The notes: generated by a model from the letters alone, not told the origin. Counted from the stretch's first letter, positions 1 to 64,000 are shown. The stretch: 64,000 nucleotides of DNA from Candidatus Gastranaerophilales bacterium (GCA_944324235.1 CALUVN010000001.1:331-64330); one strand, 5' to 3'. Translations and numbers: made by a program.

Positions 1-497
1 GGCAAAACTAGCCCCCCGAATTCTTTTTCTACCGATTTTATAACATTCAGGGTTTTTGATTTTGGCACGTAATCCATTTTTGTGACTACCGTGATTATCG
101 GCAAATTATAGTTATTAACCCATTCTCGCATTTGAAAATCGTTCTTTTGAATTTCGTGCCGTCCGTCAATTAGCTGAACCAGTGATTTGATTTGTTTTCT
201 GTTTAAAAGATATTCTTCTAAATATTTTTGCCAACGGTTCTGCGCTTCCTTGGAAACTTTCGCGTACCCGTAACCCGGAAGATCTGCTATTGTAAATTTG
301 TCTGAAAAATTGAAAAAATTGATTAATCTGGTCTTCCCCGGTGTGTTGGAGGTCTTTGCCAGCTTTTTATTATTTGCAAGCCCGTTGATAAATGAAGACT
401 TGCCTACATTTGAACGCCCAAGAAGCGGATATTCCTCAAGTTGAAAATCCGGACATTGCGAGAGCTTTTCAGCACTTACAACAAATTTTGCCTGCAT
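1..497 (-). CDS. engB: GTP-binding protein EngB/YsxC (3' end runs off the window)
   Basis: Not in the ORF track because it has no in-window stop. My minus-strand translation from ATG 497-495 gives MQAKFVVSAEKLSQCPDFQLEEYPLLGRSNVGKSSFINGLANNKKLAKTSNTPGKTRLINFF... It has the P-loop GRSNVGKSS, G3 DLPGYGYA and G4 TKMD. Confidence 0.85.
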   Translation of the reverse strand, partial: MQAKFVVSAEKLSQCPDFQLEEYPLLGRSNVGKSSFINGLANNKKLAKTSNTPGKTRLINFFNFSDKFTIADLPGYGYAKVSKEAQNRWQKYLEEYLLNRKQIKSLVQLIDGRHEIQKNDFQMREWVNNYNLPIITVVTKMDYVPKSKTLNVIKSVEKEFGGLVL

Positions 498-514
498 GTA
501 TTTTAATTTCGTAC

Positions 515-772
515 TCATTTTGTAGATAATGCTTTTTTCTGTTGTTCTTTTAATTTTTGTTTATACAGGACAGTCTGAAATAAGTTGTACATTTTTTCGC
601 TGTTTACAACGGTAATTTGAGTTTTCTTTTCGGTTAAATCAATGTTTACTGCCGGTTTTTGACTAAAAATATTTGACTGGAGATGTACAATCTGGAATAA
701 CCCCACTTTTAATATACTTAAGGGTTCCATCAAGAACATTTCAAATGTTTTCCGTATGTCAAATTTACTCAT
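515..772 (-). CDS. Hypothetical small protein (85 aa)
   Basis: The ORF is wedged between the TPR gene (2-nt gap) and engB on the same strand. It has no recognisable motif. Confidence 0.3.
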   Translation of the reverse strand: MSKFDIRKTFEMFLMEPLSILKVGLFQIVHLQSNIFSQKPAVNIDLTEKKTQITVVNSEKMYNLFQTVLYKQKLKEQQKKALSTK

Positions 773-774
773 AA

Positions 775-2577
775 TTACTGTACTTTAGTTTTGTATTTTT
801 CAATTTTCTTTTGAACTTCAGCTTTATCAGGAGCATCAGGACTGTAAGACAAATATTGAGTATAATATTTTACTGCACCCTGATAGTTCTTTTCTTGTTC
901 GTAAGCCATTGCTTTTAATTTTGCAATATGCGGTCCGTTGTGGAAGAAGTCAATAGCTCTGTTACAGTATTCAATAGTAGATGCGTAATTTTCTTCTTTG
1001 TATTGTCTTTGAGCAACATCAAAGAATTCATTTGATTTAATTTCGCAAAGGTCAATGTAATTCATTGTATTTTTAGCGATTACATTGTTAGGATCTCTTG
1101 TCAGAGCTTTTTTCAGAGCAACTCTAGCTGTTCTGAATTGTTTATGCTGTAATAGGATTTCTGCAAGATACAAATCATCATCCAGTGATTCAGAGAAGTT
1201 AACTGCATTTTCAAATGTATAAACAGCATCTTTTTCTCTGCCGAGAGCAAGGTATGCTTCACCTTTAATCACGGTATCCATAAGGTTATTGCTTGCTGTT
1301 TGGATAATGTAATTCAGGCTGTCCTTAGATAAATCCATCTGGTGTGTTAATGTTGCAATTTTAATTTTTGCAAGGTGGAGTTTCAAATCATAAGGAGTTC
1401 TTTCAAGAGCCTGATTGATGTAATCGTATGCAAGATACAAATCCTTGTTTGTTGTGAAAGAGTTACTATCGGCTTCATCTCTGGACATTTCGTAATAAGT
1501 GTTTGCCAGACCGATAATAGCATCATCATTATATTCTTCATCGCCGATTAATTTTGAATAGTATTCAAGAGCTTGATTATATTTTTTAGTTTCAAGCGAC
1601 AAATCTGCGATACGGATTATACCTTGAGTAAATCTAGGATTAATAGCCAGAACGGTTTTCAACTGTTCCATTGCAAATTCCGCATCAGCTCGTTTTTCAT
1701 AAACGTTAGCCAGATTAACGTAAGGTTTTGAGTTTTCCGGTTTAACTGTTACAGCTTTTTTGAAAGAGTTGATAGCTGCAGGCTGGTTGCCCTGTCTGAG
1801 ATACAGTTCACCTTGCAGGTTAAGTGCAGGTGAAGAATTCGGATTGATGTGGATAGAGTGGTTAATCCACGTAAGAGCTTTGGAGTAGTCTCCTTGTCTT
1901 GCTGCAACTTGAGCCATGTGGTACATGGAAGTCGGGTTATGCGTATTAAGTTTCAATGCTTTTTGGAATTGAGCTTCGGCAGCATCAAGGTTTCCTTCCA
2001 TCATTTCCAGAACGCCGAGGTTATCGTATGCGTTTGCAAAGTCGGGATTTACCTGAAGAGCCAGATTAAATAATTCTCTTGCATCTTTTTTGTTGCCTAA
2101 TTTTAAAGTTGCAACACCCATAGCATTATAAGCTTGATAATGATTACTATCAAGATTTACTGTTTGTACAAATTCTTTAACAGCTGAATTTAAAAGGTTT
2201 CTTGTATTTTTGATATATTCAACGTCGGAAGATGTTTGGCGCATCATATATACTATACCTTGAGCATAGTGAAGATCCGGATTATTAGGATTGTCTTTTA
2301 ATAGTGCATCTAATTCTTTTTGAGCCGGTGCGAGTTTATATTGCTTAGCTAAAGAAACCGTTCTCAGTGCTTTTAACTGTACATCGTTAGGGCTTTGTTT
2401 TAAGGCATCGCTAATCATTTTATCAGCGCGTTCGTATTCGTTATATTCCAATAATTTGTCAATTTCAACATAGCTTTTTTCGACTTTTGCCTGAATTTCA
2501 CTTGCGAATGCATTAGTTGCAGAACAGAGGACACTTGCCAAAATCATTGATGACACTATAAGCTTTTTACAATTCAT
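775..2577 (-). CDS. Secreted/periplasmic TPR-repeat protein
   Basis: 600 aa. The signal peptide is MNCKKLIVSSMILASVLCSATNAFA. The body is tandem 34-aa TPR-like units (ALKQSPNDVQ, ALQVNPDFANAY, ALKLNTHNP, AVTVKPENSKPY, LAINPRF, ALTRDPNN). Confidence 0.85.
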   Translation of the reverse strand: MNCKKLIVSSMILASVLCSATNAFASEIQAKVEKSYVEIDKLLEYNEYERADKMISDALKQSPNDVQLKALRTVSLAKQYKLAPAQKELDALLKDNPNNPDLHYAQGIVYMMRQTSSDVEYIKNTRNLLNSAVKEFVQTVNLDSNHYQAYNAMGVATLKLGNKKDARELFNLALQVNPDFANAYDNLGVLEMMEGNLDAAEAQFQKALKLNTHNPTSMYHMAQVAARQGDYSKALTWINHSIHINPNSSPALNLQGELYLRQGNQPAAINSFKKAVTVKPENSKPYVNLANVYEKRADAEFAMEQLKTVLAINPRFTQGIIRIADLSLETKKYNQALEYYSKLIGDEEYNDDAIIGLANTYYEMSRDEADSNSFTTNKDLYLAYDYINQALERTPYDLKLHLAKIKIATLTHQMDLSKDSLNYIIQTASNNLMDTVIKGEAYLALGREKDAVYTFENAVNFSESLDDDLYLAEILLQHKQFRTARVALKKALTRDPNNVIAKNTMNYIDLCEIKSNEFFDVAQRQYKEENYASTIEYCNRAIDFFHNGPHIAKLKAMAYEQEKNYQGAVKYYTQYLSYSPDAPDKAEVQKKIEKYKTKVQ

Positions 2578-2660
2578 TTTTTCACCTACAATTTTTCACT
2601 ATACTAATTATCTTGATTATATTGTATAATATATAATATAAAAAAGCAACAAGGTTATAT

Positions 2661-3575
2661 ATGGGATTAAATAACAATTCAAAACAGAATCTGGAAGATT
2701 TTAAAACTTACATAATTGTGGAGAAAAATTTTTCCAAACATACGGCACAAGCTTACTGTTCGGATGTTTTGAGTTTTCTTGTATGGCTTGATGACGGTTT
2801 ATGCGAGGATGTAAATTTTTCTAAAATCAGAGAATATTTGCATTTTATTCAAAAATTTCATTATAAAAAATCGACAATTGCGAGGAAGATAGCATCCCTG
2901 AGAACCTTTTATAAGTACCTTTACAGGGAGAAGAGGGTTGATAACAATCCGGCTATGAATTTAAATTCCCCCAAACGGCCTAGAACTTTGCCAAAATTCC
3001 TCACACCGGAGGAGGTGGAAGAAATTTTGAATAATATAAAGATAGAAACGCCTTCGGGTTTCAGGAACAGGGCTATTCTTGAACTTTTGTGGGCAACCGG
3101 AATGCGTGTATCGGAGCTTGCGGGGTTGAATTTCGGCGATTTAAATCTGGAAAATAATGAAATTCGTGTATTCGGAAAAGGTGCAAAGGAGCGGATTATC
3201 CTTGTATCAAACAGGGCAAAGACTTATTTGGAAAGGTATATAGAATCTGCAAGAGCATTGATACCTAAGGGTTACAAGATAGAAGAGCCGACGGAAAGCT
3301 CGCCTGTTTTTATTAATAATACTGGTTACAGACTTCAGACAAAGACAATCAGAAACGTTATAAATGAAGTTGTGGAAAAGATAGCATTACCGAAAAAAGT
3401 GACTCCTCACGTATTCAGGCACAGTTTTGCAACGCACCTTATAGAAAACGGTGCTGATTTACGTGTGGTGCAGGAGCTTTTGGGGCATGCAAGCATATCA
3501 AACACTCAAATTTATACACACGTATCCACGCAGCACTTAAAAGATGTTTATAACGAAACACACCCGCGTGCTTAG
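2661..3575 (+). CDS. Tyrosine site-specific recombinase, XerC/XerD type
   Basis: 304 aa. The catalytic C-terminus HVFRHSFATHLIENGADLRVVQELLGHASISNTQIYTHV shows the R..HxxR..H..Y pattern. ARG at GMRVSEL. There is an N-terminal core-binding domain. Confidence 0.9.
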   Translation: MGLNNNSKQNLEDFKTYIIVEKNFSKHTAQAYCSDVLSFLVWLDDGLCEDVNFSKIREYLHFIQKFHYKKSTIARKIASLRTFYKYLYREKRVDNNPAMNLNSPKRPRTLPKFLTPEEVEEILNNIKIETPSGFRNRAILELLWATGMRVSELAGLNFGDLNLENNEIRVFGKGAKERIILVSNRAKTYLERYIESARALIPKGYKIEEPTESSPVFINNTGYRLQTKTIRNVINEVVEKIALPKKVTPHVFRHSFATHLIENGADLRVVQELLGHASISNTQIYTHVSTQHLKDVYNETHPRA

Positions 3576-3582
3576 TAAATTT

Positions 3583-4206
3583 TTAATGAATACGTTCAAA
3601 CTGTAAAAGTTTCAGCCCGCGTTTTTGTTTTTCGTGCTGAATGTCAGGGAGTTCATAACACTGAATGCATCGTGCTTCATAAGTTTCATCCCCGCCAATC
3701 ATAATCAAAGGAGAATTTTTGTCGGCAGGTTTGCCGTCGATTAATCTCTGGGTTCTTGTAGCATGGTCGCAGCCGCATTTCATGCAAACTGCGTGAAGTT
3801 TATCTACTTTTGTTGCGATGCACATTAATTCAGGCATGCAGCCGAAAGGTTCTGCTTTGAAGTCAAGTTCAAGGCCGCTGCCGATAACTTTTTTGCCTTC
3901 TTCCATCAGTTTTGTGATAACTTTTACGATGTTTGAATCAAAAAATTGCAATTCGTCGATTGCAACGACTTCATCTTCAGGTTTCACGACACTCATAATC
4001 TGGATAGCATGTTTAACCTTTATTGCATCAAGCCACAATCCGTTTCTGGATTCAATATAATCACCTTGAGCTCTTGTATCAACTTCCGGCGAAATAACTT
4101 TAACCTTTTTCTTTGCAATAATACAGCGTCTGACCCGTCTTAAAAGTTCTTCTGTTTTTCCGCAGCTCATCGGACCTGTAATTATTTCAAAAGTATACCC
4201 TTGCAT
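3583..4206 (-). CDS. tdk: Thymidine kinase
   Basis: P-loop GPMSCGKTEELL and a C-terminal Zn ribbon (CMKCG...CIQC). I prefer the ATG at 4206, preceded by GGGGGAG, over the TTG at 4230 given in the track. Confidence 0.9.
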   Translation of the reverse strand: MQGYTFEIITGPMSCGKTEELLRRVRRCIIAKKKVKVISPEVDTRAQGDYIESRNGLWLDAIKVKHAIQIMSVVKPEDEVVAIDELQFFDSNIVKVITKLMEEGKKVIGSGLELDFKAEPFGCMPELMCIATKVDKLHAVCMKCGCDHATRTQRLIDGKPADKNSPLIMIGGDETYEARCIQCYELPDIQHEKQKRGLKLLQFERIH

Positions 4207-4359
4207 CAAATCTCCCCCGTAGATTCCCAAATCTGATAAATATTATTGTTCTTCTTACACTTTTAATTATACGGCCTTGAATTTATTTTGAGAAGTAAAA
4301 GTAAAAAAATGTTACAGCAGAAAAAATGTGATATAATAACAGACGACTAAGGAGAGATT

Positions 4360-4839
4360 ATGTACAGAATAGGATTAGGCTATGACATACACCAGCTTAC
4401 GGCAGGAAGGGATTTGATAATCGGCGGGGTCAAAATTACGCACGAAAAAGGATTACTGGGACATTCCGATGCGGATGTATTGATTCATGCTATTATTGAC
4501 GGGATGCTTGGAGCTCTTGCGCTTGCGGATATCGGGACACTTTTTCCTGATACGGATAAAAAATACAAAGATGCGGACAGTACAATTTTGCTGGAAGAGG
4601 TTTACAAAAAAATCAGGGCAAAAGGTTATGTTATAAATAACATTGACTGTAATATAATTGCGCAAGAACCTAAAATGATGCCTTATATCCCTAAAATGAA
4701 GGATGTTCTGTGCAAGATTTTGGAAATTCCTTATGAGGATTTGTCTATTAAAGCCAAAACAAAAGAGAAAATGGATGCAGTCGGGCAGAAACTTGCTATA
4801 GAAGCAAATTCTGCCGTTTTGTTAAAAAAGATTAAATAA
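4360..4839 (+). CDS. ispF: 2-C-methyl-D-erythritol 2,4-cyclodiphosphate synthase
   Basis: 159 aa with GLGYDIHQL and GHSDADVLIHAIIDGMLGA motifs. SD AAGGAGAG lies upstream. Confidence 0.95.
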   Translation: MYRIGLGYDIHQLTAGRDLIIGGVKITHEKGLLGHSDADVLIHAIIDGMLGALALADIGTLFPDTDKKYKDADSTILLEEVYKKIRAKGYVINNIDCNIIAQEPKMMPYIPKMKDVLCKILEIPYEDLSIKAKTKEKMDAVGQKLAIEANSAVLLKKIK

Positions 4840-4847
4840 ATTCCCGC

Positions 4848-5474
4848 TTAAATTTCGCAGTTAACTAATTTATACGTATTTTCCGTTCCCGGAAAATAAT
4901 AAAGTTCTCCTGTCGCTTTGTTGATGAGTTCTCCCAGTTTTTCGCAGGTTGAATCTTTTTCCATAATATACAGGTCGTCGATTTTTGCCTTATCAAATTT
5001 TAATGTTGCAGCCTGTTCAGGGTTAAGTGCAAGAACTCCGATTTTGGCTGTGCCGAGATCTTTTACTTTTGAACCTTCAATGTTTAAAAATTCAAAAGTT
5101 TGATTGCCAAGTTTAACTACTGAGGAATTTTTCATTATTGTTTCACCGTCAAATTTTTTTATGGAGTTGAAAAGTCTTTGTTCATTAATACCGTAGTCTT
5201 CAAAAGTGTTATCTTCATCGGGCTGTGAATATTCCGCAACATAAAGCTTGCCTGTTGTCGGGTCTTTTTCGGCTTCAAAATCAAATTCGTTTAATATGGT
5301 TTCATAGTCTTCTTGTTGGATTGCATCTTTGAGTTTAATCGAAACTTCAGGTTTTCCGCTGAATGAAACGGTGTCTTTTGCCAGCGGTTTTAGATTTGAA
5401 AAATTGTTGCAATATTTTGGCTGATTGTTGTTTTGAGTATTAAAAATTTTTAAACTTACAGGCGAAATATTCAT
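4848..5474 (-). CDS. Orphan protein (208 aa) with polar N-terminal P..F signature
   Basis: Clean ORF with no Sec signal. N-terminus is MNISPVSLKIFNTQNNNQ... followed by TVSFSGK. No family recognised. Confidence 0.5.
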   Translation of the reverse strand: MNISPVSLKIFNTQNNNQPKYCNNFSNLKPLAKDTVSFSGKPEVSIKLKDAIQQEDYETILNEFDFEAEKDPTTGKLYVAEYSQPDEDNTFEDYGINEQRLFNSIKKFDGETIMKNSSVVKLGNQTFEFLNIEGSKVKDLGTAKIGVLALNPEQAATLKFDKAKIDDLYIMEKDSTCEKLGELINKATGELYYFPGTENTYKLVNCEI

Positions 5475-5561
5475 ATTTACTCCTTAAAATTGTGTACATA
5501 TCCGCTGTAAAACAACTAAATAATTTTTTTTGTCATGTTTTAAAATAAATTATTACAAAAA

Positions 5562-8057
5562 TTAAAATTTTTTGAGTCTGGCATAATTTGCATCCATGGC
5601 TTTTCTGCCCATTTTGCCGAAATCTATGGTGTACATTACGCTTTCGCCTATATAAGATACATCTTCAATGTGTCCCACGCCGAGTTTATCGTGGAAAACA
5701 CGTTCTCCGACATTGAACACATATTCAATCGGTTTATCAGAATTGCGTTCTTTTTCTCTTTCTTCAGCTTTGACCTGAGCTTCTTTTTCCTGACGGCGTT
5801 TTTCTTCAAGCATACGTTTAATGGCATTGTCTTTGAAGAATTCTTTAACTTTTTCTTCATCGCGCTGTTTATTTGCCTGAGATTTAACAAGAATGGTACG
5901 TGCAGGGGTTCTGTTCGGCTGCTGGGTTTGCTGTTTATTTCTGTATTGCGGAGCGACAAAACCTTTGCCAAAGCCTGTGGACGGTTTGACATAGCCGTAA
6001 CTGTCAGATTGGGCTGCCGAATAAGAATAGTCCGAATGCCCTGTTTTAGCTTTTGAAACGGCATTTCTGAATGTAGAAGATGTGTTTGTGCTGCCTTCAA
6101 AGGAAATCATATCCATAAGCTGGCGCGGAATTTCGTCAATAAAGCGTGACGGGTTGTAGTATTTATATTCACCCCACATCTGGCGTCGTTTGGCGGATGT
6201 CAGGTATAATTTTTCTTCGGCACGGGTTACTCCGACGTACATCAGGCGGCGTTCTTCTTCCATTTCCGACGGCGAATTAAAGGTTCTCTGGTGCGGGAAA
6301 ACTCCTTCATCCAGCCCTGCAAGAAATACTACCGGAAACTCCAGTCCTTTTGCGGAGTGAAGAGTCATCAACGTTACATTATTTGCAATCTCGTCAACGC
6401 CGTCAAGGTCTGAGACCAGTGCGACCTGTTGAAGAAATTCACCTAAGATATTATCGAGTTCTTCCGGTTCAAATTCGCCTGCGACGTTTACAAGTTCCTG
6501 AAGGTTTTCAATATCTGCCTCTGCCTCATCAGTTCCCTGAGCTTGAAGTTCTGCGAGATAGCCGCTTTTTTCTATTACAAGAGTTACAAATTCCTGCAGG
6601 TTATAAGATTTTTGTGCATCTTTAAATCTCAGGATTAATTCTGCAAAATCTTTGAGTTTAGAGCGGGTTCTCGGCGGAATTTCAATGGCATCGTCGATGT
6701 GTTTAACGGCTTCAAACAGGCTCATATCGTTCTGGTCGGCAAATGTTTGAAGGTTTTTAATCGTAGTATCGCCGATTGAGCGTTTTGGAACGTTAACGAT
6801 TCGTGCAAAACTTTGAGAGTCATCAGTGTTATAGATTAATCTCAGGTAGGCGATTATGTCTTTTACTTCTTTACGGTCATAGAATTTCAGGCCGCCGTAA
6901 ATTCTGTATGGAATACCTGCTGCCATGCAGGCTTCTTCCAGAGCACGGGATTGTGAATTTGTGCGGTACAGGATTGCATAGCGGTTATAATCTCCGCCGC
7001 TGTCCTGTTTAATTTTGCTTGCAATAAAGTTTGCCTCGTCTGCTTCGTCCTGAGCTTCAAAGTAATCAATCTTTTCGCCGTCGCCTTTTTGAGAGTAGAG
7101 AACTTTGTCCACGCGTTCTGTATTATTTTCAATAATAGCGTTGGCAACATTCAAAATATTTGCGGTAGAACGGTAGTTTTGTTCAAGCTTGATGAGTTTT
7201 GTATTTTTAAAATCCTTCTGGAAGTTCAAAATAATTGTATAATCCGCACCGCGCCAGCTGTAAATTGACTGGTCAACATCGCCAACAACGCAAAGGGAGC
7301 GTTCTTCAGGGATTTCTGCCTGCAGGTTGGTGTAGAGCATATTAACAAGTCTGTACTGAGCCTGGTTTGTATCCTGATACTCATCTACGAGAATATGCTG
7401 AAAACGGTCGAAATATTCTTTTCTGACCTGCGGGTTTTGTTCAAGAAGTTTCACTGTCAAAAGAAGCATATCGTCAAAATCGATTGCGTTGTTATTATTC
7501 AGCGAATTTTCGTATTCTTCGTATATTTTGGCAATATTCTGGGATTTGAAATCTCTTGCGAATGTGGCAAAAGTGTAGGCGTCCTGCATTTTGTTTTTTG
7601 CATTGGAAATTATGGATTTCACAAGTTTTGGCTGATAAATTTTATCGTCAAGATTAAGCTTTTTGATGGCTTTTTTTATAACCGCATTGCTGTCGGTTTC
7701 GTCATAAATAGAAAAGTTTTTATCAAGCCTTTTGCCGGATTGGAAACTGTAATCCTCAATATGCTCGCGGAGCATTCTTCCGCAAATTCCGTGAAAAGTT
7801 CCGACCCACATATATTTTACGGTATTTTCTCCTAAAATATTCCCGAGACGTTCTTTCATTTCTCTTGCCGCCTTGTTCGTAAACGTTACGGCCAGAATAT
7901 TACGCGGTCTGACACCGTTTTGAATGAGGTATGCTATGCGTGAGGTAAGTAATTTCGTCTTTCCGCTGCCGGCACCTGCCAGTACCAGCAAAGGTCCTTT
8001 GATGGTTTGAACGGCTTCTCTCTGCTCCCTGTTGAGGTTTTCCAATATATTTTCCAT
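5562..8057 (-). CDS. pcrA: ATP-dependent DNA helicase PcrA/UvrD
   Basis: Walker A AGAGSGKT, DEYQDT, VGDVDQSIYSWRGA, QNYRS, TLHSAKGLEFPVVF and VGVTRA. It has a K/E-rich linker plus a C-terminal Tudor-like tail. The likely start is ATG 8057 (MENILENLN); the track start at 8099 would collide with the divergent promoter. Confidence 0.92.
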   Translation of the reverse strand: MENILENLNREQREAVQTIKGPLLVLAGAGSGKTKLLTSRIAYLIQNGVRPRNILAVTFTNKAAREMKERLGNILGENTVKYMWVGTFHGICGRMLREHIEDYSFQSGKRLDKNFSIYDETDSNAVIKKAIKKLNLDDKIYQPKLVKSIISNAKNKMQDAYTFATFARDFKSQNIAKIYEEYENSLNNNNAIDFDDMLLLTVKLLEQNPQVRKEYFDRFQHILVDEYQDTNQAQYRLVNMLYTNLQAEIPEERSLCVVGDVDQSIYSWRGADYTIILNFQKDFKNTKLIKLEQNYRSTANILNVANAIIENNTERVDKVLYSQKGDGEKIDYFEAQDEADEANFIASKIKQDSGGDYNRYAILYRTNSQSRALEEACMAAGIPYRIYGGLKFYDRKEVKDIIAYLRLIYNTDDSQSFARIVNVPKRSIGDTTIKNLQTFADQNDMSLFEAVKHIDDAIEIPPRTRSKLKDFAELILRFKDAQKSYNLQEFVTLVIEKSGYLAELQAQGTDEAEADIENLQELVNVAGEFEPEELDNILGEFLQQVALVSDLDGVDEIANNVTLMTLHSAKGLEFPVVFLAGLDEGVFPHQRTFNSPSEMEEERRLMYVGVTRAEEKLYLTSAKRRQMWGEYKYYNPSRFIDEIPRQLMDMISFEGSTNTSSTFRNAVSKAKTGHSDYSYSAAQSDSYGYVKPSTGFGKGFVAPQYRNKQQTQQPNRTPARTILVKSQANKQRDEEKVKEFFKDNAIKRMLEEKRRQEKEAQVKAEEREKERNSDKPIEYVFNVGERVFHDKLGVGHIEDVSYIGESVMYTIDFGKMGRKAMDANYARLKKF

Positions 8058-8139
8058 GTCCCTATTCCCAAAAAATTTTTTTTGTGTTATAATCAGCATA
8101 ATCGAAAAAAATATTTATTGCAATCAGAAAGTAGGAAAA

Positions 8140-8739
8140 ATGACAGAGACTGAAATGAATTCAATTATGATGAGCACTGACGGACAGGATCAGGAAAAAC
8201 AAAATTCAATTATGGTTCCGATAGATGATATGGATACGGTAGATTCTGATTCTCCGCACACGGTCGATGCTCTGGCGATGGAACTCGCTACGATTCAACA
8301 GTCTGCAAAAAGAATTGCCATTATCGGCAGTCGTAACCTTCCTATTACTCATCAGCAGATGATTGAAACTCTTACTTCTGCTCTTGTTATGCAGGGAAAT
8401 ACAATTATTACGTCAGGAGGTTCTTCAGGTACTAACGCAGCTGCTATTCGCGGTGCTATGAAGGCTAATCCGGATAAATTAAAAGTTATTCTCCCGCAAA
8501 CTATAGGACAGCAGCCGTCTGATGTTCAAGATCAGCTTATCGGAGTTCCGAATATCGTTGAGCACTCCGACAGAGCTATGATGACTCTTGCCGATGCTTC
8601 CCGCATTTGCAACAGAGAAATTATAGATGATTGCAACCAGTTAATCTGTTTCTTGTCTCATACAAGTAAAACTTTACATAATGCAGTGCAGTATGCTGAA
8701 GAAGGACACAAAGTTATTACGGTGTTCTATCTTGATTAA
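8140..8739 (+). CDS. DprA/Smf-like Rossmann (SLOG-superfamily) single-domain protein
   Basis: IAIIGSRNLP...ITSGGSSGTNAAAIRGAM resembles the DprA/LOG nucleotide-binding core, but the SAM and winged-helix domains of full DprA are absent. Start moved to ATG 8140 (MTETEM). An extended -10 TGTTATAAT lies at 8085-8093. Confidence 0.45.
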   Translation: MTETEMNSIMMSTDGQDQEKQNSIMVPIDDMDTVDSDSPHTVDALAMELATIQQSAKRIAIIGSRNLPITHQQMIETLTSALVMQGNTIITSGGSSGTNAAAIRGAMKANPDKLKVILPQTIGQQPSDVQDQLIGVPNIVEHSDRAMMTLADASRICNREIIDDCNQLICFLSHTSKTLHNAVQYAEEGHKVITVFYLD

Positions 8740-8770
8740 GCCGTAAACTGCACCGGTATTCGGGTTTATT

Positions 8771-9940
8771 ATGCAAGAGATTTTAAAAAAACTGACAGGC
8801 AAAAATCAGCGCGAAGCAGAAGAAGTTGCCCGCAATATGGTGGATAATTCAGATACGGAGCTTTTCCGCGAACTTGTAGGAAAAGACGACTTTTTGTTCG
8901 ATTTTGTTAAACAAAATATCTCCGAATATATCAGAAATGTCTGCGACGAAACAAATTATAAAAATCTTTTGAAATTTTTAAAATATTATTCACCTTCATA
9001 CGAAGATGCAATTATTCAGGTGCTTGCCAAATACGCCGACGAAGATTTGACCGACGAAATGCTCGATATATTTGAACACGGGACGGATGACGAAAAAACT
9101 TACTGTGCAAAATTCTTTTCATATATTCAGGACAACCTTGCTCTTGATTTGCTCAGAGAATACGCGCACAGTGAGAATTATGCTCTTGCAATAAACTGTG
9201 CTTATACGCTCGGTATGATGAAGGACAGCGTTTCATACAATAAGGCAACGGCAAATCTCAATTCAAACGATGACTTTGAAAAGCTTGCAGCTGTGAAATT
9301 TCTCGTATCATACGGCGAAAAAGAAGCAGTGCCGCAAATTATTCAGGCAATGAAAACATCTTCCATGGCGGAAAATATTGCAGGTGAAATCCCTTATCTG
9401 GAAGACCTGTTTTCTATAATGAATACAAATTTTGAAGATGCGCTTCTGATAATTAATAATATAATTAACGGACTCGGAGAAATCCTCTCTCTTTCGCAGG
9501 TGTTTGACTTTGAACTGTACGAACTTTTTGAAAATTTAATCCGTAAACAGCATACCGGTCCAATTTCCGTAATACTGTTGAACGCAAAAGAAAAATTTGA
9601 TATACTAACAGAGAACGATGAATATCTCTTTGATGAAAACAAAGAAACCAAAAACGAAATTCTGTCAATAAAAAAATTACTTTCGAACATTGATGAAAAA
9701 GAATTAAAACAGCTTGTAAAATACGAACTTAAAGAAGAGAGTCCGTTTGTTTACACGGCATTGGAATTAAGCGATGACGTTCTCGCCATAAGAGAACTCC
9801 TCAAATGCAACAACCAGACAATAATTCTCAAAACCGCAGAGGTTTTGAAATCATTGAATAATCTGGATGAAACAACCAAAACGGTTGCATTAATAAAAAT
9901 TACGGATGAAAATATAAAATCGATTATCAGAGCATTATAG
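8771..9940 (+). CDS. HEAT/PBS-lyase-like repeat protein (hypothetical)
   Basis: 389 aa, all-helical. Repeats include DDEKTYCAKFFS..ALDLLREY and AAVKFLVSYGEKEAVPQIIQAMK. Assignment is weak. Confidence 0.35.
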   Translation: MQEILKKLTGKNQREAEEVARNMVDNSDTELFRELVGKDDFLFDFVKQNISEYIRNVCDETNYKNLLKFLKYYSPSYEDAIIQVLAKYADEDLTDEMLDIFEHGTDDEKTYCAKFFSYIQDNLALDLLREYAHSENYALAINCAYTLGMMKDSVSYNKATANLNSNDDFEKLAAVKFLVSYGEKEAVPQIIQAMKTSSMAENIAGEIPYLEDLFSIMNTNFEDALLIINNIINGLGEILSLSQVFDFELYELFENLIRKQHTGPISVILLNAKEKFDILTENDEYLFDENKETKNEILSIKKLLSNIDEKELKQLVKYELKEESPFVYTALELSDDVLAIRELLKCNNQTIILKTAEVLKSLNNLDETTKTVALIKITDENIKSIIRAL

Positions 9941-9948
9941 GTGACACA

Positions 9949-10482
9949 ATGAATTTAGAAGAAAAAACAATTAACAGCAGAACAGCTTACGAAGGAAAAG
10001 TAATAGATGTACTTATTGATGATGTTGTAATCTCAACAGGTCAAAAAACAATCAGAGAAGTTGTAAAACATAAGGGCGGAGTTGTAATTATAGCATTGAA
10101 AGATGATATGAATATCTTAATGGTAAAACAATACCGCTACCCTATAAAGGAAGAATCACTGGAGCTTCCTGCAGGTAAACTTGATGAAAATGAAGACCCT
10201 GCAGTTGCCTGCAAAAGAGAATTGGAAGAAGAAACAGGCTATGTTGCACAGGATTGGAAGTCACTCGGTTATATCTATACATCTCCGGGATTTTGCAATG
10301 AAAAACTGTACCTCTATCTTGCAACCAATTTAAAATTTGTCGGTGAAAACCCTGATGAAGGTGAAGTTCTTCAAACTCAGGAATATAAAGCAGATGAAAT
10401 ATTCCAGATGATTAAAAACGGCGACATCAATGATGCCAAAACGATTTGTGCAATGAGCAGAGCATTCAGCGGAGGGTTTTAA
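9949..10482 (+). CDS. nudF: NUDIX hydrolase, ADP-ribose pyrophosphatase type
   Basis: Nudix box GKLDENEDPAVACKRELEEETGY. The size and N-terminal beta domain are typical of NudF. Confidence 0.8.
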   Translation: MNLEEKTINSRTAYEGKVIDVLIDDVVISTGQKTIREVVKHKGGVVIIALKDDMNILMVKQYRYPIKEESLELPAGKLDENEDPAVACKRELEEETGYVAQDWKSLGYIYTSPGFCNEKLYLYLATNLKFVGENPDEGEVLQTQEYKADEIFQMIKNGDINDAKTICAMSRAFSGGF

Positions 10483-10486
10483 TCCG

Positions 10487-11287
10487 ATGATTAAGATGAT
10501 TGCAACCGATATCGACGGGACAATTTTAAAATATAACTATGAGTTTAACCAGCCCGTAATCGATTGCATCAAAAATCTTTCGGCCTGTAATATTCCTGTC
10601 GTTCTTGTGACCGGCAGAATGCATGGTGCTGCAAAAATAGTCGCAGACCGTCTTGATTTAAAAACCCCTATAATATCATATCAGGGCGGACTTATTAAAG
10701 ACGGTGAAAAAATTATCTACGAAAGAACTATTGACCCGAAAACCGCCAGAAAAATTATCAACTGGGGTAAAGCCAATAATATTCATTTGAATGTTTATAA
10801 CAACGATAAAATCTACGTAGAACATGACGATGATGCAATTAAGCGTTATATTCTCCAGAGCGGATTGCCTTACACCGTCGGGAATTTTGATAATCTTGAA
10901 CTGGATAATGTAAACAAAATTCTGGGTATAGATTACGACGACTCTGACAGAGTCTCAGCGTGGGTTGAATACTTACAGGCAGATTATCCTGAATTGTATA
11001 TTGTCAAATCTACCCCGTATTTTTGCGAGATATCCCATAAAGAAGCTACAAAGGCCTGCGCGCTTGAATATTTAAGAAACTTGTGGGGTATCAAAAAAGA
11101 AGAAGTTATGACAATCGGCGATCAGAACAACGATATAGTTTTGTTAAAAGCAGGCGGGCTTGCGGTTGCGATGGGCAATGCTACGGATGAACTTAAAGCA
11201 TGCGCGGACTACGTCACTGATTCTATAGAAAATGACGGGTTTGTAAAAGCCGTTGAAAAGTTTGTCCTTGTTAAAGCTGCTGATTAG
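10487..11287 (+). CDS. Cof-type HAD-IIB phosphatase
   Basis: Motif I ATDIDGTIL and motif IV GDQNNDIVLLKAGGLAVAMGNA. Confidence 0.85.
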   Translation: MIKMIATDIDGTILKYNYEFNQPVIDCIKNLSACNIPVVLVTGRMHGAAKIVADRLDLKTPIISYQGGLIKDGEKIIYERTIDPKTARKIINWGKANNIHLNVYNNDKIYVEHDDDAIKRYILQSGLPYTVGNFDNLELDNVNKILGIDYDDSDRVSAWVEYLQADYPELYIVKSTPYFCEISHKEATKACALEYLRNLWGIKKEEVMTIGDQNNDIVLLKAGGLAVAMGNATDELKACADYVTDSIENDGFVKAVEKFVLVKAAD

Positions 11288-11306
11288 TCAACATTATTTT
11301 AAGTTT

Positions 11307-11345
11307 ATATTTCCCTCTCCAAATCGGAAGAGGGAAATATTTTAC
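11307..11345. terminator. Bidirectional intrinsic terminator between convergent genes
   Basis: Perfect 12-bp stem atatttccctct / agagggaaatat (11307-11318 and 11329-11340) with a 10-nt loop. It is flanked by T-rich sequence on both strands. Confidence 0.7.
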
Positions 11346-11409
11346 TTATATGCTGCGTATAATTGCGGGTTTTCTACGAACAACGCCGGATTGTAAGATA
11401 TTAATTTGC

Positions 11410-12708
11410 CTAAAATTCAAACGTATCGTTTTCATTCATTTCTTCATATTCTTCAGGGGTGACGGTGTCAGGTGCTTGAGCTTCCGTTTCAAGACCGCGG
11501 CGCAGGAGGTCAGGCTGCTTTTTGATTAACTTTTTGTCTGCGGAAACTATATCCCTGTAGAGTGATGTTGTGATTAATTGAATTGTTTTTTCAGTCGGCG
11601 CTCCTTCTTCGCCTACTTTTTCCTGAACTTTATAGCTTGCCCAGTCGTCAGGAAGTTCGGATATTTTTGTATAATCCAGATTTTCTCCGAGGCGCTTGTC
11701 TATTTCGTTTTCAAGAATGTTTGTGACGTATTCCTTTTGTGATTCAAAGTGGCACGGTTCATAGATTGTTGTGCCGATAACCTCTTCAGGGTCGCGTTTT
11801 TCGTATTTTTTGAAAAGGTCTGCCGCAACTTGAAGGTGGCCGAGTTCAAATGCAAGAAACTCTTCCCATACCTGTTTCAGTTTCAAATCGGATTCGTCTT
11901 TATAGCAGTTATAGTAATTGCAGACTTCCGTAAATTCGTGAACAAGTAATTTTTCAAACTTGGATTCTGTCGGGTCTATCAAAGATTCATACATTGTAAC
12001 GTGTTCTTCTTCGACATCACAGATTTCGGCATAAGTTCTTCTCAAATCGTCGTTGCCGTACATAAATCCGTGTTCCGCATAATAATTGTGGGTTTGCTGT
12101 TCACCTGATACAAGCGTAAGGATATTAACTTTTGTCTGCGGAGAAGCTGTTTCTTTATTATATGCCTTTCTCAATCTTATTTTGTTGTCATTGTGGTGAT
12201 TCTGGGTCGGGCGGCCTATTACAACATCTGTCATTCCCTGCAAAATATCATTAGGGTTTTGGCCTTCAATCATATATTGCCACTGGCTGTACCTGTATAG
12301 GTGGTCAAAATCCTCAAGCAGCCCGAAGTTAAAAGTTTCTCTTACATAATCATCGGGTTCGTTTTGCGCAAGCCATGCGGTGAGGTCAACAGCAACCTGT
12401 TCGTAGCCGAGAGTTGTATTCAAAACGGATTGGTCTGCCGGCCCGAACCAGTTTACCGTGGTCTGCTGCATGTCTTCTAAGCGTCTGATACAGGCAAGTG
12501 TTTTTCTCAAATCCAAATCGTCGCATAATCTCGCCATACAGTGTTTGTAGCCCCATGCTTCCGTTTCTATGCCGTTCATAAGAATTTGTCTTGTTCTTGT
12601 GTAGCAGTCTACTTCTGTTTTGTTAAACGGACGCTTTACGATATCGTGCCATGTTCTGATTTGTTTTTCTATGGAAATTCCTTTTTCTTTAAGCGGATTG
12701 AAAGTCAT
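11410..12708 (-). CDS. Hypothetical protein, possible ferritin-like di-iron fold
   Basis: 432 aa. Several E..H-type ligand candidates (GIETEAW, GEQQTHNYY, DVEEEHVTMYE, FELGHLQ). No firm family assignment. Confidence 0.35.
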   Translation of the reverse strand: MTFNPLKEKGISIEKQIRTWHDIVKRPFNKTEVDCYTRTRQILMNGIETEAWGYKHCMARLCDDLDLRKTLACIRRLEDMQQTTVNWFGPADQSVLNTTLGYEQVAVDLTAWLAQNEPDDYVRETFNFGLLEDFDHLYRYSQWQYMIEGQNPNDILQGMTDVVIGRPTQNHHNDNKIRLRKAYNKETASPQTKVNILTLVSGEQQTHNYYAEHGFMYGNDDLRRTYAEICDVEEEHVTMYESLIDPTESKFEKLLVHEFTEVCNYYNCYKDESDLKLKQVWEEFLAFELGHLQVAADLFKKYEKRDPEEVIGTTIYEPCHFESQKEYVTNILENEIDKRLGENLDYTKISELPDDWASYKVQEKVGEEGAPTEKTIQLITTSLYRDIVSADKKLIKKQPDLLRRGLETEAQAPDTVTPEEYEEMNENDTFEF

Positions 12709-12847
12709 TTTTTTCTCCTTTTCTTATTTTGACCGTGCGGTTTGAAAACCGTAATTCACAATACTCTTATAATATGCAGGAGAAAAACTTACATTGCCCG
12801 AAGAGATAATTGTAATTCCAAACCGGTTATAGTAGTATGGTTTTGTT

Positions 12848-13195
12848 ATGATGAAGAAATTAATTAAATTAATGTCAGTTATGATACTTACTTGCGGTAT
12901 CGCAATTGCACAGGAAATTACAACAGTAAGAGCAAGTCATATTCTTGTAAAAGACAGAAACGAAGCCGTTCAGATTAAGAAAGACATTGATAACGGCGGA
13001 AGTTTTGAAGAATACGCCCAAAAATATTCACTCTGTCCTTCAGGTCAAAGAGTAGGCGATTTGGGGTATTTCAGACGCGGACAAATGGTAAAACCGTTTG
13101 AAGACGAAGCTTTTGAACTTCCTGTAGGCGAAGTGTCAGACCCTGTGCCGACTGAATTCGGCTGGCATCTGATAAAAGTTACCGATAAGAAGTAG
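12848..13195 (+). CDS. Parvulin-type peptidyl-prolyl cis-trans isomerase (PpiC domain), secreted
   Basis: Signal peptide MMKKLIKLMSVMILTCGIAIA. Motifs ASHILV, GGSFEEYAQKYSLCPSGQRVGDLGYF and TEFGWHLIKV. Confidence 0.85.
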   Translation: MMKKLIKLMSVMILTCGIAIAQEITTVRASHILVKDRNEAVQIKKDIDNGGSFEEYAQKYSLCPSGQRVGDLGYFRRGQMVKPFEDEAFELPVGEVSDPVPTEFGWHLIKVTDKK

Positions 13196-13198
13196 ACT

Positions 13199-13690
13199 AT
13201 GAATTTTATAAAAGTTGAAAAAGAAGAGATTCCCGTGCTTGCAGCTCTTGCGTCAGATATCTGGCATGAATACTGGGGCATAATCCTTTCTGATGAACAG
13301 ATTGAATATATGGTCGAAAATTTTCAATCCGAAAAAGCTATGAAAAAACAGATTTCGGAGGAGAATTATTCGTACTGTTTTATTAACGATAACGGGGAAA
13401 ATATAGGCTATTTCGGCATTTCACCGAAAGACGGGTATATGTTTCTGTCCAAATTATATATAAAAAAAGAATTCCGCGGGCAGGGAACAGGGCGCAAAGC
13501 TTTTGAAGAAATTAAACGCCTGAGCGCAGAGCAGGGTTTTAATAAAATAAGGCTTACCGTAAACAAATACAACTCAAATACCATAAAAGCCTATGACCGT
13601 TGGGGGTTCAAAACTATAGATGCGGTTGTAACCGACATTGGTCAAGGCTTTGTAATGGACGATTATATTATGGAGTATTCGCTTTCTTAA
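13199..13690 (+). CDS. GNAT family N-acetyltransferase
   Basis: Acetyl-CoA motif A FRGQGTGRKAFEEI and a C-terminal AYDRWGF. Confidence 0.8.
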   Translation: MNFIKVEKEEIPVLAALASDIWHEYWGIILSDEQIEYMVENFQSEKAMKKQISEENYSYCFINDNGENIGYFGISPKDGYMFLSKLYIKKEFRGQGTGRKAFEEIKRLSAEQGFNKIRLTVNKYNSNTIKAYDRWGFKTIDAVVTDIGQGFVMDDYIMEYSLS

Positions 13691-15290
13691 AAGCTTCGAA
13701 TGCTACGGGAAGATTTTCCCGAATGTCCGGACGGATTGCCTGCGGCGGGGTTTCTAAAGGTTTTTGGTGGTTCTTTTTATATTCGGCAACCGCAATATTG
13801 AATAACGGCACCATAAACCCGAGTGCTACGGTTGAATAAGCAAGGCCTGCCATGTGTGCGACATTAAGTTTCCACATGTTTTTAAACGCAAAATCTTTAC
13901 CTTTTGCGGCAATTTCCGTATGAGATTTGAGGGTTATGTCGTTTAGCCAGTGTTTAATGCCTTTGCCTTCTTTATTTATATTGAACAGAAATTCGCGTTT
14001 TTTATCCAGAAGATTTGCCGTGCCTTTTGCTGCGAAGCCGCCGAGTACAAGCCAGTTAAGAAATCCGAAATAATCTCTTGTTACGGATTCTCTCAATTCG
14101 TTATCATTGTCTGCAGCCATGAATCTGCCTACGATTGTCGAAGTGTAGACGGTTTTTATTGCGTTTCCGCTTGATATAGGGCCGGTGAATTCCAGTTTTC
14201 TGATAAAATCTTTCGGATTTTTAATTCTCATAACCCCGATTGCCATAGCAATCATACCTGCGCTTGCTGCGAGTTTACGGAAGATAAATCCTCCGGTTTT
14301 CTTTTCTTCCTGAGTTTTTCCTGCGACAGCGTTTTCGTAGTCGACTTCTCCGACAAATTTTGTTGAGCCTGTGCGTTTTTTGGTTATCTGACGGTTAATA
14401 TACTGGTTAGTTAATCCCAGAACCGATGCCAGACTCAGCGCGCCCAAGATTTTTACTTTATTTACGGTTTTGATTTTATTCAGGGCAGATTCAATATTTA
14501 AGTTTTTATTTGTCAGAACATCTTTTCCCATATCGTATGTATCGCGGATTATATTGGAAAGAGTTGCGTTCATCTTATATTTGCCTGAAGTGACATCCAC
14601 GCTGCGGTTTACGCCCAGTGCATTTGTTACTCTGGCTTCTATCAGGCGGAAAAGGTTCTTTTTATCTTTAGAAGAGATATTATCGTTTTTGATAATTTCT
14701 GTCATCGTATCAACGATACCGTCGGAAGTTTTTAGTTTTTCGCTGATATTTTTGTAAGCCGGATTTTCCCATTTTATGTTATCCCAGCTTTTTTCGTCAA
14801 TCCAGTCGATATTTTTCCAGTTAATTTCGTTCCAGCGAGCGATTTTGCTGCCGTCGTGCCCGCTCATTCCGTTCATAACGTTGTTTACATATCCGCGTAA
14901 ACCGTCGCGGCTTTCGTCCCACGAATTTTTCAGCACCATAAGCGAATCATTGGAAAACCAGCTTTTGTTATTAATTTTTATTTCAGGATTTATATATTTA
15001 TTGGCAAGTATTCCGATAGGAATTGCCAGAAGTCCTGCAGACAGACAGTTGATAAATGTTCCGCAGATTTCGCGGAAGAAGGTTTCTGAACCTGCGTATT
15101 TGTTTCTTTTTTTTGTATCAATATAAGTTCTCGGGGCTACCATTGCGCCGACATCAAGAAGTACGGCGTTTGCCATTTCGTTTGTGTCGAGTGTGCGGAA
15201 TGTATTTGTAATAACTCCGTCCAGAGGTCCTTTAAATGTAGGTTTGTACTGTTGCTGCCGTTTTCCGTAATTTTTGACTGTTAAATCCAT
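13668..15290 (-). CDS. Orphan multi-pass membrane protein (540 aa), paralog of 15802..17139
   Basis: N-terminus is ...QQYKPTFKGPLD. It has about 5 hydrophobic segments and a large Asn/Lys/Trp-rich loop. GRFMAADNDNELRESVTRDYFGF aligns with GYFGAAKDRGKLEVQEVATRVPVI of the divergent neighbour. RBS GGAG lies upstream of ATG 15290. Confidence 0.6.
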   Translation of the reverse strand: MDLTVKNYGKRQQQYKPTFKGPLDGVITNTFRTLDTNEMANAVLLDVGAMVAPRTYIDTKKRNKYAGSETFFREICGTFINCLSAGLLAIPIGILANKYINPEIKINNKSWFSNDSLMVLKNSWDESRDGLRGYVNNVMNGMSGHDGSKIARWNEINWKNIDWIDEKSWDNIKWENPAYKNISEKLKTSDGIVDTMTEIIKNDNISSKDKKNLFRLIEARVTNALGVNRSVDVTSGKYKMNATLSNIIRDTYDMGKDVLTNKNLNIESALNKIKTVNKVKILGALSLASVLGLTNQYINRQITKKRTGSTKFVGEVDYENAVAGKTQEEKKTGGFIFRKLAASAGMIAMAIGVMRIKNPKDFIRKLEFTGPISSGNAIKTVYTSTIVGRFMAADNDNELRESVTRDYFGFLNWLVLGGFAAKGTANLLDKKREFLFNINKEGKGIKHWLNDITLKSHTEIAAKGKDFAFKNMWKLNVAHMAGLAYSTVALGFMVPLFNIAVAEYKKNHQKPLETPPQAIRPDIRENLPVAFEAFKKANTP

Positions 15291-15310
15291 GTTCTTCTGA
15301 TTTCTCCATT

Positions 15311-15339
15311 AAAAAAGTCCCGCCATGCCGGCGGGACTT
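15311..15339 (-). terminator. Leader (attenuator) terminator 20 nt upstream of the 540-aa gene start
   Basis: Minus-strand RNA reads AAGUCCCGCC-loop-GGCGGGACUU (10 bp, GC-rich) followed by a U6 run, then AAUGGAGAAAUCAGAAGAAC-AUG. Confidence 0.6.
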
Positions 15340-15379
15340 AAATTATCTTATAAACTTTTGCTGCATCAAACTTTTCTCA

Positions 15380-15472
15380 TCACACGCAAAGCTTTAAAAT
15401 AAGTCCCGTCGGAAACTTATTCGAAGAGGAGGAGGATGAGGATGAAGTTGTTAATGCGTATAATTTTTTCAT
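15380..15472 (-). CDS. Candidate leader peptide, 30 aa, with eight consecutive Ser codons
   Basis: My translation is MKKLYALTTSSSSSSSSNKFPTGLILKLCV*. SD AAAGGGA lies 6 nt upstream. Ser codons TCA TCC TCA TCC TCC TCC TCT TCG occupy 15445-15422. The ORF is below the track's length cut-off. Confidence 0.5.
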   Translation of the reverse strand: MKKLYALTTSSSSSSSSNKFPTGLILKLCV

Positions 15473-15496
15473 TAATTTCCCTTTTCTATGTTTTAT

Positions 15497-15526
15497 ATAA
15501 TACTCCAACAAAAATTTTTTTGTCAA
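15497..15526 (-). promoter_or_regulatory. Sigma70-like promoter for the Ser leader
   Basis: On the minus strand: TTGACA (15526-15521), 18-nt spacer, TATTAT (15502-15497). The predicted TSS near 15490 includes the leader SD. Confidence 0.45.
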
Positions 15527-15554
15527 TAGGTGTAGTGTATACAATTTCTATATA

Positions 15555-15581
15555 TTGACACGGGAATTTCTTTTTTATAAT
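15555..15581 (+). promoter_or_regulatory. Sigma70-like promoter for the Met leader
   Basis: TTGACA (15555-15560) and TATAAT (15576-15581). The spacer is only 15 nt, shorter than optimal. It sits back-to-back with the minus-strand promoter. Confidence 0.4.
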
Positions 15582-15635
15582 CTCTAATTAAGAAAAAAGG
15601 GAAAAAATATTTTGAATATACGTTCTTTTGAAAAA

Positions 15636-15704
15636 ATGACAGATATGATGATGGCTATGCAAATGATGATGATGTGCAAGTCAGCTTCAGTCTGCCGAAT
15701 GTGA
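15636..15704 (+). CDS. Candidate leader peptide, 22 aa, 10 Met
   Basis: My translation is MTDMMMAMQMMMMCKSASVCRM*. The SD is weak (GAAAAA). Codons 15-20 form one arm of a 15-bp helix with the terminator 5' arm. Confidence 0.4.
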   Translation: MTDMMMAMQMMMMCKSASVCRM

Positions 15705-15739
15705 TGAACATTTTTCAAAATTAACAGATTGGAGCTGAC
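15680..15739 (+). promoter_or_regulatory. Candidate antiterminator helix
   Basis: 15680-15694 gtcagcttcagtctg pairs with 15725-15739 cagattggagctgac over 15 contiguous bp (13 Watson-Crick plus 2 G-U). It competes with the 7-bp terminator stem for 15733-15739. Confidence 0.45.
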
Positions 15740-15766
15740 GGTAATTAAACGGGTCAGCTTTTTTTA
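15733..15766 (+). terminator. Leader terminator upstream of the 445-aa membrane protein gene
   Basis: agctgac (15733-15739) and gtcagct (15753-15759) form the stem, followed by T7. The heptamer gtcagct is duplicated at 15680-15686. Confidence 0.5.
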
Positions 15767-15801
15767 TGCGTGTATTACAGAATTATAAGGAAGATATTAA
15801 A

Positions 15802-17139
15802 ATGACATTTGATTATAACGTAACATTTACTGCTAAAACCCCTCACGGTGTAAATAAAATTTCAAAAGAGCTGCTGGATAATTTAACCCCTAAAAAGAGA
15901 TTTCTGGCAAAAGTTATAGATATGAAAGAAGGCGATTCCGGACTTTCACATTCGCGATTTGCTCAGGCAACGGCGACAAACTGGCTGCCTAAGGCTGTTT
16001 TTGCAAGAAGTCTGGCAGATTTGTCCGAGATAAGTTTTCTTGAAGTGTTTGAATCGGCCCTGTTTTTCTATCTGCCGTCACTGATGGGTGAATATCTTTC
16101 CAGAAGAAAAATATTTTCAAAATTTCTTCCGAAAGACCTCAGGAAAGATGTATCAAAATCCGTAGCGGAGCTTGCAAATAATCCTGCGGCAGGAAAGCTT
16201 TTGCCGGTCAAAGCAGGTATCGTGTTAAGTTGTGCGGCAATTCCTGCGGCAGAGTACGGTTTGAGTTTTGCTAAGAATTTGTTTACCCAGAAACTTTTCA
16301 ACAAAGCGGATTTCAGCAATGTTGTAAATCTTGATAAAGAGAAAAAAGAAGACCCTAAGGTGCATGAAAGAGTGGAAAAAAGTGCTGTTTCACATCTTAA
16401 AAAGGCAGGAATTGTTTCAGCCGCCGCGTTTGGTGCAAGTATAGCGCTTGCGGCAGCCGGACGTAAAAGCAGGGCGGTGCAAAAAGCCAGCGAAATTTTC
16501 CTGAATCCGGGGGCAAAAATTTACAACCTGCTTGAAAAAACAGGAGTAAAATCCAATGGGCTTAAAAATTTCTTAGACACTTATGTCAACCTTGATTTTG
16601 CGAGAAAATCGGACGGTTCTCTTGCGCTTGGCAACGGACAGCTTGCCGTAACAGTGTTATCGGGCGTCGCAGGTTATTTTGGCGCTGCAAAAGACAGAGG
16701 TAAACTTGAAGTACAAGAAGTTGCAACAAGAGTACCGGTGATTGCACTATATACAATTTTCGGGAGTACACTGTTTGACGCAGGGTTTAAAAAATTGCTC
16801 CAAAAGAACGGCAAGTACCCTGAAATTCTTTCAAAAGACTTGAATGTCGCATCACTTAACGATATCCCGAAAATTGCCAAACAAATTGCAGGCGATGACA
16901 AAAATCTTTATAAACAAAAAATTGGTGAATTATTTAAAGGCAAAGCAGTAATTGCAATGGTTCCGTTTTTGTTCAGTCTGCTGGTTGTAGGCGGGCTGCT
17001 TGCGTTGATTTCACGCCTTTGGACACAGTACAGATATAACCGCAGTATAGCAGATAAACCGCCGGTACAGCCTGCTTTCAATAACAGTTTCGGAACAGGC
17101 AGCAATATATTAATCAATCAAATCCACAAGGCCGGTTGA
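15802..17139 (+). CDS. Orphan multi-pass membrane protein (445 aa), paralog of 13668..15290
   Basis: Start moved to ATG 15802 (MTFDYNVTFTAKTP), preceded by AAGGAAG. The track start at 15766 lies inside the terminator T-run. About 6 hydrophobic segments. The C-terminal TM followed by TQYRYNRS resembles AEYKKNHQ of the paralog. Confidence 0.6.
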   Translation: MTFDYNVTFTAKTPHGVNKISKELLDNLTPKKRFLAKVIDMKEGDSGLSHSRFAQATATNWLPKAVFARSLADLSEISFLEVFESALFFYLPSLMGEYLSRRKIFSKFLPKDLRKDVSKSVAELANNPAAGKLLPVKAGIVLSCAAIPAAEYGLSFAKNLFTQKLFNKADFSNVVNLDKEKKEDPKVHERVEKSAVSHLKKAGIVSAAAFGASIALAAAGRKSRAVQKASEIFLNPGAKIYNLLEKTGVKSNGLKNFLDTYVNLDFARKSDGSLALGNGQLAVTVLSGVAGYFGAAKDRGKLEVQEVATRVPVIALYTIFGSTLFDAGFKKLLQKNGKYPEILSKDLNVASLNDIPKIAKQIAGDDKNLYKQKIGELFKGKAVIAMVPFLFSLLVVGGLLALISRLWTQYRYNRSIADKPPVQPAFNNSFGTGSNILINQIHKAG

Positions 17140-17715
17140 GTGGTCAAGGTGGCATTTGGCAATGTATAATTTGTCATTGTCAACGGCGTTTTTAATTATA
17201 CGGGATTTTTCAAGCAGAACTTCCTCAACCCAGATGGTGTGCTGCTGCGCAAAGTAATTATGGCAGGTGATGTCTTCTTTTTTATCCAGTACAGGATAAA
17301 CACAATTTATTATGGATTTGAAGTCTTCCGTCTGCTCAGGATAATGGTCTTTTGCGTATTTCATAACCCCGCAGTCATCATGGCCGAGAAGTACAAGCAG
17401 CGGAACTTCAAGTTTTTTGACGGCATATTCAATGCTTTCGATAACGTTAGGGCCTGCGGTTATTCCTGCTACCCTCACGACAAATAGTTCCCCTATTCCG
17501 CAGTCAAAAATTATCTCAGGCACAACCCGCGAATCCGAACAACTTAAAACAACGGCACGCGGCTCTTGATGAAATGCAAATTTTTTCAAAGTCTCAAGGC
17601 ACATATTTTTTGCTGTAGGTGTGCCGTTTACAAAATTTTTGTTCCCGTTGAGCAGGCGCTCAAGCTCTCTTTTTGCGTTTTCGTTCATAGAGTTATTATA
17701 TAATATTTTTTTCAA
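17110..17715 (-). CDS. Beta-class carbonic anhydrase
   Basis: Zn ligands in LSCSDSRV and GHDDCG. FVVRVAGI is also present. Confidence 0.85.
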   Translation of the reverse strand: MKKILYNNSMNENAKRELERLLNGNKNFVNGTPTAKNMCLETLKKFAFHQEPRAVVLSCSDSRVVPEIIFDCGIGELFVVRVAGITAGPNVIESIEYAVKKLEVPLLVLLGHDDCGVMKYAKDHYPEQTEDFKSIINCVYPVLDKKEDITCHNYFAQQHTIWVEEVLLEKSRIIKNAVDNDKLYIAKCHLDHSTGLVDLID

Positions 17716-17783
17716 AAACTCAAATACTCGTATGATTGCTTTTTGACAGGAATTTAATATTATATTTTTAAAAGGGGAATTTT

Positions 17784-20453
17784 ATGGAATTAACGGAACA
17801 CTCACAGGCGATTATCAATTCTGCAAAATCAATTGCGAACGCAAGAAACTTTATGATGGTCGAACCGGAACAAATTTTACTTGCATTAATGTACGACGAA
17901 AATGATTTACCAAAGATTCTGCTCTCTAAAATCGGGCTGGATAACCCGTCGCTTGCGCAGCAGTTAGACGGATTTATCACAAAACGAGGCTGTAAACCGT
18001 TAAGTGATTATAAAGACATGCCGCTTTCCAAAAATACGGCAAAACTCCTTGAAATTGCGCGTGATGAGGCCAGAATGTCCAATGATTCCCTGATAAGTAT
18101 TGAACATCTTTTGCTTGCACTTTTGAAAATCGACAGCGGTACTATTATTTACCTGTTTGAAAAGAATAAAATTTCCCGAAAAGATGTTTATGAAAAACTG
18201 ATTACCGTAATAAGAAACATAACAACAGTTGATATAGTTTCGACCCCTGACACTCCAGCAGCCCCTGTTGAAAGTCCGAAAGAAACCGCCGCCGTACAAA
18301 AAATTGAACAACAAACACAGACCCCGCTTCAAAAATATACGGTTGATATTACGGAAAAAGCAAAGCAAAACAAACTTGATCCTGTCATCGGCAGAGATGA
18401 CGAAATTCGGCGCGTAATACAAATTCTGAACCGTCGTTCCAAAAACAATCCCGTAATTATCGGCGAGCCGGGGGTGGGAAAAACAGCGATTATTGAAGGT
18501 CTTGCACAGCGGATTGCATGCGGTGACGTGCCTGAAAGTTTAAAAAATGACAGGATAATGGAGCTTGATTTAGGTGCACTGCTTGCAGGTGCATCATACA
18601 GAGGCGAGTTTGAAGACCGCCTGAAAGGTGTTTTAAAAGAAATTGAAGAGCACTATGAAGATTTGATGCTTTTTATTGATGAAATTCATACAATCATGGG
18701 GCTTGGCGGTTCAGAAGGCTCTGTTGATGCGGGAAATCTTCTGAAACCGATGCTTGCCCGCGGCAACGTACGTGTAATCGGTGCAACAACTACAGACGAG
18801 TACAGAAAATATATAGAAAAAGATAAAGCGCTCGAACGCCGTTTTCAGCCTGTTATCGCGGAAGAACCGTCCGTTGAAACTACTATAAGTATTCTCAGAG
18901 GTCTTAAAGATAAATATGAGGCTTATCACGGGGTAAAAATTCTTGATGATGCCATTGTTCAGGCCGTAAAATTATCGGACAGGTACATCTCTGACCGCTA
19001 TCTTCCGGATAAGGCAATCGACCTTATTGACGAGGCAGCATCTTCCCTCAGAATTGCTATAGACACTCTCCCTGAAGAAATTGATGTTTATATAAGAGAA
19101 AAAATGCAGCTTGAAATCGAAAAAGGTGCGCTTAAAAAAGAACACTCCAAAGAAGCTGAAAGTAAAATTCAGAAAATTCTCAAAAAAATAGAAACGATAG
19201 ATGCAAAGATTAACAAGTTAAAAAATCAATGGGCTCAGGAAAAGAAACTTATTGAAACCACCCGCGTTTTGAAAAAGAACATGGCGGCTATTAAAGCTCA
19301 GCTTGAACTCAATAAGAAAAATGAATCCCCTGATATCAATATAGAAAAACGCTATGCACAAATGGCAGAAACACAGAAAAAACTTGAAGCCATTCAGGCC
19401 AAATCTTCCACTCACCGCCTGATTAAAGAAGAAATTGACGGCGAAGATATCTCGGAAATTATTTCAAAATCAACAGGAATTCCTGTAACAAGCCTTCTTG
19501 AAGACGAATCGCAAAAGTTAGTCCACATGGAAGACTACCTGAAAAAACGCGTTGTAGGACAGGATGTAGCTGTTAAAAAGATATCCGATGCAATAAGACT
19601 CGGCCGCTCCGGTCTGAATGATCCTAAGCGTCCTATAGGTACATTCCTGTTTCTCGGCCCGACAGGGGTTGGGAAAACCGAACTTGCAAAAGCTCTTTCG
19701 GAATTCATGTTCAGTGACGAGGATTCTCTAATCAGAATTGACATGAGTGAATTTATGGAAAAACAAAACGTATCGCGTCTTGTAGGTTCAGCACCGGGAT
19801 ACGTAGGCTACGAAGAAGGCGGTCAGTTAACCGAAGCTGTCCGCAGAAAACCTTATTCGGTTGTTCTGTTCGATGAGGCGGAAAAAGCTCATCCCGATAT
19901 ATTTAACATAATGCTCCAGATGTTTGACGATGGCCGTTTAACCGACGGACAGGGGCATTTGATTGATTTTAAAAATACCGTCATTATTATGACAAGTAAT
20001 ATTGCAAGCGATGTCATTTTAAATGAACAATTAACAGAACACGACAAAGAACAGCAGATTAAATGTGCCCTCCGTTCAAAGTTTAAGCCTGAATTTATAA
20101 ACAGAATTGATGAAATTATTTCATTCAATCCTCTTGATATTGAACAATTAAAAAGCATCATTGATATTCAGCTTAAATCTCTTCAGGCAAGAATGGCGGA
20201 ACAACAAATTACACTGGAAGTTACTGAACCTGCAAAAGAATATCTGGCAAAAGCAGGATACGAGCCTCTTTACGGTGCAAGGCCGCTGAAACGGGTTCTG
20301 CGTAAGCTTCTGGAAATCCCGCTTTCAATGAAAATAGTCGCTAACGAATTCCAAAAAGGTGATTCTGTCCTCGCTGACTGTGTTGATAATGCGATTGTTT
20401 TGTCGAAAAAGACGGCTGCTGCTAAAAGTTTACAGACAAATACAGCGAATTAA
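17784..20453 (+). CDS. clpB: Chaperone/disaggregase ClpB
   Basis: 889 aa. Clp N-domain, two AAA+ modules (GEPGVGKTAI, GPTGVGKTELAK) and a long coiled-coil M-domain between them. LDEAEKAH-type Walker B (FDEAEKAH). Confidence 0.95.
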   Translation: MELTEHSQAIINSAKSIANARNFMMVEPEQILLALMYDENDLPKILLSKIGLDNPSLAQQLDGFITKRGCKPLSDYKDMPLSKNTAKLLEIARDEARMSNDSLISIEHLLLALLKIDSGTIIYLFEKNKISRKDVYEKLITVIRNITTVDIVSTPDTPAAPVESPKETAAVQKIEQQTQTPLQKYTVDITEKAKQNKLDPVIGRDDEIRRVIQILNRRSKNNPVIIGEPGVGKTAIIEGLAQRIACGDVPESLKNDRIMELDLGALLAGASYRGEFEDRLKGVLKEIEEHYEDLMLFIDEIHTIMGLGGSEGSVDAGNLLKPMLARGNVRVIGATTTDEYRKYIEKDKALERRFQPVIAEEPSVETTISILRGLKDKYEAYHGVKILDDAIVQAVKLSDRYISDRYLPDKAIDLIDEAASSLRIAIDTLPEEIDVYIREKMQLEIEKGALKKEHSKEAESKIQKILKKIETIDAKINKLKNQWAQEKKLIETTRVLKKNMAAIKAQLELNKKNESPDINIEKRYAQMAETQKKLEAIQAKSSTHRLIKEEIDGEDISEIISKSTGIPVTSLLEDESQKLVHMEDYLKKRVVGQDVAVKKISDAIRLGRSGLNDPKRPIGTFLFLGPTGVGKTELAKALSEFMFSDEDSLIRIDMSEFMEKQNVSRLVGSAPGYVGYEEGGQLTEAVRRKPYSVVLFDEAEKAHPDIFNIMLQMFDDGRLTDGQGHLIDFKNTVIIMTSNIASDVILNEQLTEHDKEQQIKCALRSKFKPEFINRIDEIISFNPLDIEQLKSIIDIQLKSLQARMAEQQITLEVTEPAKEYLAKAGYEPLYGARPLKRVLRKLLEIPLSMKIVANEFQKGDSVLADCVDNAIVLSKKTAAAKSLQTNTAN

Positions 20454-20785
20454 CGAAGAGTCTTTTTTGTAAGCTTGTCGTCGTCGATAGCTTTTTTGAT
20501 TTTTTCGAATTTTAATTTGACGGCCTTTTCCGCAAGATATTTTTCGACATTTTCTTTTAAATCCATAATATCGACGCGCCCGAATTTATCTATGAACTTG
20601 TCCTGATGTTTGCCGGTTATAATGTATAAAGTTCTTTTCCATTTGGATTTGTCTTTAAAAAATACAAAACTGTCAGGTAATGCATCTCTGATAGGTTCTA
20701 CCAGAGGTTTCAAATCATGCGCCGTACCTTTTATCTTGTAAAACCCTGTAAATGTCTGGGGTGTATTTTGTATATTAGAAATCAT
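20450..20785 (-). CDS. Orphan protein (111 aa) with N-terminal P..F..G signature
   Basis: Start moved to ATG 20785 (MISNIQNTPQTFTGFYK), with GGAG 8 nt upstream. The longer track ORF would overlap the upstream MBL gene. Confidence 0.45.
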   Translation of the reverse strand: MISNIQNTPQTFTGFYKIKGTAHDLKPLVEPIRDALPDSFVFFKDKSKWKRTLYIITGKHQDKFIDKFGRVDIMDLKENVEKYLAEKAVKLKFEKIKKAIDDDKLTKKTLR

Positions 20786-20846
20786 TCCGGTCTCCGTTTT
20801 TGTGAGTATTATATTTAAAATCCGAACAAAAATTTTTTTGCCATTT

Positions 20847-21596
20847 TTAGAAAATAATTTCATCCCCTGTGCAAACTTCTTCAATCTTGCAGTATTGAGC
20901 AAGAAGTATTTTGGAATTCAAATCGCAGCAATGGCACGGGTATAAATGCTTTATGTCCTCTTTTTGTAATGTTATTGCGATGTTTTTGAGTTCATCAGAG
21001 CTTTTTTTAATCAGATGAAAACCTCCGATTATTCCGTAAATACGGTTTACGCCGGTGATTTTTTTCGCGTGGTTGATTATATTGATTATTCCTGAATGCG
21101 AGCAGCCGGTAATAATAATTAAACCTTCTGGAGATTTATAAACCAGCGCAGAATCGTCAATATCGCAACTTTTGTTATTTTCAATTTGTCCGAGAAAACA
21201 GAGATTTTCGCTCAAAAAATAAGGCGCGGCCGTTAAAATCAGATTGAATTTTTCATCAAGCTGTTTTTCAGAAAGCGGGCAGCCGTAGTGAATTTTATCC
21301 TCGCCGACTTTTTCGTCAAAAATGTTCGGGTGTGCGATAAAATTTATTTTTTTGTCTTTTATATCCAAGAATGTCAACCCGCGCGTATGGTCGTTATGTC
21401 CGTGCGAAATAACTATATCCGTAGTTCGGGAAAGGTCGATGCCTAACTTTTTTGCGTTTTTTAAAAATACATCACTGTAGCCTGTGTCAAACAGTATTTT
21501 TTTGTTATCCGCTTCTACAAATAAAGACAAAGCAGGTTCTGCAAGCAGGTAGTTATCAATTCTTGAATTATTTTCCGCAAGAACGGTAATTTTCAT
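20847..21596 (-). CDS. MBL-fold metallo-hydrolase
   Basis: HxHxDH motif ISHGHNDHTRG, plus downstream GCSHSG and His/Asp ligand candidates. Confidence 0.8.
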   Translation of the reverse strand: MKITVLAENNSRIDNYLLAEPALSLFVEADNKKILFDTGYSDVFLKNAKKLGIDLSRTTDIVISHGHNDHTRGLTFLDIKDKKINFIAHPNIFDEKVGEDKIHYGCPLSEKQLDEKFNLILTAAPYFLSENLCFLGQIENNKSCDIDDSALVYKSPEGLIIITGCSHSGIINIINHAKKITGVNRIYGIIGGFHLIKKSSDELKNIAITLQKEDIKHLYPCHCCDLNSKILLAQYCKIEEVCTGDEIIF

Positions 21597-21606
21597 CGGT
21601 ATTATC

Positions 21607-22623
21607 CTAGAATATTTTGTAAATCAGAAAATAAATTACTGATGAGATTATCATGCAGGCAGGGATTGTGAGAACCCATGCAGTCACAATGTTTCCAACG
21701 ATATTCCACTTGACGGCATGTGCGTGGAGTGTAGAACCTACCCCCATGATTGCCGTTGAAATAACGTGGGTCGTACTGAGCGGAATCCCGAAATGTGATG
21801 CCGTCAAAATCAATCCTGCTGCGGAGGTTTCTGCTGCAAATCCGTGTATAGGTTTTAATTTAATGATTTTGTGCCCCATGGTTTTGATGATTTTCCAGCC
21901 GCCGTTCATTGTGCCTGCTGCCATTGTTAATGCGCAGGCTATGATTACGTATATAGGAATTTCAAAATCACCTGTCGGGTTTTTATGCAAAACTCCGCCG
22001 GCTAAAAGTGCCAGAGTAATAATACCCATTGTCTTTTGAGCATCGTTTGAACCGTGGCTTAATGCCATTAAACCTGAAGACAGCAGCTGTAATTTTCTGA
22101 ATTTTTTGTTAATGGTATCCGGATGAGCACGTGTTATAAGAATAGCCCAGGCCAGAAGTAGCATCAGGGTAAACCCTACGCAGAATCCCAGTACCGGTGA
22201 GGTGAACATCGGGATAATAACTTTGTCTATCAAAGTATGAAAATGGATTGCATCAACTCCTGCTTTAACGACAGTAGCACCTAGCAGCCCCCCGATTAAC
22301 GCGTGGGAGGAACTTGACGGCAGCCCGAGCCACCATGTAAACAAATTCCATATAACTGCGGCGGTTAAAGCACAAAAAATTACAGTCAAAGTAATCATTT
22401 CAGCATTAACTATACCTGAACCTATCGTTTTTGCAACGTGAGTGCCTGTGAGCGCCCCGATAAATTCCAGACTCGCGCCGAAAAGAACGGCCTGTTTAGG
22501 GGATAAAACTTTTGTTGATACAACTGTTGCGATTGCGTTTGCACAATCGTGAAAACCGTTTATGAATTCAAATACTAATGCTATCAGTACTACTGCGATT
22601 AATAGTAATATTGTTACCGTCAT
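21607..22623 (-). CDS. pit: Inorganic phosphate transporter, PiT family
   Basis: Signature FEFINGFHDCANAIATVVSTKVL and repeat GSNDAQKTMG. About 10 TM segments. Confidence 0.9.
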   Translation of the reverse strand: MTVTILLLIAVVLIALVFEFINGFHDCANAIATVVSTKVLSPKQAVLFGASLEFIGALTGTHVAKTIGSGIVNAEMITLTVIFCALTAAVIWNLFTWWLGLPSSSSHALIGGLLGATVVKAGVDAIHFHTLIDKVIIPMFTSPVLGFCVGFTLMLLLAWAILITRAHPDTINKKFRKLQLLSSGLMALSHGSNDAQKTMGIITLALLAGGVLHKNPTGDFEIPIYVIIACALTMAAGTMNGGWKIIKTMGHKIIKLKPIHGFAAETSAAGLILTASHFGIPLSTTHVISTAIMGVGSTLHAHAVKWNIVGNIVTAWVLTIPACMIISSVIYFLIYKIF

Positions 22624-22630
22624 ATAACAC

Positions 22631-23272
22631 CTACGCTTGTTTTAATACAACATTTAATATGGTATCCGTTACATAGAAGCAGGCGTCAAATGCATTTTCA
22701 ATTTCTTTATACATATCTCTGAGTTTAATAACTTCCAGCGCATCATATTGGCCTGAGAAAAGATTTTTCATTGCACGGCGGTGAATTTCATCACCGTGGG
22801 ATTCTATCTCTTTCATTTCAATATTAAGTTTGGTTATTTTTTCAACGTCGGAAACTTTTTTGAATATTTTGATAATTTCTCCGAGTTTTTCGGTTGCCTG
22901 AACCAAAGTTAAAGCCTGTTCTTTCATTTCTTCAGTGTAATTGTTTAATCTATACACTTCCAAATTAAGACAGGCTTTTATAATTTTTTTATCGATTTTA
23001 TATAATTGAACGGCAATTGTTTGTATATCTTCTCTTTCGAGCGGCGTTATAAAACTTTTGTTTAATTGTTTTAAAATAGCTTTATACGAAAGTTTGCCTT
23101 TCTTTTTATATTTCAAAGCTTTTTCTTTATATTCTTCGTTAAGCTGGTTATGCATAATCTCGTCATAAAGGCCGGCAGCTTTGCGGCAGATTACCGCACT
23201 GTCCTGAAAGTATGTAAAAAACATCTTATCCTCAGGCGGCATAATATAAGACATCAAATTAAATTTAGGCAT
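22631..23272 (-). CDS. DUF47/PhoU-like phosphate-transport regulator
   Basis: 213-aa helical protein immediately upstream of pit, which is the usual partner arrangement. It has C-terminal EIHRRAM...RDMYKEIE PhoU-like repeats. Confidence 0.75.
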   Translation of the reverse strand: MPKFNLMSYIMPPEDKMFFTYFQDSAVICRKAAGLYDEIMHNQLNEEYKEKALKYKKKGKLSYKAILKQLNKSFITPLEREDIQTIAVQLYKIDKKIIKACLNLEVYRLNNYTEEMKEQALTLVQATEKLGEIIKIFKKVSDVEKITKLNIEMKEIESHGDEIHRRAMKNLFSGQYDALEVIKLRDMYKEIENAFDACFYVTDTILNVVLKQA

Positions 23273-23377
23273 GATTAATCTCCTTATTCATACTCACGCT
23301 CAGCATACTTAAAAAATAACTCTTTGCATAGTGTTTGTTTACAAAACGTAAAAATGTTGTTTTATAAAGGAGTATAT

Positions 23378-24262
23378 TTATACGTATGCAAGCTTTTTAA
23401 TATCGGTTTTCGGCGGGTTGCCGAACATTTTTTTGTATTCTCTGCTGAACTGGGTCGGGCTTTCGTAACCGACTTCATAGCAGGCGGTTGCGGCATCATA
23501 ATTGCCTGTTAACATCAGTCTTTGCGCTTCGTATAGTTTTAACTGTTTCTGATATTGCAGAGGACTGACCTGTGTCACTTTCTTAAAGTTTCTGTAGAAA
23601 GATGACGGCGCCATATTTACACTTACGGCGATTTCATCCATGTTAAGCTTTTCGCTGAATTTTTCTTTCAGGATTGAAATTGCATGGGCAATCTGGTTTG
23701 AGCGAGTTCCTTTTGTATTTATCAGACGGAGCTGACCGCCCAGAGGGCCTGTAAGAAGTCTGTAGTAGATTTCTTTTATAATCATCGGTGACATAATCTG
23801 CTGTTCTGATTCTGGTTTATCAAGAAGCAGGGCAAGGCGGTAAAATGCATCAAGCAATTCTTCATCCGTTTCGGATATTGCAAGTGCTTTTTCATCCTGT
23901 TCGATTGTTTTAGGCAGTTTAGTTTCCAGAATCAGGTTGGAGATTATATTGGAATTCAGTTCCAGAATCATTACGACAAAAGGTTCATCCGGTGAGGCCT
24001 GTGCGACCCTGCTTGATACCGGAATATCCGTGCAGGATACGACATATTGTCCTTTTGTGTAGGTAATATTTTCTTCTCCGTAGAGCATGTGTTTGATACC
24101 CTGAAGTACAAATATGCAGCTCGGATTGTAAAAACATCTCAAAAATTCCGTCGGGTTATTTCTTCTGGCAATTCGCACTCCTTCTATGGAAGTCGGATAA
24201 TTTCCTTCATCCGGAATATTTCTTAAAATAATATCTCTGATTGCTGTATATTTAGATTCCAC
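23378..24262 (-). CDS. AraC family transcriptional regulator
   Basis: C-terminal double HTH (APSSFYRNFKKVTQVSPLQYQKQLKLYEAQ...VGYESPTQFSREYKKMFG). The N-terminal domain is AraC_N-like. Confidence 0.85.
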   Translation of the reverse strand: MESKYTAIRDIILRNIPDEGNYPTSIEGVRIARRNNPTEFLRCFYNPSCIFVLQGIKHMLYGEENITYTKGQYVVSCTDIPVSSRVAQASPDEPFVVMILELNSNIISNLILETKLPKTIEQDEKALAISETDEELLDAFYRLALLLDKPESEQQIMSPMIIKEIYYRLLTGPLGGQLRLINTKGTRSNQIAHAISILKEKFSEKLNMDEIAVSVNMAPSSFYRNFKKVTQVSPLQYQKQLKLYEAQRLMLTGNYDAATACYEVGYESPTQFSREYKKMFGNPPKTDIKKLAYV

Positions 24263-24416
24263 GCCTTATCTCCTTTAATTATCTTATATTAAAAAATAAA
24301 TTTTTTCAAAATATTATGAGAGGATTAGATAATAATTAAGCAGAATCGGGTCTTCAAATTTTCAATAAATATTAAATAATGTAATTATAGGCTTTTATTT
24401 AAAAAAAACAGGAGTA

Positions 24417-25055
24417 ATGAATATGAAAGTTTTGCTGATAAACGGTTCGCCGAACCGGAACGGTTGTACTTATACTGCATTGAAAGAAATGGCAGATACC
24501 TTAAATCAGGAAGGTATTGAAACAGAGATTTATTATATCGGAAAAGATCCGATATCCCCTTGCAGGGCCTGCCGTGCGTGCGCAAAAATCGGGCGGTGTG
24601 TTATAAATGACAAAGTTAACGATTTTGTAGAGCATGCAAGAGAATTTGACGGTTATGTCATAGGTTCGCCTGTTCACTACGGTTCTGCGGCGGGCGGAAT
24701 TATTCCGTTTTTGGACAGAGCTTTTTTTGTTGACTATATGTCGGGTCACGACTCATTCAAACATAAACCCGGCACTGCGATAGTTTCGGCAAGACGTGCA
24801 GGAACAACAGCGACAATCGACCAGCTAAACAAATATTTTCAAATCAACCAGATGCCTGTGATTTCGGGCAGATACTGGAACATGGTGCACGGACAAAATC
24901 CCGAAGAGGTTAAACAGGATAAAGAGGGCATGCAGAATATGCGTATTCTGGCAAAAAATCTTGCCTATCATCTTAAATGTAAAGAAGCAGCAGAAAAAGC
25001 AGGAATTTATCCGCCTGAACCGGTTGAGGTTGAATATACAAATTTTATAAGGTAG
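24417..25055 (+). CDS. Iron-sulfur flavoprotein / NADPH-dependent FMN reductase family
   Basis: MKVLLINGSPNRNGCT flavodoxin-like start and a Cys cluster SPCRACRACAKIGRC. Confidence 0.75.
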   Translation: MNMKVLLINGSPNRNGCTYTALKEMADTLNQEGIETEIYYIGKDPISPCRACRACAKIGRCVINDKVNDFVEHAREFDGYVIGSPVHYGSAAGGIIPFLDRAFFVDYMSGHDSFKHKPGTAIVSARRAGTTATIDQLNKYFQINQMPVISGRYWNMVHGQNPEEVKQDKEGMQNMRILAKNLAYHLKCKEAAEKAGIYPPEPVEVEYTNFIR

Positions 25056-25109
25056 GGGCTTGTTATGGAGTTACCACCGGATGCTAATTTAAGAAAAGGA
25101 GATATAGCT

Positions 25110-25952
25110 ATGCAAAATGTAAAATTAAATAACGGCGTTGAGATGCCTATTTTAGGATACGGGGTTTATCAGGTAACTCCGGCTGAATGTGAAAGATGCG
25201 TAAGAGATGCGCTTGATGTAGGTTACCGTCTTATTGATACGGCACAGGCTTATTTTAATGAGGCGGAAGTCGGAAACGCCATAAAACAATCTGGCGTTAA
25301 AAGAGAAGATATTTTCCTTGTTACAAAAGTTTGGATTTCCAATGCAGGAGAAGAAAAGGCTGCAAAATCCATTGACGAATCTTTAAAGAAACTTCAGACT
25401 GATTATGTTGACCTGCTTTTAATCCACCAGCCTTTCGGGGATTATTACGGCACATATAGAGCTATGGAGAAGGCATACAAAGCCGGAAAAGCAAGAGCAA
25501 TCGGAGTAAGCAACTTCTATCCTGACAGATTTATTGACCTTTCTCATTTTTGTGAAATTCAGCCTGCAGTCAATCAGGTAGAAACACATGTCTTCCAACA
25601 ACAAAAAGAAGCGCGTAAAATTATGGAAAAATATAATACACACATTATGGCGTGGGGGCCTTTTGCAGAGGGTAAAAACAATATGTTTACCAATGAAACT
25701 TTAGTATCCATCGGTGAAAAATATGAAAAATCTTCTGCTCAGGTCGCCCTGCGTTTTCTTACACAGGAAGGTATTATTGTTATTCCAAAATCAGTGAAGA
25801 AAGAGCGTATGGAACAAAATATGGATATCTTTGATTTTGAATTAACAAATGAAGAGATGGAAACAATCAGAGCACTTGATACAGGGAACAGTTTATTCTT
25901 TTCACACTATGACCCTGCAACGGTTGAAATGATTATAGGACTTGCAAGATAA
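25110..25952 (+). CDS. Aldo/keto reductase
   Basis: LNNGVEMPILGYGVYQ, IDTAQAY, LLIHQP and IPKS. Start moved to ATG 25110 after AAAGGAG. Confidence 0.9.
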   Translation: MQNVKLNNGVEMPILGYGVYQVTPAECERCVRDALDVGYRLIDTAQAYFNEAEVGNAIKQSGVKREDIFLVTKVWISNAGEEKAAKSIDESLKKLQTDYVDLLLIHQPFGDYYGTYRAMEKAYKAGKARAIGVSNFYPDRFIDLSHFCEIQPAVNQVETHVFQQQKEARKIMEKYNTHIMAWGPFAEGKNNMFTNETLVSIGEKYEKSSAQVALRFLTQEGIIVIPKSVKKERMEQNMDIFDFELTNEEMETIRALDTGNSLFFSHYDPATVEMIIGLAR

Positions 25953-25964
25953 GGAAAAAGCATC

Positions 25965-26540
25965 ATGAAAAACTTTTGGATAATCATATTTTCAATAATT
26001 GTTATCGGTACAGGGGTGGCTTATGCCATCACTCAGACAGCGCAAAGTCAGCAGCAAGGAGGTTTTATGGATAAAAAAATATTGGTTGCGTATTTTTCAT
26101 GGAGCGGTAACACAAAATCTATCGCCGAAAAAATTCATAATCAGGTCGGCGGGGATATTTTTGAAATAACGCCTGTAACTCCTTACCCTTCGGATTACAA
26201 TGAAACCGCTTACGGTGTTGCAAAAGAACAAAAAGACAAAGGTATTCATCCGCCGATAAATAATACGGATGTAACACCTTATGATATTGTATTTGTCGGC
26301 ACGCCGGCATGGTGGTATACAATGGCTCCGCCTGTTATGACATTCTTAGCCGAAAATAATTTTGAAGGCAAAACCATTGTGCCATTTGTTACACACGGCG
26401 GCGGCGGGGGCTATACTATAGATAAAGATATGGTAAAATTAGCTAAAGGCGCTAAAGTCCTTGCTCCGTTTGTTGTTTACAGCAGAGGCGGCGCAGGTGT
26501 TGATAAAGATATTGCAAGTTGGCTGGAAAAATTAAAATAG
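25965..26540 (+). CDS. Flavodoxin-fold protein with N-terminal membrane anchor or signal
   Basis: ILVAYFSWSGNTKSIAEKI FMN-phosphate loop. The hydrophobic N-terminus is FWIIIFSIIVIGTGVAYA. Confidence 0.7.
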   Translation: MKNFWIIIFSIIVIGTGVAYAITQTAQSQQQGGFMDKKILVAYFSWSGNTKSIAEKIHNQVGGDIFEITPVTPYPSDYNETAYGVAKEQKDKGIHPPINNTDVTPYDIVFVGTPAWWYTMAPPVMTFLAENNFEGKTIVPFVTHGGGGGYTIDKDMVKLAKGAKVLAPFVVYSRGGAGVDKDIASWLEKLK

Positions 26541-26555
26541 AAAGGATTAAAAATA

Positions 26556-26768
26556 ATGAAACATTTTTTAATTGCCGGACTTATTATATGTACATGTCTT
26601 GTGGGCATGTGTAAAGTAAAAGCTGCAGCGCCTACTGTTTCAAGTGACAAAGTAACTGTAAAAAAGGTTCATTTTAAAAACAGGATTAATATAAATATTG
26701 TCGGCCACCCGTTTGGCGGGGTTAAAGAGCAGACGGCAGATTTTTACTCGGTGAAAATTTATGATTGA
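26556..26768 (+). CDS. Small signal-peptide ORF (70 aa), possibly a truncated hydrolase remnant
   Basis: Signal peptide followed by VTVKKVHFKNRININIVGHP, which reads like the first strands of an alpha/beta hydrolase. It ends abruptly, overlapping the next start. Confidence 0.25.
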   Translation: MKHFLIAGLIICTCLVGMCKVKAAAPTVSSDKVTVKKVHFKNRININIVGHPFGGVKEQTADFYSVKIYD

Positions 26769-27366
26769 AAATTATGAAAATTATATTAATTATTTAAAAT
26801 TTCTGAATGAAAAACTGTCAAAGTTTTTTATAATGCAAAAACCTTATATTTTTTGTAAAAAAGGCTGTTCGTTGTGCTGTAAAAACGTACAGCTGCCTTA
26901 TTCCAAAATTGAGTTTGAATTTTTGATGTCAGGCGCAGCACAGCTGGATGAGGATACCAAAAATATAGTTAAACAAAATATAAAAAATATTCTTGCCGGA
27001 AAAGAAAAATTTCATGGAGAAATGTTCAGATATGACTGTCCGTTTTTGATAAATGATGTATGTACCGTGTACAATTTCCGCGGGGTAATCTGCCGTTCAT
27101 TCGGCTTGATGAATGTAGGCTCGGACGGTAGAATAAAAGTCCCTTTCTGTTGTTTTCAGGGGCTGAATTATGCAAATGTAACGGAGACCGAAAACGGAGA
27201 AAATACAATATCTGTTGAAAAGTTTAAAAACCTCGGCGTCAAAGAAGTTCCGTCTGCTTTTAACGTAAATTATGAATTTTTAACCGATGCAGATTTTGAG
27301 CAAACATTTGATTTCAAATTCGGCGATAAAAAGCCCCTGATTGACTGGCTGGAAGATTTAAAATAA
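26761..27366 (+). CDS. YkgJ-family Cys-cluster (CxxCxxCC) protein
   Basis: CKKGCSLCC and YDCPFL...CTVYNFRGVICRSFG. It is a paralog of 31111..31701. Confidence 0.7.
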   Translation: MIENYENYINYLKFLNEKLSKFFIMQKPYIFCKKGCSLCCKNVQLPYSKIEFEFLMSGAAQLDEDTKNIVKQNIKNILAGKEKFHGEMFRYDCPFLINDVCTVYNFRGVICRSFGLMNVGSDGRIKVPFCCFQGLNYANVTETENGENTISVEKFKNLGVKEVPSAFNVNYEFLTDADFEQTFDFKFGDKKPLIDWLEDLK

Positions 27367-27450
27367 AATGTGTTACAAAAATTTGACAACAGTTTAATTT
27401 CTCATAAAATAACAATATAAACTGTAAAAAAACAAATGTAGAGAGATTTC

Positions 27451-28011
27451 ATGAACGAAAAAGAAAAAATGCTTAACGGTTTATTGTATGATGCAAATTA
27501 TGATAAATCTTTGATAGAAGAACGCATAAGCTGCAAAACTCTCTGTCATAAATATAATATGTTATCACCGGAGTTGACCGGAGATAGACAAAATCTTATT
27601 AAAAAAATTCTCGGCAAAACAAAAGAGAATTATCTGCTTGAGCCTCCGATTCATTTTGACTACGGATATAACATTGAAATCGGCGAAAATTTTTATTCAA
27701 ATCATAATTTGATAATTCTTGATCCCGCAAAAGTGACATTCGGGGACAATGTGTTTATCGGTCCGAATTGTGCTTTTTATACCCCTGAACACCCGCTTGA
27801 TGCTGAAACAAGAAATAAAGGGCTTGAATATGCTTATCCTATAAAAGTCGGCAGTAATGTATGGTTTGGCGGAAATGTCGTTGTTCTCGGCGGAGTAACT
27901 ATAGGCGATAATACGGTTATCGGTGCTGGAAGCGTTGTGACGAAAGATATCCCGTCAAATGTTGTTGCTGCAGGTAATCCGTGTAAAGTTATAAAACAAA
28001 TTGAAGGATAA
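27451..28011 (+). CDS. maa: Maltose/galactoside O-acetyltransferase (left-handed beta-helix)
   Basis: The MLNGLLYDAN N-terminal Mac domain and hexapeptide repeats VWFGGNVVVLGGVTIGDNTVIGAGSVV. Confidence 0.85.
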   Translation: MNEKEKMLNGLLYDANYDKSLIEERISCKTLCHKYNMLSPELTGDRQNLIKKILGKTKENYLLEPPIHFDYGYNIEIGENFYSNHNLIILDPAKVTFGDNVFIGPNCAFYTPEHPLDAETRNKGLEYAYPIKVGSNVWFGGNVVVLGGVTIGDNTVIGAGSVVTKDIPSNVVAAGNPCKVIKQIEG

Positions 28012-28023
28012 GCAAAGATCTTT

Positions 28024-28539
28024 TTATACAGGATTGGAAATGTCTGCGTGTTCTAATTCAAGCAGCTTAATTTTACGTTGAAGTCCCCCCGCATATCCTG
28101 TTAAATTCCCGTCTACAGAAACAACCCTGTGGCATGGAATGATTATAGAAATAGGATTGTGTCCTACAGCTCCGCCGATTGCCTGCGCAGACATCGTTGA
28201 TTTATTAAGCTTTGCGGCAGTTTTCAATGCAAGCGCTTTGTATGTTGTTACTTTGCCATAAGGAATTTCGCACAACAAATCCCAGACGGTTTGACGAAAT
28301 TCATTTCCTGCTGGTGCTAGTTTTAACTCTTTTATATCCGGTCTTTCCCCTCTAAAATATCTGTCAAGCCAGTCTTTTGTCCGGTGAAAAATTTCAGGGG
28401 AGTCATTTTCCTGCATTTCTTCTTTTATGGAATCTGCGAAGTATTTTTGTCCGTCAAACCACAGACCGGCAAGTTTGTTATCTTTACACGCAAGAGTTAT
28501 TACGCCCATCTGAGATGTATATTTTGTTTTATAAAACAT
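28024..28539 (-). CDS. ogt: Methylated-DNA--protein-cysteine methyltransferase
   Basis: Active site IIIPCHRVV and a YGKVTTYKALA helix-turn-wing. Confidence 0.9.
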   Translation of the reverse strand: MFYKTKYTSQMGVITLACKDNKLAGLWFDGQKYFADSIKEEMQENDSPEIFHRTKDWLDRYFRGERPDIKELKLAPAGNEFRQTVWDLLCEIPYGKVTTYKALALKTAAKLNKSTMSAQAIGGAVGHNPISIIIPCHRVVSVDGNLTGYAGGLQRKIKLLELEHADISNPV

Positions 28540-28601
28540 ATTAAACCTCGGTGATTATTTATAAATTAAATATAAAACAAACAAAAAATTCTGCTGTTTG
28601 T

Positions 28602-29408
28602 CTATTTCAGTCCGGAAAAATTTGTCGTATATCTAACGTTGAATTTGTCAGCATTATCTTTCCAGAAATTATGGATGCTTCTGGCTGCAGTGCCGCTCTG
28701 GATAAATTCGTGCTCAAGAAGAGTTATTTGATTTACCAGATCAGCATTTTTCTGTAGATTTCTGCCGCGTTCTATAACTTTTTTGCCTGATAAAAGTTCG
28801 TTATTTATATTTGCATGTATCATTAAGCGGACTTTTTCTCTCAATTCTGCAGGGAAAAAGTCTGACCACATTTTTGTGTATTTTTCCAGCGCCGTAGAAG
28901 ATGCTCCAACACGTACTGTTAAATCAAAAAAGTTTTTTATACCCGAAGGCATCAGATTCCAGAAATTACTTTTGGGTTTTGTGGAAAGTATGGAATACTC
29001 GCCGCGTTTGTTATAGGCAATGATACTTCTCATCTGATGTCCGGACATTGTTAAAAAATCGCCAAGACTCAGCGGCATAGCTCCATCCGGATATAAATCA
29101 GGGTGGCCGTGTACAAAGTCGGCATTATTTGTCTTATTAATCAATTTAGATTTGGAAATATCAATGCTGTTAAAATTACCGTTAATCTCTCCCAGAATCC
29201 GGTTGCTTTTAACAAGAACTCCTTTTTCGTAAGGTATTTGTGCTTTTAAAGCCTGTATAACTCTGTTTTTGGCATAAGTATGTGCAGCAGTGGGAGTTTG
29301 AAATGTAATTGTATTATCGGGTCTTACCCAGCCTAATGATGCACTGTTGATTTTTTTTATATTTGAGGTGAAAATTTTTGGGGAAATAAGCGTATTTATC
29401 TTTAACAT
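28602..29408 (-). CDS. Orphan protein with possible JAB/MPN-like metal site
   Basis: 268 aa. N-terminus is MLKINTLISPKIFTSN. FVHGHPDLYPDGAMPLSLGDF resembles the HxH...S..D motif of JAMM/RadC-type domains, but with longer spacing. Confidence 0.35.
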   Translation of the reverse strand: MLKINTLISPKIFTSNIKKINSASLGWVRPDNTITFQTPTAAHTYAKNRVIQALKAQIPYEKGVLVKSNRILGEINGNFNSIDISKSKLINKTNNADFVHGHPDLYPDGAMPLSLGDFLTMSGHQMRSIIAYNKRGEYSILSTKPKSNFWNLMPSGIKNFFDLTVRVGASSTALEKYTKMWSDFFPAELREKVRLMIHANINNELLSGKKVIERGRNLQKNADLVNQITLLEHEFIQSGTAARSIHNFWKDNADKFNVRYTTNFSGLK

Positions 29409-29542
29409 TTTTGTTTAATCTACTCCTGCTACACGTATTTTAAAAAGTATGAATAATAAAATTTGTTATTTTACAGAGTATTCTTAATATAATTTAACAA
29501 ATAGCAGGATATAGGTTAATACAAGCAAAACTGAAATGAGGT

Positions 29543-31027
29543 CTAAATTTTTTGAGTAAATATTGCGTAGAAATCGTTGCATAGCATAAATACCATAAGC
29601 AATATTAAAAGCATAAAGAATGTGGAACTTATTTTTTCAATAATTTTTTCATCAAGCGGTTTGCCGTGAATTTTTTCTAAAATAAGAAACAATGCATGCC
29701 CGCCGTCAAGTGCAGGAATCGGTAAAAAGTTAAATATAGCAAGGTTCATGGAAATCATAGCCGTCAAAAGCAATCCGTAAAAGATACCCTGATTATCTAT
29801 GATATTCCCGCCGATTTTCGTTACAACAACGATGCTGTGCAGATATTTAAGCGGGATTTTGCCCGTAAATAACTGTTTCAGAGTAATCAGCATCCCGCTG
29901 GTTTCGTTATACAAATATTTGCAGCTTACCCCTATTGCTGAGAAAAATCCTTTAACAGGCATCATTTTTTCATCTGCAGTATATGAAATTCCGATAAGGC
30001 CTGACTCGTTCGGATAAATTGTGTTCAAATCAATTCTCTGCCCCATTCTTTCAACCGTAATATCCAGCGGATGGACATTATCCGAAAGAGCATAAGCAAT
30101 ATCCGTTAAAGAACTTTCGCCGTCTGCAAGCCAGTATTTATCATTTTTTATGGAGTCACGAATTTCTTTTTGTTTATCAGTGAGTTCAATTTGTTTGTCC
30201 TGATAAATAGCAACCCCGCGCAGAACATTGTTATCAAGATAAATTTTTTCTTCACTCTGCTGACTCGGAAGTTTAACCAGCGAATCTTTGAGTATAATTT
30301 CATTTTGTTCGTATGCGTGATTCAGGCGTTTAAGATTTTCGTAAACAGTTTCAAGCTGTCTTTCGGAAACTTTTCCGTCGTGCTTTGCGCTGTACATCGC
30401 GTAAAGTCTCAGTGCAAATCTTGATGTAATTTCGGAATTATTTATTTTAACAATTTTGTCCCCTTTTTGAGCTCCTGAATTTTCAGCAGAAGGTGAGACA
30501 GATTTTCTGTACAAATATTCGATTAATTCATCGCTGTCTTTAGCGAGTGATTTTGTAATAGGCAACAGAGGCTTGCCGTTATAGCTTAAATCAATTGTGC
30601 TGAAAGCTATATCTGATTTTTCAATAACTTTTTCGAACTTAACGTCATATTGATTTGACGGCAGCTGCCCCCATAAAAGTGCCGTAATCAAAACTATCAC
30701 AAATGCACATACAATGTTTGCGAGCACACCTGCTGAGATTACTATAAATCTTTGATAAATCGGCTTGTTCGCAAACCTGTCAGGTGAATCTGCAGGCAGA
30801 GAATTTTCAGGTTCATCATCAGGGAATGATACATATCCGCCAAGCAGGAACGCATGAATTCTTACCGTCAAATCTCCGAATTGTTTTTCCCACAGGGTTG
30901 GCCCGATTGGAAGCCCGAATCCGAAGGCCGAAACTTTCATTTTGAACATTTTTGCGGCAAAAAAGTGTCCTGCCTCATGTACGAGTACCAATACACTTAA
31001 TAACAGTATCATTATAATGATTGACAT
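29543..31027 (-). CDS. rseP: RIP site-2 metalloprotease RseP (M50)
   Basis: HEAGHFFAAK near the N-terminus, a PDZ-like middle region, and C-terminal NLAIFNFLPIPALDGG. Confidence 0.9.
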   Translation of the reverse strand: MSIIIMILLLSVLVLVHEAGHFFAAKMFKMKVSAFGFGLPIGPTLWEKQFGDLTVRIHAFLLGGYVSFPDDEPENSLPADSPDRFANKPIYQRFIVISAGVLANIVCAFVIVLITALLWGQLPSNQYDVKFEKVIEKSDIAFSTIDLSYNGKPLLPITKSLAKDSDELIEYLYRKSVSPSAENSGAQKGDKIVKINNSEITSRFALRLYAMYSAKHDGKVSERQLETVYENLKRLNHAYEQNEIILKDSLVKLPSQQSEEKIYLDNNVLRGVAIYQDKQIELTDKQKEIRDSIKNDKYWLADGESSLTDIAYALSDNVHPLDITVERMGQRIDLNTIYPNESGLIGISYTADEKMMPVKGFFSAIGVSCKYLYNETSGMLITLKQLFTGKIPLKYLHSIVVVTKIGGNIIDNQGIFYGLLLTAMISMNLAIFNFLPIPALDGGHALFLILEKIHGKPLDEKIIEKISSTFFMLLILLMVFMLCNDFYAIFTQKI

Positions 31028-31110
31028 ATATTCCCCTTTAAAAGTCTCTCTTTTAGTATTTTATCATAAATAAATATGTTTTAGCATTTTGCCCTGAAAT
31101 AATTTTACCG

Positions 31111-31701
31111 TCAGGATTGTTTTTCAAACCAGTTCAGCATAGGGCGGATTTCTCCGAATTCCAAATCGTCAATCCCTTTTGCGACTTTTTTAATCATATT
31201 GTTTAAATCCGGCGGGCACGGAAGAATTTCTCCGGTGTTGAAGGATTTGAATTTTTCCATATCAACGGTACTGTTTGAAGAATCATAGATTTCCGAATAA
31301 TTCAGCCCCTGTTTTCCGCATTCGGGAATAACAACGACCTTTTTTCCGTCAACAATATCAAAAGCGGCAAGCCCGAATACCCTGCATATAATCCCGCGTC
31401 TTTCATAAAGTGCACATTTTTTGTCTATAAGAAACGGACATTTGTGGAAGAATTTTCCCTCCTGCGGTTTCCGGTTTAATAAGTCTGCTATATTTTTCTT
31501 GATTACTCCCTGAATTTCAGCAGGCAGTTTTACAAATCCTGCCATTAAATATTCCATTTCCAGACGGGAAAAAGGATAATCACCTGTTTCACAGCAGTAT
31601 GTACAACCTTCTTTGCAATGAATAAACGGTTTCTGGTCTTCAAAGTATTTTTGCAAATATTTGTCTACAACCTCAAGGTATTTTTCGTACAGTTTCAGCA
31701 T
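31111..31701 (-). CDS. YkgJ-family Cys-cluster protein (paralog)
   Basis: CKEGCTYCC and HKCPFL...CALYERRGIICRVFG. It overlaps the upstream aldolase-like gene by 7 nt. Confidence 0.7.
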   Translation of the reverse strand: MLKLYEKYLEVVDKYLQKYFEDQKPFIHCKEGCTYCCETGDYPFSRLEMEYLMAGFVKLPAEIQGVIKKNIADLLNRKPQEGKFFHKCPFLIDKKCALYERRGIICRVFGLAAFDIVDGKKVVVIPECGKQGLNYSEIYDSSNSTVDMEKFKSFNTGEILPCPPDLNNMIKKVAKGIDDLEFGEIRPMLNWFEKQS

Positions 31702-32714
31702 GTTAAAACTCCCGAGGTTTTATTGTACAAATTTTCTATCAAATTTTTATCAAAACAGGTTTTGTTTTCTTCGGGAATTTCTTTCAAAATTTTATCAATT
31801 GTATCAAAAGATATATTTTTTTCGATTAAAAATGAGGCATAATTCGGATGGCAGAAGTTCTGCGCTGCAAGGTAATACGGTACACTGTAACCCCAGCTTT
31901 TTTTCTCGAAAAATCCGTTAATTATATTATGAAGAAGTGAGAGTACGGGGAGGATTTTATATCTGCTTTTCAGGTTTTCATTGAGATAATTAATCAAAAA
32001 TTCTGTTTTAATATTTCCGGCCCCTCTGCCCATTCCCAGAATACTGGAATCAATTATAATATTGCGGCCGGTTTTAAGTTTAATCAACTCAACAGCGTTA
32101 GCAAACGACAGCTGCAGATTATTGTGGGAGTGAAAACACAGCGTAATATTTTTATTCAAAATCCCGTCTGCCAGTTTGAATAATCCCAGAGCATCTTCAC
32201 AGCGCATAACCCCCATAGAATCCACTATTGAGAATGCGTAAGGATTTATTTCGTTTACTCTTGCTAAAACTCCGGTGAATTCATCTTTTGTATATTGATT
32301 TATAAATGTAGGATTAATAAAAATATTATATCCTTTTTCCTGAATTTTTTTTGCGGTAAGCAGCGCCTCTGTCAGGTTATTTTTTTTGAAAATTATGCGG
32401 AATCCGAAAATAGAATTTTCTGTTTTTTGGGGGAGTTTTTCACAGTCAAATTCACCGTAATCAATCATCGCAACTATTTTTTCCCGCGGCACATCCGGCG
32501 GAATTATTTCTGTCAGGTTCTCTAAAAATTCAAACAAACTTTTATCGCGGCAGTAGTTCGTATCCTGCATAAAACCGCATTCTATAAAATCTACGCCCGA
32601 CGACGAGAGCCCGCTGATAATTTTTTTAATATTATCATATCCGAACATCCATTCATTCACATATCCGCCGTCGCGCAGTGTACAATCAAGAATTTTTACA
32701 GACCTGTTTTCCAT
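31695..32714 (-). CDS. HMGL-like (pyruvate carboxyltransferase/DRE-TIM) aldolase-family protein
   Basis: The N-terminal VKILDCTLRDGGY motif, plus HSHNNLQLSFANA metal-ligand histidines. Confidence 0.7.
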   Translation of the reverse strand: MENRSVKILDCTLRDGGYVNEWMFGYDNIKKIISGLSSSGVDFIECGFMQDTNYCRDKSLFEFLENLTEIIPPDVPREKIVAMIDYGEFDCEKLPQKTENSIFGFRIIFKKNNLTEALLTAKKIQEKGYNIFINPTFINQYTKDEFTGVLARVNEINPYAFSIVDSMGVMRCEDALGLFKLADGILNKNITLCFHSHNNLQLSFANAVELIKLKTGRNIIIDSSILGMGRGAGNIKTEFLINYLNENLKSRYKILPVLSLLHNIINGFFEKKSWGYSVPYYLAAQNFCHPNYASFLIEKNISFDTIDKILKEIPEENKTCFDKNLIENLYNKTSGVLTC

Positions 32715-32778
32715 AGAAAAAATATAGCATAAAAAGGGCGTTCCATGATATAATCTCTAAAAACAGGAGAGTATAATC

Positions 32779-33582
32779 ATGGCAGGCATTTTAAGCATCC
32801 AGTATAAACAAATCGTAAATGATAAACAGGCTAATTTACTGAAAATTGCGGAAATATTAGAGCAAAATTCCGACAAAACGCTTGATTTGGTTGTCCTTCC
32901 CGAATTTTTTTCAACAGGCATCTGTGATGAAATGTATACTGATACTGAACCTTCCGATGGCGGTAAAACAGTTAAATTCATATCAGAACTCGCAAAAAAA
33001 TACAATACAAATATTATTGCAGGAACTGTAATTGAAAAAGACGATGATAAACTCTATAATACGATGTTTGTTCTCGACAGAAACGGTCAGGCTGCAGGTA
33101 AATACAGAAAAATTCACCTGTTCGGATATATGGGCGGGAATGAAGACAAAGCTCTGACAGCAGGTGATAAGGAAGTTGTAATTGATTTGGATTTTGCCCG
33201 TGTGGGTTTGAGTATATGTTTTGATATCCGCTACCCTCTTCACCACAGAAAACTCGCGCAGGCAGGTGCTGAAATTATTGTTTCGCCTTCGGCTTTCAGT
33301 TATCCTGCAAGTTTGAGCGATGAAGATAAATTTGCTTTTATTAATACATGGCGCTCTTTAAATGTAACACGTGCAACGGAAAATCTTGTTTATTTTGTCA
33401 CATCCAACCTTTTAGGCAAAAGTTACCCGTACCTTTATTCTATAGGTAATTCCATGATATCTGACCCGTGGGGACGAATTCTGGCTGACGCTAAGGAAGA
33501 TGAAACCTCCGTTTATGCTGATATATCTCTTATGGCAGGTAAAGAAATTCGTAAAATTTATCCTGCGTGTAATATTTCTTAA
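32779..33582 (+). CDS. Carbon-nitrogen hydrolase (nitrilase superfamily)
   Basis: E-K-C triad context: VVLPEFF, YRKIHLF, GLSICFDIRYP. Confidence 0.85.
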   Translation: MAGILSIQYKQIVNDKQANLLKIAEILEQNSDKTLDLVVLPEFFSTGICDEMYTDTEPSDGGKTVKFISELAKKYNTNIIAGTVIEKDDDKLYNTMFVLDRNGQAAGKYRKIHLFGYMGGNEDKALTAGDKEVVIDLDFARVGLSICFDIRYPLHHRKLAQAGAEIIVSPSAFSYPASLSDEDKFAFINTWRSLNVTRATENLVYFVTSNLLGKSYPYLYSIGNSMISDPWGRILADAKEDETSVYADISLMAGKEIRKIYPACNIS

Positions 33583-33642
33583 TAAATTTTAAAGTTTTCA
33601 TATATTTATACCGTAAATCTAAGTGTGAAAGGGTTTATGTAT

Positions 33643-34407
33643 ATGAGAATAAATGATTCAGATAAAGTTTCATTTAAACTGAATGACTCAACAAAGGTGG
33701 ATATCCCGACATTAAATTTTGATGAAACCGCAAAGCTGCCGGATTTTCTGAAAGGTACTCCAGCAGAATCAGATGTGATGATGGGTCTTGGTGTCGAAAA
33801 ACACGATACTACAGCTGCGGAAGTGAAGAAATTAAAAGAGATGTGGTCTCCAGTTGCCAAAGGAGTTTCCGATGATTTTTACAAAGAAATTGTAGAAATT
33901 GCCAAAAGAGTAAATTGTGACCCCGTATATTTATCAATAGTTTTATATCAGGAATCGAAATTTAACCCGCGGGCCAAAAACGGTTCATTTCGCGGAATAG
34001 GACAGATGTCTCACATCACGCTTACTGACAGTCTTCAAAATGTAAAAAGAAAAAATTTGGATATAGAAGTTAATACAAAAATGACCATCAATCGTTTTGC
34101 ACAACTTTCAAGAGAAAAGCAGCTTCCGTATATTGAAGCCTACATAGTGAATGCAAAACGCATTGCCGGAATCGGTGAAAAAGAAAAACTTGAACCAGGA
34201 CAATTATATGCCTTGTTTTTCACCCCCGGTAATGCAGATAAACCGGCGTTGGCTACAAAAAATAATCCTAAAACAGCAAAATTTTACAGGGCAAACAGAT
34301 ATTTTGACGGCAACAAAGACGGAAAAATTACAACCGCTGAGTTAAAAGATTTCCTTGACGAAAAGACAAAGATATGGGGAATTAAATTGCCGGATGAGAC
34401 TTCTTAG
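33643..34407 (+). CDS. SLT-type lytic transglycosylase domain protein with C-terminal EF-hand loop, no Sec signal
   Basis: LYQESKFNPRAKNGSFRGIGQMS matches the SLT ES...GLMQ pattern. DGNKDGKITTAE is a canonical 12-residue EF-hand loop. The likely start is ATG 33643 (MRINDSDKVSFKLND). Confidence 0.55.
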   Translation: MRINDSDKVSFKLNDSTKVDIPTLNFDETAKLPDFLKGTPAESDVMMGLGVEKHDTTAAEVKKLKEMWSPVAKGVSDDFYKEIVEIAKRVNCDPVYLSIVLYQESKFNPRAKNGSFRGIGQMSHITLTDSLQNVKRKNLDIEVNTKMTINRFAQLSREKQLPYIEAYIVNAKRIAGIGEKEKLEPGQLYALFFTPGNADKPALATKNNPKTAKFYRANRYFDGNKDGKITTAELKDFLDEKTKIWGIKLPDETS

Positions 34408-35299
34408 AACATTTACGGCAGTAAGCTTCAGGCTCGGCGTGGATAAAAACTGCGGTATTTCCCCCTAATTTTAGCGATACGGCTTCTTCAATTTCATCAC
34501 AAATTTTGTGACAGTCATGTATAGTCATTTCGTTTTGGAAAAATAAAGTAAGCTCAATATTTTTTTTAGAGCCTGCCCGACGGGATTTAAGACCTTTATA
34601 ACCTGTTATTTTTTTTGATTTTATAAAATTGTCCAATACATCTTCAATTACCTGCAGGTTTTCTTGTGGTAATGAGCCGTCAAGTAAATTGTTAAGAGCT
34701 TTTTTTGTAATATAAAAACCTGTACGCATAATAAAGGCTGCAACAAGAATTGCTATAACAGAATCTAAAATATGCAGTCCCGTAAATTTAATTAAAACCA
34801 AACCTGCCAGAACACCTGCAGAGGATAAAATATCCGTATTTAAATGTTCAGCATCCGCAAGAAGGGAGAGAGATTCTGATTTTTTAGCGACATAAAATAA
34901 ATATTTACTAACCAGAAAATTTGCCGCAACAGCGATGAGCATAACTACAATACCAATGACAGTATCAATTTCACCGGATTTATTCATATATAATTTTTCG
35001 GCAGCTTCGTAAATAATATAAACTGCAGCAAAAATTATCAAAAGCCCTTCCAAAAAACCTGACATATCTTCATATTTGCCGTGACCGTACGGATGGTCGC
35101 TGTCTGCAGGCTGTGCTGATTTCATGACGGAAAAAAATGTTAAGCAGGATGCCAGCAAATCGCTCATAGAGTGAATCGCTTCAGAAATAACGCTTATACT
35201 GCCGGAAATAAATCCTGCAATAAGTTTTAAAATTATTATTGAAGCATTTGAAAATATTGAAAGTCCTGCCGCGAATTTTTTTTCAGTTTCGATATTCAT
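34382..35299 (-). CDS. Cation diffusion facilitator (CDF) metal efflux transporter
   Basis: Six TM segments. HSMSDLLAS and HLNTDILSS are the metal-site motifs. There is a C-terminal cytoplasmic domain. Confidence 0.85.
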   Translation of the reverse strand: MNIETEKKFAAGLSIFSNASIIILKLIAGFISGSISVISEAIHSMSDLLASCLTFFSVMKSAQPADSDHPYGHGKYEDMSGFLEGLLIIFAAVYIIYEAAEKLYMNKSGEIDTVIGIVVMLIAVAANFLVSKYLFYVAKKSESLSLLADAEHLNTDILSSAGVLAGLVLIKFTGLHILDSVIAILVAAFIMRTGFYITKKALNNLLDGSLPQENLQVIEDVLDNFIKSKKITGYKGLKSRRAGSKKNIELTLFFQNEMTIHDCHKICDEIEEAVSLKLGGNTAVFIHAEPEAYCRKCSKKSHPAI

Positions 35300-35304
35300 T
35301 TATA

Positions 35305-35988
35305 CTACCTGCGTTTCATTTTTTTAAGAATTTCTTTTGTAGTGCTGTCAACCCTGTAGGATTCTATAATTTTCTGTATTGATTTATTATAAGTCCAATC
35401 CTGAAGTTTACAATTTTCTAAAAATTTATGGGTTTTTGCGGGAAACTTTATGTAACAAATAGAAACAGCCCAGGCAACTCCCATTTTTACATAATAACCT
35501 TCATGTCTGATATTTTCTAATAATCGTAATATTTCGTCAAGGTAATCTTCCTCTATAAAATATGACAGAATCATTACAACCCCGAAACGGATTTCGTATT
35601 CTTTATCGGATTTGAGGTAAGGTTGAAGAAAATTCCACACCTGTTTTTTGTTGTTTTTTGTAAACTTTAGACCGCCGCAAAATATATCACAGACAGCCCA
35701 GTTATCAATTTTAGGAACAAAGTTTTTTACATTTTCAAGAATTTTTTCAGGTTTATCTTTGCTTAAACCTATAAGCATTCCCTGAAGCATTGTCTCTTCC
35801 ATAAATTCTGTTGAATCAGAGTTTATAAAATCTTCACAGTTTGCGGTTTTATAAATTTCTTTAGCAATTTTTCTGAGAACGGGTATTCTTATTCCTAGAA
35901 TATTATCTGCATTAGGAATAAGTCCTGCAGAAAATTTTTGATACTTTTTGTCAGCAGCGGACAACAGTCGAGCTTTGATAGAATTCAT
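35305..35988 (-). CDS. DNA alkylation repair protein (AlkD-like HEAT repeats)
   Basis: KKYQKFSAGLIPN..ILGIRIPVLRKIAKE and WAVCDIF. Start moved to ATG 35988, preceded by GGAGGA. Confidence 0.75.
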   Translation of the reverse strand: MNSIKARLLSAADKKYQKFSAGLIPNADNILGIRIPVLRKIAKEIYKTANCEDFINSDSTEFMEETMLQGMLIGLSKDKPEKILENVKNFVPKIDNWAVCDIFCGGLKFTKNNKKQVWNFLQPYLKSDKEYEIRFGVVMILSYFIEEDYLDEILRLLENIRHEGYYVKMGVAWAVSICYIKFPAKTHKFLENCKLQDWTYNKSIQKIIESYRVDSTTKEILKKMKRR

Positions 35989-36105
35989 ATTTCCTCCGAC
36001 ATTATAAGGATAATATAATTTGGCCGTTGATGCAAACACATCATATTTGTATAAATAAAATTGGTATGTAAATAGTGATTAGCCTGCATAACGAAATTAA
36101 TACAA

Positions 36106-37491
36106 GTGCATATTATCCCAAATAGCAATGAAAAATTTTTGCGAATTGTCTATAACATAAGAATGACAAATCCTTGTGAAAAACTTTTAAAAGCTTTGGG
36201 TCAAAATCCTGAATTTAAACCTGATGAATGGACTGAAGAAAAAATGTTTCGCGGTTTAGGTTCTGCGCACAGAAAAAAATGGATAGGAAATATTCTGCCG
36301 TTTGAATTGCTTGAAAGGAGTGTCAAAGATGCAGTTAATTCCATTTTGACTTTATCTGAAGGTGAAATATTTTACAAAAAGTTTCCTGATAAAATAGAAA
36401 CTCCAAATTACGGTGACAGATGGGGCAGACTCGCAAACTATATTGAAATTAACAATAGGGCTGTTGCGGAAATGCACGGGGACAGGTGTACAAATGGTAT
36501 TTTAAGTATGATAAAGCTTCTTCCGGCAATCCCGCCTTCTGCGAACAGTTGGGCTAATTGTATTATAATATCGCAGATTTTCCCGAACATTTACGGTGAC
36601 GGTTACAACAAATCACCTGATGAAGAAAATTCTATTTACGGCTTAAAACTCAATTCCGGATACAGTGAAAACATTATTGATTATTCTGTTGCGGAGAAAA
36701 TTTCGCCGGAAGAGCAGCTTAAGGCATTTAACGATCTTGCTCATTTCAGAGGCTTAAAAACCGGTTTTCGAATGGTTATTTCTGCCGATCAGATGAAGGT
36801 TGTCCGCCCTTATGAAGAAGATGTTACATTCAACTGGTGTAATCCTGAACATCAGGAAATTTATATTAACGAATGCGTAAAGTTAATGAATTTAGGGTTT
36901 GAATCTATGTTTATAGATTCGGCAAAACATATAGGCGGCTATGATTGCGGGAATTATACCGGAGTCGGCGACCTTCCTGAATATCCGCAGATGCAGTACA
37001 TTCTATATGAAATTAGAAGAAGGTCGGGAAAAAGTAATTTGAGTTTTGTAGGAGAAAAAAGTTCTGATGATTTTGAACGTTACAGACTTATGGGGCTTAC
37101 TGCCGGAACAGATTTTATAACAGGCGATGATTTTTATGCGGTGCGAAGTCTTTCCGAAAAGTGTAAGTACATGCGGGATTATGCGCCCGGAGTACAGGTT
37201 GAAAATGATAATTATGAAGGCGGACTTTCTTATGAACAATTATTAAACAGGATTAATACAGTACTTTTCGGTTATTATCTTGCAAGTGATAAACTGCCGA
37301 GTTTTATGCAGACGCATGATTTATTCCCTTTAAGATATGATACAAATACTCATCACATAATGATGACAAATCCGTCCTATTCCACCGACGGTTCTCCGGA
37401 AAGCCATTGGGAAAACCTTTTCACTAAAGATGACGGAAAAAATTTCAACCTGCGCGTTGGTGAATTATTTGCGCACGCTCTTCAATTTTGA
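36106..37491 (+). CDS. Divergent alpha-amylase-family (GH13-like) TIM-barrel protein, paralog A
   Basis: ANYIEINNRA (cf. IYEI..R.F), GFESMFIDSAKH (region II GFRxDxxKH), FVGEKS (region III Glu) and FMQTHD (region IV). The real start may be ATG 36163 (MTNPCEKLL), where alignment with paralog B begins. Confidence 0.5.
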   Translation: MHIIPNSNEKFLRIVYNIRMTNPCEKLLKALGQNPEFKPDEWTEEKMFRGLGSAHRKKWIGNILPFELLERSVKDAVNSILTLSEGEIFYKKFPDKIETPNYGDRWGRLANYIEINNRAVAEMHGDRCTNGILSMIKLLPAIPPSANSWANCIIISQIFPNIYGDGYNKSPDEENSIYGLKLNSGYSENIIDYSVAEKISPEEQLKAFNDLAHFRGLKTGFRMVISADQMKVVRPYEEDVTFNWCNPEHQEIYINECVKLMNLGFESMFIDSAKHIGGYDCGNYTGVGDLPEYPQMQYILYEIRRRSGKSNLSFVGEKSSDDFERYRLMGLTAGTDFITGDDFYAVRSLSEKCKYMRDYAPGVQVENDNYEGGLSYEQLLNRINTVLFGYYLASDKLPSFMQTHDLFPLRYDTNTHHIMMTNPSYSTDGSPESHWENLFTKDDGKNFNLRVGELFAHALQF

Positions 37492-37556
37492 CAAATCTAT
37501 GTGACGATTCTGTTATTATTTTGCGGGTATAGAAAAATCATATTAACTTTTGCTGA

Positions 37557-38225
37557 TTATTTATCCAGATTTAAAACATTAATTAAGTCAATATTTGGAG
37601 ATGTTTTCAAATCTTTTACGGAAATTGCTGATTTATTTTGGAGATTTTTAATTTTTTCCCCCAGTTTTTCATCAGAAATAATCAGGTCGCCTGTTTGTTT
37701 TTCTTTGGAAAATCCCAGAGATTTATAGTAATTTGCAGATTTTTCTTTTAAATTTTGCGGCATAATCTGTGCGAAAAAATCACCTTTGTTCTTGATATCT
37801 TTTAAAGCCTGTAGTAAAAGCGCCTTACGCCCCATGCTCTGTGCGTCATCTTTGAACATATAAAGCGTATTGATATCTATATCGCCTTTTTCTCTGTAAT
37901 CAAGAATTCCTGCAATATTCTTTTTATCCTCAACGGCAACCAAAAGACCGTCATCATAGTGTCTGTTCGGACTAAGAATATTTTTTATCGCATCAAGAAC
38001 GGAGGCTTTTGCATTTTTACCGCCAATCATAAGTGAGTCTTGCGGCAGATGCTGACCTTTTAAAGCTTCTGCAAAACGGTTCAAAAACGCTTCATCTTTT
38101 TTATCAACGGAATATACATCTATTACTGATTTAACTCCGTTTTTGGCAGTTGATACTACACGGGATAAATTTCTTGCCTGAAAATTCGGCTGTGGGTTTG
38201 TGTTATTCACTTTTTGTAATTGCAT
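37557..38225 (-). CDS. Orphan protein with GNAT-like C-terminal half
   Basis: N-terminus is MQLQKVNNTNPQPNFQARN. C-terminal MGRKALLLQALKDIK...NYYKSLGF resembles the GNAT motifs A/B. Confidence 0.4.
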   Translation of the reverse strand: MQLQKVNNTNPQPNFQARNLSRVVSTAKNGVKSVIDVYSVDKKDEAFLNRFAEALKGQHLPQDSLMIGGKNAKASVLDAIKNILSPNRHYDDGLLVAVEDKKNIAGILDYREKGDIDINTLYMFKDDAQSMGRKALLLQALKDIKNKGDFFAQIMPQNLKEKSANYYKSLGFSKEKQTGDLIISDEKLGEKIKNLQNKSAISVKDLKTSPNIDLINVLNLDK

Positions 38226-38304
38226 TCTTATATCTTCCTTTTATTCTTCTTTCCAATTTGATAAAACATGAACAAAAAAAATATTGCTATGGTATGATAA
38301 TTAT

Positions 38305-38709
38305 ATGAAAAAAATATTAATATTAATTGCAATAATGTATCTCGGGGCGGGGAATGTATTTGCTTTACATGAAATAGACAGAGATGAGCTTAAATGTATT
38401 AACAGTACAAGCAGTTATAAAGAGATGATGGCCTGTACAAATAAAGCCCGCACACAATGGGAAGAAGAAATCGTAAAGTATTATCAAATGCTTATATCTG
38501 AACTTCCTGATCGGGAACAGCGGACACTCACAAGCTCTCAGAACCGCTGGGAAAAATATCGCGACGCGGAATTCAAAATGATAGATGAACTGCTTAAAAA
38601 GAAGGTGGCGATTGAAGGTAAAACCATTGCCTGCGGGTTGAAAAAGGATATTGTTAAAAACCGCGCAATCTATTTGAAAGATTATCACGAACTTTTTCAT
38701 GAAGATTAA
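38305..38709 (+). CDS. DUF1311/LprI-like periplasmic protein
   Basis: Signal peptide MKKILILIAIMYLGAGNVFA. It shows a C..C pattern plus QNRWEKYRDAEF, typical of the lysozyme-inhibitor LprI family. Confidence 0.6.
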   Translation: MKKILILIAIMYLGAGNVFALHEIDRDELKCINSTSSYKEMMACTNKARTQWEEEIVKYYQMLISELPDREQRTLTSSQNRWEKYRDAEFKMIDELLKKKVAIEGKTIACGLKKDIVKNRAIYLKDYHELFHED

Positions 38710-38759
38710 CCGCAAAAAATTTTTTTCACGTTTTTTTATCCGTATGAGGTCTCAAACAT

Positions 38760-40106
38760 ATGACATTAAAAATTAATCCGATAAATTTCAAATCAGGAAT
38801 ATCACAAAATCAACAATATTTATTTGTATCAAAACCGCAAACCGGCGAAGGACAGCGGCAATCTTCAACAAACGGCGCAAAAATTCTTGCGGGGATGTCG
38901 CTTGCAGGTGTTGTCGGTTTGAGTATTGTTACAATCAATCAGAGAAAAAATTTGCAGAAACTTCAGCAAATAATTACGGAAAGTGCAGAAAAAGCCAAAA
39001 ATAACATTCAAATTCCCGAGAAAGAAGAAGTTATCCCGTATGTTGTGAAAAAGTTTGAAGAGACATCACTTTACGGTGCATTTAAAGAAAGCGGCAAAAA
39101 TTTCATAGATTTTATATCAAATGTGCATGCACCTGAAAACGTAAAGGAATTTTTGTTCGGTATAACTTCCGATGAAAAAGTGAGCGGTGATTTTATTCGC
39201 GAGATAACGCAAAACCCGCGTGAAAGCTTTAAAAATACAAAAATTCTGATTGATGCCGCAGGCGGCGAGAATAATCTTCTGGATTGGCTTCATGCACCTG
39301 AAGGGTACAATAACGCTTACCAAAAATATTTGACAAAAATGCTTAATGCACCTGAAACCAAGATTGAGGATTTAATTGAAATTTCGCCAAACTGGCATCT
39401 GTTTGTATTCCTTTATAAAACAGGAAATCAGGGAGTTAAAAATATCCGCTGGGGGCAATTGCCGGAAGATTTTCAAGCTCTTGGCGACTTCGGTCACTTT
39501 GTCAACTGGATATTTAACAAACAGGACTATTCACAAATTTACGAATACAGCGGGAAATATATGAAAATTCAGCCGCTGAAGGCAGGTCTGTCGGGGAAAT
39601 CCCCTTTGAAACTTCAATTCTGCACTTCTGACGGCAAATTGTTAAATAAACCTTACATAATTAAGAAAGAGTTCTGTCCGTCAAGCCAGAATGACCATAT
39701 AAATCAGGCCTACCGTTCGGATTCGGTTTTTATCAACGCTCAGCTGGACTATTATCTCTCACGTCATAAATCGCCTAATATACCTGAATTTCATTATTAT
39801 GACTGCAGTGTTAATGCTGCGTTATACGATTTTATTGAAGGAGAAAACTATACAGCTTCTTCAAATATCATAGAAGTAAACAGAGCAATGAAAGATTTGA
39901 ATAAACTCGGTGTATTTTATAATGACTGTAAAGGTACAGGCAATATTCTTATAGATAATGGTGTTATGAAAATAATTGACAGCGGGGAATCATATTTTCA
40001 CGATGTATTGCGTCCTCCGTGCTCGGTGCTGCATTTTGAACTTCCGAACTGGTGCGGCAACCGTATTGAAAATTTAACACTGAACAAATTATTCGGAGAC
40101 TGTTAA
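38760..40106 (+). CDS. Membrane-anchored orphan protein with protein-kinase-like C-terminal domain
   Basis: N-terminus is MTLKINPINFKSGIS, with one TM (ILAGMSLAGVVGLSIVTI). In the C-terminal domain, AGLSGKS is Gly-loop-like, YIIKKE is VAIK-like, YNDCKGTGNILID is catalytic-loop-like (D..N) and IIDSGES is DFG-like. Confidence 0.45.
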   Translation: MTLKINPINFKSGISQNQQYLFVSKPQTGEGQRQSSTNGAKILAGMSLAGVVGLSIVTINQRKNLQKLQQIITESAEKAKNNIQIPEKEEVIPYVVKKFEETSLYGAFKESGKNFIDFISNVHAPENVKEFLFGITSDEKVSGDFIREITQNPRESFKNTKILIDAAGGENNLLDWLHAPEGYNNAYQKYLTKMLNAPETKIEDLIEISPNWHLFVFLYKTGNQGVKNIRWGQLPEDFQALGDFGHFVNWIFNKQDYSQIYEYSGKYMKIQPLKAGLSGKSPLKLQFCTSDGKLLNKPYIIKKEFCPSSQNDHINQAYRSDSVFINAQLDYYLSRHKSPNIPEFHYYDCSVNAALYDFIEGENYTASSNIIEVNRAMKDLNKLGVFYNDCKGTGNILIDNGVMKIIDSGESYFHDVLRPPCSVLHFELPNWCGNRIENLTLNKLFGDC

Positions 40107-40134
40107 AAATTTTTGCGGCGGTATGAATTCTGAA

Positions 40135-40677
40135 TTACGGCAGGAGGGCTTTTACGGCAAGTATAATCAGGATTAAACCGCCTGAAATTTCGAGGTATTT
40201 TGACGGAAAAGATTTGAAAAAATTCCCGAACCAGAAACCTGCCATAGACATTAGAAATGATGCACATCCTATGATTAATGCTGAAAGCAGAAGAGGAGTG
40301 CCGGTAAAATTCAAACTTGCTCCGGCAACCAGCGCATCAATGCTTGTTGCAAGTCCCATTCCGAGCAGACATTTTAATCCTATACAGCAAATCCCGTCTT
40401 CTTTTTCCTCAAACGCTTCAAAAATAAACTTCAACCCGAGTATTAAAAATATTCCGAATACAAGCCACTGGCTGAAGGATTCAACATATTTATGAATAAC
40501 ATCCGCGCCCGTATAACCTATAACCGGCATCAATCCCTGAAATAAACCCATTGTAAGAGCAAGCGCAAGCGAGTTTTTGGTTCGTTTTGAAGTGAAGATT
40601 AACCCCTGTGAAAACGAGACCACAAGACAGTCTATACCGAGTGCTATTGCCAGAAATATTAATGCCGGAATGCTCAT
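40135..40677 (-). CDS. mntP: Manganese efflux pump MntP
   Basis: Duplicated DUF204 halves with GIDCLVVSFSQG and SIDALVAGASL. Confidence 0.85.
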   Translation of the reverse strand: MSIPALIFLAIALGIDCLVVSFSQGLIFTSKRTKNSLALALTMGLFQGLMPVIGYTGADVIHKYVESFSQWLVFGIFLILGLKFIFEAFEEKEDGICCIGLKCLLGMGLATSIDALVAGASLNFTGTPLLLSALIIGCASFLMSMAGFWFGNFFKSFPSKYLEISGGLILIILAVKALLP

Positions 40678-41999
40678 AAAGTTACCTCTACCTCAAAACG
40701 TCTGTTCCACGGGAATTTGTACTCCGGAGTGAAATTGGTATCCAAAAATTTATTTACTCTTTCTTCAAAAGGATACATCGCATATTTTATTTCTGCTTCC
40801 TCAGACTGGCGAATGTTTGCCTGATAAGCCCAGTCATCAAGCAGGCGCACGGCTTCAAGCGCTTTAAAAGCCTCCTCATTATAGTTTTGTGCACAGAATT
40901 TGACTTTTGCCGCGCAAATCAGGCTTCCCAGCGTGTTGGCTGAAGTATTCCACGCCGAATATCCGTAAAAATTTTTATCACAGCCGCTTTTTAAAATCTG
41001 TTCGACAAAAGCATTATCCGCACCGTTAGCATAGCGTACGTCAGCAATCATATAAGGTTTTTCGCTCTTTTCCCATATTCCGTCGAACGGTTTTGTCGGG
41101 ACACCCATAACGATTTCGCCCTGTCTTTCCTCAAAATTATTCACGTAAAGAATAATATCAGCATCTTCTACCGATGCAACCTGACATCCTGCAAGTTCAA
41201 TCTGACCTGTTACGGATTTTTCTATTGAAACATCCTCGTAATTTGAAATAAGGTCTTTGCATTCCGGTGCAAGAAATACGGGGGCTGTTTTGATTGGTTG
41301 CCCGATTGCTCTTGCCAGCAGTGTCAGCGGAATTTCGTCCGCGCCTGTTTTTGTAAATCCTCCAAGTGCTTCAAGTGCCCGTGCTTCCTGTACATTGAAC
41401 CCGTATTCGGCACAATCGTCTTTGGAAAAGACAAGAGTGTCCAGAAGTCCTTCTTTTTGCCATTCAAGGTAAATTTTGTTTATCTCGAAATTGCGTTTGC
41501 GGCCTGCCATATAATCGTCAAGAATTTCAGACGGGATTACATTTGCGATGCAGCTTTCGCATCCGAGTTTGTGGGTCTGGTATGAGTAATCAAAAATTTT
41601 TTTGCCCCAGCGATTCCAGTAAACTTTTTCTTCTTCGTTTATATTGTTGTTTGAAATCCGCATTATACTTGAAAACGCATATATTTTTGCATGTTTTGAT
41701 TTCAGAATTTCTTTTAAGCATTCTATTCTGTCTTTGATTTCTTCAAAAGTTTCCTCAGAACGCCTTGACGGAATCAATCCTCCGTATGCAATCGTATCAA
41801 GAGACAGAATTATTGCATCACATTGCGGAAGATTTTCAAGCCATTTAAACAGTCCGCTTATGTCCGCCTGCATAGTCAAATCTCCGAGCAGATTTCTTTC
41901 GGGAATGAAAAATTCTATATCCTTATCTATCCGTGTAATCTGCACAGGCAGCGTATAGCATACGGGTCTGTTATCTATCGGCAAAAATGCTATTTTCAT
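40674..41999 (-). CDS. DUF4127 family protein
   Basis: The N-terminal MKIAFLPIDNRPVCY signature and a length of about 440 aa. It overlaps mntP by 4 nt. Confidence 0.6.
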   Translation of the reverse strand: MKIAFLPIDNRPVCYTLPVQITRIDKDIEFFIPERNLLGDLTMQADISGLFKWLENLPQCDAIILSLDTIAYGGLIPSRRSEETFEEIKDRIECLKEILKSKHAKIYAFSSIMRISNNNINEEEKVYWNRWGKKIFDYSYQTHKLGCESCIANVIPSEILDDYMAGRKRNFEINKIYLEWQKEGLLDTLVFSKDDCAEYGFNVQEARALEALGGFTKTGADEIPLTLLARAIGQPIKTAPVFLAPECKDLISNYEDVSIEKSVTGQIELAGCQVASVEDADIILYVNNFEERQGEIVMGVPTKPFDGIWEKSEKPYMIADVRYANGADNAFVEQILKSGCDKNFYGYSAWNTSANTLGSLICAAKVKFCAQNYNEEAFKALEAVRLLDDWAYQANIRQSEEAEIKYAMYPFEERVNKFLDTNFTPEYKFPWNRRFEVEVTL

Positions 42000-42047
42000 T
42001 TCTTCATTATATGTTAAGATACAAAAAAGGCAAAAAGGTTAAAAAAT

Positions 42048-42707
42048 ATGACTGACAAAAATCCCGAAAAAATAAGAGAGATGTTTGATTTAATTGCTGA
42101 CCGCTACGATTTTATCAACAATATAATTTCGTTCGGAACTCACAAACGCGGGAAAAAACTTGCCGTAAAAAATCTTGAAATCCCAGAAGATTTAAAAATT
42201 CTGGATTTATGCACCGGAACAGGTGATTTGGCATATTTTTTGAGTAAACGCGGAAGAGTTACGGGGTTGGATTTTTCTTCTAAAATGCTCGCTGTTGCGC
42301 GCAAAAAAGTCCCTGATGCGGAATTTATCAAAGGTGATTGTACGAATCTTCCGTTCAATAATGCATCTTTTGATGTTGTCACAATCGGTTTCGGTCTCAG
42401 AAATATTGAAAATTCTGACCGCGCTATTGAAGAAATATGCCGTGTATTAAAGCCTGACGGGATTTTTATGCATCTTGATTTTAGTAACGCCAACCCGTTC
42501 GGAGATTTTGTGTTTGAAAAATTTGTACCTTTACTGGTGAAAATTTTTTACGGAAACACAGTACCTTACAAGTATCTTGTCCAATCTAAACAGGAGTATT
42601 TTAATCCGCAAAAACTCAAAGAAAAATTTGAATCGCACGGATTAAAATACGTCACACAAAAATTCTATGCACTCAATATGATGTGCGAAACCGTTATGAA
42701 ACGTTAA
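42048..42707 (+). CDS. ubiE: Demethylmenaquinone/ubiquinone methyltransferase UbiE/MenG
   Basis: FDLIADRYDFINNIISFGTHKRGKK and the SAM motif ILDLCTGTGD. Confidence 0.85.
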   Translation: MTDKNPEKIREMFDLIADRYDFINNIISFGTHKRGKKLAVKNLEIPEDLKILDLCTGTGDLAYFLSKRGRVTGLDFSSKMLAVARKKVPDAEFIKGDCTNLPFNNASFDVVTIGFGLRNIENSDRAIEEICRVLKPDGIFMHLDFSNANPFGDFVFEKFVPLLVKIFYGNTVPYKYLVQSKQEYFNPQKLKEKFESHGLKYVTQKFYALNMMCETVMKR

Positions 42708-43738
42708 ACTACCCGATACTTGCTGCTTCCTGCAAGTGAATCTTTGATTGCATTTATAGAAACATTCAAAATATAATCAATCGCATCCTGTGTTTCATAC
42801 GCAATATGCGGTGTTATTATTACGTTTGGAAGTTTTGTTATTTTCCTGACAATTTTGGCCTCTTCAAGACAGGTTAACCCTGTATCGCCCATATTTTCGG
42901 ACAAGTTTTCACAGTTGAACGAAATATCTTCACACTCCATTACGTCAAGTGCTGCACCGGCTGCTTTGCCGCTTTGCAGTGCTTTGGCCAGTGCTTTTAT
43001 ATCTATCAATTCTCCTCTGGATGTGTTGATAATTCTGACCCCTTCTTTCATTATTTCGAATTCTTTTTCTCCTATCATATGATAGTTGTCACCTGTATAC
43101 GGCAGATGTAATGTAATAATATCCGAATTTTTTAACAAATCATCAAGTTCCGTGTATTTGATATTCTGTTTTTCAATAAGTTCAAGACGCGGGTTTAAGT
43201 CATAGGCAAGTATATTCATCCCGAATGTCGAAAGATAATTGCAAAGATTTGCCCCGATTGAACCTGTTCCTATTACCCCGAGTGTCAAATACCCGAGATT
43301 TCTGCCTATAAAATTATATTTGCAGTATTCTTTATCTCTGATTGATAAATTGGCTGGTATAATGTTTCTCACAAGGGCAATCATTAATCCTATTGTGTAC
43401 TGGGCAACCGTTGTTGAACCGTAGTGTTCAACATTTACAAGCATAATATTACGTGCTTCGCAGGCTTTTTTATCAATATGATCAACACCTGTCGAACGGG
43501 TTGAAATTATCCGCAGGTTTTTGAATTGGCTTATTACTTCGCTATCCACGATTGAATCTATAAATACGCTGATTACAGCCGCTTGATTTTTTTCTTCGTC
43601 AGACAAATTTTTTACGGTCTCCCCGTTTAAGCTCTCTTTGTAAAAACTTATATCAAAATTTTTCAGGTCTTTTTCGTGACGTTTAAAGTAACTTTTTTCG
43701 GAATCCCTGTAATCAAAAATTAACATTTTTACTGACAT
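42704..43738 (-). CDS. D-isomer-specific 2-hydroxyacid dehydrogenase
   Basis: GVIGTGSIGANL NAD loop, NTSRGELID and ITPHIAY. Confidence 0.85.
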   Translation of the reverse strand: MSVKMLIFDYRDSEKSYFKRHEKDLKNFDISFYKESLNGETVKNLSDEEKNQAAVISVFIDSIVDSEVISQFKNLRIISTRSTGVDHIDKKACEARNIMLVNVEHYGSTTVAQYTIGLMIALVRNIIPANLSIRDKEYCKYNFIGRNLGYLTLGVIGTGSIGANLCNYLSTFGMNILAYDLNPRLELIEKQNIKYTELDDLLKNSDIITLHLPYTGDNYHMIGEKEFEIMKEGVRIINTSRGELIDIKALAKALQSGKAAGAALDVMECEDISFNCENLSENMGDTGLTCLEEAKIVRKITKLPNVIITPHIAYETQDAIDYILNVSINAIKDSLAGSSKYRVV

Positions 43739-43884
43739 AAATTTCTCCTTTTGATTAATTGTCCCAGAATTTATTGTTTATTCTATTGCTCTAAAGTTTA
43801 GTCCTGATGTATGAAATTTTGCCGCTTACGGTAATGAAATTACGCTAAAAATTTTTTATCCTGATAATGTGAAAGGAGTTCCAG

Positions 43885-44364
43885 ATGAAACACGATTTGA
43901 TAATAAGAGAACCTGATTTGTATTTCGACAGCATACATCAAGAATTAAATAATTTTCTACGTGATACGTTACTTATTAATTCATTTGCCAACCCGCTGAA
44001 TATAAAGAAAAAATCGACATGGCGTCCTGCCGTCGAGATTAAGCAAAATGACGCAAACTATAAAATAAAAGTCCAGCTTCCAGGTGTGCCGAAGGATAAC
44101 ATAGAAGTAGAACTGGACAACGATTTTATGACAATAACCGCCACAATAGAGGAAGAAAAAGAAGAAAAACAGGAACACGAAAAAAACGAAAGATACCACA
44201 CAAGCGAATTCCGCTACGGCAAATACCAGAGAACAATTTCGTTTGATACACCGGTTAAATGCGATGATGCAAAGGCTGTCTACAAAAACGGTGTGCTTAA
44301 CATCACAATTCCAAAACAGGAATCTATGCATAAAGAACCTAAAAAATTAACCATACAAGAATAG
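43885..44364 (+). CDS. Small heat-shock protein, Hsp20/alpha-crystallin family
   Basis: WRPAVEIKQNDANYKIKVQLPGVPKDNIEVELDNDFMTITA and NGVLNITIPK. Confidence 0.9.
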   Translation: MKHDLIIREPDLYFDSIHQELNNFLRDTLLINSFANPLNIKKKSTWRPAVEIKQNDANYKIKVQLPGVPKDNIEVELDNDFMTITATIEEEKEEKQEHEKNERYHTSEFRYGKYQRTISFDTPVKCDDAKAVYKNGVLNITIPKQESMHKEPKKLTIQE

Positions 44365-44372
44365 GAATAATT

Positions 44373-44477
44373 CGTCGCAGTTCTCCCGCGACTGTGCGGG
44401 CGTGCAAAGCAAGGCGATGAGTTCCGTAACATGACCGCAGGCGGGTCTGCACGATTACCTGTCTTAAATTTGCGGTC
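44373..44477 (+). other. GC-rich structured element between the hsp20 stop and its terminator (candidate sRNA or 3'UTR element)
   Basis: Locally GC-rich in an AT-rich genome. Complementary pairs are cccgc/gcggg (44385-89 / 44396-400), cgtgca/tgcacg (44401-06 / 44448-53) and gaccgca/tgcggtc (44433-39 / 44471-77). Confidence 0.3.
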
Positions 44478-44486
44478 AAAAAGAAG

Positions 44487-44512
44487 GAGGCGTTGTAATG
44501 ACGCCTCTTTTT
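44487..44512 (+). terminator. Intrinsic terminator
   Basis: Stem gaggcgt / acgcctc with a 7-nt loop, followed by cTTTTT. Confidence 0.65.
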
Positions 44513-44643
44513 ACCAAAAGAATTTAAGTATTTGTTGGAATTATTAATCGATATTAAGATTAATTTATTCTATGACCCATATTGTATAGAACATGTCCCA
44601 ATTTGTCAACAATATAGCCTTAAAACTATAAAATTAAAATATT

Positions 44644-44850
44644 ATGATTACTAACAGATTATCAGCCCTAATCGGCGAAAAAAGATTGAATATAAAAGAA
44701 GTATCAAGGCTGGCAAATCTTGATTATACAACAGTTTACAATTTATACCACGATAAAACGACCCGTGTTGACTTTAGAACCATAGACAGATTGTGCTGGG
44801 TGCTTGATTGTACGACTCAGGACATATTACGCTATACGGCCGATGAATAG
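44644..44850 (+). CDS. XRE/Cro-type helix-turn-helix protein (68 aa)
   Basis: The HTH is LNIKEVSRLANLDYTTVYNLY. DRLCWVLDCTTQDIL is typical of the short YozG-like XRE family. Confidence 0.75.
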   Translation: MITNRLSALIGEKRLNIKEVSRLANLDYTTVYNLYHDKTTRVDFRTIDRLCWVLDCTTQDILRYTADE

Positions 44851-44911
44851 AGAATAAATTTAATGTAACAACAATTTATTTATATTCTGCAAATTAAACA
44901 AAATATGATGA

Positions 44912-45439
44912 TTATTCTTCTTCAAGAATTTCAATCGCTGTTTTCAGTGCAAGTTCGCTGAACTTATATTTCATAATACGTCTGCCAAGTGTCGGATTTA
45001 AGCTGAACTCCCTTATAACAAGTTTATCGTGGTATTTTACGGCAACAAAAATGAGACCTACCGGTTTTAGTGTAGTACCTCCCGAAGGGCCTGCAATGCC
45101 AGTTGTACATATCGCAACATCACATTCTGTACGCCGCATAAGTCCCTGTGCCATTTCAAACGCACATTCACTGCTTACTGCCCCATAGTTTTGAAGAGTT
45201 TCATTTGTAACTCCTAGAATCCGATGTTTAATCTCATTGGCGTAAGTTACATAACCTTCCCTAAAGTAGTCCGAACTTCCGGACACATCTGTTATTCTTG
45301 ATGCAACCAGCCCGCCGGTACAGGATTCCGCAGTCGAGACCGTTAAAGATTTTTCTTTTAGAATTCTGCCGAGTTTTTCTTCTGTCACGGTATTTTTTAT
45401 GCTGAAGAAGTATTTAATATTTTCAAAAAGTTTATTCAT
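44912..45439 (-). CDS. pncC: CinA C-terminal domain protein / nicotinamide-nucleotide amidase
   Basis: LTVSTAESCTGGLVASRITDVSGSSDYF and TGIAGPSGG. Confidence 0.8.
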   Translation of the reverse strand: MNKLFENIKYFFSIKNTVTEEKLGRILKEKSLTVSTAESCTGGLVASRITDVSGSSDYFREGYVTYANEIKHRILGVTNETLQNYGAVSSECAFEMAQGLMRRTECDVAICTTGIAGPSGGTTLKPVGLIFVAVKYHDKLVIREFSLNPTLGRRIMKYKFSELALKTAIEILEEE

Positions 45440-45532
45440 ATTTTTACTCTAAAAATATTCGTAAAATTTGTCAATTATTCATGTTTACGATTTTTAAATA
45501 AACCTTGTCATTATAAAATTGATTATAATATC

Positions 45533-46939
45533 ATGTGTGGTAAGGAGCATGGAAAAAGCATGGCAGTTAATACAAAAAAACAAACTAACGATCTGAATCT
45601 TTTACCTCAAAATATAGAAGCTGAAGAGGCAATTCTGGGTGCAATTCTTGTTAATCCGGATTGTATTACAAAAATTGTGGAACATTTAAAACCGGAAAGT
45701 TTTTATAAACCGGCCCACAGATTTGTGTATGAAGCCATGCTGGAACTGTTTAATAGCAACGACAGAATTGATATCGTATCAGTTTCCGATGTTCTGAATT
45801 ACAATCAAAAGCTTGATATAGTCGGCGGACGTGCATTTATTAATGATTTAAGCTACAAAACAATCACAACTTCCAATGTGGAATATTATGCCAGAATAGT
45901 TCAGGAAAAAGCCATCAAAAGAGCTTTAATCAACGCAGGTTCGGAAATAGTATCTTTCGGATATGACGTGAACCCTATTGATGAATCTCTGGACAGCGCT
46001 GAAAAATTAATCTTTGATATAGCGGCAAATAAAGCAACCAGTGATCTTGTTCACGCAAAAGATTTAGTTTTAAAAGCTTATGAAAACATAGAATACCGCT
46101 ATGAGCATCAGGACGAACTTTTGGGAACACCGACAGGTTTTTATGATTTGGATGATACCCTGAACGGCTTGCAAAAGTCAGATTTGATTATACTTGCGGC
46201 CCGTCCTTCAATGGGTAAAACTGCATTTGCACTGAATATTGCACAAAATGTTGCAATAAGAGCAAAAGTTCCTGTCGCAATATTTTCTCTTGAAATGTCA
46301 AAAGACCAGCTTATGCACAGAATGCTATGTTCTGAAGCGGAAGTCGATTCCCAGCGTCTTAAAACAGGGAATATGCAGAGCAAAGACTGGGAAAAACTCG
46401 CAAACGCAATGAATGAATTTTCTCAAGCTCCTATATACATAGATGATACATCAGGCTGTACTATTACGGATATTCGTGCGAAATGCAGACGTTTGAAAAT
46501 GCAGGAAAAAAATTTGGGTCTTGTCCTGATAGATTACTTGCAGCTTATGGAGGGTTCTGGCAGAGAAGATCGTATGCAGCAGATTTCTGCCATATCAAGA
46601 GGGTTGAAAATTCTCGCCAAAGAACTTGACGTTCCTGTAATAGCACTTTCTCAGCTTTCCCGTGCTGTTGAATCCAGAACCGACAAACGTCCGATGCTTT
46701 CGGATTTGAGAGAATCAGGCGCAATCGAACAGGACGCAGATATTGTAATGTTTATTTACCGTGATGAATACTACCGCAAAACCGAAGACGGAGAAGAAGA
46801 AGTTCAAAGAGCCGAAACCAAAGGCGAATCCGAAATTATTATCGCAAAACACAGAAACGGCGGTTTGGGTACTATCAAACTTATCTTTCAAGGTAATATT
46901 ACAAAATTCAAAAATCCTATTAAAACAAATGTGTTTTAA
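45533..46939 (+). CDS. dnaB: Replicative DNA helicase DnaB
   Basis: LPQNIEAEEAILGAIL, Walker A ARPSMGKTAFALN, IDYLQLM and SQLSRAVE. An alternative start is ATG 45560. Confidence 0.95.
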   Translation: MCGKEHGKSMAVNTKKQTNDLNLLPQNIEAEEAILGAILVNPDCITKIVEHLKPESFYKPAHRFVYEAMLELFNSNDRIDIVSVSDVLNYNQKLDIVGGRAFINDLSYKTITTSNVEYYARIVQEKAIKRALINAGSEIVSFGYDVNPIDESLDSAEKLIFDIAANKATSDLVHAKDLVLKAYENIEYRYEHQDELLGTPTGFYDLDDTLNGLQKSDLIILAARPSMGKTAFALNIAQNVAIRAKVPVAIFSLEMSKDQLMHRMLCSEAEVDSQRLKTGNMQSKDWEKLANAMNEFSQAPIYIDDTSGCTITDIRAKCRRLKMQEKNLGLVLIDYLQLMEGSGREDRMQQISAISRGLKILAKELDVPVIALSQLSRAVESRTDKRPMLSDLRESGAIEQDADIVMFIYRDEYYRKTEDGEEEVQRAETKGESEIIIAKHRNGGLGTIKLIFQGNITKFKNPIKTNVF

Positions 46940-46976
46940 TTGAATTGCAGTAATAATGACAGTGCTGCCTGTAAGA

Positions 46977-47882
46977 TTACATCATCACAACTTCAGCAAG
47001 CAGTCCGGCGTGTTTTTTGAGCAGCATATCTCCGAAAACATCAGGATCAATCTGCGTGATAACCATTGATAATAAGTCATTTGGCAATTCTTGAAGCATT
47101 TTTATCATTTCTTCTTTTTCTATGACTTCAAGTGCTTTTACAACATGAGGTTTTTGTTTATAAGTATTTATAATATTTGTATATTCTTCAGGCGCAAAGA
47201 GCTGATACAGTTCAGGATTTTCTTTGCATAATGAAAGCATCAGCTGTTGTTTTTGTACCGGCTGCATACCTATTAATGCATCCTTATATTCCATAGGATT
47301 AAAATTTTCTATCTGTTTAATCATGCCAAGGCTGTCCATCTCTTCAAGAGGTTTGCCGGTGACATTTTCAATCATTTGTGCAAGATATTCGGGAGGAATT
47401 GATTTTAAGTGTTCAAGTACTTTATTTTTCTCAAGTTCCGGCCCTGTTAAAACTTTGTCTATCTGGTCTTCAGGCATATATTGGATAATTTCTTCCTGAG
47501 AAAACATTTCAAATACTGCATTAACAAGCTGTTCAGGCGGTAAATCTTCCATCATGTCAAGCAATTTATCCATTGAAAAATACATTAATCCCTGTTGAAG
47601 ATCTTTTTCTTCCATTAAAGGTAAAAATTCTGCCAGTTGTTGTGCAGTCATCTGTGAAAGTATCATATACTTATTTTGAGGATCGGCAAGCTTAAAGATT
47701 TCAACCAGAAACGCAACGTTTGTGTACATTTCATTAACAATCTGAATAGCAGCCTGATTACCTGCAGCCGCTTCGGCTTCCAGAATTTCATCAACGGTTT
47801 TTGTACCGTACTCTAAAAGTTTCTGCGGAGTAAGGTTCAATTTATTTATTAAATAATTGTAATCACCGTCTATGACTAGCAT
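46977..47882 (-). CDS. Hypothetical acidic helical-repeat protein (MgtE-N/FliG-like repeats?)
   Basis: 301 aa. It has repeated L..QL.EFL..M.E.DL / LPPEQL / IPPEYLAQMIE helices. No catalytic motif. Confidence 0.3.
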   Translation of the reverse strand: MLVIDGDYNYLINKLNLTPQKLLEYGTKTVDEILEAEAAAGNQAAIQIVNEMYTNVAFLVEIFKLADPQNKYMILSQMTAQQLAEFLPLMEEKDLQQGLMYFSMDKLLDMMEDLPPEQLVNAVFEMFSQEEIIQYMPEDQIDKVLTGPELEKNKVLEHLKSIPPEYLAQMIENVTGKPLEEMDSLGMIKQIENFNPMEYKDALIGMQPVQKQQLMLSLCKENPELYQLFAPEEYTNIINTYKQKPHVVKALEVIEKEEMIKMLQELPNDLLSMVITQIDPDVFGDMLLKKHAGLLAEVVMM

Positions 47883-47960
47883 GGGTACTATTATCCTGTA
47901 ATTATACTCTCATACATATAATAACGTTTTTCGGTATATAAAATTGCTATAACAAAGAAA

Positions 47961-47980
47961 TTTGTAACAATTTGTAACGT
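47961..47980. repeat. Tandem decamer tttgtaacaa/tttgtaacgt upstream of ferritin (third copy cttgtaac at 48027-48034)
   Basis: Read directly from the sequence. It lies 55-130 nt upstream of the ferritin ATG. Confidence 0.3.
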
Positions 47981-48089
47981 TTAAAAAACCGTTGTCTAAA
48001 GCCTTCCGGATAATAAATACTAATAGCTTGTAACTGTTTATTTACGTGTTAGACTTAATATACCCGAGAGAGGGAAAAGGAGTATAGTA

Positions 48090-48599
48090 ATGATTAACGA
48101 GAAATTGGAAAAAGCATTCAACGATCAAATTAACAAAGAATTCTATTCAGAATATCTTTATCTTTCAATGAAAGCATATTTTGAAAGATTGAATTTAAAA
48201 GGATTTGTAAACTGGTTTGATGTACAGGTTCAGGAAGAGCATGCGCATGCTATGGGTATGTTTGATTATGTACATCAGCGCGGCGGTGAAGTAGAGCTTC
48301 TTGCAATAGACAAACCTGAAACAAAATGGGATTCTCCGCTCCATTGCTTTGAAGAAGTCTTAAAACACGAAGAATTTGTAACATCAAGAATTAATGCCCT
48401 GATGGATGTTGCTGAAGAAGCAAAAGACAGAGCAGCAGTTTCATTCCTCAACTGGTATTTGAAAGAACAGGTTGAAGAAGAAGCAACAGTAGGCGATGTT
48501 CTCGCTACATTAAGACTTATCAAAGATGATGCCAAGGCACTTTTGATGCTTGATAAAGACCTTGCAGCAAGAACTTTTACTGCACCTGTAATAGGTTAA
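48090..48599 (+). CDS. ftn: Non-heme ferritin
   Basis: NDQINKEFYSEYLYLSM and QEEHAHA ferroxidase ligands. 169 aa. A strong SD GGAAAAGGAG lies upstream. Confidence 0.9.
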   Translation: MINEKLEKAFNDQINKEFYSEYLYLSMKAYFERLNLKGFVNWFDVQVQEEHAHAMGMFDYVHQRGGEVELLAIDKPETKWDSPLHCFEEVLKHEEFVTSRINALMDVAEEAKDRAAVSFLNWYLKEQVEEEATVGDVLATLRLIKDDAKALLMLDKDLAARTFTAPVIG

Positions 48600-48608
48600 T
48601 TTTTGTAA

Positions 48609-48640
48609 CGAAAAGCAGGATTTTTATCCTGTTTTTCGTT
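48609..48640 (+). terminator. Intrinsic terminator after ferritin
   Basis: cgaaaagcaggat-tttt-atcctgtttttcg forms a 13-bp stem (one G-U), followed by TT. Confidence 0.65.
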
Positions 48641-48684
48641 CAAACTAACAAAAAAAAATATTCAGAGATTTTAAATTTAACAAG

Positions 48685-50154
48685 ATGAGAATACAATCAA
48701 TAAAAAATAATATTGTTACCCCGAACAATTTTCTGCAATCCGATAAAAAAGAGACCAAAAAAATTGATTCACAGCGTAACACACACATGTCAAATCCAAA
48801 TTTAAACAGGTTTGACAACTATATGGCAATGCTTAACAGAGCAAAAATTTCGTTTAAAGGATACTACGGCGACCAGCAGCCTGCAAAAAAATTGTTCTGG
48901 AATTTGACCGGCAGAAATGATGTTTACGAAGATAACTGGACAAACGAACATCTTTATCAGGTCGGTTACAAAAAATGGGTAAATGCTTCCCCTAACGAAC
49001 TTTTGAAACGCACGCCGGAGCAGGCAATGCAATCTATTCTGACAATAGTTAAACCTCCGTTTCAGTATCCGGGGATTCCTCCGTGCATATATTCTCCGAA
49101 TTATGGAGACAAATGGGGAAGGCATGCCAATTATATAGAAATTAACCCTCGAGCTATTGCCAAATATGATAACGGTAAAGTTTCCGAAGGTTTATTTCAG
49201 GTAATGAAACTTCTTCCGGCAATACCTCCGTCGCCGAGAAGTTTTGCGAACTGTATATTGCTTTCACAGGTATTTCCGAGTACATACGGAGATGGTTACA
49301 TGGACGGAAACGGGCTTTATACTGCTAATTTGCATACAGGAATAAGCAGAAACCTGACATCTCCGGGTTTATACTGCAAAATGGGCGAAGACGAACAGGT
49401 AAAGGCATTTAATGATTTAGCGCACCTTATGGGGTTTAAGACAGGTGCAAGAATGCCGCTTTCTGCAGGACAGCTGCAGGTACAGGGCCGCGGATTTGAT
49501 TGGTGGAAGGATGAGAGGGCATATATTGATGCATGCAAAAATCTGGTTGATTTAGGTTTTGATGCAATATACTTTGACAGTGCAAAACACGTTATAGATT
49601 ACAACGGTTACTGCGGAGTCGGTGCATTGCCTGATTTTTATCAGATGCAAAGAATTACGGAAGCCGTAAGACGTGAGACAGGCAGAGGAGATCTTGCATT
49701 CATAGGTGAAAAATGCAATGACGAGTATGCATACAAAGAAATGGGTTTGACAGCAGGGACTCACTGGGGTCAGGCTGATGATTTCGGAAGTGTGCTGTGG
49801 GAATCTCGAAAACAGAAGGGTAACCGCGATTACGCAGGCGGGCCTGAGGTTTCCAATGACAATGACTACGGCGATATTCGTTACGAACAAAGGTTAAACA
49901 GAATAAGCAACTGTCTTTTCGGATACGACCATATTGCGGATAAACTTCCGACTTATATGCAGATAAACGATATTCTTCCGCTTTCAAATTATACAAACAC
50001 GCATGAGCAGATGGAACGGATTAAAGCAATGCGCGGTTCTGATGCGTGGACGGAATGTGAACGTCACTGGGACGGAATTTTCAACACAGATTGGCCTGCT
50101 CAAAATTATAGAAATGATGCTTACCATTTGTTTGAACATGTTATGTTCAGATAG
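48685..50154 (+). CDS. Divergent alpha-amylase-family (GH13-like) protein, paralog B, with about 65-aa polar N-terminal extension
   Basis: ANYIEINPRA, GFDAIYFDSAKH, FIGEKCN and YMQIND. It is collinear with 36106..37491. The extension is MRIQSIKNNIVTPNNFLQS...AKISFKGYY. Confidence 0.5.
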   Translation: MRIQSIKNNIVTPNNFLQSDKKETKKIDSQRNTHMSNPNLNRFDNYMAMLNRAKISFKGYYGDQQPAKKLFWNLTGRNDVYEDNWTNEHLYQVGYKKWVNASPNELLKRTPEQAMQSILTIVKPPFQYPGIPPCIYSPNYGDKWGRHANYIEINPRAIAKYDNGKVSEGLFQVMKLLPAIPPSPRSFANCILLSQVFPSTYGDGYMDGNGLYTANLHTGISRNLTSPGLYCKMGEDEQVKAFNDLAHLMGFKTGARMPLSAGQLQVQGRGFDWWKDERAYIDACKNLVDLGFDAIYFDSAKHVIDYNGYCGVGALPDFYQMQRITEAVRRETGRGDLAFIGEKCNDEYAYKEMGLTAGTHWGQADDFGSVLWESRKQKGNRDYAGGPEVSNDNDYGDIRYEQRLNRISNCLFGYDHIADKLPTYMQINDILPLSNYTNTHEQMERIKAMRGSDAWTECERHWDGIFNTDWPAQNYRNDAYHLFEHVMFR

Positions 50155-50163
50155 AATATTGTA

Positions 50164-51390
50164 TTAAAAGCGGTTTGTAAAGATTAAAGAGGTGTTGATT
50201 CCTCCGAATGCAAAGTTATTTGACATAACATAATTTGTGTCGATTTCTCTGCCTTCGTGCATAATATAATCAAGCGGTGCGCAAGTTTCGTCCACATTGT
50301 TTAAATTCAAAGTCGGGTGAAACCATTTTTTGTTCATCATTTCAATTGTTAAAATAGCTTCAATCGCCCCGCATGCGCCGAGGGTATGTCCTGTATAGCT
50401 TTTAAGCGAACTTATAGGTACTGCGCGTTTAAAAACATCATAAGTCGCATTGCTTTCGGTCATATCGCCCTGAATTGTACCTGTGCCGTGTGCATTGATG
50501 TAACCTATTTTATCCGGAGAAAGTTTTGCATTTTCCAGAGCAAGCTCCATAACTTTAGCAACAGTCGGCTGATTCGGGGTTGTGATATGATTTCCGTCAG
50601 TATTTGTGCCGAATCCTATTATTTCCGCGATAATATTTGCCCCGCGTTTTTTAGCGTGTTCGTATTCTTCAAGGATTAAAGTGCCTGCGCCTTCACCTAT
50701 TACCAATCCGTCGCGTTCCGCGTCAAACGGGGAAGGTGTGGTTTCCGGAGCGGAATTTTTCTGGCTTGTTGCATAAAGCGTATCAAATATTGCAATCTGT
50801 GTCGGGTGAAGTTCATCAGAGCCGCCTGCTATCATTACATCCGCATAACCGTTTTGAATTGCTTCAAAAGCGCATCCTACTCCCATTGAGCCTGATGTAC
50901 ACGCTGTGGAGGTTGTAATAAGACGTCCTGTTGTTTTAAAATACATTGAAATATTCACTGGCGCAGTGTGTGCCATCATTTTCACATAAGAGCCGGAGGT
51001 CAGGCCTTTTACGGATTTTTCCACCTGCATGGAATAAAAATCTATCAGAGCTTCCATTGTACCTGAGGATGAACCGTAACTGACGCCTGTTCTTCCGTTT
51101 GTGATAACGGAATCATTTAAAAGCCCTGCCTGTTCAAGCGCTTTTTCGGTACTGGCAACGCTCATAACCGATACTCTTCCCATTGTTCGCAGAACTTTAC
51201 GGTTATAGTGGGCAGGAGTTTGAAAATTATCCACAGGTGCTGCAAGTTTTGTATTCAAACGTTCATACTGTTCAAGGTTTTCCATATATTTGACAGTATT
51301 TTTGTAAGTATGCAGTCTTTCAAACGCTGTTTCAGCGTCAAATCCGAGTGAACTTACAAGCGACATTCCTGTTACTACAACACGTCTCAC
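50164..51390 (-). CDS. Beta-ketoacyl-ACP synthase (FabB/F-like; ApeR-like position)
   Basis: C-H-H triad in TSTACTSGSMG, NAHGTGT and YTGHTLGACG. It overlaps the KR gene by 4 nt. Confidence 0.9.
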   Translation of the reverse strand: MRRVVVTGMSLVSSLGFDAETAFERLHTYKNTVKYMENLEQYERLNTKLAAPVDNFQTPAHYNRKVLRTMGRVSVMSVASTEKALEQAGLLNDSVITNGRTGVSYGSSSGTMEALIDFYSMQVEKSVKGLTSGSYVKMMAHTAPVNISMYFKTTGRLITTSTACTSGSMGVGCAFEAIQNGYADVMIAGGSDELHPTQIAIFDTLYATSQKNSAPETTPSPFDAERDGLVIGEGAGTLILEEYEHAKKRGANIIAEIIGFGTNTDGNHITTPNQPTVAKVMELALENAKLSPDKIGYINAHGTGTIQGDMTESNATYDVFKRAVPISSLKSYTGHTLGACGAIEAILTIEMMNKKWFHPTLNLNNVDETCAPLDYIMHEGREIDTNYVMSNNFAFGGINTSLIFTNRF

Positions 51391-52109
51391 AGATACATTC
51401 CTCCGTTTACCGAGATTACCTGTCCCGTAATATATGACGCATCTTCACTCATAAGATAATTAATAAGGCTTGCGACTTCTTTCGGTTTGCCGGCACGTTT
51501 CATCGGAATCATTTTTTTCATTTCATCTAAAGGCAAGTCTTTTGTCATATCAGATTCTATAACCCCCGGAGCAACGCAGTTGACTGTAATTCCGCGTTTT
51601 GCGAGTTCAAGGCTGAGTGCTTTGGTTGCCCCTATAATTCCGGCTTTTGAAGCGCTATAGTTTACCTGTCCGCGGTTTCCGCATAATCCTGAGATTGAAG
51701 AAAGGGTTACAATGCGGCCTTTAATTCTTTTTTCTATCATCGGCATCACAAGAGGTCTGAGAACGTTATAAAATCCGCCGAGATTTGTATTCAAAACGTC
51801 GTCCCACTCGGAGTCTTCCATTGCAGGGAAAACGTTATCACGTGCAATTCCCGCATTAACCACGATGCCGTAGTACATACCGTTTTCTGTAATATCTTTC
51901 AACAGCACGCGGCTGCATTCTTCCCGATTTGTAACATCAAATTTTAAAACACGGGCCTGTCTGCCGGCGGCTTCTATTTCTTTTTTGACTTCATCAGGGG
52001 AAGTACGATTATAGTGAAGAACTATATCATATCCGTTTTTTGCAAGATATAAGGCTGTTTCTCTTCCTATTCCGCGTCCGGAACCTGTTATTAAAATCTG
52101 TTTTTCCAT
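51387..52109 (-). CDS. 3-oxoacyl-ACP reductase, SDR (FabG/ApeQ-like)
   Basis: TGSGRGIGRE cofactor loop, NAG, and the S...YSASK catalytic motif. Confidence 0.9.
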   Translation of the reverse strand: MEKQILITGSGRGIGRETALYLAKNGYDIVLHYNRTSPDEVKKEIEAAGRQARVLKFDVTNREECSRVLLKDITENGMYYGIVVNAGIARDNVFPAMEDSEWDDVLNTNLGGFYNVLRPLVMPMIEKRIKGRIVTLSSISGLCGNRGQVNYSASKAGIIGATKALSLELAKRGITVNCVAPGVIESDMTKDLPLDEMKKMIPMKRAGKPKEVASLINYLMSEDASYITGQVISVNGGMYL

Positions 52110-52550
52110 CTATATTCCTTCAAAATTTACGTCATCTGCCGGCATGTAGGCATTTACGATTGCGTGTGCGCACTCTTCTTCCCCATTATAAATAAAACAC
52201 TCAAAGGAGACAAGGTCGGTATCACCGTAGACTTCTTTTGCCTTTACCGTGTAGGTTTTTCCTTCTTCAAAGCATTTGAGCGTGTTTTTGTAAGAGCGTG
52301 TGCCGAGTAAGAAACCGACTTTAGGCGTGTGTTCGTTGTTTTTGAAATAAGAATAGCAGCCGATTGTCTGTGCCATAAATTCCAGCCCTACAAGCGGGTT
52401 TACACCGTCTTTTTCGAAAAATATTTTGTCTTTTGTAATTGTGACAGAGCAGGTGACCGAATGTTCGGATAAATTTACGTCGATGATGTCGTCAATCAGT
52501 ATCATCGGGTGGTTGTGCGGCAGAACTTTTTCGAGATTATATTTTTTCAT
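52110..52550 (-). CDS. Hot-dog-fold 3-hydroxyacyl-ACP dehydratase (ApeP-like)
   Basis: 146 aa. LPHNHPMILIDDI is the N-terminal motif typical of APE/FabZ-like dehydratases. Confidence 0.75.
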   Translation of the reverse strand: MKKYNLEKVLPHNHPMILIDDIIDVNLSEHSVTCSVTITKDKIFFEKDGVNPLVGLEFMAQTIGCYSYFKNNEHTPKVGFLLGTRSYKNTLKCFEEGKTYTVKAKEVYGDTDLVSFECFIYNGEEECAHAIVNAYMPADDVNFEGI

Positions 52551-53641
52551 CTTTTGTTTCCCATAATTATAACGGCGTTTGTGCCTCCAAAACCGAAGGA
52601 ATTAGACATACAGATATCCAGTTTTTTTGCGTGTGAATTTTTGTCTGCAAGTTTTATTTTTGGCAGTTTGTCATCGTAAATTCCGTCATAAATATGCGGA
52701 AGAAGTCTATTTTCGGGATTTTTAGAGAGCATTTCACAGCAGAGCGCGATTTCAACACTGGCAGCAGCACCGAGACAGTGTCCGGTGAGCGGTTTTGTGG
52801 AGCTTGCATAGACTTTGTCTCCGAAAATTTTGTGGATGGCGTTTGCTTCCATAATATCATTGCTGATTGTGCCTGTTCCGTGCATGTTTATGTAATCAAT
52901 ATCTTCAGGGGATAAACCTGACTGTTTGAGTGCTATTTTAATAGCCTGTGCAGCTTGTTCGCCTTCAGGGTCAGGTGTTGCCGCGTGGTATGCATCGGAA
53001 GTTTCTCCGAGTCCTAATATTTCAATCCCTTTTTCTGCATTTTTTTCCAGAATAAACAGCGCCCCGCCTTCTCCGATATTCATACCTTTCCGGTTTTTGC
53101 TCATCGGGTTTGTGAGGTCGTCAGTCAAAACTTCAAGCGCTCTGAATCCGTATAACGGTAAATCTGCCATTGGTTCTGTTCCGCCTGTGATTACTGCATC
53201 ACAAATCCCGCTGTTCAGAAGCTTTATGGCGGTTGAAAATACTTTTACTCCCGATGTGCAGGCAGTTGAAACCGATGCGTAAAAATTTGTAAAACCGAAA
53301 TATTTTGCCAGAAACTCTGCAGGATTGCCGAACTGGGCGTGTTTTAATTCTCCGTCTTTTTCAAATTCCTGTATTCCGGAGTTTGTAGTACCGATTACTA
53401 TCCCTATTCGGTCTTTGCCGTATTTTTTAATTAAATCTTCAATCTCTTTGCGCATATTGTTTACGCAGTGAAGAAGAATTTTGTTACAGCGTAAATTATA
53501 GTCAGGGTTTTCTATTGCAGGTAATTCCGAATCAATTTTATGCGGACGTATTACTCCGTTTGACGCGTTTTCGAAAATCTCCCCGATATCATCTCCCAGA
53601 CAGCATATTGCAGATGTTTTTGTAATAAAAATTTTTTCCAT
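52547..53641 (-). CDS. Beta-ketoacyl-ACP synthase (ApeO-like)
   Basis: 364 aa with SVSTACTSG, NMHGTGT and LTGHCLGAA. It is the first gene of the minus-strand operon. Confidence 0.85.
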   Translation of the reverse strand: MEKIFITKTSAICCLGDDIGEIFENASNGVIRPHKIDSELPAIENPDYNLRCNKILLHCVNNMRKEIEDLIKKYGKDRIGIVIGTTNSGIQEFEKDGELKHAQFGNPAEFLAKYFGFTNFYASVSTACTSGVKVFSTAIKLLNSGICDAVITGGTEPMADLPLYGFRALEVLTDDLTNPMSKNRKGMNIGEGGALFILEKNAEKGIEILGLGETSDAYHAATPDPEGEQAAQAIKIALKQSGLSPEDIDYINMHGTGTISNDIMEANAIHKIFGDKVYASSTKPLTGHCLGAAASVEIALCCEMLSKNPENRLLPHIYDGIYDDKLPKIKLADKNSHAKKLDICMSNSFGFGGTNAVIIMGNKR

Positions 53642-53660
53642 AACTTTATTTTTACCAACG

Positions 53661-53676
53661 ACTATATTAATATAGT
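53661..53676. promoter_or_regulatory. 16-bp perfect palindrome ACTATATTAATATAGT in the 38-bp divergent gap of the cluster
   Basis: Read directly; the sequence equals its own reverse complement. It contains TATAGT/TATATT -10-like hexamers on both strands. Confidence 0.35.
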
Positions 53677-53679
53677 AGC

Positions 53680-54285
53680 ATGAACCAATTTAATCAAACA
53701 TTTTATATATACAAAACTTCATACATTAAAGATGAAGTGCCTGATGTTGGTTTTTTACCGATGCTTATGCGCCGTAAGCTCAGCAGTATCGGTAAAACCG
53801 CGCTTTATACAATGAATGAAGTTTATGAAGGCAACGATATAAAATTGGTTTACGCATCTAATTACGGCGAACTTGAGCGGGTTAAAAAGCTTCTCGACCA
53901 GAAAAATACGGAAGGCGAGATGTCTCCGACGGGATTTAGTTTTTCCGTGCATAACTCATCGGTGGGACTTTTTTCGCTGTTGAATAAGATTAATTCTCCA
54001 TACAGCTCGATTTCTGCCGGAGAAAACAGTCTGTCTGCGGGGATTCTCGAAAGTGTAATTACAAACGACGATGTCCTTTTCTGTTTTGCCGAATCAGTCG
54101 GGGGGCTCAGAGGTGCAGCGTGTACGTTTGGAAGAAAACCGCGCGTCGGGGCAATAAAAGCTGAACTGCTGCCTAATGACGGAAAAACTTCTGCTGCGGG
54201 CTTTGATGATTTTGTGAATTTCTTGAACGGTGCGAAAGATGAATATGTAAGCGATTTTTACGTATTGAGAAGGTACAATGGTTAG
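53680..54285 (+). CDS. KS-N-terminal-like protein lacking the active-site Cys (chain-length-factor-like, ApeC-like)
   Basis: 201 aa with LPMLMRRKLSSIGKTAL and SPTGFSFSVHNSSVGLFS. There is no C-H-H triad. Confidence 0.6.
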   Translation: MNQFNQTFYIYKTSYIKDEVPDVGFLPMLMRRKLSSIGKTALYTMNEVYEGNDIKLVYASNYGELERVKKLLDQKNTEGEMSPTGFSFSVHNSSVGLFSLLNKINSPYSSISAGENSLSAGILESVITNDDVLFCFAESVGGLRGAACTFGRKPRVGAIKAELLPNDGKTSAAGFDDFVNFLNGAKDEYVSDFYVLRRYNG

Positions 54286-55012
54286 ATTTTTCAGGGCAAT
54301 TGCCGTTTTGATATGTGTAATAATTTTTGGAGCAGGCTCGTGTTTATTGAGTTTTGTGCTTTTCCCGCTTGGCATTTTGTTTGTACCTGCCGGACGCCGC
54401 CGTAAATATTTTACTGCGGTTGTGCATTATTCGTGGAAACTGTTTACCGTAATAATTCAAAAAGCAGGCTGCGTCAGAGTAACTTTTACGGGTGACTTTG
54501 AGAATATCAAGGGAAAAATAATTGCGGCATCTCACCCGAGTTTTATTGATATAGTGCTTTTGATAGGGAAAATCCCGAATTCCGTGTGTATCGCAAAGCA
54601 GGGATTATTGAAAAATCCGATTATGCGTAATATAGTGAAAAATGCCTATATAGTTAACGGCGGCGATACCGAGCAGTTTATTAAAGATGCAAAAAGCTTT
54701 CTGGATGACGGTTTTAACGTTGTGATATTCCCGACAGGCACTCGTACCAAAAAAGGTGAAGATATAAAAATTCATAAAGGCGCGGCTCAGCTTGCCATAG
54801 CCTCAAATATTGATATTATACCCGTAAAAATTGACTGCGATTACGATTTTCTGCAAAAAAATAAATCTATGCTTGATGCAGGCGAACATATAGTGAATTA
54901 TACCCTTGAAATTCAGCCTGTAATCCGCGTTAAAGATTTCGAAAACCTGAATCTTACCGATATCAAACTTCGTAACCATATTTCCGAACGTATTAAAATT
55001 TCAATAAATTGA
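54278..55012 (+). CDS. PlsC-type lysophospholipid/glycerolipid acyltransferase (ApeD-like)
   Basis: HX4D motif ASHPSFID, VIFPTGTR, and an N-terminal TM. Confidence 0.8.
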   Translation: MVRFFRAIAVLICVIIFGAGSCLLSFVLFPLGILFVPAGRRRKYFTAVVHYSWKLFTVIIQKAGCVRVTFTGDFENIKGKIIAASHPSFIDIVLLIGKIPNSVCIAKQGLLKNPIMRNIVKNAYIVNGGDTEQFIKDAKSFLDDGFNVVIFPTGTRTKKGEDIKIHKGAAQLAIASNIDIIPVKIDCDYDFLQKNKSMLDAGEHIVNYTLEIQPVIRVKDFENLNLTDIKLRNHISERIKISIN

Positions 55013-55070
55013 CTTTAACGTTTTATCAGGTTAAAATTTTATATAGACACAGGAATTAGGGATTAGAATT

Positions 55071-55328
55071 ATGAGTTTAGAAGAAGATATTAAAAAATTG
55101 ATTATTAAATCACTTGATCTTGAAGATATAAGTGTTGACGATATAGAAGATGAGGCTCCGCTTTTTAATGAAGGTTTGGGACTTGATTCAATTGATGCCC
55201 TTGAACTCGGTATGGCGCTGAAAAAACAATATAATCTTACGTTAAGTTCCGACAAAGATGATAACAAAGAGTATTTCTATTCGGTAAAAACGCTGGCAGA
55301 TTACATAAGGGGGCAGGGCATTGAATAA
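55071..55328 (+). CDS. Acyl carrier protein 1
   Basis: 85 aa with the phosphopantetheine site GLDSIDALEL. Confidence 0.85.
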   Translation: MSLEEDIKKLIIKSLDLEDISVDDIEDEAPLFNEGLGLDSIDALELGMALKKQYNLTLSSDKDDNKEYFYSVKTLADYIRGQGIE

Positions 55329-55575
55329 ACAATTTACACGCGATGAAATCAGCAAAAAATTAACTGAAATTTTGACTGATGATTTTGAAATTGCACCGGA
55401 AAAAATTAAACCTGATGCAAGCCTTTTTGATGATTTGGAACTTGACAGCATAGACGCGGTGGATCTGGCAGTTAAATTACAATATTTTACCGATAAAAAA
55501 ATTGCACCGGAAAATTTCAAACAAATTAAAACCGTTGATGATGTTGTAAAAGCTATAGAAGATTTGCTGAAATGA
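55321..55575 (+). CDS. Acyl carrier protein 2 (TTG start, 8-nt overlap with ACP 1)
   Basis: 84 aa with ELDSIDAVDL. Confidence 0.8.
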   Translation: MNKQFTRDEISKKLTEILTDDFEIAPEKIKPDASLFDDLELDSIDAVDLAVKLQYFTDKKIAPENFKQIKTVDDVVKAIEDLLK

Positions 55576-55973
55576 AGTTGAGATTTTTATTACCGATATC
55601 TTTTACTTTACTGGTAATTTTTCTATTCTGGTATACCAGAATTTTTGCGTTTAAATTTTATCCGGTCATAATGGATTTTCTGTTTTTTGCGATGTTCTTT
55701 TCATCTCTTTTTATGAAAGAAACAGTAATCCAAAAAATTGCAAGAATGATGGAGGGCGGAGAGTTAAATGATTTTGTAAAAAAATATACAAGAAATTTGA
55801 CATATATCTGGTGTGTATTTTTGTTTGCAAATTTTTTAATCGCACTGTCAACAGTGTTTATGGATGATAAAATCTGGATGCTCTATAACGGATGTATTTC
55901 TTATCTTGCAGTCGGCACATTTTTTATAATCGAATACATAATCCGCATTATAATGAAGAAAAAATACGAATGA
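55572..55973 (+). CDS. Small integral membrane protein (ApeG-like position)
   Basis: 133 aa with 4 hydrophobic segments. It overlaps both neighbours by 4 nt. Confidence 0.6.
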   Translation: MKLRFLLPISFTLLVIFLFWYTRIFAFKFYPVIMDFLFFAMFFSSLFMKETVIQKIARMMEGGELNDFVKKYTRNLTYIWCVFLFANFLIALSTVFMDDKIWMLYNGCISYLAVGTFFIIEYIIRIIMKKKYE

Positions 55974-57559
55974 ATTTTATAGATTTATTTACAAAAACCG
56001 AATACGATAATAAACCGTTTTTGAGAAAAGACGGCCACGATTTTACGCTTGCGGAAATCAAAAAATTTGTTGCATTTCAGATAGAAAATTTTTCGAAATC
56101 CGATAAACAAAATGTTGTACTTTTTGCTGATTCAAATTTTGATTTTATGATTAATTTTTTTGCCGCGGTTTTTGCGAAAAAGGACATTTTTTTACTCACT
56201 GATAAAAACAGATTAAATCAGCTTGATGTTGAATATATTTTGCCAGAAAAATTTTCAAAATTTGATACGGAAAATTATAAATTCCCGCTTATAAATCCGA
56301 AAGAAATTTTTATAACTTTATTCACATCAGGCTCAACTTTTTCTCCGAAAAAAATTAAAAAAACATTGTATAATGTGTTTGCAGAAAGTGATGATATCTA
56401 TGAACAATTTTACAGTGATTATCCGCCTGAAACACTTGTTGTTGCGACAACAAATCCGGCACACATGTTCAGTTTGACTTTTTATTTTATACTGCCTTTT
56501 AATAACGGCTATCTAATTGATACTGAAAGAGTAGTTTTTCCTGAAGAATTGGATTTGAAAAAAAATTATATTCTGATTTCAACACCGGCATTTCTTGATA
56601 GAATTATCGACTATAAATTAAAAAGTTTTCCTGAAATAATTTTTACTGCAGGCTCAAAATTGAAACAAAAAACTTTTGAAATTTTTGAAAAAAATTCAAA
56701 AGTTGTTGACATTTACGGCAGCACGGAAACTTCAACAATTGCATTCAGAACAAACTCGCAAGATGAAAAATTGACTCTTATAAATAATGTAAAATTGGAT
56801 ACAACGGCAGATGTTATTACGGCAAAGTCAGAATATTTTTTGCCTGATTATCTTACTATTGCAGATGCGTATGAAATGGTAAATGAAAAACAATTTATTT
56901 TGAAAAATCGTACCGACAGAATTGTGAAAATTTTGGAAAAAAGAATCTCTTTAAACGAAATCGAAAATATCCTGAACAGACATGAATTTGTACAGAATAA
57001 TTACTGTTTAAAATATGAGGATAACCTTGCGGCTGCAGTTGTTTTGAATGAAAAAGGCAAAGAATTTTTTCTGAAAAACGGAAAGTTTAAAACTGTTAAT
57101 GAAATTAAAAATTTCTGTAAAAATTTTTCAGAAATTCCGCCGAAAAAATGGAAAATTTTATACGAAATTCCTGTAACGGAATGCGGCAAAATTAATAAAG
57201 AAAAAATTGAAAAAATATTCGAATTAAACTTATCTTATCCGTTTATAATTTCAAAAAATGTTAATCAAAATTCAGCGGAATTAAAATTGATTTTTACAAA
57301 AAAATCTAATTTTTTTGACGGACATTTTGAAAATTTTCCTATTGTTCCGGGGGTAGTTCAATTATTTTTTGCAGATTATTTTGCAGAAGATATTTTTGCT
57401 CAAAAACTTCCGCTTGAAGATATCAAAAAAATTAAATTTTCGAACATTATTTTGCCGGACGTTCCTGTCAATCTGGTATTAAAAAATAACGAAAAAAATA
57501 TAGAATTTACCTACCTGTCGGATGACAAAATATTTTCATCAGGTATATTCGTAAAATGA
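55970..57559 (+). CDS. AMP-dependent synthetase/ligase fused to a C-terminal hot-dog dehydratase (ApeH-ApeI-like fusion)
   Basis: Adenylation motifs are LFTSGSTFSPKKI, DIYGSTETS, NRTDRIVKILEKRISLNEIE and IPVTECGKINK. The C-terminal FFDGHFENFPIVPGVV is the FabA/Z signature. The start ATG 55970 overlaps the previous stop (ATGA). Confidence 0.8.
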   Translation: MNFIDLFTKTEYDNKPFLRKDGHDFTLAEIKKFVAFQIENFSKSDKQNVVLFADSNFDFMINFFAAVFAKKDIFLLTDKNRLNQLDVEYILPEKFSKFDTENYKFPLINPKEIFITLFTSGSTFSPKKIKKTLYNVFAESDDIYEQFYSDYPPETLVVATTNPAHMFSLTFYFILPFNNGYLIDTERVVFPEELDLKKNYILISTPAFLDRIIDYKLKSFPEIIFTAGSKLKQKTFEIFEKNSKVVDIYGSTETSTIAFRTNSQDEKLTLINNVKLDTTADVITAKSEYFLPDYLTIADAYEMVNEKQFILKNRTDRIVKILEKRISLNEIENILNRHEFVQNNYCLKYEDNLAAAVVLNEKGKEFFLKNGKFKTVNEIKNFCKNFSEIPPKKWKILYEIPVTECGKINKEKIEKIFELNLSYPFIISKNVNQNSAELKLIFTKKSNFFDGHFENFPIVPGVVQLFFADYFAEDIFAQKLPLEDIKKIKFSNIILPDVPVNLVLKNNEKNIEFTYLSDDKIFSSGIFVK

Positions 57560-57589
57560 TGAAAAGCAATTAGGGAAAAGAGGTTTATA

Positions 57590-58006
57590 ATGGTAAAATT
57601 TGAATCGTCATTAATTATAGAAATTCCGTTTTATGACTTAGATCCGATGAATGTAGTGTGGCACGGAAATTATATTAAATATCTCGAAGAAGCAAGATGC
57701 GAGATGTTTAAAAATTTAAAATATACATATTGTGATATGCGTGATGACGGAGTGGCATATCCTATTGCAAAAATGGATTTAAAATTCATAAAATCCTGCC
57801 ATTTCGGACAGAAAATAAAAGTTACAACCTTGCTTGAAGATATAGAACCGTGTATAATTATAAAGTATCTTATTACCGATGCTGACACGGGAGAGAGTAT
57901 TTTGAAAGCAAAGAGTATGCAGATAGGTGTTAATGCTTTGTCCGGCGAAAGTATTTATCAGGCTCCGGAAAGGCTGAAGAAAATTTGTGAGGAGTGTAGA
58001 GTTTAG
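57590..58006 (+). CDS. 4HBT/YbgC-type acyl thioesterase (ApeK-like)
   Basis: IPFYDLDPMNVVWHGNYIKYLEEAR. 138 aa. Confidence 0.8.
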   Translation: MVKFESSLIIEIPFYDLDPMNVVWHGNYIKYLEEARCEMFKNLKYTYCDMRDDGVAYPIAKMDLKFIKSCHFGQKIKVTTLLEDIEPCIIIKYLITDADTGESILKAKSMQIGVNALSGESIYQAPERLKKICEECRV

Positions 58007-58009
58007 ATT

Positions 58010-58519
58010 ATGAAAAAGTTTTTATTAATTTTGCTGGTAAGTTTTATATGTGTGAATTCAGTAATGGCTTTTGGAAGCAGAAAAAATGCAAGAGAAATTG
58101 CAGAACAAATTCCTGAGCTGAAAAATATTTCTTGTAAATTTACGCAGAAAAAAATTCAGGAGGATTTGGTGTTAAACTCCGGAGGAAATTTCAAATTTAT
58201 ATCGGATAAAGGCGTTGTTTTTGAGACACTTTATCCTATAAAAATGATTACAACATACAATTCTCCGCGTAACAAACACATCAATGATATAATACTTGCT
58301 GTTTCCAAAAAAGATTACACTTATCTTGATAAAAATTTTGATTTGGATTTCACAAAACTTGACGAAAGATGGCAGCTTGTTTTAAATCCGAAAAAAGATG
58401 TAATCAAACAACATTTGCATAGTGTGGTTATTGACGGGAATTCAGGAATTGACAGGATTTATATTGACACTGTAAACAGCGGACAAACCGAAATTTTATT
58501 TGATTGTGAGAAAGAGTAA
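58010..58519 (+). CDS. LolA-like lipoprotein/lipid carrier (ApeL-like)
   Basis: A signal peptide, then ISCKFTQKK...GGNFKF, the LolA-like beginning. 169 aa. Confidence 0.6.
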   Translation: MKKFLLILLVSFICVNSVMAFGSRKNAREIAEQIPELKNISCKFTQKKIQEDLVLNSGGNFKFISDKGVVFETLYPIKMITTYNSPRNKHINDIILAVSKKDYTYLDKNFDLDFTKLDERWQLVLNPKKDVIKQHLHSVVIDGNSGIDRIYIDTVNSGQTEILFDCEKE

Positions 58520-60651
58520 TGAAAAAGTTTTTAAGAATTTTATTTGTCGGAATTTTTCTTATTCTGGCAATAATGTCACTTAGTCACCCGATAAAAACAG
58601 AGACAAATATTTTACGTACTGTAGTCTCGGAAAAGAATACGGATCTTCTGGATTTGAGTAATCTTTATTCAGCCAAAATTAACATTTTGGTAGAAGGCGA
58701 AGAGCCTGAAGAAGTAAGTGAAACTGCTGATAAATTTAATGAATCTGCCCTTGAAAATAATTTGAAATCAATATCGGTTGACGGTAATAAAATTCTTGAA
58801 TTATATAAAGATGCAAGAGCAGGATTGCTTTCTGCAAATACAGCAAAACTTCTTGAAAAAAATGATTACGAAAAAGTAAAAGAAAATACAATTGAAATGA
58901 TTTATAACCCGCTGGGTTTTTCATTATTAAAACCTGAGGAAGATCCGTTCTTACTCTTTACTGATTATATTGCAAATCTTGGAGACAATATCAATCCTGA
59001 CGGAATTATTAATTATGAAGATAAATATTACAGAATTTTGAATTATGAATTTGATAAAGATATTTCACTTTCTCCTTCTTTATTAAATAAACGTGTGAAA
59101 AAAATTATCGGAATTCAAAAACAGCTTTCAGTAAACGGAGTTAATGTATATCTTACAGGGACGCCTGTTCATTCCTATTATGCAAGCAGCCGTTCCATGA
59201 TGGAAATTAATATTATATGTGTATTGTCCGCGATTTTTGTAATATTTTTATGTTTAACTTATTTCAAAAATATAAGTGTGTTGATACCTGTGGCATCGAG
59301 TTTATTACTCGGGGGGACTGCAGGATTTTTTGTTACATCATTGATGTTTCCTTCAATTCACGTTTTGACTTTTGTTTTTTCAACAACATTGATAGGAATT
59401 TCAGTTGATTATTCGCTGCATTTTTTCGTGTCTAAAACAAAAGAAAAAACAGGCGATGAAGTGTTGAAAGAAATTTTTAAAAGTTTGTCGGTTAGTTTAT
59501 TAACAACTATTTCCGCGTTTCTTGTTTTATTCTTTTCGCATATGGAATTGCTTAAACAAATTGCAGCGTTTACAGTTACGGGACTTATAACAGTTTATTT
59601 GTTTGTTGTGTTATTTTATCCTGTTATTTGTAAAAAAATTGATGTAAATAATTCAAGTGAAAATCCGCGTTGGAATTTTATTTTTTCTCCTGCAACAAGA
59701 AAAATAATAATGATAATTTTAGGAATTATTACAATATCAGGCTTATTTTTCACAACAACTAATGATGATATCAGAAGTATGTATAAACCTTCCAAAAAAT
59801 TAATGCAGGCAGAAACATTATTTGCAAATGTTGTGGGTATTAATCCGAAAACTTCTTTTGTGGTTGTAGAAGGGAAAAATTTGCAGGATGTTCTGGAAAA
59901 AGAGGAGCACATTACTGAAATTATAGGGGCAACAAAATATCAGGCTATAAGTAAATTTATTCCTTCAAAAAGTAAACAGGCAAAAAACAGAGCATTAATG
60001 CAAAAGTTATATGATACGGAAATCTCTCCGTACACATCGGCATTAAAAGCTAGTTCGAAAGTTCCTGCCGGAGACTATCTTGTATATGATAAAGAGTCTT
60101 TCCCGTTTCTTGAAGGGTTCTTTTTAGATGAAAATAAGACTCTTATGATTTTGTATGATTTTGATAAACCTGAACTGCTTTCAGACATAGACGGAGTTGA
60201 ATATTACAATATACAACAGGATATTTCCAATCTGGTAAAAGAATGCAGAGTAAATTGTGCAAAACTTCTTATTCCGGTATTTATTTTATTATTTGGATTG
60301 CTTGCTGTTATTTACAAACCGAAAAATGCGTTAAAAATTATTTTGCCGCCGCTTTGTGCGTGTATTTTTACGATAGGACTTCTGGGACTTTTGCATATCA
60401 GCTTGAACCTTTTCCACATAATTGCAATGTTCTTAATAATAGGTTTCAGTCTGGATTATTCCGTTTTCAGATTTAACGGTAAAAAACTCGTGAGCGATGC
60501 AGTATTTATGTCCTGTATGACCAGCGTATTTTCGTTTATGCTGCTGGCATTTACAGGTTTTAAACTGATAAGTTCTCTCGGGTTTGTTTTATCTGTCGGA
60601 CTTTTAAGTTCATATATTTTGAGTTTACTTTTGATATCAAAAGAAGAATAA
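58519..60651 (+). CDS. MMPL/RND-superfamily exporter (ApeM-like)
   Basis: 710 aa. Two 5-6 TM bundles are each preceded by a soluble loop. Contains GISVDYSLHF and GFSLDYSVF. Confidence 0.8.
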   Translation: MKKFLRILFVGIFLILAIMSLSHPIKTETNILRTVVSEKNTDLLDLSNLYSAKINILVEGEEPEEVSETADKFNESALENNLKSISVDGNKILELYKDARAGLLSANTAKLLEKNDYEKVKENTIEMIYNPLGFSLLKPEEDPFLLFTDYIANLGDNINPDGIINYEDKYYRILNYEFDKDISLSPSLLNKRVKKIIGIQKQLSVNGVNVYLTGTPVHSYYASSRSMMEINIICVLSAIFVIFLCLTYFKNISVLIPVASSLLLGGTAGFFVTSLMFPSIHVLTFVFSTTLIGISVDYSLHFFVSKTKEKTGDEVLKEIFKSLSVSLLTTISAFLVLFFSHMELLKQIAAFTVTGLITVYLFVVLFYPVICKKIDVNNSSENPRWNFIFSPATRKIIMIILGIITISGLFFTTTNDDIRSMYKPSKKLMQAETLFANVVGINPKTSFVVVEGKNLQDVLEKEEHITEIIGATKYQAISKFIPSKSKQAKNRALMQKLYDTEISPYTSALKASSKVPAGDYLVYDKESFPFLEGFFLDENKTLMILYDFDKPELLSDIDGVEYYNIQQDISNLVKECRVNCAKLLIPVFILLFGLLAVIYKPKNALKIILPPLCACIFTIGLLGLLHISLNLFHIIAMFLIIGFSLDYSVFRFNGKKLVSDAVFMSCMTSVFSFMLLAFTGFKLISSLGFVLSVGLLSSYILSLLLISKEE

Positions 60652-61127
60652 CTTTTTATGGCGAGCATAAAGTTATTAATTTTAAAAACGGCGCATGATT
60701 TTTCAGGTGTCTGCAGCTTAATTCCGGCTTCAAGTTCTGTCCAGAATCTGTAAAAATATTCTGCATCGGGATTTTTTATTCCTAGTTTGTAATACTTAAA
60801 TATTTCATCAAATTTTCTGTTTTTCATAAATTCGATATCTGCGCCTACCGGTGCAGTATCAAAGGCTGCAAGAATAATATTTTTGGAATGCGAGATACTG
60901 AAATTTATATCAGAATATTTGAATCGGGGTTTTTTATTGACGATTTCAATTTCAGGATTTTGAATATTAAATCTTGTTTGTGCAACATATTTTACCAGAA
61001 ATCTTCCAAGACAAAATTGAATCTTTTGTTTTTCTGATTTAAAAGATTTTTTTTCAAGAAAAATATCCAGCGATTTCAAATCGAGGTTTGTCAAAAAGGT
61101 GTCAGAATTAATATAAAAAATTTCCAT
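60456..61127 (-). CDS. Sfp-type 4'-phosphopantetheinyl transferase
   Basis: FSISHS, GADIEF and FWTELEAGIK, which matches the (W/F)xxKE(A/S)xxK motif. The last 64 or so codons are antisense to the MMPL 3' end. Confidence 0.7.
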   Translation of the reverse strand: MEIFYINSDTFLTNLDLKSLDIFLEKKSFKSEKQKIQFCLGRFLVKYVAQTRFNIQNPEIEIVNKKPRFKYSDINFSISHSKNIILAAFDTAPVGADIEFMKNRKFDEIFKYYKLGIKNPDAEYFYRFWTELEAGIKLQTPEKSCAVFKINNFMLAIKSYSSFDIKSKLKIYELKSPTDKTNPRELISLKPVNASSINENTLVIQDINTASLTSFLPLNLKTE

Positions 61128-61144
61128 GCTATAATTTTAATATC

Positions 61145-62224
61145 ATGACAGGAGAAAATGCAACAAATTTAAGATATAGAAGAGAGCGTAAAAGAGGTTC
61201 ATCAAGTGTGGAAGCTCTGACAAAGGCACAGGAAATAGCATTTGCACCGTTTACATTTCAGGCGGCAGGTGTTCTTCTGGAGCTTGGAATTTTAAAATAT
61301 ATAGACGAAACACCTGCTTCAATCGGGGATATAGTGAGAGATTGCAGAGTTTCGGAATATACGGTGTCAACTTTGTTTGATGTTGCCGAATGCGCAGGAA
61401 TTGTTGCATGCGAGGACGGAAAGTACACCGCAACAAAAGTAGGGCAGGCCTTTTTGTACGATGAGATGACAAGGGTTAATTTTAATTTTGTAAAAGATGT
61501 TTGTTATCTCGGTGCATCAGAACTTTTGAATTCTTTTCAGACAGCTGAACCTTGCGGACTTCATAAATTTTTAGGGAATTATCCGACGATATATCCCGCA
61601 CTTACAAAACTTCCGCCTCAGATGCAAAAAAGCTGGTATGAATTTGACCATTATTATTCGGATGGTTGTTTTGAAGAAGTTTTGAAAATCATATTCAAGG
61701 ACAATCCCGAAGAGATTTTTGATATAGGCGGAAATACAGGCAAGTTTGAAAAAGCCTGCCTTGCTTATGACGAAAAATGTAAGGTAACAATGCTTGATTT
61801 GCCTGAAAATATTGACAGAGCAAAGCAAAATATCAACTCTTCCAGATGTAATTTTTGCGGGATTAATGTAGTTGATAAAAGTTATACATACCCGAAATTC
61901 TGCGGGGCTGTTTTTATGAGCCAGTTTCTGGATTGTTTTTCAAAAGAACAAATTCTGTATATTCTTTCAAATATTTGCGAAAACATGGCTGATGATACAA
62001 AAATTTATATACTGGAACCGTTTATTGATAATCAAATATTCCGCGGTGCGGCATATTCATTGACGCATATATCTCTGTATTTTACCTGTATGGCAAACGG
62101 CAAAAGCAAAATGTATAAAAAATCCGATATGGAAAAACTTATTGAAGATTCAGGACTTAAAGTTTCCTCCGAATACAGAATAAGTTCTCATGATTATACT
62201 CTTCTGGAGTGTGTTAAGGCATGA
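61145..62224 (+). CDS. Class I SAM-dependent (O-)methyltransferase with N-terminal winged-helix dimerisation domain (ApeB-like)
   Basis: SAM motif I IFDIGGNTGKF and acidic loop VTMLDLPE. Confidence 0.75.
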   Translation: MTGENATNLRYRRERKRGSSSVEALTKAQEIAFAPFTFQAAGVLLELGILKYIDETPASIGDIVRDCRVSEYTVSTLFDVAECAGIVACEDGKYTATKVGQAFLYDEMTRVNFNFVKDVCYLGASELLNSFQTAEPCGLHKFLGNYPTIYPALTKLPPQMQKSWYEFDHYYSDGCFEEVLKIIFKDNPEEIFDIGGNTGKFEKACLAYDEKCKVTMLDLPENIDRAKQNINSSRCNFCGINVVDKSYTYPKFCGAVFMSQFLDCFSKEQILYILSNICENMADDTKIYILEPFIDNQIFRGAAYSLTHISLYFTCMANGKSKMYKKSDMEKLIEDSGLKVSSEYRISSHDYTLLECVKA

Positions 62225-63132
62225 GATGGTATCAGGTAAAAGAGCAGGCGGCAGGCATAAAAAGACTGATGCTGATGTATCATATTTATTGCATTGCAGG
62301 TAAAAAAGCCGTTAAATTTATTACGTTTTTTGTAACATTTTTTGCTTTTATTTTTGCTCCGCAAATTAGATATTATTCTAAAAAATATTTGCATCAAGTC
62401 GGGGTAAAACCGACTTTAAAAAATCAATTTCTGCATTTTTTATCCTATGCAAATATTCTGATTGATAATATGGAAACATTTATAAACAAATTCAATCCGG
62501 CAAATATTACCTTTGCGGATGAAGATACAAAAAATAATTTCTTTAATATTGTAAGAGAAAAAAAAGGCGGATTCTTAATAAGTTCACATCTTGGCAATAT
62601 TCATGTTCTGCGTTCTTTTTTGAGCGCGGAATACAATAAATATAATGTGCATGTGAATATATTTTTGAGCGAAACTCAATGTAAAATATTTAATGAATTT
62701 ATAAGACGTATAATGCTGCCTCAAAATGATGTTACAACATATCCGGTTGAACAAATTACCATAGGTACACCTATTGAAATTAAAGAAAAAATAGATCGGG
62801 GAGAACTTGTTTTTATTGCAGGCGACCGTGTTTCAGAAACAGGTTCTACGGTGTTCGGTACAGAATTTCTCGGCCGCAGGGTAGAATTTCCTCTTGGAAC
62901 ATTTACTTTTGCAAAACTTATGGATTGCCCTGTTTTTTTTATAGTGCTGGTTAAAACTGATGGCGATAAATACACAGTTTATCTTGAGAAAGCTCCTGAA
63001 AATCAAAATGAGATGCAATCGGCCTATGTTAAATTTTTAGAAAAACTTACACGCCGTTATCCGCTGCAATTTTATCATTTTTATGATATATTTGTAGACG
63101 GTAAAACAGGAGATGAAGATGAACTGCATTAA
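62221..63132 (+). CDS. LpxL/HtrB-like lipid acyltransferase family protein
   Basis: An N-terminal TM, then GGFLISSHLGNIHV (cf. the H.GNxE motif). 4-nt overlap with the methyltransferase gene. Confidence 0.5.
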   Translation: MRWYQVKEQAAGIKRLMLMYHIYCIAGKKAVKFITFFVTFFAFIFAPQIRYYSKKYLHQVGVKPTLKNQFLHFLSYANILIDNMETFINKFNPANITFADEDTKNNFFNIVREKKGGFLISSHLGNIHVLRSFLSAEYNKYNVHVNIFLSETQCKIFNEFIRRIMLPQNDVTTYPVEQITIGTPIEIKEKIDRGELVFIAGDRVSETGSTVFGTEFLGRRVEFPLGTFTFAKLMDCPVFFIVLVKTDGDKYTVYLEKAPENQNEMQSAYVKFLEKLTRRYPLQFYHFYDIFVDGKTGDEDELH

Positions 63133-64000
63133 TTTGGTTATTGATGAGGAGAAATGTATCCGCTGCGGACTCTGCGTAAAGGACTGCACCGCAGGAGTGC
63201 TTGAACAGGCAGAAAATGAAGTGCCTAAAATCGCTGAAAACGGCGAAAAAAGATGTATTAAATGTCAGCATTGTCTGGCAGTTTGTCCGACAGGCGCGCT
63301 TTCAATTTTCGGGAAAAATCCTCAGGATTCCGATTCAATAAGAGAAGTCAACAGCGATGATGTTTTAAATCTAATCAAAAGCCGCAGAAGTTACAGACAT
63401 TACAAACAGGAAAATCTTGATAAAGAAACTATGGATAAGCTGAAAAATATGCTTAACTGGGTTCCGACAGGATGTAACAACCACCGTCTGCATTTTGCAT
63501 TTATTGATGATATTGCGGTAATGAATGATTTTAGAGGATATGTTACAAGTACTCTCATAAAAATTCTCACCAAAACTCCGGTTAAACCTATTATGGATAA
63601 ATTCGGCAAATATAAAAATTCATTTTTGAACGGTGAAGACGTAATTTTTAGAGGATCGCCTCACCTTATTGTTGCCTGCACTCCTATTGATGCGCCGTGC
63701 GCGGATATTGACCCTATAATAGCCTTGAGTTATTTTGAACTTTATGCACAAAGTTTGAATGTAGCAACTGTATGGTGCGGGTTTGCTGCAATATGTTTTA
63801 AAATGTTTCCGGAATTATGCAGTCAGCTTAAAATTCCTGACGGCTACAAAGCGTCTTATGTTATGCTTTTCGGGCCGCGTGATATTAAATATGCAAGAAC
63901 AACACAGCCTGAGCCGTATACGATTTCTACGGCAGAAAAGGGCGGCAGAAATAATATGAATATAGTCGATAAAGTTAAAAGATATTTTTGGAATTTCATC
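63119..64000 (+). CDS. 2x[4Fe-4S] ferredoxin domain fused to a nitroreductase-family domain (3' end beyond window)
   Basis: Not in the track because it has no in-window stop. My translation is MNCINLVIDEEKCIRCGLCVKDCTAG...RCIKCQHCLAVCPTGAL...IKSRRSYRHYKQE...PHLIVAC... The start overlaps the preceding gene by 14 nt. Confidence 0.75.
   Translation, partial: MNCINLVIDEEKCIRCGLCVKDCTAGVLEQAENEVPKIAENGEKRCIKCQHCLAVCPTGALSIFGKNPQDSDSIREVNSDDVLNLIKSRRSYRHYKQENLDKETMDKLKNMLNWVPTGCNNHRLHFAFIDDIAVMNDFRGYVTSTLIKILTKTPVKPIMDKFGKYKNSFLNGEDVIFRGSPHLIVACTPIDAPCADIDPIIALSYFELYAQSLNVATVWCGFAAICFKMFPELCSQLKIPDGYKASYVMLFGPRDIKYARTTQPEPYTISTAEKGGRNNMNIVDKVKRYFWNFI

Follow-up and report, generated by a model that had tools for sequence, protein, structure and literature searches.

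The locus at positions 50164-63132 of the analyzed stretch of DNA (64,000 nucleotides, hereafter the window) raises the question of whether Gastranaerophilales, uncultured gut relatives of cyanobacteria, carry a genuine aryl-polyene (APE) lipid cluster, of the kind that the original prediction had proposed from gene blocks resembling apeC-M and apeO-R. The host genome belongs to this order and is 99.8% complete. Reading of the open reading frames (ORFs) at this locus gives 16 intact genes in two divergent operons (Table 1), and domain assignment with Pfam and NCBIfam models showed that all ORFs of the original prediction are real, both in position and in domain content. The block of ketosynthase (KS), ketoreductase (KR) and dehydratase (DH) genes is indeed inverted relative to the rest of the cluster, an arrangement of divergent blocks that is also present in an unrelated APE-like cluster. 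The roles of Ape proteins were taken from published work (10.1101/2020.12.19.423268, PMC8253772, PMC8358021, PMC8041823, PMC12624758), and the APE core set was defined as apeO/R, apeE/F, apeC, apeI/P, apeQ, and apeM (10.1101/2020.12.19.423268). The cluster is a complete copy and an ordinary member of the widespread, known family of aryl-polyene membrane pigments. It is very probably a functional orthologue of the E. coli/Xenorhabdus/Acinetobacter-type APE lipid cluster that entered the gut Gastranaerophilales through a single acquisition in an ancestor and has been repeatedly lost since.

Table 1. Features of the APE cluster and its immediate surroundings (positions in the window).
Feature	Position	Strand	Basis
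apeR-type beta-ketoacyl-ACP synthase, 408 aa	50164..51390	-	NF006587; identity to CFT073 ApeR
apeQ-type ketoreductase (FabG2)	51387..52109	-	TIGR01831, 353 bits (cut-off 338.85)
apeP-type dehydratase subunit, hot-dog	52110..52550	-	PF22817 (ApeP-like), 64.7 bits (cut-off 27)
apeO-type ketosynthase, partner of the chain-length factor (CLF)	52547..53641	-	35% identity to E. coli ApeO, full length
Divergent intergenic region, 38 bp	53642..53679		TATA-rich palindrome just upstream of the apeC ATG
apeC-type CLF, Cys-less KS-like, 201 aa	53680..54285	+	PF13723 (Ketoacyl-synt_2), 104 bits
apeD-type lysophospholipid acyltransferase (PlsC-type)	54278..55012	+	PF01553
apeE-type starter ACP	55071..55328	+	NF006617, 93.5 bits (cut-off 70); E. 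coli ApeE matches the same model
apeF-type extender ACP	55321..55575	+	NF003757, 110 bits (cut-off 65)
apeG-type small membrane protein, 133 aa (E. coli 193 aa)	55572..55973	+	BLAST to E. coli ApeG
apeH-apeI fusion, predicted aryl-acid adenylating/ACP-loading enzyme and DH subunit, 529 aa	55970..57559	+	PF00501 and PF22818
apeK-type hot-dog thioesterase	57590..58006	+	4HBT_2 and YbgC family matches
apeL-type LolA-like carrier	58010..58519	+	Profile-profile comparison
apeM-type MMPL/RND exporter	58519..60651	+	PF03176 and HAE3 family
Sfp-type 4'-phosphopantetheinyl transferase (PPTase)	60456..61127	-	Last ~65 codons overlap the apeM 3' end on the opposite strand
apeB-type methyltransferase	61145..62224	+	42% identity to E. 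coli ApeB
Stand-alone acyltransferase (LpxL family), ApeJ C-terminal half	62221..63132	+	BLAST to E. coli ApeJ
Ferredoxin-nitroreductase fusion gene	63113..64000	+	Fer4 and Nitroreductase domains; overlaps the ApeJ-type gene, runs off the window

The family assignment rests on several lines of comparison with E. coli CFT073. BLAST searches with the CFT073 Ape proteins gave 15 one-to-one best matches in the cluster plus the C-terminal half of ApeJ; the products of apeR/Q/P/O and apeC/D/E/F/G/H+I/K/L/M/B share 23-56% identity with their counterparts, and the characterised CFT073 proteins themselves give the same profile of best NCBIfam models. The KSs, ACPs, DHs, acyltransferase, adenylase and thioesterase all retain their catalytic residues. 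These matches, together with the KS tree and structural neighbors described below, bear out the proposed APE-type nature of both blocks. The housekeeping fabH-fabD-fabG-acpP-fabF operon is located separately, on contig C9, and the idea that the cluster represents the primary type II fatty acid synthase genes of the organism was thus rejected. Chance assembly was likewise rejected, because the identical gene set and order recur in at least eight genera of Gastranaerophilales.

Both ketosynthases are of the APE type. The apeR-type enzyme shares 56% identity with CFT073 ApeR vs. 35% with FabF, and it exceeds the cut-off of the equivalog model NF006587 (645 bits vs. 470), the model that E. coli ApeR itself matches best. 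Its best PDB matches are 7F27 (AbApeR) and 4EWG, the ApeR structures of Acinetobacter baumannii and P. phymatum being its nearest solved neighbors (487 and 480 bits, respectively, vs. 285 for FabF). It retains Cys164 and both catalytic His residues, as well as Tyr135, Phe202, and Phe118, the aryl-stacking residues of ApeR (PMC8358021). The apeO-type ketosynthase keeps the Cys/His/His triad; its best model, NF006618, scores under the cut-off (357 bits vs. 407), and the protein falls into the ApeO clade with 100% SH-aLRT in the KS tree. This tree separates both the ApeR and the ApeO clade from FabF/FabB, as well as from the FabF that the genome encodes on contig C9, which shares 50% identity with E. 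coli FabF and groups with it. The suggested phylogenetic placement thus sets both enzymes apart from ordinary fatty acid synthesis. The ApeO partner described in the original prediction as a Cys-less KS-like protein is the apeC-type CLF (40% identity to E. coli ApeC), with SISAG in place of the active-site Cys motif (SLSAG in E. coli). The cluster therefore encodes the KS-CLF pair ApeO and Cys-less ApeC, and the second FabB/F-like KS, ApeR, both characteristic of the APE family.

The remaining parts of the elongation machinery show a similar correspondence. The dedicated KR of the family (ApeQ/FabG2) is represented by a protein with 56% identity to E. coli ApeQ, and the housekeeping FabG is encoded separately on contig C9. 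The apeP-type DH (33% identity to E. coli ApeP) keeps the LPH...PM motif, and an ApeI-like DH domain matches PF22818 (29.0 bits, cut-off 28.5); on these two models and the kept His motifs, the proteins are predicted to form the heteromeric ApeP-ApeI dehydratase of the APE family. The tandem carrier proteins ApeE and ApeF are both found, the former with 53% identity to E. coli ApeE and the GLGLDS serine motif, the latter with 56% identity to E. coli ApeF and the LELDS serine. The family's export set of an RND protein (ApeM), a LolA-like carrier (ApeL) and ApeG is also complete. The apeM-type exporter shares 23% identity with E. coli ApeM over 660 aa (E 4e-28), and the apeG-type protein, which has neither a Pfam nor an NCBIfam match, shares 35% identity with E. 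coli ApeG residues 88-190 (E 2.6e-19). A profile of nine apeL-type orthologues aligned to E. coli ApeL with an hhalign probability of 97% (E 1.2e-10) and also matched PDB 8T5J, annotated as an 'outer membrane lipocarrier LolA family protein' (E 7.8e-13).

The enzyme that would load the aromatic starter is a fusion of ApeH and ApeI with 25% identity to E. coli ApeH (E 4e-34) and 28% to ApeI. The adenylase with an attached DH had been correctly noted, as its two domains confirm; the same fusion has already been published for Acinetobacter baumannii (PMC8041823). All 120 homologues among the matches listed are fused, and all but two (489 and 661 aa) are 512-572 aa long; we therefore moved the start from its annotated position to 55970. 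The fusion keeps the P-loop TSGSTxxPK, YGSTET, the C-terminal GK and the DH motif FDGHF...PxVPGV, and its best weak adenylase model is a 4-coumarate ligase, as for E. coli ApeH. On this homology and the ANL motifs, it is a candidate for loading an aryl acid onto ApeE. The original prediction had found no aryl-starter gene (ammonia-lyase or chorismate lyase) in the window, and the genome search it suggested extends this finding: none of the four known starter-forming families, namely aromatic ammonia-lyase (PF00221), UbiC, Rv2949c-like and FkbO/XanB2-type (PF21168), was found in the whole genome. Chorismate synthase is present, and none of the 101 genomes sampled from the host's family has UbiC. 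Were the same machinery to accept a starter that is non-phenolic or not an aryl group at all (for example, an aliphatic acid or 4-aminobenzoate), it would make a polyene lipid and not a strict aryl polyene. The genome without a known 4-hydroxybenzoate- or coumarate-forming enzyme, the UbiC-less family and the low identity of ApeH to the E. coli enzyme are consistent with such a starter; however, the ApeB-type ring methyltransferase and the ApeE-type starter ACP are conserved, the aryl-stacking residues of ApeR are kept (PMC8358021), and the adenylase resembles the same 4-coumarate ligase model as E. coli ApeH, which makes a non-aryl starter unlikely. The gut is rich in phenolic acids, and scavenging of these compounds is conceivable. 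A tentative elaboration of the aryl-polyene reading, possible though on balance doubtful, is that the aryl-polyene lipid of Gastranaerophilales carries no sugar, that its aromatic head derives from scavenged phenolic acids of dietary or host origin, and that its acyl chain is attached by the stand-alone ApeJ-type acyltransferase, with no Xenorhabdus-type GalNAc bridge. The scavenging part draws on the UbiC-less family and on a genome also without tyrosine ammonia-lyase (TAL), Rv2949c-type and XanB2-type routes. If it is correct, pigment production in Gastranaerophilales would depend on diet.

The lipid-modifying genes show where the cluster is reduced. The apeD-type acyltransferase shares 31% identity with E. 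coli ApeD and keeps the HX4D and FPxGTR motifs, and the apeK-type thioesterase shares 33% identity with E. coli ApeK and keeps the catalytic Asp in FYDLD. The acyltransferase that the original prediction termed LpxL-like does belong to the LpxL family; specifically, it is the C-terminal half of ApeJ, with 26% identity to residues 250-549 of the 558-aa E. coli protein (E 2.5e-29). Its orthologues carry PF03279 and constitute the last conserved cluster gene in all genera. The proposed lack of an ApeJ-like glycosyltransferase is thus correct for the GT2 domain, and the acyltransferase half is present. Of the bifunctional glycosyl/acyltransferase ApeJ, an accessory APE feature, the cluster retains only this half; just weak generic GT2 matches were found elsewhere in the whole genome. 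The reported absence of another accessory gene, the LolB-like apeN (DUF3261), holds genome-wide by both PF11659 and tblastn searches, and ApeA is missing as well. Since the ApeJ GT2 half, ApeN and ApeA are missing, the final lipid cannot be the GalNAc-phosphoglycerol APEL of Xenorhabdus.

These absences could also mean that the cluster, with neither glycosyltransferase domain nor ApeN nor starter pathway, is a decaying remnant that no longer yields a finished product. Its distribution is patchy, with many losses within genera, and partial clusters occupy the locus in some relatives (L025, L029, L032, and L033). Against decay, none of the 16 ORFs is disrupted and their catalytic motifs are preserved, and three families of Gastranaerophilales share this reduced gene set in the same order at 36-93% protein identity, a pattern unexpected for pseudogenes. 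Moreover, E. coli strains with apeA and apeJ deletions are still pigmented (PMC8253772). We consider decay very unlikely and a functional APE cluster very probable. ApeP-like genes were found in 61 of the 121 genomes of the order and in none of 14 control genomes; a class sample gave 36/201 and a phylum sample 71/301, and in these two samples every match lies in the same family. The cluster architecture occurs in approximately half of Gastranaerophilales species, and the other lineages sampled in the phylum lack it.

The PPTase contains the VGxDIE and W..E...K motifs and resembles B. subtilis Sfp (1QR0, E 8e-7), and it weakly matches the AusB and HetI models. An Sfp-type PPTase does lie inside the cluster as proposed; its supposed dedication to the cluster is not sustained, because it is the genome's only detectable PPTase (searches for PF01648, AcpS homologues and paralogues found none) and relatives without an APE cluster have orthologues of it, so that it is probably a housekeeping enzyme. 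The divergent intergenic region has a -10-like box in every genus compared, 5-8 nt ahead of the apeC start codon; in some relatives, the apeO-apeC gap spans only ~20-30 bp. A consensus promoter scan of this region gave background-level scores, and thus any function assigned to it would be putative. The ferredoxin-nitroreductase gene is followed past the window end by TSCPD, GT32-like and GT8 genes; this quartet adjoins the cluster only in two genomes of the same genus, with unrelated genes at that place in other genera, and the ferredoxin-nitroreductase gene is probably outside the cluster core.

The proposed mechanism, with the substrate, product and product localisation that it implies, is modeled by homology on characterised enzymes. 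The ApeH domain would adenylate an aromatic acid (4-hydroxybenzoate or p-coumarate-like) and load it onto ApeE, after which ApeO:ApeC, aided by ApeR, may elongate the chain with ApeF-bound malonyl units, presumably provided by the housekeeping FabD. Each beta-keto group would be reduced by ApeQ and dehydrated by the predicted pair of ApeP and the ApeI domain, yielding a conjugated polyene. ApeB would methylate the phenol ring, ApeK may assist release, ApeD and the ApeJ-type acyltransferase would join acyl chains to a membrane lipid, and ApeG, ApeL, and ApeM would carry the product to the outer membrane. The adjacent sole PPTase is predicted to activate ApeE and ApeF, and probably AcpP too.

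Among known systems, the flexirubin (Bacteroidota) and xanthomonadin (Xanthomonas) clusters share with the studied cluster the type II FAS-like polyene core, the ApeB/FlxJ-like methyltransferase, and LolA-like and RND export genes. The reading of the locus as a cluster of either type could draw on matches of the methyltransferase to the FlxJ-family model (378 bits) and of the KR to FlxB (283 bits, cut-off 340), and on a weak LolA2_flexi match. However, E. coli ApeB and ApeQ match the same models with similar sub-threshold scores (470 bits for ApeB, with a FlxJ cut-off of 560), and the closest neighbors of the KSs are the ApeR/ApeO proteins of E. coli and Acinetobacter. The flexirubin type was rejected on the absence of PF00221 (no TAL) and of DarA/DarB-type genes, the only FabH-like gene being the housekeeping one on contig C9, with no second copy as a DarB candidate. 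The xanthomonadin type was rejected on the absence of PF21168 from the genome (no XanB2/FkbO-type chorismatase) and of a halogenase from the cluster. Either assignment is extremely unlikely.

The closest counterparts are the APE_Ec cluster of E. coli CFT073 (apeA-apeR; Cimermancic 2014 as cited in PMC8253772) and the ape cluster of Xenorhabdus doucetiae (10.1101/2020.12.19.423268), whose apeB-I, K-M, and O-R and the acyltransferase half of apeJ have orthologues here, with the same order inside the apeC-M and apeO-R blocks and the same catalytic motifs. In contrast to both, the apeO-R block is divergent and not co-directional, apeB and the apeJ-type gene follow apeM, ApeH and ApeI are fused, ApeG and ApeC are shorter, ApeJ is without GT2, ApeN (DUF3261) and ApeA are missing, and an Sfp-type PPTase is embedded in the cluster of a host without UbiC. 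The APE system of A. baumannii (PMC8041823, PMC8358021, PMC12624758), a host from a different phylum, likewise has the ApeI protomer fused to the ApeH C-terminus, and its ApeR (7F27) is the closest solved structure, with the same aryl-stacking residues.

Every window protein has one best partner among the Ape proteins of the experimentally studied aryl polyene (APE) cluster of E. coli CFT073, which served as the reference for comparing the protein sets. As a control, the CFT073 Ape proteins were also run against NCBIfam, and the two sets share the best models NF006587, NF006618, TIGR01831, NF006617, and NF003757, together with the FlxJ family below the cut-off and a weak 4-coumarate-ligase model. 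The solved structures nearest to the window ApeR are ApeR 7F27 and 4EWG (487 and 480 bits; FabF, 285), and the protein keeps Cys164 as well as Tyr135, Phe202, and Phe118, the latter three of which stack the aryl group in ApeR (PMC8358021). In a maximum-likelihood tree, the two ketosynthases (KSs) join their E. coli counterparts in the ApeR and ApeO clades, and the host FabF clusters with that of E. coli; a separate contig, C9, carries the housekeeping fabH-fabD-fabG-acpP-fabF operon. The catalytic motifs are intact in all cluster enzymes checked. The weak call of a LolA-like protein is strengthened by a profile match to E. coli ApeL (97% probability) and a match to a LolA-family structure. Clustering with ordinary FAS/AasS enzymes was not seen in the KS tree and the comparisons, so the original assignment to the APE family stands; flexirubin, xanthomonadin, and ordinary FAS readings of the cluster were all rejected by feature tests.

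The window corresponds to bases 331-64330 of a contig of 73.8 kb; the genome totals 1.94 Mb in 80 contigs and is 99.8% complete. The adenylase gene is 75-76% identical to those of two named relatives, both "Candidatus Gastranaerophilales bacterium" MAGs of the same genus as the host; these matches and the genus placement assign the host, a gut bacterium, to the Melainabacteria/Vampirovibrionia, the non-photosynthetic sister group of cyanobacteria. All open reading frames of the original prediction were recovered at their coordinates, and its domain calls were confirmed on all ORFs listed. Neighboring cluster genes mostly overlap by 1-8 bases and thus form two tightly packed divergent operons. 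For the adenylase gene we rejected a start at 55892; the start in the table is more likely, since the resulting 529 aa match the length in the gene callers and in nearly all homologues listed. Scans for promoters and terminators remained at the shuffle background (58 vs 52.9 and 12 vs 11.3, respectively), and therefore no operon boundaries were drawn from them. In all genera compared, apeC has a TATAAT-like box 5-8 nt before its ATG, without a Shine-Dalgarno sequence, in the apeO-apeC gap and its equivalents in the related loci L021-L034; in L029 and L033 this gap is down to ~20-30 bp. This arrangement suggests that apeC transcripts may be leaderless or near-leaderless, with promoters inside neighboring coding regions.

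Features of the APE cluster and its surroundings (window coordinates unless stated otherwise; identities are to the E. coli CFT073 counterparts)
Feature	Position	Strand	Counterpart and identity
KS, ApeP-like dehydratase, FabG2-type reductase, KS	53641 down to 50164	minus	ApeO 35%, ApeP 33%, ApeQ 56%, ApeR 56%
apeO-apeC gap	53642-53679		
Ketoacyl-synt_2 protein without active-site Cys		plus	ApeC 40%
PlsC-type acyltransferase		plus	ApeD 31%
Two ACPs		plus	ApeE 53%, ApeF 56%
133-aa membrane protein		plus	ApeG 35%
AMP-binding + ApeI-like fusion (adenylase)	probable start 55970	plus	ApeH 25%, ApeI 28%
Hot-dog thioesterase		plus	ApeK 33%
LolA-like protein		plus	ApeL 23%
MMPL transporter		plus	ApeM 23%
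Sfp-like PPTase	60456-61127	minus	
apeM/PPTase convergent overlap (196 bp)	60456-60651		
Methyltransferase			ApeB 42%
LpxL-family (ApeJ-type) acyltransferase	62221-63132		
Ferredoxin-nitroreductase fusion, TSCPD, Caps_synth (GT32-like), and GT8 genes	63113-64000 and L004 (sequence past the window end) 144-3207		
Repeat-rich kilobase	contig 66506-67563 (L004 3207-4264); also contig 1-274		

The pathway outlined here is what we infer by homology with characterized systems, and nothing out of the ordinary is expected of its core chemistry. The ApeH domain would adenylate an aromatic acid and load it onto ApeE; ApeO:ApeC and ApeR would then extend the chain from malonyl-ApeF, with ApeQ reducing each keto group and ApeP and the ApeI domain carrying out the dehydrations. 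The ring would be methylated by ApeB, the acyl chains presumably moved to a membrane lipid by ApeD and the ApeJ-type enzyme, and the product probably exported by ApeG, ApeL, and ApeM.

The conserved ring methyltransferase, the starter ACP, and the aryl-stacking residues favor a phenolic starter. The lack of an obvious aryl-starter gene, first described for the window, extends to the whole genome, in which chorismate synthase is present and searches for aromatic ammonia-lyase, UbiC, Rv2949c-type lyase, and FkbO/XanB2-type chorismatase returned nothing; UbiC was found in none of 101 sampled genomes of the family. The ApeH of Acinetobacter baumannii takes both 4-hydroxybenzoate and p-coumarate (PMC12624758). 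Given that no endogenous route is visible, the simplest source of the starter would be uptake of phenolic acids in the gut.

The PPTase, which resembles Sfp, had been regarded as dedicated to the cluster, a reading that the genome comparison does not support. It appears to be the sole PPTase of the genome, which yielded no PF01648 match, no PPTase paralogue, and only chance-level matches to E. coli AcpS by tblastn/phmmer. Moreover, a search of 23 genomes from the order gave PPTase matches in 20, mostly one full-length match per genome, and genomes that have no APE cluster are among these 20; in APE-positive genera lacking a PPTase inside the cluster the orthologue is found elsewhere in the genome. 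The gene is thus most likely the organism's general PPTase, situated by chance within the cluster in some genera. Cyanobacteria, too, are described as relying on one Sfp-type PPTase. The convergent overlap of the PPTase gene with apeM measures ~140-200 bp wherever the two genes adjoin, and recurs in L021, L022, L026, L030, L031, and L034. Where the PPTase is placed elsewhere, its orthologues align only over residues 1 to ~160-190, and in those genomes PPTase residues 159-223 match the antisense strand of apeM; hence the PPTase tail looks to have been overprinted on the apeM 3' end in this lineage.

Relatives examined across three families of the order share the cluster architecture at 36-93% protein identity, including the divergent apeO-R block, the ApeH-ApeI fusion, and apeB with the ApeJ-type acyltransferase at the end, with some loci being partial (L025, L029, L032, and L033). 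The latter retain only apeR-Q-P-O plus apeC-D, sometimes with apeE-F, the remaining genes being elsewhere or lost; L029 has an apeG fragment on the other side of apeR, and L027 is without the apeB methyltransferase. In many relatives (e.g., G065, G035, G045, and G067) the ApeP-like match lies within an open frame of 505-590 aa, which suggests that ApeO and ApeP share a frame there and may form a KS-DH fusion. In the KS tree, the ApeR proteins of the Gastranaerophilales are monophyletic, as are their ApeO proteins, consistent with a single acquisition. Of the 121 genomes sampled from the order, 61 carry an ApeP-like gene; they come from 16 of 39 genera, and a genus can contain both positive and negative genomes. 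In the class (201 genomes) and phylum (301 genomes) samples all matches fall within one and the same family, and none was found in 14 control genomes. Giant modular PKSs made up most of the matches when protein representatives were searched with ApeR, and the others were stand-alone proteins. With about half of the order's sampled species carrying it and no other sampled part of the phylum doing so, the cluster represents a lineage-specific accessory trait that has been lost repeatedly, a host-association trait of this uncultured group that was probably acquired horizontally.

With the flanking M48-peptidase and 219-aa genes as reference points, the ~16-kb segment from apeR to the GT8 gene is inverted compared with the congeneric loci L021 and L022; the flank abuts apeR in those loci, and in this genome it abuts the GT8 side, after a repeat region. 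This region, at the junction where cluster orientation differs between congeners, comprises ~1 kb of non-coding DNA (46% GC) with dispersed repeat units, ~2.2 kb past the window end. BLAST finds 275 matches to the units in the genome, many of them at the ends of contigs, and Rfam has no family match in the repeat-rich kilobase.

Two features concern gene arrangement. The ApeH-ApeI fusion is present in all of the 120 homologues listed and is not itself new, having been published for A. baumannii (PMC8041823). The KS/KR/DH block is indeed divergent here, and an unrelated APE-like cluster also has divergent blocks.

Few types of biosynthetic cluster are as common in Gram-negative bacteria as those for aryl polyenes, which have been connected with protection from reactive oxygen species and with biofilm behavior; in gut and rumen metagenomes, too, they belong to the most frequent types. 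In the literature searched, no report links aryl polyenes with Melainabacteria/Gastranaerophilales; metagenome papers naming both terms do so for different organisms, and Gastranaerophilales are the subject of a 2026 preprint in which clusters of this kind do not come up.

The anchoring and export genes also differ from those of characterized systems. A DUF3261 (ApeN-like) gene, already noted as missing from the window, was found nowhere in the genome by tblastn or PF11659, and ApeA gave no tblastn match in the genome. The supposed lack of an ApeJ-like gene is half right: the last cluster gene aligns to residues 250-549 of the 558-aa E. coli ApeJ, that is, to its acyltransferase half, whereas the glycosyltransferase half is absent. 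Almost all matches in a homologue search with this stand-alone acyltransferase came from the same lineage, and no conserved glycosyltransferase follows the ApeJ-type gene in the other genera compared. The four genes that follow the last ape gene overlap each other and that gene by 8-23 bases; as a core member substituting for the missing GT2 domain this quartet was rejected, because it adjoins the cluster in the same genus only. The Xenorhabdus ApeJ, a glycosyl/acyltransferase, attaches GalNAc before it transfers the APE acyl group (10.1101/2020.12.19.423268), whereas the window has the acyltransferase half alone; judging from the gene content, with no GT2 domain, the predicted final lipid cannot be the GalNAc-linked APEL of Xenorhabdus. 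Thus, the cluster is a member of the known APE family whose module for anchoring and export is reduced, a natural minimal version that lacks a sugar-transferase domain, a LolB-like protein, and a starter pathway and is useful for asking which ape genes anchoring and export need and whether the aromatic starter comes from the environment.
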